Assembly (NCBI GenBank): GCA_002269645.1 | Contig: NIVC01000995.1 | Coordinates: 310,001 to 374,000 of the forward strand | Reading direction: 5' to 3' | Length of the DNA: 64,000 nucleotides | Source of the DNA: Macrostomum lignano | Taxonomy: Eukaryota | Shown: one piece after another, positions 1-64,000 of the stretch | Position numbering within the stretch: position 1 is the first letter of the stretch | Layout of the letters: the number at the start of each line of letters is the position of its first letter | The notes under the pieces: model-generated | The model's database searches: none | Told to the model about the DNA's origin: nothing | Seen by the model: only the letters and a program-made list of their open reading frames with translations | Made by a program: the position numbers and the translations under genes

Positions 1-139
1 TAAACAAACTGAATTAATTTAACTACATTTTATTAACGCTTGAAAAAAACCTGGTGTCATGTTATTGTCATTTTTTCATGCACAGTTTTTCAAAGCCAAT
101 AGAATATATATTTTTTTTTATTAGAGGCAGGGGGGTTGT

Positions 140-340
140 GTGCACCCTGGCGCACTTTAAGCGACATAGGCACACAACCGGCGAGAGGCATTACTGCCCA
201 TTCCGCCGACTCCCCTGAGCAGGCATACAAGCGCGCGGATACGTTACGCAGGCACACACTCACACAGGAGTGTACAGCGGCCCTAACTTTATTTATCGTT
301 AGGCATGTACACTTCACTGCGCCTTGGGGGGTTGGCTCTC
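140..340 (+). mobile_element. ~200-bp structured dispersed repeat, copy 1 (SINE/MITE-like, unclassified)
   Basis: Shares gcaccctggcgca...tacgcaggcac..ctcacacagg.gtgtacagcggccct.ac...gt.aggcatgtacac...gcc with copies at 9708-9896 (-), 27896-28010 (+) and 39679-39800 (+). Internal hairpin 270-312. Confidence 0.75.
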
Positions 341-1926
341 AAGGCCGTTAATTGCACAAGCGAGCCAAGCCGAAATTCCAATTCAGCCCCAAATTAATGT
401 GGCTGCACTTGGAATCGAGCCTGGGTCGCGGCACACCAGAGCAGCTGCGCTACCGCTGGGCTACGGCCCCCCTCAATAGAATATATACTATATGGAAATA
501 TGTCAGCTGTCCCCAAACGCTAACGGGCCTGACTGGGTAAAAAGTTTATGCTGTATACATTTACAATAGAATAAAACGGGGGTCAAGGTAATGACTATTT
601 CCGATTTAGAGTGTTCAGACCCACTAATTAAGCCTATATAGATATACAGTAAGGCCTTCGTGACTTGATGTAGCTGCGGAAAAGCAAAACGAACCAAAGG
701 GACTCCTGCTATCATCAATTAAGCAAATCGCAGACATCAAGATACAGTTCCACTAGAATTTCCTGCCAAATCAATCGCATGAAAATAAATCATATTGTCA
801 TTGATATATTGCCAAATCAGTTATGGTGATGGCACTTGGTATCCGATGCATCTTACAATTCAGTGCTGGTAAAGAGAACGAATTCGTAATACATGTAACT
901 TTATTTATAGTTTCTATACTATATACCTACTAGATACCGACAGACCATTTTTAGTATTTCTATACTAGTTTACATGGGGGTGGGTGCACGACAAAAGCTT
1001 AATTTCAGGCTAGCATAATATATGCGCGGCTTTCCTATTGGCCGGCGCGAAAACCAAATTGAAAAAACCAGAAATTATCGATTGCATTGTACATAGGCTT
1101 TACGAACGTACGTCACGCAATGTTGTCAAAATTCCTTGGGCATTACTATAAGCAGACGTTAGAGTACGAGACCATCAAATTAACAATATTATAGAATGGC
1201 ACTGCTTCTAGAAACGGCCCTTGTCGGGGCCACCTCAACTGACAACGTCACAGTATTGATTATTTTTACTTTTAGGTGGAGTGGTGGTATACGATAAATG
1301 AAGCATCTCGACAATAAAAATATGACTAGGTCGAGTGAAAAGAAGCATTATCCACGACGACACTTGACAAACCAGGCTATAAGAAAGTTCTTGAAATCTC
1401 GTAAGCCAATTCCCTCTTCAAAGCAGACGGCTTGTCTTCGGCTTGATCAAAGAATGAACTTGACAACCTCTCATCGCGAGAGAGTGACTGTTCAGGCATG
1501 AGGGCGAAATCCCTAATGAGCGAAGCAGGCCGACTGACAAGTCTTGTCGTCCAGAATGTACGTGTAATTAACGCACGAATTGAAGCCCAAGTTTTGTTCG
1601 GGGCTTTTCTATTAACGAATTTTCAGCTCAGAATGTCACCTCGATTTCCTGTGACACCGGTGCTTAAATCCCTGCTACACCTAATGAGCTGAAGGGGCAG
1701 TGCCGGAACGAGAGTGAGATGGGCCAAGAAAGTGTTAAACATCCACAGCGGATTCGCAGCAAAGGGAAATGATTTTGAATGAGATCAGATAGGAAATTCA
1801 ATGCGTCATCAAGTATCCTGATAGGCTACTCAATTATTCAAATACTCAAATAATCTCTTTCGTCGGCTGAAGCATCTTTGAGATTATGCGTGTAGTAGAC
1901 AAAATATGAAATGATTTATACCAGCT

Positions 1927-2153
1927 TTATTCCAATTGACTTTGCATTAGATGGATAATATAAATTATTCCAATTGACTTTGCATTAGATGGATAATATA
2001 AATTATTCCAATTGACTTTGCATTAGATGGATAATATAAATTATTCCATTTGATTTTGCACTAGATGGATAATATAAATTAGTCCAATTGATTTTACATT
2101 AGATGGATAATATAAATTAGTCCAATTGATTTTGCATTAGATGGATAATATAA
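1927..2153. repeat. 38-bp tandem repeat, ~6 copies
   Basis: Unit ttattccaattgactttgcattagatggataatataaa. Confidence 0.95.
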
Positions 2154-2570
2154 AATTGCAGAACCGAACGCCATGCGAAAGCAAGAGGAATTAAGAAGTG
2201 TCGCGCCAGTTTTGATTTCACGGGTGTCAAAAGGAGGAGATTCTACTACACGTTTCAGGAGTTTTGTTGCAGGTATAATCTAGCTAGTGCTGATAGATTG
2301 ATAGATTTTCAATCAAATCTGTCGCTATTGTTTATGTTTTAGTGCTTCTGTATTCGGATTGCTGTTGTTGAGTCTCTCGGGACGGCAAGCAAGTCTTCAT
2401 GCTCAAAGCCAGATTTCAAGGGCAGCTTTTTCGCAGCACGGAAATCTTTAGGAAAGGCATTTGAGAAAGGTTGAGGCACTTACATTGTCCACTTACGCAC
2501 GAGAGCTCGTTTCCAACAAAACAACCTTTATAGATCAGATAAAAACTAGAATGCTCCTTGATTAGCCAAG

Positions 2571-2775
2571 GCATGCAAGGTGGGTTCAGCATGTCTGTGT
2601 AGCATGAGACAGACCAGGCCTACGAGCTAAGGTCTGCGATCCTACACACCTGCATCCCCTCTATTCTGGTGCAGGAATGGCAGGAGAACTCTCTCCAAGC
2701 TGACTCGCAAGCCGACCCAGGGGTTCACGCCCCGCATGTGTTCAAGGCAGCTCTAGGGCTGCTGGACTGACTGGG
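2571..2775 (+). ncRNA. HDV/CPEB3-like self-cleaving ribozyme at the 5' end of the retrotransposon
   Basis: P1 GCAUGC 2571-76 / GCAUGU 2734-39 with G1-U wobble; P2 CCCAG 2716-20 / CUGGG 2771-75; P3 GGG 2721-23 / CCC 2731-33; L3 UUCACGC; J1.1/4 GU; P4 2742-2766; J4/2 CUGA with candidate catalytic C2767. G1 is the first base after the TSD. Confidence 0.8.
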
Positions 2776-3079
2776 CTCCGGCGGCGGCAACTCATCCGTG
2801 GCCTGTTGGCCAAGTTGGGTACGGGTTCCGCCCGGAAGTGAACCTGTGAGTTAGTGAGTATCAGGTACCTCTGGCCACGGCTCTGAGGAACAGGTATCAC
2901 CCTCTGACCTTAACAGGGTATGCGGCCAGTCCGCAGGCTCCGGAGGCAGTCCTCCTGCTTCTCTCAAGGGCCCAGTGTAGTACCGTGCTGATGGTCCTTT
3001 GGTTCGGCCTCTGGTTTTTCCAAGCCGGGCTCTTAGCCAAGTTTCTCGGTTGCTAGCAGTAGGGCCGGTAAGGGCTTAA

Positions 3080-4530
3080 GCCACTCCCCGGTCGCTACCT
3101 CTGCCTGGCTGGTGGGTGGCCCAGCCGGACATTCGCAACACCGGAACCTTCGGTGCTTCTCAGTCTGCCGCTGTCGCCGCTCAGGACAATACCGAAGCGG
3201 CTGGAAAACAGGACAGCGGACCTCAGCCCTCTAAGAAGAAGGCCCGTAGCATTGCTCGCTACAAAGCCTTTCTCCAGCGCAAAGTGGAGGAACGGAGGAA
3301 TGCGAAAGCCGCCCCTCCGGCCACCTCCGAGGAGGGTGCCGGTAACTCTGCGAACCTCGCGGAGGAGCCGACATCCGACAAGGGGGTGGACCCCGCGCGT
3401 CGGTCAGATGCATCAGGTGCCGCCGAAGCTCCTGGTGCGGCTGGCCCCTTTCGTGGCGGGACCTCTGCCCATGTGGAAGCTCCCACGGCTGTGGAGGGAT
3501 CCAAAGCGGGGGGTGCTGGCCAAACCACCAAGCCGAAGCGCACCTACGCGGCTATGGCCAAGAGGCAGCCGGCCCTGGTTATTCAAGGCCAGGAGACGCC
3601 TCTTACGGCCGAAAAGCTCGACCTTATCTGGCGCAGGTTGGACTCCCACCTGGTCAAGATGGCCTTGAGCGGTACCGCTATTCCAGTCCAAAAGACGAAA
3701 GTCGAGGACCAAGCCCTCCATATCCAGCCCGCCGACAGCCAGTCAGGACAGCAGCTCCTCGAGCTGCTGAAAACCTTCGACTGGGGTACGGAGCTGGAAA
3801 ACCTGTTTATCTACAGGGAGGACGAGCGACCCCGGACACACCGGCACCGTGCCTGGATCCCGGCTCGCAGCTGCATCACCAAGGCCGACGAGCTGTGTCA
3901 CCTGCTGGTGGCTTCCAACCCGGAGCTACCGGCCAACGGTGTCGTAGTTCACGAGACCATCTCTAAGCCGGGCGGAGATGGTTTCATGGCTATTCTCAGA
4001 CTGTCGGATAGCTGGATGCTCCGCTATCCGGACATGTCCCTCATCTCTGTCGGGCTGATGCAGATTCAGCTCTTTAGCTTTGAGTCTGACGCCACCCGTC
4101 CACCGCCCCTGGAGAAGCGTAAGCGGGCGAGCGGGGGCTCTGCCGGGCGGAAACGCCCAGGAAAAGAAGCTCCCGGTCGTCACAACCCCTCCGAGGACGT
4201 GGACCCTGTCAGAGGGAAAGCCGCGAAAGCTGCAGCAACAGGCGGACGTGGAAAGGGCCGGAAACCCGCCCGGAACACTATCCGCTCTGGTCTGACTCAG
4301 CGCGCGAAGCAGCTGCTGGACACCGCCAGGGCCCATAACCGAAGCAACCCCCAGCCCAGTGTCACCACTGCGCCCCCCCCCCCCCGGAAAACCGGGCCGA
4401 GAGCGAGAATGCCGCCCAGGTGGAGGCATCGCCCTCGACCATGGAGACCATCCGGGAGGAGCCCATGGAGCTGGAGCCGGGAGCTATCGGCGAGGCAGAA
4501 GAGGCGGCTCTCCTGCACAACTCGCCTTGA
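3080..4530 (+). pseudogene. Retrotransposon ORF1 (DUF4780-like LOA ORF1), frameshifted at a C13 run
   Basis: Open frame from 3080 (first in-frame ATG at 3554). Segment DWG.EL.....DERP....RAWIP.....NPEL.....GL..IQL resembles LOA-type ORF1 (recognised by eye). After the C run at 4373-4385 another frame gives a natural acidic end (ENRAESENAAQVEASPSTMETIREEPMELEPGAIGEAEEAALLHNSP*, TGA 4528-30). Confidence 0.7.
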
Positions 4531-4572
4531 GCCGGCAGGAAGCTGCGCGGACCACTCGTAGATTCCCCGGAG

Positions 4573-7500
4573 TGGACATCCTGCAGCTAAACCTACACCA
4601 CTGCATCGCGGCCTCGACCAGCCTGATGCGGGTGGCAAACTTTGTGAAACCGGACATTATCCTACTCCAGGAGCCCTGGACAAAGAAAGGTAGGATTCTG
4701 AATATTCCTGCTGGTTTTGATTGTTTTCAAGACCCCCAAAACCCCAGAGCAGCCATGTTCGTGTCTACCCATCTCAAAGCTTTGCACAGACCGGACCTCT
4801 GACAGAGACCTCTGTGTCATTCAGTCCAACCACATTATCACCAACCGCACGGTCATCATCGCCTCGATCTATATCCCTGGCGATGGCCCCGCGGTGCCAC
4901 CCAGCCTCACCTCCCTCGTGGACTACTGCTCTAACCGTAGGTTCGAGCTGCTGGTGGCGGGCGACGTCAACGCTCACCACACCCACTGGGGCAGTAATAT
5001 TTCCAATAGCAGAGGCGAGGAACTCCTTGCTTACATCTGCACCACCAACACTGAGTTTTGCAACATTGGTGGAAGCCCCACCTTTGACAACGGGCGATGG
5101 ACGGAGGCCCTCGACGTTACCCTCGTTTCCCATGGCTTGGCTTCTTTAGTCAAGGACTGGGAGGTGTGGGACGAAGAAGAGTCTCTGTCTGACCATCGCT
5201 TCGTTCGTTTTCGATTGCAATCCTCTTGCCCCAAGCCTCACATTCTGTGGAAAAGGAACGTCCGGAACACTGACTGGACGGCTTTCACGGAAACCCTGAA
5301 ATGCCAGACAGATCAGCTGTCTACCGCCGCTCCAACCACCTGTCAGGAAGTGGATGACCTCGCTGACTTGCTCAGCAAAACCGTCCTGACAGCTCATGAG
5401 GCTTCCTGTCCTCTTAAAGCCTACAAAGGCAAAAAATTCGCCCCTTGGTGGCACCCGGCGCTTGGATCCCTCCGGCGCAAGGCAAAGTGCCTCCAACGGA
5501 AAGCTCGCAAGAGCAAGGACCCAGCCGACCTGGCCGCCTATCAAGACGCGATTCGCGACTTCAAGCGTGAAACCAGGAAAGCCAAGTCCGACAAGTGGCG
5601 CCAATACTGCGCGGAGTTAGAAGGCACCCGCCCTACTTCACGCGTGGTTAAGGCTCTCACCCTCGACAAAATGTCAAAGCTCTCAGTCATTAAAAGACCA
5701 GACGGCCGGCTCGCTGAGAACCCTGGGGAATCGCTGGACATCATGCTCACCAGCTCTTTCCCACGTGCCGCGCAGCAACTAGGCCCACCCGACCACTCTC
5801 CGGGCGGACAGATCCTGGCTTCGACCATCATTACTAGAGAGAGGACGGCTCGCGCCGGAAAATCCTTCTCTCCTTTCAAGTCACCGGGACCTGACAACAT
5901 TTATCCTGCCTTCCTCCATGAGGTAGTTAAAAATGACAGGTTTCCCGGCCTCCTCTGCAACCTCTTCAAGGCCAGCATTACCATCGGGTACGTGCCAAAA
6001 GCCTGGCAAGAGGCTACGGTAGTCTTCATACCCAAGCCAGGGAAGGGAGACTATCACTCTGCCAAAGCTTACCGCCCTATCAGTCTGACGTCCTTCTTCC
6101 TCAAACTGATGGAACGGCTGGTGCTCTGGCGCCTTCTCCTCGTAGAGCTGAGGAACTCCCCGCTCTCCCCCAATCAACACGCCTTTCGTCCTGGACGCTC
6201 CATCGAAAGTGCGCTGCACGCCATTGTCGACAAGCTGGAGCGCGCCGTGCTTGGCAGTGGATACGCGCTGTCGCTTCTCCTCGACATTGATGGTGCTTTC
6301 GATAATGTGCTCTTTTAAGCCTTTAAGCGGGCCCTGGAATCCCGGGGCACGCACGAGCACTTCACTCGCTGGATCATGTACATGGTCTCCCATCGTACTG
6401 CCACCTCGCACCTCCTGGGACACTCACGCTCCGTGGAAGTCCAGAAAGGCGGACCGCAAGGTGGAGTCCTCAGCCCGATCCTCTGGAATTTAGTCATGGA
6501 TGAGCTGCTTTGCAGCCCGCATCCGGACCCAGTTCAGAAGGTCGGCTATGCGGACGATGTTACCGCCACTGTGGCTGGACCATCGCCCGCGGTCCTCAGG
6601 GACCTCCTTCAAGCCTCCATCCACCGTGCCGAGCGCTGGGCACATAGCTGCGGTCTCAGGTTCTCTGAGTCTAAAACCGTGGCTATCATGTTCAACAGCC
6701 GCCGAAACTGGAGGATCGAACCGCTCTCCCTCTATGGCAAACCTGTTGCCATGGAGAAACAAACCAGATGTCTGGGCGTCACCCTCGACCACAGGTTGAG
6801 CTGGACCCCGCACATCCAAACCAAAGCCCGCAAAGCTCTCGCGACTCTCGTGCAGATCCACAGAGCTTTCGGTGCTACCTGGGGCCTCACCCCCCGCCTC
6901 CTCTGGTGGATTTACACTGCCATTGTTAGACCGGCCATCTCCTTCGCCGCTTCATTTGGAATAGTGCCCTAGAGGTGAAAGGGGTTCTTGAGGTTCTAAA
7001 TAGGGTGCAAGGCCGCGCTTGTCGAGCTATGAGCGCGGCTCCCTCTACGCCCTTCGCTGGCATGAACTCCTTGGAAATTCCCCCCCTCGACCTCTTTGTT
7101 AGAGGGGAGGCAATGAAAACCACCCGCCGTCTGCTTGATGCGGGTGTCCAAATCCAGAAGCAGTTTGCCTTCAGAAAGCGGAACCTCCGGCCGCATGGCG
7201 ACCTCAGCCTGCGAGACCTGGAAGCAGCGAGAGGTCTGCTGACCCTCTCGGACGGAATCCCGTCCACGCTCTGCCCTCCGCTCAAATTCAAAACCAGCAT
7301 TCCACCACGTCATGAAGCAAGAGACAACTGGAAACCCCATGAAATCCACTGCTTCACTGACGGGTCCCAAATCAACTCCGCCTCTGGCTACGGCTACTGC
7401 ATCGTGTCTGGAGGGAGAACTGTGGCGACCTTCTCCCAACACACCGGCACCTGCTCCAACGTCTTCCAGAACCATGGAGCTGTACAATCAGCGCGTCTGG

Positions 7501-8242
7501 GGGAAGGAAATTACCCTCCACTCAGACAGTCAAGCGGCGATTCACGCCTTTGAGCGAACCACCACCTCGTCGCGTACAGTCCTCGACTGTATCGGGCAGC
7601 TCAACCGCTTAGGCGCCTCTAACAAGGTGTCCCTAAGGTGGATCCCCGGGCAATCGGGCCACCCCGGCAACGAGCTGGCCGATCACCTGGCCAAGGCTGG
7701 CTCGACCGGTTCTTTCACTGGTCCCCTGCCCGTGGCCCCCACCCCCCAACGCCGTTGTCACCACTCGTATCAACCAGTAGGTGGCTTCTAAGCACAGGGA
7801 GAGGTGGGCTAACGCCCCGACTGCCGGCAATCCCGCGCGGCTGTACCCTGTCCTTCCTCCGCCCTTGCGCAGGGCCCTGCTTGGACTCAACCGCAGGGAC
7901 ATCAGGGCGGTGACCATGGCCCTCTCGGGTCATGGCTGCTTTGCCAGGCATCGTCACCTCCAGGGGAAAATCCGCAGTGAAGAATGCCCATTCTGCCTCT
8001 CCGGTGTCCAGAATGCGGAGCACTTCATCTGTGAATGCCCCGCCTTTACCCAGGACAGGCTCGCCTACCTCGGCCCAAACCCGGACCTCTCCGACGTTTT
8101 CAGGCCCGAGAATCTCTGCCAGCTCGTCCGCTACCTAAGGGCTACCGGGCGAGCGACAGTCCACCTCCTGGACTCTCCGGAGAGGGACCGCGCTGCGGAC
8201 ACCGGCGCCACCGGAACTCCCTGCGCGACACCGCAGCACTAG
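4573..8242 (+). pseudogene. Retrotransposon ORF2 (endonuclease, reverse transcriptase, RNase H, Zn knuckle), broken
   Basis: Domains are spread over track ORFs 4359-4802, 4717-6318, 6376-6972, 6975-7553, 7312-7791 and 7781-8242. Lesions: frameshift ~4798, in-frame TAA 6316, frameshift ~6950, deletion/frameshift ~7470, frameshift ~7745, TAG 7778. Confidence 0.9.
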
Positions 8243-9025
8243 CTGCCCGTGGTCGCCAGGGGCTAGCGAAATGGTTAGCTGCAACGCCTCCTCGCTGTTT
8301 CCGGACGCACGGAGCCCCCTGCAGCTAAGTCAAGTCAAGTTGATTAGCCAAGTGTTTCTTCCCACGCATTTATCAATGAGTTTCTTATCAATACTCGATA
8401 GCTTATGCTTAAAATTTTTTAGGCTTTAGTAGCCATGCACCTATTAATTCAATCGAGCCACATCATATCAACTATAATTAAGCTGTCAAGAGCAACGGTC
8501 TATTCATGTTGTCTTTAATGATGAAGCACGGAGTTACTGCATGGCTGCTGCTATAGCTATTGTGGTTGTTAGCTGCAGGGTCTTTTGTTATTTTGATGTT
8601 GTTTCTTTCTTGGCAGAAAGAATCCTTCGAGATCGAAGGACATCCTCCCAGCGTACACATGGGGATGACTTGATCCCAGGATGGAATTGTAGGCGATCGT
8701 ATCTATAAGCCCGAGAATTTTTTTGGCCGCGTCTAGGACCACTGACAATACTCGAGCGTAAGTCTTTCGAATGGGACAGTTAAGGCTGATTGAAACTGTC
8801 ATCGAATAAAGCCATCAAACCACATTGACTGATGTACAAAAGAATGCAAGTGGATGTAAAAGTCGTGTGATGACACGAAATTTGGCATTATTGGATGGCA
8901 GTGTGAACGTTGAACGGGGAAGGGGCTTTAGAGTCCATAGCTAATTGTTCCGCTTTGTTGATGTTACTATCGGTACCACGAATATAAGCACCCGAGAATA
9001 TAGGGCAAACCTATGTGAACTAGCT

Positions 9026-9209
9026 ACTAACGGTGCGGCCGAACGCCTAGTCCAGACCTTCAAGAAGGCCATGCAGAATTCGAGCCTGCCACCTCTACGA
9101 GCACTGCAAGAATTTCTGATGCAATATCGGCGGACCCCGACTGGCAACGGCTACTCTCCGAGTGAACTCCTAAACGGCCGGCAGATCAGGACGCAGATCG
9201 ACACGCTTC
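9026..9209 (+). mobile_element. Gypsy-type LTR retrotransposon integrase C-terminal fragment
   Basis: TNGAAERLVQTFKKAM...FLMQYRRTPTGNGYSPSELLNGRQIRT matches the integrase SNG.AER.V.T.K...YR.TP....SP.ELL.GR pattern. No flanking domains or LTRs seen. Confidence 0.8.
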
Positions 9210-9707
9210 TGCTTCTGCTTCTCCGCCGAAATTATAATACTCGGGAAACAAATTTTTTAATTTCCAAATTGCATAATCAATTTTTTGCAATTATGCTATT
9301 TTGGGATTGATTTTTTACTGTCGATTTATGGTCGAAAACAATTTCACATGCTATGTTTACAGCAGAAACGATTAAAAACTGAAAACCGTGCATAAAAGAT
9401 TCTAAAATGGCAAAGCAGAGTTGGTTAAAACAGTTGGGGCGATATTGCTGATCTCTTTCATATTTCACTGCATTGCCACTTTCTATAAGCATAGGTTTGA
9501 AGCTCATACACACCACTTGCCATCAAGAGAACCATCTAACCACCCGACTGATGGACAAATCACCGAGGGCGCAAAGCAGCTCAGCGGTGAACGCGTCTGA
9601 TTCTCGCGCCACGACCCCTGGCTCGATGCCGTGCGCATGCAGCCTCATTAATTTTTAGGCTTATGCACGAAAATTATGGCCAGGGGTTGTCGTGCGATTC
9701 ACACCAC

Positions 9708-9896
9708 GAGGGCCAACCCCCAAAGGCACAGAAAGTGTACATGCCTGACGATTAGAAATCCAGGGGTGCTGTATCGTGTGTGAGCGTGTGTAGGAGTGCG
9801 TGCCTGCGTAGTATACACGCGTCTGCATGTGCTCAGGAGTCAGAGAAATGGCTGGTTGCAGGACAATGTCGCCGAAGGCGTTGCGCCAGGGTGCCC
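9708..9896 (-). mobile_element. ~200-bp structured dispersed repeat, copy 2
   Basis: Reverse complement reads gggcaccctggcgca...tacgcaggcacgc...gtcaggcatgtacactttctgtgcctttgggggttggccc, colinear with 140-340. Confidence 0.75.
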
Positions 9897-10402
9897 GTAG
9901 TATTATTGATGTACATGCATAAGCTCACAAAAATGCATGAAAAGTTGTGTGACCGCAAAATATGGTTTGGCTGCAGGATGGCTGTTCCAACTATAGCTTT
10001 TTTAACATACAGCATTCACCAGATTTGTCTCCAAGTTTGTGATTGTAAACAATAAGAGAGGAAAATTGAAACGAGTCTGCATGGTGAAGAGACATTGCAA
10101 ATTTGGAAGTCGAAGTGCTAATGGTCAAAATACCGACTAGGATGTAGCCAGCTATCCGGATACAACCTATAGCTAGCTAGCAGATGTCCAAGAGCCAATG
10201 AGCATTCGCTCAGACCCGAGCCTGCCTCTCAGCCCTACTGGTACACCCCTGACTTGAGATTATAGACAAGCTCGAGAATGCGTCTGGCTGCACACAGTTG
10301 ATTCCCAAGCCCAGTTCTGCCAGTTTGACGGGCCCAACCAGAAACTAATATAACAGGTTTAGTGTTGGAAGTTCCACTCAGTGTTGCATCGTAAATTTAA
10401 GC

Positions 10403-10848
10403 ATGACGGTGAACTCCCTGCCAGGCGCACTGCTGTTGGGCCTTCTAATGCTGCTGCCGGGCGGCGGCGATACCGCTGCGGCATTCGGCGAGGACGACAG
10501 GTCGCTGCAGCTGACCAGCCTGGGGCTCAGCGGCGGCGCCGACGGAGCTAACTTCAACTTCGGCGGGGGCATTGGCGGCCCACCCGGCGCAGGTGGGGAT
10601 CCCAACCAGCTGCTGGATCCCAACAAGTTCCAATCGCCTGAGGCGCTTAAGGAATACCTGGAGCGGCTGCAGCTTTACTATGCCCTAGTGGGACGGCCGA
10701 GGTATGCAGGAACTGAATACTGGCGGAGATATAGATGGGCAGACAGTAGATAAGTGGCTTGGACACTGGGATGGCTGATTTGCAATGGAAAATAAGAATT
10801 AGGGATTCTCTCCCCTTCCGCAGGTTCGGCAAGAGGCGGAGGCGCTAG
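10403..10848 (+). CDS. npf: Neuropeptide F / NPY-family precursor (2 exons: 10403-10701, 10824-10848)
   Basis: Signal peptide, then ...PEALKEYLERLQLYYALVGRPR|FGKRRRR*. GRPRF-G-KR amidation/cleavage site, with the family-typical phase-2 intron in the penultimate Arg codon (ag|gtatgc...ccgcag|g). AATAAA at 10996. Confidence 0.93.
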
Positions 10849-12016
10849 GCGTTTCAAGCTAAGAGGCGCGTCTCCAGCCTACTTGGACAGACTAAGCAAT
10901 CAAATCAGGCATCGGCAATGATTAAATCAAGTTTTATTTCAAAGCAATCTATAACACTTTTCTGGCGGCAGGTCCAGCGGAAGAAATCGATAACCAATAA
11001 ATAGACACAACAGCGGCGATTTCTGTGTTTAAGACTCGAGCGTATCTCAGAACTGTTATTCAATGTCAAAAAAGTCAATAAACTGGCTGTAGCAAACATA
11101 ATAAATTATGATGTGAGCCTTCGCTTTCAATTAATTTTATATACATACGCCTGCTTTGCTGAATAAATCATACGGGCTACGGATGAGGTGTGTTTGGTGC
11201 CTGGTAGTCTGTAGTCTGTCCTTCATCTGTTTTGCTTTCATTCTTTCAGTCATTCAGGACTTCAAATCTTCTGAACGAGCGCATTTTTGGCACTCCTAAA
11301 TAAATAAATAAGTAGCTACTTCAGGAGTATCCAATTCTGAACTGTCTGGCCTACCCAAATATGCGCGCCGTTGGTTTATCTACGAGTATTATATTTTAAA
11401 ATATAGCTTTCAATTGTTGTCTCTCTGGGTCGTCGGTCAGTGCCACTGAAATATGAATATCATTCATTGTCTAGGTATTTTTAAATCGCTTTTTGTCCCG
11501 TCTCAATATTCACAAACATATATCTGTATCTGTCTAGGAAAAAACCATTAGCTAGGTCTCTGGTCTCGGCTCTGTAACGACAGACAGTTATAAGTAGTCG
11601 TTACTGGGACAATCAATACAAACCGTACGTACGTGTCCTTTAAGACGCCGAATGTGGTGGCGGCTCTATACTTGGAATTCGCAAGGATGGCAGCTTTACC
11701 CAACAATCATTGATCTAGGAAGGCGGTTCTGATCTACTTGGTGAGCTGCGAAGGCGGCTGTGCAGTGATATACATCAACTCAGAGATATGGGATGACGGG
11801 AACTCTTCGTTAATAATCTGGCAAGCTGGTTAAGGAAATTTCGGCTTTTTAGCCAAAGTTACAGCCGAGTTACTAAATACGCGTGCACTTATGTATAATA
11901 GCTACAGCTACGTGCAACGTATGCCTTTCGCATCATAACTATTCAACAAGTTGACCATTTTTCGCTGGCATAATTTATCGCAATGAAACAATCCGCATTC
12001 TATTGTACCAATAAGC

Positions 12017-12319
12017 CAGGGGTTGGCAAAATCCGGCCCGCGAAGCCTCTCTATCCGGTCCTCAGGTCCTTTGAAACTTCACGATAACAATCCCGTCCGC
12101 TCAAGGTTTGCGTCTCTTCTCAGCTCCCTTCTCTATATTCTCCTTTCTCCTCTCTCTTTTCTCCTCTTTCCTTCTCTTCTCTACTTTCTCTCCTATACTT
12201 TTCTTTACCATCTCATCTCTTTTCTCACGTCCTCTCCTCCACTCTCTCCTCCTCTGGCCTGCAGTCATGCGCTATGTTCTCTATCTGGCCCTGGAGGTAA
12301 AAAAGATTGCCGACCCCTG
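12017..12319. mobile_element. hAT-family MITE
   Basis: TIRs caggggttggcaa / ttgccgacccctg; perfect 8-bp TSD caataagc (12009-16, 12320-27); CT-rich non-coding interior. Confidence 0.92.
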
Positions 12320-12904
12320 CAATAAGCCATACGCTAATACCGACAGCCCTAATTTAAATTGATTGTCACCACACCGATTTTAAAGACTCCCACAGACTCC
12401 TCGGTAGCAGCAGCAAGCGACGCTGTGTTCAAGCAAACTTGCCCTTGTTCCCGTACGATAAGCAAACACAAAACGGATGCCCTTGCTCACTCAAACAATC
12501 GCTATTGGACAATGGGAATTTATTTCATTTAGCGGAGAAAATTTCCAGAGTCAGTTCTTTTACATGCGGGCTACGCCGAAGGAAAAGCTGAAATGGAAAC
12601 GGGACTCTATATGCTGCAGCGCTCATTTTGCTCATTAGCTAGCTCATTGAAAAATTCAAATCCCATGGCCTATTTGCAGGAGGCAAAGCTAAGCTAAACA
12701 TGGAATTAGATAAGAGAATTTCAAACGAAACGCATTCAAGCGACATCGTTACACAGCTGGCAAACACAATTATACCTATTTATAGTTTCTGAGAAAGCAA
12801 TTCTGAAATTCTGAACAGCGAAGCGACATCGACTTCTTCGTCAGGGTTTGTACACTGACTATATTTTAGGGCTCTAAACTTTATATTCTTTCTAATGCCC
12901 GGCT

Positions 12905-13945
12905 TTTCTTTTTACTCCCCGCTTCCCCTTTCTACTCCACGCTTCCCCTTTCTACTCCACGCTTCCTCTTTCTACTCCCCGCTCTCCCTTTCTACTCCCC
13001 ACTTCCCCTTTCTACTCCCCACTTCCCCTTTCTACTCCCCACTTCCCCTTTCTACTCCACGCTTCCCTTTCTACTCCCCGCTTCCTCTTTCTACTCCCCG
13101 CTTCCCCTTTCTACTCCCCGCTTCCCCTTTCTACTCCCCGCTTCCCTTTCTACTCCCCGCTTCCCTTTCTACTCCCCGCTTCCCCTTTCTACTCCCCGCT
13201 TCCCTTTCTACTCCCCGCTTCCCCTTTCTACTCCCCGCTTCCTCTTTCTACTCCCCGCTTCCCTTTCTACTCCCCGCTTCCCTTTCTACTCCCCGCTTCC
13301 CTTTCTACTCCCCGCTTCCCTTTCTACTCCCCGCTTCCCCTTTCTACTCCCCGCTTCCCTTTCTACTCCCCGCTTCCCCTTTCTACTCCCCGCTTTCTCT
13401 TTCTACTCCCCGCTTCCCCTTTCTACTCCCCGCTTCCCTTTCTACTCCACGCTTCCTCTTTCTACTCCACGCTTCCTCTTTCTACTCCACGCTTCCTCTT
13501 TCTACTCCCCGCTTCCCTTTCTACTCCCCGCTTCCCTTTCTACTCCCCGCTTCCCTTTCTACTCCCCGCTTCCCTTTCTACTCCCCGCTTCCCTTTCTAC
13601 TCCCCGCTTCCCTTTCTACTCCACGCTTCCTCTTTCTACTCCCCGCTCTCCCTTTCTACTCCGCGACTCCCCGCTTCCCCTTTCTACTCCCCGCTTCCCT
13701 TTCTACTCCCCGCTCTCCCTTTCTACTCCCCACTTCCTCTTTCTACTCCCCACTTCCCCTTTCTACTCCCCACTTCCTCTTTCTACTCCACGCTTCCTCT
13801 TTCTACTCCCCGCTTCCCCTTTCTACTCCCCACTTCCCCTTTCTACTCCACGCTTCCTCTTTCTACTCCCCGCTTCCCCTTTCTACTCCATGCTTCCCTT
13901 TTCTACTCCTCACTTCTACTTTTTACTTCCTACTTCTCTACTCCA
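12905..13945. repeat. Pyrimidine-rich 19-20-bp minisatellite
   Basis: Unit ttctactccccgcttcccct with variants. Confidence 0.95.
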
Positions 13946-14604
13946 CTTAGATTTACACTTTTTAAACTCGATTCGAGGACAACAAAAAGCAAATGCTTTG
14001 CTTTGAAAGTATCGAAAAAATTAAAGAATTGACTCAAACAAAGACTAACATCATGAGGCGCATATTTTGTACAATTCACCCAATCAATAGGGCAGGAGGC
14101 AGGGGCTCGTGGTGAAATTAATGAAGCGGCAATTTTATTAGGAGGCAAAAATGATGGAATAAAGCCGTAAGCATATTTGAAACCATAATTTGAATTTTTC
14201 ATTTTCAGTCTCCAATCTGCCTCGCTCGAATTTAATCTATTGATTGACACTGCGCAGCTCGAGAGCTGCAGTTGCTATGCTTAAAGCTCTTTGCCAGATT
14301 GCTTCACGGGTCGCGCGCGCCTTTCATTCGTATAGCAACCCGATAAGCCTGGCGCAGGTCCGCCTAACCAGAATTACTCAATCCAACGCATTCCTGCAAA
14401 TCAACTGCGAGTGGCACCGAAGATATCCTCAGCTCCCACCTCACGGCTCAGCTCTCTCGCCAAAATCTAATGCCGAGATCCGGCCAGCAGCCTATGTGAT
14501 GGGATCAAGATCCTCTTTTTCTACTTTATTCTCAAATGCCACAAAATCCATCTTGAAGTTTGAGGTCTACACCTCACATCAGCTCTTCTTCTGCTAAGGA
14601 CCTT

Positions 14605-15440
14605 TGCTCTGTCTCCCTCTCCTGCATATGCATCCTCTGTCTCCCTCTCTCGCCTCTGCATCCTCTATCTCCCTCTCTCGCCTCTGCATCCTCTATCTCC
14701 CTCTCTCGCCTCTGCATGCTCCATCTCCCTCTCCTGCATCTGCATCCTCTGTCTCCCTCTCTCGCCTCTGCATCCTCCATCTCCCTCTCCTGCATCTGCA
14801 TCCTCTATCTCCCTCTCTCGCCTCTGCATTCTCCATCTCCCTCTCTCGCCTCTGCATCCTCCATCTCCCTCTCCTGCATCTGCATCCTCTGTCTCCCTCT
14901 CTCGCCTCTGCATCCTCTGTCTCCCTCTCTCGCCTCTGCATCCTCTGTCTCCCTGTCTCGCCTCTGCATTCTCCATCTCCCTCTCTCGCCTCTGCATCCT
15001 CTGTCTCCCTCTCTCGCCTCTGCATCCTCTGTCTCCCTGTCTCGCCTCTGCATCCTCCATCTCCCTCTCCTGCATCTGCATCCTCTGTCTCCCTCTCTCG
15101 CCTCTGCATCCTCCATCTCCCTCTCCTGCATCTGCATCCTCTGTCTCCCTCTCTCGCCTCTGCATCCTCTGTCTCCCTCTCTCGCCTCTGCATCCTCTGT
15201 CTCCCTGTCTCGCCTCTGCATCCTCCATCTCCCTCTCCTGCATCTGCATCCTCTGTCTCCCTCTCTCGCCTCTGCATCCTCCATCTCCCTCTCCTGCATC
15301 TGCATCCTCTGTCTCCCGCTCTCGCCTCTGCATCCTCTGTCTCCCTCTCTCGCCTCTGCATCCTCTGTCTCCCTCTCTCGCCTCTGCATCCTCCATCTCC
15401 CTCTCCTGCATCTGCATCCTCTGTCTCCCTCTCTCCCCTC
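14605..15440. repeat. Pyrimidine-rich compound minisatellite
   Basis: Interleaved units ctctctcgcctctgcatcctctgtctcc and ccatctccctctcctgcatctgcatc. Confidence 0.95.
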
Positions 15441-16013
15441 TGCATGCATCGATCAGCTGTGTAGCGTTACAGACTTCTATTATTTCTTTATCACCGGATT
15501 CATAAGCACACGTACGCATCTGTAATGCATTACGCATTAGACAAGTGAACAAATTAAATAAATAATAGTGTATTCGAGCAAGCCTAACTACTTTCAATAT
15601 TATAATGCAGAAGCCAAAACAGCACAATTTTTTGAATGGATTAATGAAAAATTCAGATAGTATGAATAGATACGCTCGTACAGTGATGATGCTGGTTGTA
15701 ACTAAATAACCAAAATGAAAGCAAAACAGAGTAAAACTAAAAGTGGAAGATGGACACCAAGAATCGCATTGAATTTAATTAGTACTTATTTACATACTAC
15801 AATTTCTAAACAAAACTTCAACGCACCACACCGAAAAATCAATAATTAGAATAAACTACAAGAAACAACTGCACACAGGAAAGTTAGATGGGTGCACTGT
15901 GTAACCTGGCTCTGACACCCAAGGCTTACCGGTATAATTGTGGTGTCAGAGAAGAGAGGACACGGGAGAGAAGAGACATGACAGTTTAAATTTACAATGA
16001 GAATGAAAGCCGA

Positions 16014-16577
16014 TCAGGTAAAGCTTGGGAGGCGCAGCGGTCTGCCATAGCGCAGGCAGGTGACTCGAGGCCTCACCACAGTCAGTGGACGCAGGCTGGT
16101 GGGGCCTCTGCCGCCAGAGACAGAAGAATGCTTCGAGTCCGCACTGGAATAGGTGGCACCAATTTGGTCACAGTTGTCATAGATAGGCAGCTCAGCTTTC
16201 ATGCACTGCATGATGCCAGGCGAGATGTCCAGCTGGCGCAGCAGGCTCACAGACAGAGGCGCGGCGGCTTGGCTCCATTCATCATTATTGACAGCATCAT
16301 AAATGTCACTGTGAGTTTCCTCAGCTTCAAAGCTATCATTGATACTGTCGCTGCTATTATACAGTGCAGAGTGCTGAGGGGGTGGCAATGCTTCCATACT
16401 GTCTGAGCCAATGCTGCTGCTGGCTTGACTGCCAGTTGTGGAGAAATCCAGTTCCAATGGCAAGATGCCAAATGATAAGCGACTGCTGCTGGCTACATAT
16501 CCAATTTGTCCAAATGAAGATGGTTTAGAATTTTGATGGTAAATACTAGAAGAGGTGTATGTACCTGATGATGACAT
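16014..16577 (-). CDS. Possible orphan ORF or terminal exon (187 aa, Ser-rich, Tyr motifs)
   Basis: 564-bp non-repetitive open frame next to a very AT-rich stretch; candidate acceptor catcag|gtac near 16564; no recognisable domain. Confidence 0.4.
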   Translation of the reverse strand: MSSSGTYTSSSIYHQNSKPSSFGQIGYVASSSRLSFGILPLELDFSTTGSQASSSIGSDSMEALPPPQHSALYNSSDSINDSFEAEETHSDIYDAVNNDEWSQAAAPLSVSLLRQLDISPGIMQCMKAELPIYDNCDQIGATYSSADSKHSSVSGGRGPTSLRPLTVVRPRVTCLRYGRPLRLPSFT

Positions 16578-18857
16578 TGCATGAATAGAAAAGATCAATA
16601 GAGAAATTAAGTCAATTGAAAATGTTTTCTTGTTGTTCTATATAGTTTCAATTTAATTCTGATAGTCAAATATTCATAAAGTCAAGAGATTGAATGTAAA
16701 AAGGCCAATTATTATGTTCAAAATGCTATTTAGTATTTAAAACTTTCTAGGCTTAGGCCTACTTGGAGTAAAAATAATAATTAGTTCTTCATTATCAAAA
16801 GTTCTTGACTTGAAGATATAACTTTTGGTTAAGGCAAATTAATAAAAAAGAATTTTACTTTAAGATAAATAAATATAATAAGTAAAACAAAACATTATGA
16901 TCAAGGAAACTAAAAATATCAATAAAACAGATACTATTGTTAAAGATATAGAGTGCAGCATTAGTAGGCCTAATAAATAAAAATCATACAAAATCAAAAA
17001 TATATAATAATAAAAAAAGAAATATTTTAACTTGTTTATGACTTTTTAAAGCTAGATAGGCCTATATGATTTTGAAACAAAGTTATAATACAATTTAAAT
17101 TAAAATTTTTAACACTCATTATAAGTTAGAACTATTGGGTTAAAATTCAAGCTCTTATTATGTTAGAGTTTGAATTTTATAGAATAATAAAACATTATTC
17201 ATAGATAATTCTCTTGTATCTTGACTTAGCAACCACCCAAAAGAACTTACAATACAATCACAATATCACATCTCTAAGATATACATGTGTTTTACAAGCT
17301 TGTTCCAGTTGTACTAAGAAATTTCAATTTTCGTTTTAGTCCTGTAGCCTATAATATAAGCCTCTGTAGTAGGTCTACTAAAACTGATTGAAATTTGTAA
17401 TGAGCAAGTATTATCATAATACAACAAAGAAAATATACATTTGCATCCTTATAAGAACTATAAACAAGCAACCAACACCAACTACGACTAGCAAGTCCGC
17501 ATCATATGTCATCAGCAGTCATAGTGACAGAATACACGTGGCAAGATCTCCAACTTTGCCAACTCTGACGTGTCAATTATGAATTTCTTTCTAAGAAAGT
17601 GTAAATATAAATCAAACACGTGCAAGTGCACGTGCTCAACTAAACAGCTGATTCGAGCATTATTGTAGAATATTACGCCTTAAATCCATTTAAATACAAA
17701 AAGATGCTCAAAGTAGACATATTTTTACTCAAATACTTTACGCTTTATCATAGACCAACGAAAATATCCACGATAATTAAATTTCGAGCGTATAAACTAA
17801 GTACGCTCGACCAAAAGAGGGCCCTGACGATTCAATGACGGAAAACGCCTTACAAATTGTTGAAATGTTTTTGAAAGAAGATGCACGTCGTGTATTTTGC
17901 AATTGGTTGTTTATCAATTCATAATATTATATATTTCTTTCGGTTTTTTAAACTCATACAAGCTAATTGAAGCTTTATTCTGAGACTGTTTAATTCATCT
18001 AGCTTCAAAGCCCACTTCACCGCGGTAGAATGACTATAAAATAGCAACAATCCGAAATAATTGGATCAATCTTTGAGGAGTGTATACAGGATTCTTGTTT
18101 ATTTTATGATTCGGAGCAGAAATACATAATAAATGTTACTAAATAATTAAATAATTAAATAAAAAAGGTTACATAATACATAAATATGTAACCTGTTACA
18201 TATCCCGTATTGAAGGTCAATGCACATAACATACACCTGTACACATTAAAAAAACTGACATGCAATTCATTCAGCTGTATTTACCGCTTTTTTCTCCCTA
18301 TTAACATGCTTTTTATTTATTTACATGGATAAGACTTAAGTTAAAAGCTAAATCTTGATTTAAATCACAGAGACAGCTAGCATGTTTACGAGTATTGTTC
18401 CAAGTTTCTGCTATAGCTAAAGCAACACTGCACTGCCAGTCGTAAACAGGAAATCGTGTTTCCAGCTCAATTCTGCCAAAAATGCAGAAAGAATCACAAT
18501 GGGTAAAGCAGCGAATAATGTTACATACTGTAGATGAGCACTGTCTGCTCCCTCCGACTCATTTTCGGAACAGTATTTCAGTGACAAGCAGCAGCAAGCA
18601 AAGTGAGTTCAATCTACGAAAGTGAGGTCTGAATACCCGCTTGAGAAGTTGTGTGCGTTTGAGCACAGCTGCATTCAGTTAAATGTGCATGGCATAGAGT
18701 GTACAGTGTAGATGCAGCTTCACTGGGCCGGGGGTATATTTATAAGCCACCTAGCTCGTATAGGTGGAAAGAGCTCCACAGTGAAACAAAAACAAGTTTG
18801 AAAAAAAGCTTTACGTGCCCGCAGCTTGAACGCAGCTAAGGAGGCCAGTGCGAAACA

Positions 18858-21800
18858 ATGTCGCAGCCAAATCCCGGATTCTTGAGATCTCTGTTTGCGA
18901 CAATTCTACTGCTGACTATTGCGGCATCTGCGGCTAAGTCGCAAACTATCAAGATTGGTAGGGAAAACTTTCAATTGCTGATCCTTTTACTGCCGAAAAT
19001 GTTTTTTATCTAGAAAAACTACTAACCAGCTTCTCTAAGAAACACAGCGCTCCCCTTCGTCCAATTCAGCATCAAATCTTTACATTCCCAAGAGGTTGGA
19101 AATAACGAAGCCCGACGAGGCGCGAAGACAATTATTATTGGGCGAATAAATTATTATATAGATAAATTTTCTGATCGGTTTTTGATCTCGAACGAGCTCG
19201 TGAGATTATTGCCGCTGGCCTGCACTGTCACGAATTTTGCGACAGCAGGACCTGCTCTGTGCGAATCCGGGATTAGCGCTCGACAAGGCGCTTCTTTTGC
19301 GCTGCTGCAGGGCCTTTTCTAGTGGGATAATTTCTTTCCCCTTCCAGCCCCCTTGCCAGCCCCGATGGCCAGGCGGGTTGAAGGCAGCTCATCTGGAAAC
19401 TGGGCCAAACAGACGAATACAGCGGTGCCAATAATGAATTACAACCTGGAGGCGCAGTCGCAATTCAAAACGCTCGCCAACCGGAAAGACGAACGCCGTT
19501 CACGCTCTGGCTTGCGCTATTATTTTTCCTGGAAAAGATGGGGGGAGAAAATAAAAAAACGCACGCCCCCGTTCCGACTGGCACCGATTCAAGTCGCGTC
19601 CAAATCCCCAGATTTATTTTAATTTATTGAAGAAAATTTGGCATTCAGTATTTTGCAAAATTTATTGCTTCTGGGGCGTTTGCATAGCGCGATGAGTCCG
19701 AATGAGGAACACATTCGCGCGGTAACTAAGCTATCTTTCGAGGCTTTGAGACATGATTTTATAACCCTCCGACCCGAATGCAGGTGTGCACAACGATGTG
19801 AAGATTTTGAACTCTCTAACCAGCTTGAACAGTTCCGAGGTGGCCAGATTATTCAACATCACTTTTATAAATGTCAGCAGTTTCCATTTAGGCCCCGACC
19901 CGGAGACTCTGGTCCAGGTGCGCTCCTGTAAGTTTCTGTCGTGCTTTCAAATGCAAACTTTTTCAGAGGGCATAAGGAAAAACACAGGAGTGTCATACAA
20001 AGTAGAAACAGCTGGGTGTCACTAGAAACAGCGGGGTGTCACTAGAAACAGCTGGGTGTCACTAGAAACAGCTGGGTGTCACTAGAAACAGCTGGGTGTC
20101 ACTAGAAACACAGGGGTGTCACTAGAAACACAGGGGTGTCACTAAAAACAGCTGGGTGTCACTAAAAACAGCTGGGTGTCACTAGAAACAGCTGGGGGTC
20201 ATTAGAAACAGCTGGGTGTCACTAGAAACAGCTGGTTTCACTAGAAACAGCTGGGTGTCACTAGAAACAGCTGGTTTCACTAGAAACAGCTGGGTGTCAC
20301 TAGAAACAGCGGGGTGTCACTAGAAACAGCAAGGTGTCACTAGAAACACAGGGGTGTCACTAGAAACACAGGGGTGTCACTAGAAACACAGGGGTGTCAC
20401 TAGAAACACAGGGGTGTCACTAAAAACACAGGGGTGTCACTAGAAACACAGGGGTGTCACTAAAAACACAATGGTGTCACCAGAAACACAGGGGTGTCAC
20501 TAGAAGCACAGTGGTGTCACTAGAAACACAGGGGTGTCACTAAAAACACAGGGGTGTCACTAGAAACACAGGGGTGTCACTAAAAACACAGGGGTGTCAC
20601 TAAAAACACAGGGGTGTCACTAGAAACACAGGGGTGTCACTAAAAACACAGGGGTGTCACTAGAAACACAGGGGTGTCACTAGAAACACAGGGGTGTCAC
20701 TAAAAACACAGGGGTGTCACTAAAAACACAGGGGTGTCACTAAAAACACAATGGTGTCACTAGAAACACAGGGGTGTCACTAGAAACACAGGGGTGTCAC
20801 TAAAAACACAGGGGTGTCACTAGAAACACAGGGGTGTCACTAGAAACACAGGGGTGTCACTAAAAACACAGGGGTGTCACTAGAAACACAGGGGTGTCAC
20901 TAAAAACACAATGGTGTCACTAGAAACACAGGGGTGTCACTAGAAACACAGTGGTGTCACTAGAAACACAGGGGTGTCACTAGAAACACAGTGGTGTCAC
21001 TAGAAACACAGGGGTGTCACTAGAAACACAGGGGTGTCACTAAAAACACAGGGGTGTCACTAGAAACACAGGGGTGTCACTAAAAACACAATGGTGTCAC
21101 TAGAAACACAGGGGTGTCACTAGAAACACAGGGGTGTCACTAAAAACACAGGGGTGTCACTAGAAACACAGGGGTGTCACTAGAAACACAGGGGTGTCAC
21201 TAAAAACACAGGGGTGTCACTAAAAGCACAGGGGTGTCACTAAAAACACAGGGGTGTCACTAAAAACACAGGGGTGTCACTAAAAGCACAGGGGTGTCAC
21301 TAAAAACACAGGGGTGTCACTAAAAACACAGGGGTGTCACTAAAAACACAGTTGAGTGTCACTAGAAACAGCGGGGTGTCATTAGAAACAGCTGAGGTGT
21401 CACTAGAAACAGCTGGGGTGTCACTAGAAACACAGGGGTGTCACTAGAAACACAGTGGTGTCACTAAAAACACAGGGGTGTCACTAGAAACACAGGGGTG
21501 TCACTAAAAACACAGGGGTGTCACTAGAAACACAGGGGTGTCACTAAAAACACAGGGGTGTCACTAGAAACACAGTGGTGTCACTAAAAACCCAGGGGTG
21601 TCACTAGAAACACAGGGGTGTCACTAGAAACACAGGGGTGTCACTAGAAACACAGGGGTGTCACTAAAAACACAGGGGTGTCACTAGAAACACAGGGGTG
21701 TCACTAAAAACACAGGGGTGTCACTAGAAACACAGGGGTGTCACTAGAAACACAGGGATGTCACTAAAAACACAGGGATGTCACTAAAAAGCAGCGCAAT

Positions 21801-24800
21801 TGTGAGAGAGGAATTTTCAGGAAAGAATCGCGAGGGACGAATTGTCAGAGAGGAATTGTCAGAGAGTAATTGTCAGATAGGAATTGTCAGGGAGAATTTG
21901 TCAGAGAGTTTCATGCAATGTTCAACTGTGAAGCAGCTGGAGACTGCAATTGTCTTCATAAAGACACGGTCACACCGACAAACTTTGGTCAGACTTGGAA
22001 TCGGTCAGGTCGAACCCGCCGCACCTGATCATCGGCGGCTACAATGGCACAGTGTCAGCCATTGCCAGCGAGCTGGGCATTCCGTACTATTGCACCAGCC
22101 CGAGCCATCAGAGCCCGCTGCTGATGGACGCAACCTACCTGAATGCCAGCTCGCTGCTGCTCATGAACTCTTACATGGAAGACATGATTGCGGCGGCCCA
22201 GCAGCTCACTAACTCCATCATTCAGCGGCAGGCTTTGATTGTGGTTACCGATGACATCAGTGACAGTGAGTGATAAGTGTTTAACAATCATGAGTGAGAG
22301 TGCTCTGGGTGACAATGTCCTGAGTGACAGTGTCCTGAGTGACAGTGTCTTGAGTGACAGTGTCCTGAGTGACAGTGTCCTGAGTGACAGTGTCCTGAGT
22401 GACAGTGTCCTGAGTGACAGTGTCCTGAGTGACAGTGTCCTGAGTGACAGTGTCCTGAGTGACAGTGTCCTGAGTGACAGTGTCCTGAGTGACAGTGTCC
22501 TGAGTGACAGTGTCCTGAGTGACAGTGTCCTGAGTGACAGTGTCCTGAGTGACAGTGTTCTGAGTGACAGTGTCCTGAGTGACAGTGTCCTGAGTGACAG
22601 TGTCCTGAGTGACAGTGTCCTGAGTGACAGTGTCCTGAGTGACAGTGTCCTGAGTGACAGTGTCCTGAGTGACAGTGTCCTGAGTGACAGTGTCTGAGTG
22701 ACAGTGTCCTGAGTGACAGTGTCCTGAGTGACAGTGTCCTGAGTGACAGTGTCCTGAGGGACAGTGTCCTGAGTGACAGTGTCCTGAGTGACAGTGTCCT
22801 GAGTGACAGTGTCCTGAGTGACAGTGTCCTGAGTGACAGTGTCCTGAGGGACAGTGTCCTGAGTGACAGTGTCCTGAGTGACAGTGTTCTGAGTGACAGT
22901 GTCCTGAGTGACAGTGTCCTGAGTGACAGTGTCCTGAGTGACAGTGTCCTGAGTGACAGTGTCCTGAGTGACAGTGTCCTGAGTGACAGTGTTCTGAGTG
23001 ACAGTGTCCTGAGTGACAGTGTTCTGAGTGACAGTGTCCTGTGTGAGTGTGGTGATTATGCATAACTATTCAGAGTTTATGATTAATTGTGCCAATTTGC
23101 AATGGTTCCAGGCGTGAATTTCCTGCTGAACTCGCTGTCCGACCAGGCCCTGCACATGGTACTTCTGAACGGTTCTATTCGCGATTCGCTGTACAATGCC
23201 AGTCTTAAATTCAACATTAGCTCGGCAGTGTTCCAGACAATGTTCACGTCCGACCTCATGCTCGAGGCCCTACTGCCTGAAGTGAGCGGCACTCTGGTTA
23301 CAACGCGGGGTGTTGAATAGCAAAGAATAACAATACGTATCGTTAGTGAATCAAATTATTAAATAATAACTAGTCACAATCACACACCACTTCTTCAGGC
23401 TGCCCGGCTGAGTCTAATGAAAAATGTATCGTTCTGGATCATCACAGACTTGGTGAGTGACTATGAGATGTGCTCAGTCTCTAACCCAAGCCCCCGTCTT
23501 AAATAGAAAGTAATTCCTCTGTCTTAAGTCATGACAATGATCTTCATTGTGTTGCTGTGTTCTGTTGTCGCTGAAAAAGCAATCAAATTAAGTCGCCACT
23601 CCGCTCCCGCAGTTTCCCAACAGCAGTCAGCTGCTGGCGTACCGCAGAACGGGCTGCACAATGTTCTCCTTTGCGCTGCAGTCTGCAGCGTCCAATGTGA
23701 CGAGTCCTGATGCCCTGACGCTGGCGATGGCGCAGGACGCAATTAATCACTACCTGAAGGTGGTCGATGGTGGCCGTTTGTCATTCGATCTGTCGAGAGC
23801 GCTATTGGTAAACAAATAACTGTACAATCTCTGAATTCCTGTTTATTTAATTGGTTCCAACGCTTGTAAACGCATAAAAGCAATAAATATCCAACTCAGA
23901 CAAGCTACAATGGAATACTGGGCCAACTGCACTTTAGTTCCGGCACCAGACGGAATTTGTACAGCCAGCTCAATACAATGATGACGTCATACAGGCTTCC
24001 CTACTTGGAAGAGGTGATGCATGAGGCTTGTGTTGTGATTTGCGATTCTGGCTTCTGATCTTTAGCTCCTCTGCTGGTTTCACAACCAAGCCACCAGATC
24101 CCCAACCAAGCCACCAGATCCCCAACCAAGCCACCAGATCCCCAACCCAGCCACCAGATCCCCAACCCAGCCACCAGATCCCCAACCAAGCCACCAGATC
24201 CCCAACCAAGCTACCAGATCCCCAACCCAGCCACCAGATCCCCAACCAAGCCACCAGATCCCCAACCAAGCCACCAGATCCCCAACCCAGCCACCAGATC
24301 CCCAACCAAGCCACCAGATCCCCAACCCAGCCACCAGATCCCCAACCAAGCCACCAGATCCCCAACCCAGCCACCAGATCCCCAACCAAGCCACTAGATC
24401 CCCAACCAAGCCACTAGATCCCCAACCCAGCCACCAGATCCCCAACCAAGCCACCAGATCCCCAACTAAGCAACCAGATCCCCAACCAAGCCACCAGATC
24501 CCCAACCAGCCACCAGATCCCCAACCAAGCCACCAGATCCCCAACCAAGCCACCAGATCCCCAACCAAGCCACCAGATCCCCAACCAAGCCACCAGATCC
24601 CCAACCAAGCCACCAGATCCCCAACCAAGCCACCAGATCCCCAACCAAGCCACCAGATCCCCAACCAAGCCACCAGATCCCCAACCAAGCCACCAGATCC
24701 CCAACTAAGCAACCAGATCCCCAACCAAGCCACCAGATACCCAACCAAGCCACCAGATCCCCAACTAAGCAACCAGATCCCCAACCAAGCCACCAGATCC

Positions 24801-27800
24801 CCAACCAAGCCACCAGATCCCCAACCAAGCCACCAGATCCCCAACCAAGCCACCAGATCCCCAACCAAGCCACCAGATCCCCAACCCAGCCACCAGATCC
24901 CCAACCAAGCCACCAGATCCCCAACCAAGCCACCAGATCCCCAACCAAGCCACCAGATCCCCAACCAAGCCACCAGATCCCCAACCAAGCCACCAGATCC
25001 CCAACCAAGCCACCAGATCCCCAACCAAGCCACCAGATCCCCAACTAAGCAACCAGATCCCCAACCAAGCCACCAGATCCCCAACCAAGCCACCAGATCC
25101 CCAACCAAGCTACCAGATCCCCAACCAAGCCACCAGATCCCCAACCAAGCCACCAGATCCCCAACCAAGCCACCAGATCCCCAACCAAGCCACCAGATCC
25201 CCAACCAAGCCACCAGATCCCCAACCAAGCCACCAGATCCCCAACTAAGCAACCAGATCCCCAACCAAGCCACCAGATCCCCAACCAAGCCACCAGATCC
25301 CCAACCAAGCCACCAGATCCCCAACCAAGCCACCAGATCCCCAACCAAGCTACCAGATCCCCAACCAAGCCACCAGATCCCCAACCCAGCCACCAGATCC
25401 CCAACCCAGCCACCAGATCCCCAACCCAGCCACCAGATCCCCAACCAAGCCACCAGATCCCCAACCAAGCCACCAGATCCCCAACCAAGCCACCAGATCC
25501 CCAACCAAGCCACCAGATCCCCAACCCAGCCACCAGATCCCCAACCAAGCCACCAGATCCCCAACCAAGCCACAAGATCCCCAACCAAGCCACCAGATCC
25601 CCAACCAAGCCACCAGATCCCCAACCCAGCCACCAGATCCCCAACCAAGCAACCAGATCCCCAACCAAGCCACCAGATCCCCAACCAAGCCACCAGATCC
25701 CAGACCGATTAAAGCAGACTCAACTCGTCTCAATAAAATCGCAGTTCGGGGTCTGGGCCAAGAACAACTCTGGCGGCATCGCTTTGATCCGAGGCGGCCT
25801 CAGAAGCAAGCTCCCAATTTTGCGCGTGCTTACCTTTATGGTAAGTGGATTCTTGAGAATACATCTGCAGCTTTTACTCTCCAGCTATCATGCTAAATAA
25901 TTATTAAAATGAAAAAAATAATCAAATGTGCATACGAGCGTAGATAAGATATGAGTCGTTCTACCATAGATATGAGTCGATCTACCATAGGTACGAGTCG
26001 TTCTACCATAGATACGAGTCGTTCTACCATAGATATGAGTCGATCTACCATAGGTACGAGTCGTTCTACCATAGATACGAGTCGTTCTACCATAGATATG
26101 AGTCGATCTACCATAGGTACGAGTCGTTCTACCATTGATACGAGTCGTTCTACCATAGGTACGAGTCGTTCTACCATAGGTACGAGTCGTTCTACCATAG
26201 ATATGAGTCGATCTACCATAGGTACGAGTCGTTCTACCATAGATAAGAGTCGATCTACCATAGATACGAGTCGATCTACCATAGATATGAGTCGATCTAC
26301 CATAGATATGAGTCGATCTACCATAGATATGATTCGATCTACCATAGATACGAGTCGATCTACCATAGATGCGAGTCGATCTACCATAGATACGAGTCGT
26401 GCTATCATAGATAAGAGTTCAGAAATAGTTTTGATATAAATCAATTACTTAATATTAATGATTGATCTCTCTGCCTGAATGCCCGATAATTTTACAGCGT
26501 CAGCCCTTCACGATGGCCTCGCCAACTGAGTACTACGGCTTCAGCATCAGCGTGCTGAATCATCTGAGCGCCGGCCTATTCGAGTGGGACGTGGTGCCTG
26601 TGGCTGAAAATGGCGACCTGCTGCCGCTGCTGCGCCAAGGGGTCAGTGATGGGATTTGAATAGCCAGTCCCTCCCAGAAAAAACCGATATCCCAATCCTA
26701 CCGGATAATCTATTGATGACATCCATGATTATCCCTCAATTATTCATAATAATCTATTAATAACCCATCGATAATCCTTCGATAATCCCTTGATAACCTT
26801 CGATAATCCCTTGATAATCTTGATAATCCCATAATAATCCTTCGATAATCCCTTGATAATCTTGATAATACCATGAGAATCCTTCGATAATTCCTTGATA
26901 ATACTGATAATCCCTTAATAACCCATTGATAATCCACTGATAATCCATTGATGATCCCTCGATAATCCTGTTCCAGGCTGGCGATCTGATAGCCAACCCC
27001 ATGCAGATGCCGTTAGACAACATCAAGAACGACTCAAACGTTAGCTACTCCTCCTGGCCGCTGATGTACACCAGCGTGTCGGCCATGGGCTACGCGGAGA
27101 GTCCCAAGCTGAGCTTCCTCAGTCCGCTGTTCCCGTTCTCCTGGAACGTCTGGCTCGCCGTAGTCGTGGCTTTCGTGATCCTGTCGGCGACTCTCTACTC
27201 CATAGACAAGATAAGCCCGAATGATTACAGGCGACCGAAGTTCAGCATCTCGGAGTCCGTGTTCTTCGTCTATTCATCCTTCATGATGTCCAAGCTGAGC
27301 GCCAAGGCTATCAAACCGTCGTCAAGGATATTCATCTTAATCCTGTGGTTCGCCTCGCTGATGTACTGCACCACTTACGGCACCAACGCCTTCTTCCTGC
27401 TGATCCGCAGCAACCGAGCTTTGCCGTTCACCTCGCTGGACGGGCTGTACAACCAGAGCGGCAGGTACTACCGGGTCCTGGTCGAGAACAGCACCAGCTC
27501 CGGGATCCTGGCCGCTCAGCCTGAAGGATCTGTCTACAGGAAGCTGGCCACCGCCGATCTGTGGGTCGAGTCGGAGGAGGCGGCCCTGGCGCTAATAAAG
27601 AACCAGACGGCTCTGCCAGATGGTCGGCAGCCAGTTTACGTCGGCGACGGCGCCGCAATCAGCTACGCGGTGGCGAAGTCCTGCGACCTGATGATGGCCG
27701 GCAGCAATGAGCTGTACAGGCCGTTGTTCCTGGCGATGCGGGCAGGGCTGGACCCGCAGCTCCGGCGGACCATCAACGACAGGATTCAGAGCATGTCTGA

Positions 27801-29231
27801 CCGGGGTCTGCTGGACCAGTACAAGGACACGTGAGCTACCCAGTTATTTTGCAGGGGGCTTTGGTACTGCCGCTAATCTCAGTCGACAGCCAGTCCCAGG
27901 CCCACTCCGCTGACTCGGATTCGTACGCAGGCACGCGCTCACACAGGGTGTACAGCGGCCCTGACTTTCTCATTGTCAGGCATGTACACTCTCTGCGCTG
28001 CAGGGGGCTCCGGGCATCCCGACACAGCGGGGAGGCGTCGCCGCCCATTTCTTAAACACCTGGCGAACACGGCAGCCGGTGCTGCGGTGTCGCGCAGGGA
28101 GATCCGGTGGTGCAGGTGTCCGCAGTGCGGTCCTCCTCCGGAGAGTCCATTAGAAGGACTCTGCCCCCTATAGAGATAAGCACCTGGGATTCCATGAGCT
28201 GATCACCTGGGATTCCATGAGCTGATCACCTGGGATTCCATGAGCTCATCACCTGGGATTACATGAGCTCATCACCTGGGATTCCATGAGCTCATCACCT
28301 GGGATTCTATGAGCTTATCACCTGGGATTCCATGAGCTGATCACCTGGGATTCCATGAGCTCATCACCTGGGATTACATGAGCTCATCACCTGGGATTCC
28401 ATGAGCTCATCACCTGGGATTCTATGAGCTTATCACCTGGGATTCCATGAGCTGATCATCTGGGATTCCATGAGCTGATCATCTGGGATTCCATGAGCTG
28501 ATCACCTGGGATTCCATGAGCTCATCACCTGTGATCCCATGAGCTCATCACCTGAGATTCTATGAACTGAGCACCTGGGATACCATGAGCTCAGCACTTG
28601 GGATTCAATGAGCTGATCACCTGGGATTCCATGAGCTGATCACCTGGGATTCTATGAGCTCATCACCTGGGATACCATGAGCTCATCACCTGGGATAACA
28701 TGAGCTCATCACCTGGGATAACATGAGCTCATCACCTGGGATAACATGAGCTCATCACCTGGGATACCATGAGCTCATCACCTGGGATACCATGAGCTCA
28801 TCACCTGGGATAACATGAGCTCATCACCTGGGATACCATGAGCTCATCACCTGGGATAACATGAGCTCATCACCTGGGATAACATGAGCTCAGCACTTGG
28901 GATTCCATGAGCTGATCACCTGGGATACCATGAGCTCAGCACTTGGGATTCCATGAACTCATCACCTGAGATTCTATGCAATGGGCGCATTGATATTAAA
29001 TAATATCTTTCATTCAATTCAAATGCAACCCTCCCAACCCGACTCAGTTACTGGTCGGAGATAAAATGCTCATCAAACGACTATCTGATCAACGCGAAGG
29101 AGCTGAACTCAATCCATATCGAGCAGGTGTCCGGCATTTTCATAGTGCTGGCCTGCGCACTGGGCCTGTCCTTCATTGTGCTGCTGCTTGAGCACGCGTT
29201 CTACCAGCTGCAGCTGTACTGGCACCGAATG
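18858..29231 (+). CDS. Divergent ionotropic glutamate receptor-family protein (ATD, S1 lobe, M1-pore-M3, S2 lobe, M4)
   Basis: Phase-consistent exons 18858-18957 (signal, TIKIG), 19784-19927, 21993-22265, 23112-23281, 23399-23452, ~23631-23807, 23900-24013 (YNGILGQLHF..RRN), 25745-25840 (FGVW..LRVLT), 26498-26641 (PF..YYGFSISVL), 26977-27830 (LSFLSPLFPFSWNVW, FSISES, SSRIFILILW, CDL), 29048-29231 (YW...C, VSGIFIVLACALGLSFIVLLLE). Confidence 0.88.
19995..21790. repeat. 20-bp minisatellite in receptor intron 2
   Basis: Unit aaacacaggggtgtcactag, ~90 copies by length. Confidence 0.97.
22290..23040. repeat. 15-bp minisatellite in receptor intron 3
   Basis: Unit gagtgacagtgtcct; resembles the upstream exon/intron junction cagtgaca|gtgagtg. 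Confidence 0.97.
24085..25700. repeat. 20-bp minisatellite (intronic)
   Basis: Unit ccaaccaagccaccagatcc. Confidence 0.97.
25945..26415. repeat. 21-bp minisatellite (intronic)
   Basis: Unit gagtcgttctaccatagatac. Confidence 0.95.
26715..26968. repeat. Degenerate gataatcc-based repeat (intronic)
   Basis: Recurrent gataatccctt/gataatcttt motifs running up to the acceptor at 26976. Confidence 0.8.
27896..28010 (+). mobile_element. ~200-bp structured dispersed repeat, copy 3 (partial, intronic)
   Basis: gcccactccgctgactc..tacgcaggcacgcgctcacacagggtgtacagcggccctgac...gtcaggcatgtacactc. Confidence 0.75.
28178..28975. repeat. 23-bp minisatellite (intronic)
   Basis: Unit cacctgggattccatgagctcat. 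Confidence 0.95.
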
Positions 29232-29558
29232 GCAAGTTCTAGTGTGAAATATGGAATTTTGAGTAGTCAGTTTTTTCAGTGGATGAATTAAAGTACCTTT
29301 AACATGTAGCGCATAGAAACGATGGGTGCGGTGTGTGCCTTCCTGTTAGTCTGAGCATTCACTGCTGGCTAAATGGTAATCGCTAAAATTCAGGTATGCA
29401 CAATGGGATTTGATGATGCGTGGAAAAATTCTATATCTTTGCTGTATTGACTAAGATTGCAAATTAGGGATTCGAGTCCAGGACCTTAAATGCAAGCTGT
29501 GGGAGCTTTGGCTACATACATGATACTGAGACTTGCCAACCACCTGCGCTCATTCCAG

Positions 29559-31131
29559 AAGGTGAACTCTCGCCTTGAGTTCATGAAGCCATATCAGGCC
29601 GAGGTCACAAACGTGACGCCCAGCGGCATCAGGGTGCGAGTGCAGGGCTGGGTGGAATTCCTGCCCAACCAAATGCTGTCGCCGGACCCCACCAAGGTTG
29701 GTGCGACTGCGCTGATTCATGCTTTGAGAACGAAGTGGCTGGGATCACGGAAGCTGGCCCAGTAACTGGGGATCTGGGAGGCTGGCCCAGCAAATGAGGA
29801 TCTGGGAGGCTGGCCCAGTAACTGGGGATCTGGGAGGCTGGCCCAGCAAATGAGGATCTGGGAGGCTGGCCCAGCAAATGAGGATCTGGGAGGCTGGCCC
29901 AGCAACTGAGGATCTGGGAGGCTAGCCCAGCAACTGAGGGTCTGAAAGGGGGTGGTAGGTGTATCTGGCTCTCAGATAAAATCGAAATTCCCGAAATTAT
30001 CTGTAAATCAGCTTCGAAAAAATTGAAAAAAAAGTTTATTGCAAATCGCATTTTCAAAAATTATGTTTTTAATTATGCTGGTTGTCAAAGAAGCGTGTAG
30101 AATTCTGCTTGCTAGTTTGAATAATCCTTCTTAACTTACATTATGTAGGTTATACAAAAGTGTTCGCGCCATCGCAGAGTGCAGAGTACAGAGTGCAGAG
30201 TGGAAAGTGCAGAGAGGAGATAGCAGAGTGCAGAGTAAAGAGTACAGAGAGCAGAGTGCAGAGTGGAAAGTGCAGAGAGAAGATAGCAGAGTGCAGAGTA
30301 AAGAGTACAGAGAGCAGAGTGCAGAGTAAAGAGTACAGAGAGCAGAGTAAAGAGTAAAGAGTACACAGAGCAGAGTTCAGAGAGCAGAGTGCAGAGTGCA
30401 GAGTGCAGAGTGCAGAGTGCAGAGTGCAGAGTGTAGAGTGCAGAGTGCAGAGTGGAGATAGCAGATAGCAGAGTGGAGAGTACAGAGTGCAGAGAGGAGA
30501 TAGCAGAGTGCAGAGTGCAGAGTACAGAGTGCAGAGAGGAGATAGCAGAGTGCAGAGTGCAGAGTACAGAGTGCAGAGAGGAGATAGCAGAGTAAAGAGT
30601 ACAGAGTGCAGAGTGTAGAGTGCAGAGTGCAGAGTGTAGAGTGCAGAGTGCAGAGTGGAGATAGCAGAGTACAGAGTCATTATTGCCTGTTCCGCGCCAG
30701 CGCAAGATTTCAGAAGCCGGATTTCACAGGGGAGCAAAAAACTTCAAACGGACGCAGCCACTGACAAAGTAAGGATTCTGTAAATCCAGTAAAAATGCCG
30801 CGTCATCGAACCCCCCCCCCTCCCCGATAGATTTCATGATCCATCAAACGCAGCCGAAATCCGAGGGGGGGGGCAACCCGAGTCTGGCTTCTTGCAATTC
30901 GATGTTCTGCCGTCGATCGCTCTTCATCATTTTGCTGTTTACACAATCAAACGACCGCAGCTTCCTCCCTCCGCATCGCCCCCCCCACCGCAGAAAATGA
31001 CGGCCGCCGATTTGGAGATTCGCATCGGCGACTCGGTTGAGGTTGTTTACCTTGGCAACGATCCAAAAACTGGAGAGCGATTGTTCAGACGGAACGCCGA
31101 GTCGGTTGAAGTTGGCAAAATTGGCATCTGA
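29559..31131 (+). CDS. Two exons (29559-29696, 30994-31131) encoding a PNPase/PNPT1-type S1 RNA-binding domain; probably the C-terminal tail of the upstream receptor
   Basis: KVNSRLEFMKPYQAEVTNVTPSGIRVRVQGWVEFLPNQMLSPDPTK|KMTAADLEIRIGDSVEVVYLGNDPKTGERLFRRNAESVEVGKIGI*. Canonical phase-0 AG/GT sites (ttccag|aag, aag|gttggt, ccgcag|aaa); S1 beta-barrel pattern. Confidence 0.75.
29750..29945. repeat. 28-bp minisatellite, short array (same family as 33836-35495)
   Basis: Unit ctgggaggctggcccagcaactgaggat. Confidence 0.95.
30170..30675. repeat. gcagagt-based 7-bp degenerate repeat
   Basis: Runs of gcagagt with interruptions. Confidence 0.9.
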
Positions 31132-31514
31132 GAATTTCGGTGCAAATGATTGATGAAAATTGGCGAACCCTGGTTGATCGATTGAACACTTATTTTTTAG
31201 CGACTCTACCGACATTGTCGCGAAGCTTTGCTACTTGAGTTCGTTTTCTCCTGTTCATTTCTTAGAATACAGGATCCATTTTCTTCGTGTATTTTTACCA
31301 TTTATCCAAAGCGAACCGATGTGACTTGTGCAGTATCTGAGCACAGTTTCATGTCGAGTGTTTCTTGGCGGTCAAGAGAAGCTCAAACTTAAATATAGCG
31401 ACTTGCTTAGTATCACAGACTCATTGAAGCGCTTAGAATTACCTAGTGGGCTTCGATAGAGCGTGGGTTCAGTGCCCAAAGATTCAACTGTCCTTCATTA
31501 AGCGGGTCTGTGAT

Positions 31515-32715
31515 TCAGATTCTCATAGTTCAGATTCTCATGGTTAAGATTTTCATGGTTCAGATTCTCATGGTTCAGATTCTCATGGTTCAGATTCTCA
31601 TGGTTCAGATTCTCATGGTTCAGATTCTCATGGTTCAGATTCTCATGGTTCAGATTCTCATGGTTCAGATTTTCATGGTTCAGATTCTCATGGTTCAGAT
31701 TCTCATGGTTCAGATTCTCATGGTTCAGATTCTCATGGTTCAGATTCTCATGGTTCAGATTTTCATGGTTCAGATTCTCATGGTTCAGATTCTCATGGTT
31801 CAGATTCTCATGGTTCAGATTCTCATGGTTCAGATTTTCATGGTTCAGATTCTCATGGTTCAGATTCTCATGGTTCAGATTCTCATGGTTCAGATTCTCA
31901 TGGTTCAGATTTTCATGGTTCAGATTCTCATGGTTCAGATTCTCATGGTTCAGATTCTCATGGTTCAGATTCTCATGGTTCAGATTCTCATGGTTCAGAT
32001 TCTCATGGTTCAGATTCTCATGGTTCAGATTCTCATGTTCAGATTCTGTTGCAGATTCTCATGTTGCAGATTCTGTTGCAATTCAGACTGTTGCAATTGA
32101 GACTGTTGCAATTCAGACTGTTGCAATTGAGACTGTTGCAATTGAGACTGTTGCAATTGAGACTGTTGCAATTGAGACTGTTGCAATTGAGACTGTTGCA
32201 ATTGAGACTGTTGCAATTGAGACTGTTGCAATTGAGACTGTTGCAATTCAGACTGTTGCAATTGAGACTGTTGCAATTCAGACTGTTGCAATTGACTGTT
32301 GCAATTGAGACTGTTGCAATTCAGACTGTTGCAATTGAGACTGTTGCAATTCAGACTGTTGCAATTGAGACTGTTGCAATTGAGACTGTTGCAATTGAGA
32401 CTGTTGCAATTGAGACTGTTGCAATTGAGACTGTTGCAATTGAGACTGTTGCAATTGAGTCTGTTGCAATTGAGACTGTTGCAATTCAGACTGTTGCAAT
32501 TGAGTCTGTTGCAATTGAGACTGTTGCAATTCAGACTGTTGCAATTGAGACTGTTGCAATTCAGACTGTTGCAATTGAGACTGTTGCAATTGATACTGTT
32601 GCAATTCAGACTGTTGCAATTGAGACTGTTGCAATTGATACTGTTGCAATTGAGACTGTTGCAATTGAGACTGTTGCAATTGAGACTGTTGCGATTGAGA
32701 CTGTTGCAATTCAGA
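31515..32715. repeat. Two abutting 15-bp minisatellites (atggttcagattctc then gactgttgcaattga)
   Basis: Switch through hybrid units at ~32030-32090. Confidence 0.97.
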
Positions 32716-33551
32716 CCGGTGGGTTCGCCTTTCTAAGTTTCCATTCACAGTTTTTGTTTTTCAGACGCTCACCAGGCCTCTGCTTTCCAAGCAATTGCTT
32801 CTTTATTTCCTGAACTAAAAGCCTGTTTTCTGCCGAGCCACTCTCACGACTGCTAGCGAGGCGCAGGCGACCCGGTATTAAGCCGAACCTGGCCGCAGAA
32901 ATAACATTCCTGAGCGGCATTGGGTCTGCCAGTTGGCTCCTGGGCAGCAGCTGCAGTTGGCGCCAGGCAGTTCAAGCAGGTCAAAGCAACAGCCAGCGAA
33001 TGAGGGCAATTGCACAGCCTGGCTACATGGACTCCGCTGCTGCTGCTGCTGCTGCTGCTGATGTTGCTGCGACTTTGCATTAATGAAAGCAAAAGTAAGA
33101 GAGGAGACAGACAGAAATGCAGATGCAGCTGTTAGTGCCTAGGCGCCATAGCTATCCACCTATATCAACCGCATTCTATACACTTTACTAACGTAAAAAC
33201 TTGATCTTGACCTTGATTGGCAGACAGATAGAAACTGCCATCACTTATCGCATCACTTGTCATATAGCTTAAATTTGGGCGCTAATACTAGATAGAATCA
33301 GATACTGTCGCGAGCTACCAACAAGCAAGTGGGCAGGGGGGGTTAGCTATAGTGAGAGAGACCATCTGGCATCTGATTGGCTAGCCGCTGCCACCACTCT
33401 GTAAGCAAAGCGGAGTCCGTACCGCACTGCGCGGGCGCCATTAAAAAAGGAAAGAAATCCGAGGGGTCCGCGGCGACGGCGGCAAGTTCTTGACGAGACT
33501 GGGCTGACTACCGCGACTCTTCCACGACTTTGACAGAACTGGCAGCAGGGC

Positions 33552-36500
33552 ATGCTCACTCCCAACGCCACCTTCGGCATGGCGGCCGCTGCGGCCAGCA
33601 ACGCCAGCTCCTACCCTGCGGGCCTGAACTCCAGCCTGGACGCGAACACCACCTACGACAACGGGACGACGGCGACGTCAGCGATGTCCATCGGGTTCCA
33701 GCCGAGATTTGGGCCGCTGCAGATTGTCATGACCAGCCTGCTGCTGGGCATCATGATTCTCTGCACCATTGTTGGCAACGTGTTTGTGGTGGCGGCCATC
33801 ATCTTGGAGAGAAACTTGCAGGTGAGACCGGATTAGGGATCTGGGAGGCTGGCCCAGCAACTGAGGATCTGGGAGGCTGGCCCAGCAACTGAGGATCTGG
33901 GAGGCTGGTACAGCAACTGAGGATGTGGGAGGCTGGCCCAGCAACTGAGGATCTGGGAGGCTGACCCAACAGCTGAGGATCTGGGAGGCTGGCCCAGCAA
34001 CTGAGGATCTGGGAGGCTGGCCCAGCAACTGAGGATCTGGGAGGCTGGCCCAGCAACTGAGGATCTGGGATGCTGACCCAGCAGCTGAGGATCTGGGAGG
34101 CTGGCCCAGCAACTGAGGATCAGGGAGGCTGGCCCAGCAACTGAGGAGCTGGGAGGCTGGTGGCAAAGAAACTGAGGATCTGGGAGGCTGGCCCAGCAAC
34201 TGAGGATCTGGGAGGCTGGGCCAGCAACTGAGGAGCTGGGAGGCTGGTGGCCCAGCAACTGAGGATCTGGGAGGCTGGCCCAGCAACTGAGGATCTGGGA
34301 GGCTGGGTCAGCAACTGAGGAGCTGGGAGGCTGGTGGCCCAGCAACTGAGGATCTGGGAGGCTGGCCCAGCAACTGAGGATCTGGTAGGCTAGCCCAGCA
34401 ACTGAGGATCTGGGAGGCTGGCCCAGCAACTGAGGATCTGGGAGGCTAGCCCAGCAACTGAGGATCTGGGAGGCTGGCCCAGCAACTGAGGATCTGGGAG
34501 GCTGTGGCCCAGCAACTGAGGATCTGGGAGACTGGGCCAGCAACTGAGGAGCTGGGAGGCTGGTGGCCCAGCAACTGAGGATCTGGGAGGCTGGCCCAGC
34601 AACTGAGGATCTGGTAGGCTAGCCCAGCAACTGAGGATCTGGGAGGCTGGCCCAGCAACTGAGGATCTGGGAGGCTAGCCCAGCAACTGAGGATCTGGGA
34701 GGCTGGCCCAGCAACTGAGGAGCTGGGAGGCTGTGGCCCAGCAACTGAGGATCTGGGAGACTGGGCCAGCAACTGAGGAGCTGGGAGGCTGGTGGCAAAG
34801 AAACTGAGGATCTGGGAGGCTGGTGGCCCAGCAACTGAGGATCTGAGAGGCTGGCCCAGCAACTGAGGATCTGGGAGGCTAGCCCAGCAACTGAGGATCT
34901 GGGAGGCTGGCCCAGCAACTGAGGAGCTGGGAGGCTGGCACAGAAACTGAGGATCTGGGAGGCTGTGGCCCAGCAACTGAGGATCTGGGAGGCTGGCCCA
35001 GCAACTGAGGATCTGGGAGGCTAGCCCAGCAACTGAGGATCTGGGAGGCTGGCCCAGCAACTGAGGAGCTGGGAGGCTGTGGCCCAGCAACTGAGGATCT
35101 GGGAGACTGGGCCAGCAACTGAGGAGCTGGGAGGCTGGTGGCAAAGAAACTGAGGATCTGGGAGGCTGGTGGCCCAGCAACTGAGGATCTGGGAGGCTGG
35201 CCCAGCAACTGAGGATCTGGGAGGCTAGCCCAGCAACTGAGGATCTGGGAGGCTGGCCCAGCAACTGAGGAGCTGGGAGGCTGGCACAGAAACTGAGGAT
35301 CTGGGAGGCTGTGGCCCAGCAACTGAGGATCTGGGAGGCTGGCCCAGCAACTGAGGATCTGGGAGGCTAGCCCAGCAACTGAGGATCTGGGAGGCTGGCC
35401 CAGCAACTGAGGAGCTGGGAGGCTGGCCCAGAAACTGAGGATCTGGGAGGCTGTGGCCCAGCAACTGAGGATCTGGGAGGCTGGTGACCCAGTAAGCAGT
35501 AACTGGGGATCTTGCATGGCTGTAGGTTAGACATGGAAAAAGTGCAGTGAAACGTACGGATTTGAAAGCAATCTGCAAAGAGATCAATACCAAGCGCTAT
35601 TCAGCGTATTAAAGAAAAGTTTCTGTTTCTTTTACTTGACAAAAATCTACAAAGGCTCCCGCTAAAAACCCAAGCTCTTGCGATTCCACATGAGAACCGG
35701 GCGGCTGGGCCGCCCCCGAGGATTTCGGGTCACCGATCGTCTTCACAGAGAAAAGGAAAACAGACAAAGACAAACAGAACGAGGCGCGGCTGGGGACTGA
35801 GGATCAAAGCGGGATGGGGGAACTAAAAGCAAAGTCTCTTTGGCTGTAAAGAGGAGAAATTCGACAGCTTTTAGTGCAAATTAGCGGCGGAGGAAGAGGC
35901 GGGCCGGAATTGCAGGCGGGAGGCAGGGAGACAAGGTGAATGCAAAACAGGGGGCGGATCAAGCAGTCGTCATCATAGGCTATGCAGAACATTCTGTTGC
36001 TTTAAAAGCCTCCCAGATAAAAGACTCGACCAATTCGAGACGAAGTATCCCTTGGGATGAACTCCGGGGGTGGGGAGGGGAGGTGTGTAGCTTTGGCTGC
36101 TCAGTTGCTATGCAAGCCGGCTTACTTCAAAGGGGAAGCTACCTGAGCACAGCTGCTGCGCTACTCCTATATCTACTAAATATGAAAATCCGAATGCGGG
36201 TCATAAAACACTGCTCACTTCAGATAGGTCAGTCCCTGTTTATTGGTCGATTGAGTTCCATACATTGCTGCGAGTTAGTCCAGCTTTGAGTAGGGGTTCG
36301 AGAGCTAGGGAGATTAGTAGTCTCATCGACTAATGAGATTAGCGACACTTGAGCCGCGGAGTGAAGTCGCTGCTACACTTTTGAGTACGTTTTAGCCGGA
36401 TACTATTGAATTTGCCCAGCGGTGCAAATGAGATATATCACTATGAGCGACTGAGTCTCTCTAGCTGATGTCTCACCGGTGTCTCAACCGATTCTCTCCA

Positions 36501-39500
36501 GCTGATGTCTCACCGGTGTCTCAACCGAGTCTCTCTAGCTGATGTCTCACCGGTGTCTCAACCGAGTCTCTCTAGCTGATGTCTCACCGGTGTCTCAACT
36601 GAGTCTCTCTAGCTGCCGTCCCACCGGTGTCTCAACCGAGTCTCTCTAGCTGTTGTCCCACCCCGGTGTCTCAACTGAGTCTCTCTATCTGATGTCCAAC
36701 CGGTGTCTCAACTGAGTCTCTCTATCTGATGTTCAACCGGTGTCTCAACTGAGTCTCTCTAGCTGATGTCTCACCGGTGTCTCAACTGAGTCTCTCTAGC
36801 TGATGTCTCACCGGTGTCTCAACCGAGTCTCTCTAGCTGATGTCTCACCGGTGTCTCAACCGAGTCTCTCTAGCTGATGTCCAACCGGTGTCTCAACCGA
36901 GTCTCTCTAGCTGATGTCCCACCCCGGTGTCTCAACTGAGTCTCTCTATCTGATGTTCAACCGGTGTCTCAACTGAGTCTCTCTATCTGATGTTCAACCG
37001 GTGTCTCAACTGAGTCTCTCTAGCTGATGTCTCACCGGTGTCTCAACTGAGTCTCTCTAGCTGATGTCTCACCGGTGTCTCAACCGAGTCTCTCTAGCTG
37101 ATGTCCAACCGGTGTCTCAACCGAGTCTCTCTAGCTGATGTCCCACCCCGGTGTCTCAACTGAGTCTCTCTATCTGATGTTCAACCGGTGTCTCAACTGA
37201 GTCTCTCTAGCTGATGTCTCACCGGTGTCTCAACCGAGTCTTTCTAGCTGATGTCCAACCGGTGTCTCAACCGAGTCTCTATCTGATGTCCAACCGGTGT
37301 CTCAACCGTGTCTCTATCTGATGTCCAACCGGTGTCTCAACCGAGTCTCTATCTGATGTTCAATCGGTGTCTCAACCGAGTCTCTGTCTGATGTCCCACC
37401 GGTGTCTCAACCGAGTCTCTGTCTGATGTCCCATCGGTGTCTCAACCGAGTCTCTGTCTGATGTCCCACCGGTGTCTCAACCGAGTCTCTGTCTGATGTC
37501 CCATCGGTGTCTCAACCGAGTCTCTATCTGATGTCCCACCGGTGTCTCAACCGAGTCTCTATCTGATGTCCCACCGGTGTCTCAACCGAGTCTCTGTCTG
37601 ATGTCCCACCAGTGTCTCAACGGATGAACTCAGACAGCAGTGGCTATTCGAACTCAAGCTGGCCTCAACTATGATACACAATTAAGCATGAGTTGCGGCA
37701 TTTACCCACCAACCGAGTTAGTTATGAGAGAAGAAGCGAATTGGCAGTTCAAGAAAATTATCCTGCCCCCAGCATTGGAATTTTCTGTCAGCTAAATATT
37801 AATAAACCCCTTGGGGTGCCGAATGGAGAAAAGTGTTCGCAACTGTGTCCCGGAAAATTCACAAGCAGTTTTGCACCAGCTGATTACTAATCGGTTGGCA
37901 ATAGTTCGTGCCTAAGATGCCACATCAGCCCCAGGGGCAACTGGGGGGGGGGAGCAGGAGAAGGGAGATGTGGGAAAACGACGGCCGACCTGCAGCCTGG
38001 CTCGGGTCCCGGCCTGGCCTCTCCAGATGGCCGGATGGCCGGCGGACATGCTGGCTGGGTGCATTTGCCACGCAGATGCACCCAGCCAGCGAGGCTTGAT
38101 TGACACCGGCCCGTCTGCTTGCAGGAGCAGCTTAATTATATTAAATTATCTTCCTGCGGTGCCAGACCATTCATTGTTCATCAATTTTGCCAGCCCTTTC
38201 TATAGCATGGGAGGGTGGTACTCAGAGAGTACTCATCGATGCCAAACCGGTCCATCTTGATTAATTAATATCGGGAGCTGAGGTGCAGCATCCAGGATGA
38301 TGCAAATTCGCGTCCGGAAATTGTCTAATTGCCGAATTACGAAACCGCAAACCAAACAGAGAGTTGTAGGCAAACTTAGTCACCTGCCTACCTCTGCCTC
38401 TCCATCTCGATAGAAGGGATTTTCCCTGATTAGCATCCTAAACTCCAATCCAAGAGACAGTGGCGCCTCACTAAGAGACAGTGGCGCCTCACTAAGAGAC
38501 AGTGGCGCCTCACTAAGAGACAGTGGCGCCTCACTAAGAGACAGTGGCGCCTCACTAAGAGACAGTGGCGCCTCACTAAGAGACAGTGGCGCCTCACTAA
38601 GAGACAGTGGCGCCTCACTAAGAGACAGTGGCGCCTCACTAAGAGACAGTGGCGCCTCACTAAGAGACAGTGGCGCCTCACTAAGAGACAGTGGCGCCTC
38701 ACTAAGAGACAGTGGCGCCTCACTAAGAGACAGTGGCGCCTCACTAAGAGACAGTTAAGAGACAGTGGCGCCTCACTAAGAGACAGTGGCGCCTCACTAA
38801 GAGACAGTGGCGCCTCACTAAGAGACAGTGGCGCCTCACTAAGAGACAGTTAAGAGACAGTGGCGCCTCACTAAGAGACAGTGGCGCCTCACTAAGAGAC
38901 AGTTAAGAGACAGTGGCGCCTCACTAAGAGACAGTGGCGCCTCACTAAGAGACAGTTAAGAGACAGTGGCGCCTCACTAAGAGACAGTTAAGAGACAGTG
39001 GCGCCTCACTAAGAGACAGTGGCGCCTCACTAAGAGACAGTGACGCCTCACTAAGAGACAGTGGCGCCTCACTAAGAGACAGTGGCGCCCCACCAAGAGA
39101 CAGTGGCGCCCCACCAAGAGACAGTGGCGCCTCACCAAGAGACATTGGCGCCTCACTAAGAGACAGTTAAGAGACAGTGGCGCCTCACTAAGAGACAGTG
39201 GCGCCCCACTAAGAGACAGTTAAGAGACAGTGGCGCCTCACTAAGAGACAGTTAAGAGACAGTGGCGCCTCACTAAGAGACAGTGGCGCCTCACTAAGAG
39301 ACAGTTAAGAGACAGTGGCGCCTCACTAAGAGACAGTTAAGAGACAGTGGCGCCTCACTAAGAGACAGTGGCGCCCCACTAAGAGACAGTTAAGAGACAG
39401 TGGCGCCTCACTAAGAGACAGTGACGCCTCACTAAGAGACAGTGGCGCCCCACCAAGAGACAGTGGCGCCTCACTAAGAGACAGTGGCGCCCCACCAAGA

Positions 39501-42500
39501 GACAGTGGCGCCTCACTAAGAGACAGTGGCGCCCCACCAAGAGACAGTGGCGCCCCACCAAGAGACAGTGGCGCCCCACCAAGAGACAGGCGCGGGCACC
39601 AAGTTAAGTTTCACTGGCGCTCCTCAGGGCTGAGGCCCCTTGCAGTTAAAAGTGAACTGTACGCTCGTAGTACATAGTCTGCCCATCAAGCGCAAGGGCT
39701 TCAGGAACCAGCGGACGCAGAAATCAAATCTATAGTCGATCGATCTCACAGGGTGTACAGAGGCCCAGACTTTCACATCTTTAGGCAGTGGAACTGAATG
39801 CAGACCTTCTCCCTTCTTACACCTAAGCTACCTGGATAAAGTTTTACATTAATTTTGCAGAGCGTGTCGAACTACCTGATCCTGAGCCTGGCTGTCGCCG
39901 ACCTGATGGTGGCCACCCTGGTGATGCCCATCTGCGCCCTGAAGGAGATGTCCAAAGTCTGGTGGCTCGGTAAGATGTTAATTCGCTTGAATACTGAGTT
40001 GCTCACTGCTTAACCGTAGTCTCAAACTGAGTCACTAACTGCTCTATCAGTCTCAAACTGAGTCACTAACTGCTCTATCAGTCTCAAACTGAGTCACTAA
40101 CTGCTCTATCAGTCTCAAACTGAGTCACTAACTGCTCTATCAGTCTCAAACTGAGTCACTTACTGCTCTATCAGTCTCAAACTGAGTCACTAACTGCTCT
40201 ATCAGTCTCAAACTGAGTCACTCACTGATCTATCAGTCTCAAACTGAGTCACTAACTGCTCTATCAGTCTCAAACTGAGTCACTAACTGCTCTATCAGTC
40301 TCAAACTGAGTCACTCACTGCTCTATCAGTCTTAAACTGAGTCACTAACTGCTCTATCAGTCTCAAACTGAGTCACTTACTGCTCTATCAGTCTCAAACT
40401 GAGTCACTAACTGCTCTATCAGTCTCAAACTGAGTCACTCACTGATCTATCAGTCTCAAACTGAGTCACTAACTGCTCTATCAGTCTCAAACTGAGTCAC
40501 TCACTGATCTATCAGTCTCAAACTGAGTCACTAACTGCTCTATCAGTCTCAAACTGAGTCACTCACTGCTCTATCAGTCTTAAACTGAGTCACTAACTGC
40601 TCTATCAGTCTCAAACTGAGTCACTCACTGCTCTATCAGTCTCAAACTGAGTCAGTCACATCACAAGGCAATTTTCATTCAGTACTGTTATTGGGTCGAA
40701 TCTGTCCAATGCCTGGATGCAGGGTCCATCACCACTCAATCGATTTTCACCAACACTGTTAGGCGCCTCAAGTGCTTTTCCTTGTCAGTCAGCCTAGCAC
40801 CGCGTCATTTATTAGCGTCAGCGTATTCGGTGTAAAACAAAGGCGAAAGTACCAGCTATATAGACAGCGGAACACCATCGCAACGCAGCCAGGCCTCGTC
40901 ATCATCATCAGTCGGAATTTCCACCCCATACCTCTCCCTCAACCCCCTCTCTCCCTCTCGCCTGTTTCCTTACTAATTCTTTTCAAGCATCGCCAGTCGC
41001 GTTGGCGGGGGACGCCCAGACGTAAAAAATAGCTGGCGTTGGAGGCGGCGATGGAGAGCGGCGCATGCAGGCAGCGTCAGGTCGCCCGCTACACCGCCGG
41101 CCAGACCAAATAGGGAAGGGGGCGACCGGGACAACAACGGGAGGGCAAGAAGACTAAAGCTGGGACACACAAGAAGGAGCGTCTCCGGTCGCTGTTCTCC
41201 CCCTTTTCAAAGCTGTCGGGGCCTCCTGCAAGCTGTGCCAGCAAAAATATCTGGCGTAGTCCAGCAGAGGGAAAGAAAGAATTAGGCTATATAAACGCGT
41301 TTCCTGATCCTCCCAGCCCAGGGGGATCAGCTTTCGCTTTGGTTTGTTCCCTGTTTCCTAACCCGTTTCGCCAAGCCTTTACATCCGGACTGGAGTAGCT
41401 TTAATCCCCGATCCCACCTATCCCTGATGCCGTGTCGGACCGAGGCGGCCTTTGGGACAAAAAAGTTTAGCCAAGGGGGGCTGAATTAGACCAAGCCGAG
41501 AGGGTAGTGGGTGCTGGGTATAAGCTGGAATAACAGGAGGGGAAAGGGGGATCGAGAGATGAGGCTTCAAAAGCGGCTGGAATGCGACGGTTGGACACAG
41601 GAGGACCTGCGCAGACTGGGAAGCGATGGGACCAGCTGATTGAACTCCGTCAGTTGATCTGCTGGCCGTGGGGGGGGGGGGTAAATCAGACGCCTTGGGC
41701 TGTCACTGACCAGGCAGTGGCTTGCGCGCACTTATAAATTTATATTTAATTTATATTTAACTACAATCCAATTGAAGAGCAGCCGGCAGTGGGGGGGGGA
41801 CAGATGGCAATAATAGTCTGCTGAATGAGGCCACGGTAGTTAAAGCGAACTATTGGGTTGAAATGCAAATGAATAGGAGACCGTATTTCTATATAATAAC
41901 TAGCATCGTTATGATATATCTCTAGCTGCGCAGAAACTCAAGTGTTCCGATAATCCTTTCCTCCCTTATTTCCAGACTTACGAGCGTTATGGCTAAGCAT
42001 GGCAAAAGAGGCTTGCCGCTGTTGCCTGTTATGCAGGAAAATGCGCAAAATAATTTGAAATTTAATCTTATTTACGATGCTTATGGGGAAGCGGCATGCT
42101 TAAAATTTTTTTTAATAAGTTTGAAAGTCGTTATAAAAACAAAAATTTATTAACCTGGCCCTTATGGTTTTATAAGTACACAGACAGGCACAGGGCAGAG
42201 TGGCGGGGTGAGGACTGGTACTGGCAGAGTGGCGGGGGTGAGGACTGGCACTGGCAGAGTGGCGGGGTGAGGACTGGCACTGGCAGAGTGGCGGGGTGGG
42301 GACTGGCACTGGCAGAGTGGCGGGGTGGGGACTGGCACTGGCAGAGTGGCGGGGGTGAGGGCTGGCGCTGGCAAAGTGACGTGGTGAGGCCTGGCGCTGG
42401 CAGAGAGGCATTACAGCAACAAATGTGGGCACAGTAAAACGAGCAGCGGTTTAAATATTCTTAAGCCATTTTTAGCCGAAAATTGCAGGTATAAAGCACT

Positions 42501-43440
42501 AATAAATCAGCCCTACTCTACAGGTGTGCACCTGTGCGACCTGTGGACCTGCCTAGACGTGCTGTGCTGCACAGCTTCGATCCTGCACCTGGTTGGCATA
42601 GCGGTTGATCGCTACTGGGCCGTCACCAACATCAACTACATCAGAGCCCGCACCGGACGCCGCATCGGCCTGATGATCGCCGCCATTTGGATCATCAGCG
42701 CCGCGATCAGCGCCCCGGCGCGCTTCTGGCGCATGAGGAAAGAGCCGGACGAGTGTCGCATCAACGAATCGCCAGCTTACACCGTATTCTCAACTGTTGG
42801 CGCCTTCTACCTGCCCATGCTGTTCATGATCGGCATCTACCTGAGAATTTATCACGCCGCTCGCAAAAGAATTCGTCGGAAAGCCTTCAAGCCAAGCCAG
42901 CCGGCGGCTTCGGCCGCGGCAACTGCCGCTGCGACGGCGCAGCAGCAGCAGCAGCAGGCGGCGAAAAAATCCACATCCGATTCCGACCACACGCCGGAAG
43001 TGTCCAGTGGCGCAGGTCCCTGTCAAACGACGTCATTTAGCGCTACTACTAAAAAGCTGAACTCAAAGCAGAAAAAACAGCAGCAGAAACAGCTACAACA
43101 AAACGGTCGAGCAGAAGCTCAGGAGCGCATCACCATCCAGTCCAAAGCGGCTATGCAGCGCGAGAGGCTGGAACAGAAACGAGAAAGGAAGGCAGCAAGA
43201 ACCCTGGCGATAATTACAGGCTGCTTTCTGTTCTGCTGGTTCCCCTTCTTCGTTCGAGCCATAGTCTGTCCCTTCTATTCGCCGCTGTGCACCGACCTCA
43301 TCTCCGAGACTGGGCACTCGTTGATCCAGTGGTTGGGCTACACAAACAGCCTGCTCAATCCAGTGATATACACCATCTTCTCGCCGGACTTTCGCAGCGC
43401 ATTTAGCAAGATCCTATTTGGACGTTACCGACGAAGGTGA
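33552..43440 (+). CDS. HTR1: Serotonin receptor, 5-HT1-like class A GPCR (3 exons: 33552-33821, 39861-39969, 42524-43440)
   Basis: GNVFVVAAIILERNLQ|SVSNYLILSLAVADLMVA..VMP; TM3 LDVLCCTASILHL..IAVDRYW; AFYLP; KRERKAARTLAIITGCFLFCWFPFF; WLGYTNSLLNPVIY; splice phases are consistent. Confidence 0.93.
33836..35495. repeat. 28-bp minisatellite in 5-HT receptor intron 1
   Basis: Unit ctgggaggctggcccagcaactgaggat, starting ~15 bp after the donor. Confidence 0.97.
36455..37620. repeat. 35-37-bp minisatellite (intronic)
   Basis: Unit tgagtctctctagctgatgtctcaccggtgtctcaac. Confidence 0.95.
38452..39590. repeat. 21-bp minisatellite (intronic)
   Basis: Unit gagacagtggcgcctcactaa. Confidence 0.97.
39679..39800 (+). 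mobile_element. ~200-bp structured dispersed repeat, copy 4 (degenerate)
   Basis: ctcacagggtgtacagaggcccagactttcacatctttaggca matches the core of the other copies. Confidence 0.55.
40017..40660. repeat. 31-bp minisatellite in 5-HT receptor intron 2
   Basis: Unit agtctcaaactgagtcactaactgctctatc; each unit contains TGAGTCA. Confidence 0.96.
42185..42405. repeat. G-rich ~30-bp repeat (intronic)
   Basis: Unit ggcagagtggcgggggtgaggactggcact. Confidence 0.9.
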
Positions 43441-44525
43441 CTCGTCGGTTTGACAAGGTCCTGATGTTCGTTTTGTACCGACGAGGGTAACCGTAACTGA
43501 TTCAGCAAGATCCTGCTCGATTGGTACCGATGAGGGTGATGTGATTGAGCAAGATCCTGTCCGATTGGTACCGATGAGGGTGATGTGATTGAGCAAGATC
43601 CTGTCCGATTGGTACCGATGAGGGTGAAGTGATTGAGCAAGATCCTGCTCGATTGGTACCGATGAGGGTGATGTGATTGAGCAAGATCCTGTCCGATTGG
43701 TACTGATGAGAGTGATGTGATTGAGCAAGATCCTGTCCGATTGGTACTGATGAGAGTGATGTGATTGAGCAAGATCCTGCTCGATTGGTACCGATGAGGG
43801 TGATGTGATTGAGCAAGATCCTGTCCGATTGGTACCGATGAGAGTGATGTGATTGAGCAAGATCCTGCTCGATTGGTACCGATGAGAGTGATGTGATTGA
43901 GCAAGATCCTGTCCGATTGGTACTGATGAGAGTGATGTGATTGAGCAAGATCCTGTCCGATTGGTACCGATGAGAGTGATGTGATTGAGCAAGATCCTGC
44001 TCGATTGGTACCGATGAGGGTGATGTGATTGAGCAAGATCCTGTCCGATTGGTACCGATGAGAGTGATGTGATTGAGCAAGATCCTGCTCGATTGGTACC
44101 GATGAGAGTGATGTGATTGAGCAAGATCCTGTCCGATTGGTACTGATGAGAGTGATGTGATTGAGCAAGATCCTGTCCGATTGGTACCGATGAGAGTGAT
44201 GTGATTGAGCAAGATCCTGCTCGATTGGTACCGATGAGGGTGATGTGATTGAGCAAGATCCTGCTCGATTGGTACCGATGAGAGTGATGTGATTGAGCAA
44301 GATCCTGCTCGATTGGTACCGATGAGAGTGATGTGATTGAGCAAGATCCTGCTCGATTGGTACCGATGAGGGTGATGTGATTGAGCAAGATCCTGCTCGT
44401 TTGGTACCGATGAGAGTGATGTGATTGAGCAAGATCCTGCTCGATTGGTACCGATGAGAGTGATGTGATTGAGCAAGATCCTGCTCGATTGGTACCGATG
44501 AGAGTGATGTGATTGAGCAAGATCC
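43441..44525. repeat. 44-bp minisatellite directly after the 5-HT receptor stop codon
   Basis: Unit gattgagcaagatcctgctcgattggtaccgatgagggtgatgt; first AATAAA downstream is at 44571. Confidence 0.97.
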
Positions 44526-46323
44526 TTGATACTTTTCGCACGACGATTTAGTGACATGCAAATGTAAAAAAATAAAGTAGATCCAGCTGTACTCGTAGCC
44601 CTATATCTGAAAAAAATTCTCTCATTGCCAGACTATATTATATTGAATGTCTATATATTCTATTTTTCTGTTGAAATAAAAGTAAAAATACAGTGCACCC
44701 AGTCTGCTCTACTGCCGAACGCTTCTTTGATGCCATCCAAGCGTGGCCACTTTCGGCTTGCGTAAATTTCAAGCCGGTAAAGCCGCTCTCAGCAACATGC
44801 AGCTTTGACATTTCCATTCGCCTTGTTTTAGTTTTTACCTTTTTTCCTTTAAAATGGCAGCGCTTCTACCAGCGTCTTCCTAGCGACCTCCTCTGCTATC
44901 CCTTTCCCTCCAAGCACGCGATCGGTCTGACAAATATAGTATGCAAAAGGGCGCACAGCTTCTACCAGACGAACGAAAAAAGTGGCTCAATAATGTTTTA
45001 AGGTAAAGACCCTAGAACGGGCTCCCCTCCCTGATTAAGCTAATAAGGAAGGCTAATTAAGCTAATAGTCTACGAGCTATTGATGAAAAACTCCGACGGG
45101 TAACCGTGGAACTCGAAGCGCATTGACTACGAGCATACAGGCTACAAGCTAATAACTCTCTCTGGCATTGACTTGCCGTATGTGTTGTCTGCAGCAGCTG
45201 GCTCCTGCCGTGCGCTCACACTTTCTAATGGTGCACACGGTTGGTCTGCGTGTGCGTATTAACATTGCCCAATTTTATCGCCCCGTATCCATGCACACTA
45301 TCCATGTTTACGCGCGTAAGGAACACAACAAGTCACGAAGCATGCAGCTGTCTTTTTGCGCGCCTGTCGAGAGATCACCCGGAAAAGGGAAGAGGCAAGA
45401 TGTAGGTTGTACGAGGTCGTAAAGAAAGTTTTTATTCGGGCCCGCCCGCAAGGCGAGGACTCCCTCCAGGCAGAGAGACCCAGCTGCGGGACAGCGGCGG
45501 AGCAAAAGTTGCATTTCCTTCTCCTAGAAGAAGTTTCCTTAAGTAATTAATGCGTTGGGACAAGTGGGCCGGCTGTCCAACGCGAGATGCCTATCAGAGA
45601 CGAGAGCTGTGGAGAGACTTGTCTTGTTGTTTCGCGGCTCTACGAATCGTCCGCAATCAGTCATCCGGGAGGTTGCGAGTGACTGATCGAGAGTCTCCGG
45701 GGGCGGACGGGATGGCGACACATTCTGACCACTGCGTTCTGGACCTCAATGCCAGCAGCTGAGACAGCAAGGATGAAGGAGTGAGTAGAGGCCGGATGCA
45801 GAGATGTTATTAGAGAGAGAAAGAGAAGAGTTGAAGACATAAGAGAAATCGAAAGATGAATGCAGCTGGAAGGGAGTCGAGGAGCTGATGGGGAAAGGAG
45901 TGGAGAAAATGGCAGAGAAAGGAAACAGAAAGGAGATTAGTGAAGAAAATGGAAGTGGAATGGTGACATCACTGACTGATCGCTCACTAATTAAGGCTGA
46001 TTCACGCTGTCATCAAATCACACGACCGATTTATAAAGGAATGACGGTATGATCACACGAACTTTGGCCTTACTTGATGGCGGTGTGGACGAGCTTTAAC
46101 CAGTTATGAAATTCGCATGGATTTGTTTTACTCTCAGAGACTGACGCTGAGACGCAGAGAGTCTGATAGGGTTCTGCTAGGGGACTCGATCTGCTGGCAG
46201 TCGAATAACCAGGCAAACATGCTGGGCAAAAGTTTGCCAGAGGTGGAGCTATAGATGGAGAGTGAATCAGGTTCGAACCACGCGGACCACCCTGCAGCGA
46301 GTGAGGAATCCTCATTTCTCTCC

Positions 46324-46544
<221 letters not shown>

Positions 46545-46759
46545 TTCATCATATTTGTCGACGCCAATTTCCAGCGCCAATGAAGTAGGCCTATGTTCGG
46601 CAATATTGCCAAAATGCGATATCTGCTGCTTGGCTGGGCGTGTCTGCGGGGTGGATGGTGGGGCGCCCCTGCACTTCTCAGCGCCTCATCTGGGCGCCAA
46701 TTGAGCCCGCAAATGAGGTGGAACTGGTTGGCCCCGGCACTGTTGGAGCTGGGGGTTGA

Positions 46760-47335
46760 GACCAGGGACACCTAAATAACTAAAACTGGACTGGAGCTGG
46801 TTGAGACCCAGGGACACCTAAATAACTAAAACGGGACTGGAGCTGGTGATTGAGACCAGGGACACCTAAATAACTAAACTAGACTGGAGGTTAAGACAAG
46901 GGACACCTAAATAACTAAACTGGACTGGAGCTGTTTGAGACACAGGGACACCTACATGTAAATAACTAAACTGGACTGAAGCTGGTGGTTGAGACCAGGG
47001 ACACCTAAATAACTAAAAATGGACTGGAGCTGCTGGTTGAGACCAGGGACACCTAAATACTAAAAATGGACTGGAGCTGGTGGTTTAGACCAGGGACACC
47101 TAAATAACTTAATTGGACTGGAGCTGGTTGAGACCAGGGACACCTACATGCAAATAACTTAATTGGACTGGAGCTGGTTGAGAGCAGGGACACCTAAATA
47201 ACTAAACTGGAGCTGGTGGTTGAGACCAGGGACACCTAAATAACTTAATTGGACTGGAGCTGGTTGAGACCAGGGACACCTACATGCAAATAACTTAATT
47301 GGACTGGAGCTGGTTGAGACCACTGACACCTAAAT
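46760..47335. repeat. ~45-bp minisatellite
   Basis: Unit gagaccagggacacctaaataactaaactggactggagctggtt with indels. Confidence 0.92.
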
Positions 47336-48094
47336 ATACATGTAGCTAAACTGTACTGAATAAAAGACATCTCTAGCAGCTCGCTAAAATGCAAATGATT
47401 TGTGGTGGCCCCCTAAAAGTTTTGTCTCCTGGATCCGCCTCTGATCGAGAAGGCAACGTTGGCCATCGTACTGGATTTGAAATGGAGACTTTATTTTATT
47501 GCCGAACAAGACGCCTGCTGCATCAACTTTGAATGTGCCTCAGGGAATTGAATAAAGCACTGTTGGCGGTCACTGAGACCGTTCTGAGTTTAAATTCAAC
47601 CAAACTTCACCCAAGTTCTCAATCCCAGTTGCTATCCAAAGGTCTCGGGATTTTCCGCACTCACTGCTTTTCAATTGAATTTTGGTTACGAAATTCTGAA
47701 GTTTACAGCTGGAAATTCGATTAAAAACTCACGTGCTCAACTTTTTGTCGCCACCTGTCACGCAGCTCGGGCTGAACGGCTGGCAGCCGAAGTTTTGGGG
47801 ACCGGGAGGCTGGAGGGCTCCACTCGCGTGCAACCTCATCAGAGCGGTGGGAAGGGGAAAAAAGCCTGATTATTTATATATTCTGCAGTCAGCAAAATGG
47901 TGGGTGCGTGTGTGTGTGCGTGTGTGCTCCTTCGATGACAAACAGCAGAGCCTTCAATCAGAAGCGTGATAGCCGACTCATGTCTGCTGCAGCTCAGAGA
48001 AGCGAGTGTGAAAGTGTGAGAGAAAGATAGGAGAGGTTACGGCGACTGGTTGAATTGGCAACATCATTCAAGCTTTTAGGCTCTTCCTCAGGCT

Positions 48095-49270
48095 AAAAGA
48101 GAATGAGAAAGAGAGAGAGAGTTTGTGTGTGTATATGAGAGAGAAGTGAGAGAGAGTGAGAGAGAGGAGGGGAGAAAGAGGGAGGGAGAGAAAGGGGGAG
48201 AGTGAGTGTGTGAGAGAGGTAGGGAGAGAGAGTGTGAGAGAGAAAGATAGAGGGAGGGAGAGGAAGAGAGGGAGGGTGAGAGGGAGGGTGAGTGAGAGAG
48301 AGAGGGGAGGAAGAGAGAGACGGGGGAGGGAGAGAGGGAGTGAGTGAGAGAGAGAGTGTGAGAGAGAGAGGGGGAGAGAGAGGAGGGAGAGTGAGAGAGG
48401 GAGGGAGAGAGAGGGGGAGAGAGAAAGGGGAGAGAGTGTGTGAGAGAGGTAAGGAGAGAGAGTGTGAGAGAGAAAAAGAGAGGGAGGGAGAGGGAGAAAG
48501 GGAGAGAGGGATACAGGGAGAGAGGGAGAGAGGGATACAGGGAGAGAGGGAAAGAGGGATACAGGGAGAGAGGGAGAGAGGGATACAGGGAGAGAGGGAG
48601 AGAGGGATACAGGGAGAGAGGGAGAGAGGGAGAGAGGGAGAGAGGGAGAGAGGGATATAAGGAGAGAGGGAGAGAGGGAGAGAGGGAGAGAGGGAGAGAG
48701 GGATATAAGGAGAGAGGGAGAGAGGGAGAGAGGGAGAGAGGGATATAAGGAGAGAGGGAGAGAGGGAGAGAGGGAGAGAGGGAGAGAGGAGAGAGGATAT
48801 AAGGAGAGAGGGAGAGAGGGAGAGAGGGAGAGAGGGAGAGAGGGAGAGAGGGATATAAGGAGAGAGGGAGAGAGGGAGAGAGGGAGAGAGGGATACAGGG
48901 AGAGAGGGATATAGGGAGAGAGGGAGAGAGAGTGGGAAAGAGGGATACAGGGAGAGAGGGAGAGAGGGATACAGGGAGAGAGGGAGAGAGGGATACAGGG
49001 AGAGAGGGAGAGAGGGATACAGGGAGAGAGGGAGAGAGGGATACAGGGAGAGAGGGAGAGAGGGATACAGGGAGAGAGGGAGAGAGGGATACAGGGAGAG
49101 AGGGAGAGAGGGATAAAGGGAGAGAAGGAGAGAGGGATATAGGGAGAGAGGGATACAGGGATACAGGGAGAGAGGGAGAGAGGGATACAGGGAGAGAGGG
49201 AGAGAGGGATAAAGGGAGAGAAGGAGAGAGGGATATAGGGAGAGAGGGATACAGGGATACAGGGAGAGAG
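48095..49270. repeat. Purine-rich (GA) compound repeat
   Basis: gggagagagggagagagggataca-type units. Confidence 0.95.
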
Positions 49271-50211
49271 TGGGTCACTCTGCAGCCTGCTCTCGGGGAT
49301 CGCTGGGAGGCAGCAGAGGCAGTACTACTGAGCTCGGCGGCGCTGCTCCCCAGTCACTACCGAGTTACCAAGGAGGACGGGGAGGCGGAGGGGAGAAGCG
49401 GAGACGGGTCAGCGGGGCTGGGCAAGGGGCAGCGTCGGGGCGCAGGGGGGTCGGTGGTTTTAATCACGCCTAGCCGGCTCCCCTGAGTGATTGATCCCCG
49501 CTGCTCCACTCTGCTTTAATTGCCCAGACGCCGGGCCCGCGGACTCATCCATGGCGGCAGTGAGGGAGGCGGCGCGGACCCCAAGAGCTGGCCGAATATG
49601 CAGCATGCACTTCCACCCGGGTCCTAGGGCAAGGGGCATGCCCGGGGTACGAGTATAGCTTCTTTGGAATTTGCTTCTTACTTCCTCTCTCTCCTCCCCT
49701 CCCAGCCGCATGCTCCTCTCCTCCTTCACTAGTCTAAATCCCAGAACTTCTCATCCTTCAACTCCTGCTCAATTTCCTTCCAGTTTTGCTCCCCAGACCC
49801 CGCTGCTTTTATCTCGGCTGGGAAAGCGAAAGCTCAGCTGTTGAGGATAACATAAAAGGCGGTATGGGTTTGGAAGCCGGAGACGGCAGACAAGCGAGGC
49901 ATTTCCCAACAGCTTCCGGGCATTCAGACTGGCGGGGGCATTTCTTTTATTTCCTCCTCCGCCTCATCCGTGCGGAACTCCCGCAGCTGGCCTTGGCTCT
50001 GCCGATCCGCCCCGCAATTACAGGCTGCCTGGGAAATTGCGGTCTTGGAGGGATCGATTTTAATTCTGTTTTGTTGGTGGGAGAGTTGAGAGTTCCACGA
50101 AGGAGGCTGGCGATCAGATAGTGGCATAGCATTTAACTGATGGTATGCTATACTATGCTGATAGTGTGCTTTCAGTAACACGACAGAACTGCCAATTAAC
50201 TGCCAATTAAT

Positions 50212-51016
50212 TAGCTAGATGCCAGTAGATGACAGAGGTGGCAGATAGATGCCAGTAGATGACAGAAATGGCCGTTCGATGCCAGTAGATGACAGAAATG
50301 GCAGTTAGATGCCAGCAGATGACAGAAATGGCGGTTAGATGCCAGTAGATGACAGAAATGGCCGTTAGATGCCAGTAGATGACAGAAATGGCCGTTAGAT
50401 GCCAGTAGATGACAGAAATGGCAGTTAGATGCCAGTAGATGACATAAATGGCAGTTAGATGCCAGCAGATGACAGAAATGGCAGTTAAATGCCAGTAGAT
50501 GACATAAATGGCAGTTAGATGCCAGCAGATGACAGAAATGGCAGTTAGATGCCAGCAGATGACAGAAATGGCAGTTAGATGCCAGCAGATGACAGAAATG
50601 GCAGTTAGATGCCAGCAGATGACAGAAATGGCAGTTAGATGCCAGCAGATGACATAAATGGCAGTTAGATGCCAGCAGATGACAGAAATGGCAGTTAGAT
50701 GCCAGCAGATGACAGAAATGGCAGTTAGATACCAGCAGATGACAGAAATGGCAGTTAAATGCCAGCAGATGACAGAAATGGCAGTTAGATGCCAGTAGAT
50801 GACAGAAATGGCAGTTAGATGCCAGCAGATGACAGAAATGGCAGTTAGATGCCAGCAGATGACAGAAATGGCAGTTAGATGCCAGCAGATGACAGAAATG
50901 GCAGTTAAATGCCAGCAGATGACAGAAATGGCAGTTAGATGCCAGTAGATGACAGAAATGGCAGTTAGATGCCAGCAGATGACAGAAATGGCAGTTAAAT
51001 GCCAGCAGATGACAGA
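50212..51016. repeat. 30-bp minisatellite upstream of astacin gene
   Basis: Unit gatgccagcagatgacagaaatggcagtta. Confidence 0.97.
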
Positions 51017-51337
51017 ACACTCAATTTTAAAGCTGGCCAATGCATATTTTCGAACAAAACTATTTATAGCTTGCGGAATACAGCGGTCCTGCGAGCTGAA
51101 AAGCTCAATAATTCGACACCAGGCAGGCTATTGATAAGAAAATTCTTTCTCCGCCGAAACGCCTCGTGTCGAGTTCTCACGCGCAAGCAAGACGCTCTGA
51201 TCGACTCGCATTTCAGAGACTCCTGGTAAACCATATATGCAGTGATTTGCTATGAGCTGAGACAAGCATTCAATACTTCTGAAACAGAAAGCGTTTAACT
51301 TTTCTCCTGCATATTAGACTGACGACAGACAGCAGCT

Positions 51338-55743
<4,406 letters not shown>

Positions 55744-55774
55744 TGCCGGTGACCAGACTAATACTAATGAGGTA

Positions 55775-56132
55775 CTGACGGACTGGGGTGGGGGTAGCAG
55801 CCCACTGACGGACTGGGGTGGGGTTAGCAGCCCAGTGAGGGACTGGGGTGGGGTTAGCAGCCCAGTGAAGGACTGGGGTGGGGTTAGCAGCCCAGTGAGG
55901 GACTGGGGTGGGGGTAGCAGCCCAGTGAGGGACTGGGGTGGGGGTAGCAGCCCAGTGAGGGACTGGGGTGGGGGTAGCAGCCGAGTGAGGGACTGGGGTG
56001 GGGGTAGCAGCCGAGTGAGGGACTGGGGTGGGGGTAGCAGCCCAGTGAGGGACTGGGGTGGGGGTAGCAGCCCAGTGAGGGACTGGGGTGGGGGTAGCAG
56101 CCGAGTGAGGGACTGGGGTGGGGGTAGCAGCC
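55775..56132. repeat. G-rich 30-bp minisatellite after astacin stop
   Basis: Unit gactggggtgggggtagcagcccagtgagg; AATAAA at 56160. Confidence 0.95.
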
Positions 56133-56734
56133 GATGTGTTGCATTAAAAAAATCAAGATAATAAACTGCATGCAAAAAGTTCAAATTCAATTTTAAAAAA
56201 GCAACTGTAATTATTTGAAGCTGATTTGCTACTGACCGCATAGTAGACTGCTATGTTTATTTTTGTTAAAAAAAACTATAGAAAAATATTTTACCATGTT
56301 AATTAAGATCAAGACTTGGTAAGGAACAAATTTTAGGACAAAAAGATGATTAATGAATTATTAATTTGACAAAAATTGGATTAGAACAAATGCTGAAATT
56401 AAATTAGCCTATCCAGCAATATCCAACTGTTGGTAAGCAAAAAGGCATAAAATTACAATTGTAAACCAAAGAAAAATGCTTATCTCATTTCATTTTGAAA
56501 ATGCGGCACAGCTAAAAAATAATATAAACATTAGGGTTACATAAAATATACTACTAAGAAACTACCGCATCAGCAGTTCCTACTTCTGCCATAATTAAAT
56601 ATACAATGGATTCGTTGCAATGCCTTGAGTTCAATTTGTATTAAAAATCAATTACACACAAATAAATGTATAGAAAATAGTATTTATTTAAAGTATAGTT
56701 GTTGGTTGTTTGAGATAGTGACCCTCGACTGTGG

Positions 56735-58230
56735 GATAGGGACTCACAGGTTTGGGATAGGGACTCACAGATTTGGGATAGGGACTCACAGGTTTGGGAT
56801 AGGGACTCACAGATTTGGGATAGGGACTCACAGGTTTGGGATAGGGACTCACAGATTTGGGATAGGGACTCACAGATTTGGGATAGGGACTCACAGATGT
56901 GGGATAGGGACTCACAGGTTTGGGATAGGGACTCACAGATTTGGGATAGGGACTCACAGGTTTGGGATAGGGACTCACAGGTTTGGGATAGGGACTCACA
57001 GATTTGGGATAGGGACTCACAGATGTGGGATATGGACTCACAGATGTGGGATAGGGACTCACAGGTTTGGGATAGGGACTCACAGATGTGGGATAGGGAC
57101 TCACAGATTTGGGATAGGGACTCACAGATGTGGGATAGGGACTCACAGATGTGGGATAGGGACTCACAGATTTGGGATAGGGACTCACAGGTTTGGGATA
57201 GGGACTCACAGGTTTGGGATAGGGACTCACAGATTTGGGATAGGGACTCAGGTTTGGGATAGGGACTCACAGATGTGGGATAGGGACTCACAGATTTGGG
57301 ATAGGGACTCACAGGTTTGGGATAGGGACTCACAGGTTTGGGATAGGGACTCACAGATTTGGGATAGGGACTCAGGTTTGGGATAGGGACTCACAGATTT
57401 GGGATAGGGACTCACAGATTTGGGATAGGGACTCAGATTTGGGATAGGAACTTACATATTTGGGATAGGGACTCAGATTTGGGATAGAGACTCAGATTTG
57501 GGATAGGGACTCAGATTTGGGATAGAGACTCACAGATTTGGGATAGGGACTCTTAGATTTGAGATAGGGACTCAGATTTGTGATAGAGACTCAGATTTGG
57601 GATAGAGACTCAGATTTGGGATAGGGACTCAGATTTGGGATAGAGACTCACAGATTTGGGATAGGGACTCTTAGATTTGAGATAGGGACTCTTAGATTTG
57701 AGATAGGGACTCAGATTTGTGATAGAGACTCAGATTTGGGATAGGGACTCAGATTTGGGATAGAGACTCACAGATTTGGGATAGGGACTCACAGATTTGG
57801 GATAGGGACTCAGATTTGGGATAGGAACTTACATATTTGGGATAGGGACTCAGATTTGGGATAGAGACTCAGATTTGGGATAGGGACTCAGATTTGGGAT
57901 AGAGACTCACAGATTTGGGATAGGGACTCTTAGATTTGAGATAGGGACTCTTAGATTTGAGATAGGGACTCAGATTTGTGATAGAGACTCAGATTTGGGA
58001 TAGGGACTCAGATTTGGGATAGAGACTCACAGATTTGGGATAGGGACTCTTAGATTTGAGATAGGGACTCTTAGATTTGAGATAGGGACTCTTAGATTTG
58101 AGATAGGGACTCAGATTTGTGATAGAGACTCAGATTTGGGATAGGGACTCAGATTTGGGATAGGGACTCACAGATTTGGGATAGGGACTCTTAGATTTGG
58201 GATAGGGACTCAGATTTGGGATAGGGACTC
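56735..58230. repeat. 19-21-bp minisatellite between astacin and PRIM2
   Basis: Unit gatttgggatagggactcaca. Confidence 0.97.
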
Positions 58231-58236
58231 TTTATT
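58231..58236 (-). terminator. Candidate polyadenylation signal of PRIM2
   Basis: AATAAA on the minus strand ~68 nt after the stop, directly bordering the minisatellite. Confidence 0.55.
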
Positions 58237-58303
58237 ACGTCTCACAATATTGCTGCTCGGAATAGAACCTCACAAAATCATGCAATCAGCTCCCAGAGCC
58301 TCA

Positions 58304-63544
<5,241 letters not shown>

Positions 63545-63609
63545 AAATCCCACCTAGTAGTGCTCTAGTGCTTAGGTATGAGCACAGATAATATAATGAG
63601 TGAACGCAA

Positions 63610-63892
63610 GACGGACAAAAATTAGGCTAGGGGGCAGGCCCAATTTAGCTCAGCCAATGAGAGAGCAGTAAGGAAAGAGATCAAAGACCGACAGACGAAA
63701 TTAAGGCTAGGGGACAGGCCCAATTTAGCTCAGCCAATGAGAGAGCAGTAAGGAAAGAGATCAAAGACCGACAGACGAAATTAAGGCTAGGGGACAGGCC
63801 CAATTTAGCTCAGCCAATGAGAAAGATCAGTAAGGAAAGAGATCAAAAACCGACAGACGAAATTTAGGCTAGGGGGCAGGCCCAATTTAGCT
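63610..63892. promoter_or_regulatory. 80-bp tandem repeat (~3.5 copies) with CCAAT boxes upstream of PRIM2
   Basis: cagccaatga at 63651, 63731 and 63811, plus gcccaattt in each unit; starts ~70-100 bp from the start codon. Confidence 0.5.
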
Positions 63893-63894
63893 TA

Positions 63895-63991
63895 TTTAAA
63901 GTCTAGTAGGCCAAAAAGATTGTAAGAATGGGTAATAAGTATAAGAATAAGTAAACATTCTTACAATCTTTTTGGCCTACTAGACTTTAAA
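63895..63991. repeat. Perfect 36-bp inverted repeat with 25-nt spacer
   Basis: tttaaagtctagtaggccaaaaagattgtaagaatg (63895-63930) / cattcttacaatctttttggcctactagactttaaa (63956-63991). Confidence 0.93.
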
Positions 63992-64000
63992 CAATTTACC

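What the first reader, a model, noticed from the sequence alone, without database searches (positions are those of the whole stretch)
29048..31131. Ligand-gated ion channel apparently fused to a PNPase-type S1 RNA-binding domain
Seen: the M4 exon of the iGluR-family gene ends ...YWHRM at TG|GCAAGT (29232), a GC-type donor. 327 bp later a clean phase-0 acceptor (ttccag|, 29559) opens an in-frame exon, and a second in-frame exon at 30994 completes LEFMKPYQAEVTNVTPSGIRVRV...DLEIRIGDSVEVVYLGNDPKTGERLFRR. Knowledge (recalled, needs verifying): this follows the S1 domain of animal PNPT1 ([23 protein letters not shown]...[27 protein letters not shown]), and the post-M4 tail of iGluRs is cytoplasmic. 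There is no room between 29231 and 29559 for PNPase cores, and I saw no PNPase exons elsewhere in the window. Inference: exon capture has produced a membrane receptor with an intracellular OB-fold that could bind RNA, e.g. tether transcripts or ribosomes at sensory/synaptic membrane. I know of no described iGluR with this architecture.
Basis: partly seen in the sequence, partly recalled or inferred. Interest (0 to 1): 0.88.

Follow-up and report, generated by a model that had tools for sequence, protein, structure and literature searches.

The report
Flatworm glutamate-receptor channel with S1 tail
A Macrostomum lignano ion-channel gene of the glutamate-receptor family really does end in a small RNA-binding-type (S1) domain copied long ago from the mitochondrial enzyme PNPase, and the same odd fusion is conserved in tapeworms and monogenean flukes, yet seems never to have been described or tested.

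Summary
The window is Macrostomum lignano DNA. Six exons (25757-31131, + strand) reproduce GenBank PAA64932.1, an RNA-seq-derived model. That model joins the M4 exon through the GC donor at 29232 to the acceptor at 29559, then joins 29696 to 30994.

The 91-residue tail is an S1 domain:
- It passes Pfam S1 (24.7 bits, cut-off 22).
- AlphaFold folds it as a five-stranded barrel 8 residues after the M4 helix, and its Foldseek hits are S1 domains.
- A profile of 11 related tails matches the S1 domain of human mitochondrial PNPT1 at E 4.6e-16, against 4e-5 for the next family.

The fusion is not a one-off. An exhaustive search found 12 more proteins with M4 followed by the same S1 tail. They include a second M. 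lignano paralog, Cichlidogyrus, Schistocephalus, Spirometra, Anoplocephala and Rodentolepis, plus intronless ORFs in coral metagenomes. An intron inside S1 is shared across classes. Rough dN/dS on the S1 exon (about 0.3) equals that of the channel core.

So this is an old, selected flatworm receptor family. I found no paper describing it. RNA binding is inferred, not shown: key S1 contact residues are only partly kept. A possible short isoform or a separate trans-spliced S1 product remains untested.

The parts
25757..25840 (+). First exon of the annotated (5'-partial) CDS. It lies directly after a 20-bp satellite (24083-25701). The true 5' exons of the gene lie further upstream and were not resolved here.
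   Evidence: tblastn of P0001 and P0003; exact reconstruction of the CDS; tandem repeats.
26498..26641 (+). Exon encoding part of the extracellular ligand-binding domain (RQPFTMASPTEYYG...LLRQG). Acceptor ttttacag, donor gtcagt.
   Evidence: exact match to P0001.
26977..27830 (+). Large exon encoding the rest of ligand-binding lobe 1, then M1, the M2 pore loop, M3 (gate motif TTYGTNAFF in place of SYTANLAAF) and lobe 2. Donor gtgagc, phase 2.
   Evidence: Pfam Lig_chan 68.2 bits on P0001 residues 131-399. GluA2 alignment at E 7e-21.
29048..29231 (+). M4 exon (YWSEIKC...GIFIVLACALGLSFIVLLLEHAFYQLQLYWHRM), ending in phase 0.
   Evidence: The AF2 helix covering residues 24-63 of the M4+tail query.
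29232..29558 (+). GC-AG intron of 327 nt (donor GCAAGT, acceptor cattccag). It contains three features: an alternative GT donor at 29244; the read-through stop TAA at 29289-29291; and an overlapping ATTAAA at 29287-29292.
   Evidence: The P0001 junction is YWHRM|KVNS; the P0003 junction is YWHRMASSS|KVNS.
29559..29696 (+). S1 exon a: a basic linker plus strands 1-3 of the S1 barrel (KVNSRLEFMKPYQAEVTNVTPSGIRVRVQGWVEFLPNQMLSPDPTK). Donor gttggt, phase 0.
   Evidence: dN/dS against L001 is about 0.31, the same as the channel exon.
29697..30993 (+). Intron inside the S1 domain (1297 nt). It holds a 28-bp satellite (29742-29944) and a GCAGAGT 7-mer array (30174-30677). Cichlidogyrus and the L001 relative have an intron at the same alignment position. 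Rodentolepis has one about one residue away in an uncertain loop alignment. The Spirometra isoforms imply one at the same point.
30994..31131 (+). S1 exon b: strands 4-5 (KMTAADLEIRIGDSVEVVYLGNDPKTGERLFRR), a short tail and the stop TGA at 31129-31131.

Best explanation
SHOWN. The region is the 3' end of a Macrostomum lignano gene for a divergent subunit of the ionotropic glutamate receptor (iGluR) family. Its last two exons add a complete S1/OB-fold domain about 8-10 residues after the last membrane helix (M4).

The S1 domain is most similar to that of the animal mitochondrial polynucleotide phosphorylase PNPT1. None of the catalytic core of that enzyme is present.

The fusion is transcribed as one reading frame and is conserved, with a shared internal intron, in Macrostomorpha, Monogenea and Cestoda. 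The simplest history is that one ancestral flatworm (or older) iGluR gene acquired the PNPT1 S1 exons, and the family then diversified.

INFERRED from standard iGluR topology and tetrameric assembly. The domain lies in the cytoplasm against the inner face of the membrane. A receptor would carry up to four copies around the cytoplasmic mouth of the pore.

INFERRED, my commitment. The domain serves as a membrane-proximal binding module for a polyanionic ligand, most likely single-stranded RNA or an RNA-protein particle. This would couple these probably chemosensory or synaptic receptors to RNA localisation, or let the ligand modulate trafficking or gating. I put the architecture and origin at about 0.9 and the RNA-binding step at about 0.3.
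For: Transcription as one frame:
- The six window exons reproduce PAA64932.1.
- That annotation was built only from RNA-seq (StringTie/TACO plus de novo transcripts). Transcription units were cut wherever spliced-leader or poly(A) reads were seen (PMC5730564).
- A Logan contig, L001 (SRR28338165, 54% aa identity), lacks three of the window's introns. It reads straight from the channel through M4 into S1 strands 1-3, with the same linker length as the GC-donor isoform.

S1 identity:
- Pfam S1 at 24.7 bits against a cut-off of 22.
- The profile of 11 tails matches human PNPT1 residues 630-705 at E 4.6e-16 (62 bits). Ribosomal bS1 scores 4e-5 and bacterial PNPase about 0.01.
- AF2 gives pLDDT 81.8, with the M4 helix followed by five strands.
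- The top 50 Foldseek hits are essentially all S1-domain proteins. Human PNPase has the highest sequence identity, 28%.

Family:
- An exhaustive phmmer search of 1.84e9 representative proteins gave 14 hits including the query's own protein. All but one (a 60-aa S1-only fragment, P0012) align across the M4 region and into the S1 tail. In the long proteins (571-949 aa) the match lies at the C-terminus.
- Named sources are a second M. lignano paralog, Cichlidogyrus, Schistocephalus, Anoplocephala, Spirometra and Rodentolepis.
- Lig_chan is present in six of them.
- In Cichlidogyrus, M4 and S1a share one exon. Coral-metagenome contigs carry the whole fusion as intronless ORFs.

Selection and channel fold:
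- dN/dS is about 0.31 for S1a against 0.29 for the channel exon.
- P0001 matches GluA2 at E 7e-21, and the full model matches AMPA and kainate receptor LBD-TMD structures at E 1e-18.

Hints of polyanion binding:
- Most tails are basic (+4 to +12).
- An exposed aromatic occupies the PNPase Phe22-equivalent position in 8 of 12 tails.
- The Asp64 and Arg68 equivalents are mostly kept.
Against: - No binding data of any kind exist.
- The His34-equivalent position is Pro/Ala/Gln and similar in the family, and the Phe19-equivalent is not aromatic.
- The window's own copy has Arg at the Phe22-equivalent position and a net charge of only +1. The Rodentolepis tail is -8.
- The Pfam S1 score drops just below threshold (20.2 bits) when the whole protein is scanned.
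- No canonical poly(A) signal follows the stop at 31131 until 33440, so the 3' end of the long isoform is undefined here.
- A stop plus ATTAAA lie just inside the GC-AG intron, so a tail-less isoform may exist.
- No member was seen from planarians or trematodes in the single-sequence search.
- The organisms behind the Logan and ENA contigs are unknown.
Confidence: 0.75

Rival explanations
1. Two products rather than one. The channel ends at the read-through stop TAA 29289-91 and is polyadenylated after the ATTAAA at 29287. The S1 exons would then be a downstream cistron of an operon-like transcription unit. It would be matured by spliced-leader trans-splicing at 29559, with the leader's terminal AUG starting a 92-residue free S1 protein. 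This could be the only form or an additional isoform.
For: - The stop and ATTAAA overlap, 267 nt upstream of the acceptor.
- The acceptor TTCCAG fits the M. lignano trans-splice motif [T/C]TNCAG.
- The 35-nt leader ends in ATG, and a phase-0 exon would be in frame with it.
- Operon spacers peak near 100 bp, and spacers up to 1 kb were counted as operons (PMC8629364).
- About 7% of assembled units are polycistronic precursors (PMC5730564).
Against: - The boundary pipeline cut units wherever leader or poly(A) reads were found, yet it kept M4 and S1 in one gene.
- L001 reads through the same junction in frame.
- M4 and S1 share one exon in Cichlidogyrus and lie in intronless ORFs in the coral metagenomes.
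- Every homologue that extends upstream of S1 has an M4 helix there.
- No free-standing S1 homologue turned up in 1.84e9 representative proteins.
Confidence: 0.12
2. The fusion is real, but the S1 fold no longer binds nucleic acid. It would act as a protein-protein, lipid-headgroup, assembly or trafficking module in place of the usual disordered iGluR tail.
For: - The His34 and Phe19 equivalents of the PNPase S1 RNA-binding site are not kept.
- The window copy has Arg at the Phe22 equivalent.
- Net charge ranges from -8 to +12.
- The invariant columns (Tyr, Gly, Phe, Gly, Phe) look like core residues, judged from sequence.
- The domain sits within 8-10 residues of the bilayer, where Trp and basic residues could contact lipid.
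Against: - Most members are clearly basic.
- Eight of 12 have a solvent-facing aromatic on strand 2 that human PNPT1 itself lacks.
- The Asp64 and Arg68 equivalents are mostly retained.
- The fold has stayed close enough to PNPT1 S1 to score 62 bits.
Confidence: 0.4
3. Chimeric gene model or assembly artefact, of the kind that joined this gene to the downstream GPCR in the older 974-residue model.
For: P0003 (UniParc UPI0007A2BE68) runs from the S1 exon, using the donor after 31107, into 7tm_1 exons at 33534-43434. It carries Lig_chan, S1 and 7tm_1 together, so false joins do occur at this locus.
Against: - Two assemblies agree over the region: the window and NIVC01001699.1 are 99.2% identical, with five differences between 29000 and 31300.
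- The join is RNA-seq-derived.
- The same architecture appears in independent genomes, a transcript-like contig and metagenomes from at least six named species.
Confidence: 0.03
4. A decaying fragment of a PNPT1 gene or pseudogene that happens to lie downstream and is occasionally exonised.
For: The closest sequence relative of the tail is the PNPT1 S1 domain.
Against: - There are no RNase PH or KH exons on the + strand upstream.
- The frame is intact with good splice sites.
- dN/dS is about 0.3.
- Motifs and an intron position are conserved across flatworm classes.
Confidence: 0.02

Closest known systems
S1 domain of animal mitochondrial polynucleotide phosphorylase (PNPT1; human structures 9kjt, 9njb, 9kjr)
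   Same: - Best sequence relative by eleven orders of magnitude: E 4.6e-16 against 4e-5 for the next family.
- Shared motifs LEFG..Y.A.V, ..N.QL and V.YFG.DP....R.
- The same five-stranded OB barrel.
   Different: - No RNase PH cores or KH domain, and no sign of a mitochondrial context.
- The domain hangs from a membrane helix of a channel.
- His34-equivalent lost; Trp gained on strand 2 in most members.
- The UniProt name 'Polyribonucleotide nucleotidyltransferase 1' for the Schistocephalus protein is a transfer from the best Swiss-Prot hit, not a description.
AMPA/kainate-type ionotropic glutamate receptors (for example GluA2)
   Same: - Lig_chan domain; M1, pore loop, M3 and M4 in order; bilobed ligand-binding domain.
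- Sequence match at E 7e-21 and fold match at E 1e-18.
- The Ser/Thr and acidic ligand-contact positions of lobe 2 align (NST, D).
   Different: - Only about 20% identity.
- M3 gate motif TTYGTNAFF instead of SYTANLAAF.
- The Arg that holds the agonist carboxylate appears to be Asn in the window's protein (read by me from the alignment).
- The C-tail is a folded OB domain rather than a disordered tail with PDZ or kinase sites.
Variant ionotropic receptors (IRs) of protostomes (knowledge: Benton 2009, Croset 2010)
   Same: A divergent iGluR-family clade with degenerate agonist-binding and gate motifs, expanded lineage-specifically. A chemosensory role is a reasonable guess.
   Different: - No orthology to IR25a/IR8a or any IR was tested.
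- IRs are not known to carry a folded C-terminal domain.
TRPM2 with its NUDT9-homology domain (knowledge)
   Same: A cation channel that captured, at its cytoplasmic C-terminus, a domain from a mitochondrial nucleotide-handling enzyme. The domain then serves as a ligand sensor rather than an enzyme.
   Different: - Unrelated channel and unrelated domain.
- In TRPM2 the ligand (ADP-ribose) and its gating role are established. Here nothing is known.

Membership tests
Ionotropic glutamate receptor family (Pfam Lig_chan PF00060) | Lig_chan transmembrane core (M1, pore loop, M3, M4) above the curated threshold | tested here: met
   68.2 bits against a cut-off of 30.8 on P0001. Also met in P0004, P0007, P0009, P0014 and P0015. 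GluA2 match at E 7e-21. Foldseek E 1e-18 to AMPA and kainate receptor LBD-TMD structures.
Ionotropic glutamate receptor family (Pfam Lig_chan PF00060) | Bilobed periplasmic-binding-protein-type ligand-binding domain | tested here: inconclusive
   SBP_bac_3 scores 22.1 bits, below the 26.4 cut-off, on P0001. It is clearly met in the relative P0015 (SBP_bac_3 41.9 bits, Lig_chan-Glu_bd 38.8 bits). The AF2 model of this part has low confidence.
Ionotropic glutamate receptor family (Pfam Lig_chan PF00060) | Agonist-contact residues (Arg of lobe 1, Ser/Thr and acidic residue of lobe 2) and the SYTANLAAF gate | tested here: inconclusive
   The lobe 2 positions align (NST; D). The lobe 1 Arg appears to be Asn with Lys adjacent. 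The gate reads TTYGTNAFF. Glutamate as the ligand is therefore doubtful.
Ionotropic glutamate receptor family (Pfam Lig_chan PF00060) | Forms a ligand-gated cation channel | not testable with these tools
   Needs electrophysiology.
S1 domain (Pfam PF00575, OB fold) | Profile match above the curated threshold | tested here: met
   24.7 bits against a cut-off of 22 for the isolated 91-aa tail. Borderline (20.2 bits) when the whole protein is scanned. The family profile scores 62 bits against PNPT1 S1.
S1 domain (Pfam PF00575, OB fold) | Five-stranded antiparallel beta-barrel | tested here: met
   AF2 strands at 72-80, 84-89, 92-97, 121-129 and 136-140, with pLDDT of about 82-95 across the domain. 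Foldseek top hits are S1 domains.
S1 domain (Pfam PF00575, OB fold) | Nucleic-acid-binding surface (E. coli PNPase S1 Phe19, Phe22, His34, Asp64, Arg68; numbering recalled from Bycroft 1997) | tested here: inconclusive
   The Phe22 equivalent is aromatic in 8 of 12 tails (Arg in the window). The Asp64 and Arg68 equivalents are mostly kept. The Phe19 and His34 equivalents are not kept. The mapping was done by eye on the alignment.
S1 domain (Pfam PF00575, OB fold) | Binds RNA | not testable with these tools
   Needs EMSA, anisotropy or CLIP.
Polynucleotide phosphorylase (PNPase/PNPT1) | Two RNase PH core domains plus a KH domain upstream of S1 | tested here: not met
   No RNase_PH, PNPase or KH hit in P0001, P0004, P0007, P0009, P0014 or P0015. 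None in + strand ORFs from 9.5 to about 24 kb. The protein is not a PNPase; only the S1 module is shared.

The most novel reading that the evidence does not exclude
A whole family of flatworm iGluR-type receptors carries a PNPase-derived S1 domain that still binds RNA at the inner face of the membrane. A ligand-gated channel would then directly anchor or sense specific transcripts or ribonucleoprotein particles, for example for local translation at sensory or synaptic membranes, or with RNA acting as a cytoplasmic modulator of gating. That would be a direct receptor-RNA coupling not known for any ionotropic receptor.
Probability: 0.25. Interest if true: 0.9.

Novelty: new variant of a known kind. 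Interest (0 to 1): 0.68.

Why it matters
iGluR C-terminal tails are normally disordered segments that recruit scaffolds and kinases. A folded, conserved nucleic-acid-binding-type domain right under the pore is a different design.

If it binds RNA, it would link neurotransmitter- or chemoreceptor-type channels directly to RNA localisation or sensing. If it binds something else, it is still a clean natural example of a mitochondrial enzyme module recruited as a channel accessory domain, comparable to TRPM2 and NUDT9.

The family occurs in parasitic tapeworms and monogeneans. In the one exhaustive search run here, every hit from a named organism was a flatworm, so it may also be a lineage-restricted receptor class of interest for parasite biology.

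M. lignano has working transgenesis (PMC5730564), so tagging, tail deletion and CLIP are feasible.

The finding also flags mis-annotation in public databases. A 949-residue channel is named 'Polyribonucleotide nucleotidyltransferase 1', and a 974-residue model fuses channel, S1 and a GPCR.

Tried and rejected
- **Word-index searches.** The search with the tail alone and with the tail alignment found almost nothing, although PAA64932.1 contains the tail. This is a limit of the index, not evidence of absence. The exhaustive search succeeded.
- **Contig look-ups.** P0004 and P0009 were not on record. P0022's contig had no DNA available.
- **Source organisms.** I tried to identify the organisms behind the Logan contigs through run accessions. 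Only ERR14224705 could be traced, to Tara Pacific coral long-read metagenomes. SRR28338165 (L001) and SRR22388065 (L003) remain unidentified.
- **Upstream exons.** I tried to find the 5' (amino-terminal domain) exons of the window's gene with the M. lignano paralog P0004. The only matches were weak (E about 2) at 21962-22270 and 23083-23205. A signal-peptide-like ORF at 18858 is unverified, so the 5' half of the gene is unresolved.
- **Allelic comparison.** The window and NIVC01001699.1 differ at only five positions between 29000 and 31300, too few to say anything about selection.
- **dN/dS.** The comparison with L001 is usable only roughly, because dS is saturated at about 1.4-2.2.
- **Literature.** Searches for iGluR with S1, PNPT1 or OB-fold returned nothing relevant.
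- **Minus strand.** I listed ORFs of at least 50 aa between 9.5 and 33.5 kb. I scanned only a few long ORFs from across the window against Pfam, and found nothing bearing on the finding.


Full report
**What is in the sequence**

The window is repeat-rich eukaryotic DNA.
- an M4-like exon at 29048-29231, ending ...YWHRM and followed by GCAAGT;
- a phase-0 exon at 29559-29696 (KVNSRLEFMKPYQAEV...DPTK), after the acceptor cattccag;
- a last exon at 30994-31131 (KMTAADLEIRIG...GKIGI, then TGA).

A search with the upstream channel exon plus M4 returned GenBank PAA64932.1 (P0001). This is 'hypothetical protein BOX15_Mlig026429g1, partial [Macrostomum lignano]', 513 aa, 100% identical. Its C-terminus reads ...YWHRM|KVNSRLEF...DPTK|KMTAADLE...GKIGI. 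Six window exons (25757-25840, 26498-26641, 26977-27830, 29048-29231, 29559-29696, 30994-31131) reproduce it except for the first, partial codon.

The GenBank contig NIVC01001699.1 is 99.2% identical to window 24134-32446, so the window is the same locus in another assembly or copy.

**Is the join real?**

The NIVC01 annotation is not an ab initio prediction. It was built from RNA-seq (StringTie and TACO) and de novo transcripts. A pipeline then cut transcription units wherever spliced-leader reads or poly(A) reads were observed (PMC5730564). So the GC-AG join and the second join are RNA-derived, and no cut was made between M4 and S1.

Independent support comes from a 1369-nt Logan contig, L001 (run SRR28338165), which encodes a 54%-identical protein (P0002). 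It lacks three introns that the window has. It runs in one frame from the channel through M4 into '...NLEFNTSYRALVTSITPAGVYVKLHGEKEFIPNHMLSPDASK', then continues into gtagag..., which looks like the retained S1 intron. Its M4-S1 linker has the length of the GC-donor isoform.

An older model, P0003 (UniParc UPI0007A2BE68, 974 aa), uses a GT donor 12 nt downstream (...YWHRMASSS|KVNS). It then runs on from a donor after 31107 into a rhodopsin-type GPCR at 33534-43434. That onward join is most likely a chimera or a read-through unit. It shows that caution is warranted at this locus, but it does not affect the M4-S1 join.

**What the tail is**

- The 91-aa tail passes Pfam S1 (24.7 bits against a cut-off of 22).
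- By single-sequence search its only single-stretch PDB match over most of the tail is the human PNPT1 S1 domain, though E. coli ribosomal protein bS1 has the lower whole-sequence E-value.
- A profile of eleven related tails (A2) matches human PNPT1 residues 630-705 at E 4.6e-16 (62 bits). Ribosomal bS1 scores 4e-5 and bacterial PNPases about 0.01.
- AlphaFold2 on the M4+tail alignment (pLDDT 81.8) gives the M4 helix, an 8-residue linker and five strands.
- The top 50 Foldseek hits are essentially all S1-domain proteins. Human PNPase has the highest sequence identity, 28%.
- No RNase PH or KH domain occurs in the proteins or in the + strand ORFs upstream. The protein is not a PNPase.

The channel part is a genuine but divergent iGluR:
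- Lig_chan scores 68 bits.
- GluA2 matches at E 7e-21.
- The full model matches AMPA and kainate receptor LBD-TMD structures at E 1e-18.
- The M3 gate reads TTYGTNAFF, and the lobe 1 Arg appears to be replaced, so glutamate is not a safe guess for the ligand.

**It is a family, not a one-off**

An exhaustive phmmer search of M4 plus tail against 1.84 billion representative proteins gave 14 hits at E <= 1e-3, including the query's own protein P0001. All but one (a 60-aa S1-only fragment, P0012) align across the M4 region and into the S1 tail. In the long proteins (571-949 aa) the match lies at the C-terminus.

The named hits are:
- a second M. lignano paralog (A0A1I8HFD1, 783 aa);
- Cichlidogyrus casuarinus (Monogenea);
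- Schistocephalus solidus (949 and 950 aa);
- Spirometra;
- Anoplocephala perfoliata;
- Rodentolepis nana.

The Schistocephalus proteins are named 'Polyribonucleotide nucleotidyltransferase 1'. In that project, names were transferred from the best Swiss-Prot hit (PMC4891850). That these UniProt entries derive from that transcriptome is my recollection.

Six members carry Lig_chan. Two further members, P0015 (a complete 857-aa receptor plus S1 in an intronless ORF) and P0005, come from Tara Pacific coral long-read metagenomes. Their organism is unknown. P0015 is closer to the M. lignano paralog (147 bits) than to any solved iGluR (75 bits). This favours a single origin of the fused family.

Gene structure agrees. 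The intron inside S1 after strand 3 (window DPTK|K) is at the same alignment column in Cichlidogyrus (EHIK|F). In Rodentolepis (TSKG|P) it lies about one residue away in a loop where the alignment is uncertain. It is at the same place in L001 and is implied by the Spirometra isoforms. The linker intron is present in M. lignano and Rodentolepis and absent in Cichlidogyrus.

Rough dN/dS between the window and L001 is 0.31 for the S1a exon, 0.23 for M4 and 0.29 for the channel exon, with dS saturated. The tail therefore appears to be under the same order of constraint as the channel.

**How it probably works**

By standard iGluR topology the segment after M4 is cytoplasmic, and full-length relatives start with signal-peptide-like hydrophobic leaders. 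A tetramer would hold up to four S1 barrels within about 10 residues of the inner leaflet, around the cytoplasmic end of the pore.

The family-conserved columns are mostly core residues. Mapping the PNPase S1 RNA-binding site (Phe19, Phe22, His34, Asp64, Arg68; recalled from Bycroft 1997) onto the alignment gives a mixed picture:
- The Phe22 equivalent is Trp, Tyr or Phe in 8 of 12 tails, but Arg in the window's copy.
- The Asp64 and Arg68 equivalents are mostly kept.
- The Phe19 and His34 equivalents are not kept.
- Net charge ranges from -8 to +12, and most tails are basic.

I therefore commit to a polyanion, most likely RNA, as the ligand, at about 0.3. The alternative that the fold has been re-used for protein or lipid contacts or for assembly and trafficking stands at about 0.4.

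**Remaining rival at this locus**

The read-through stop (29289-91) overlaps an ATTAAA. The 29559 acceptor TTCCAG fits the M. lignano trans-splice motif. The 35-nt spliced leader ends in ATG, which would be in frame with this phase-0 exon (PMC8629364).

A tail-less channel plus a free 92-aa S1 protein is thus formally possible as an additional output. As the sole explanation it is contradicted by the RNA-derived model, by L001 and by the same-exon or intronless fusions elsewhere. Only read-level data can quantify it. No AATAAA or ATTAAA follows the stop at 31131 before 33440, so the 3' end of the long form is also open.

**Novelty**

Full-text searches found no paper linking iGluRs to an S1, PNPT1 or OB-fold tail. 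The sequences are public but carry only automatic labels. I rate this a new variant of a known kind: an iGluR family with a captured, folded cytoplasmic domain. The evidence that it is real and conserved is good; there is no evidence yet on function.

Noticed in passing
window 10349-10750 (+), hit at about 10607-10705: An ORF with a Pfam Hormone_3 (NPY/pancreatic polypeptide family) match at E 1.1e-9: ...PEALKEYLERLQLYYALVGRPRY. It looks like an exon of a neuropeptide F precursor. The frame leaves the peptide near the RPR(F/Y) end, where NPY-family genes are known to carry an intron (knowledge).
   Followed up: partly
window 33534-33821, 39855-39920, 40763-40858, 42526-43434 (+): Exons of a rhodopsin-family (7tm_1, aminergic-looking) GPCR downstream on the same strand. 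The old UniParc model UPI0007A2BE68 fuses them in frame to the iGluR-S1 gene, via a donor after 31107. This is probably a chimera, or a sign that the two genes share a transcription unit.
   Followed up: partly
window 29244; 29287-29292: An alternative GT donor 12 nt after the GC donor would add ASSS. An ATTAAA overlaps the read-through stop TAA at 29289-91 and could give a tail-less isoform.
   Followed up: partly
window 4717-6972 (+): A non-LTR retrotransposon: an APE-type endonuclease (Exo_endo_phos_2, 69 bits) and a reverse transcriptase (RVT_1) split over two ORFs, so it is probably frameshifted.
   Followed up: partly
window 24083-25701, 25947-26418, 26770-26969, 28181-28978, 29742-29944, 30174-30677, 31514-32716: Nearly every intron and flank of this gene holds its own short-unit satellite (20, 21, 22, 23, 28, 7 and 15 bp units). 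The 20-bp array abuts the first annotated exon and probably explains why the GenBank model is 5'-partial.
   Followed up: no
L010 (Rodentolepis nana UZAE01000396.1) 14911-15006 (-): A second S1b-like exon (53% identical to the last exon of P0014) lies on the opposite strand just downstream. This suggests two family members arranged tail to tail.
   Followed up: no
window 18858-19010 and 21962-24055 (+): A signal-peptide-like ORF (MSQPNPGFLRSLFATILLLTIAASAAKSQ...) and several ORFs with faint resemblance to the amino-terminal half of the M. lignano paralog (GIPYY/GIPYF). These are possibly the missing 5' exons of the gene. Similarity is not significant (E about 2).
   Followed up: partly
window 46070-46771 (-): An ORF with a sub-threshold DDHD-domain match (22.7 bits against a cut-off of 28.3). 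It may be an exon of a phospholipase-type gene on the minus strand.
   Followed up: no
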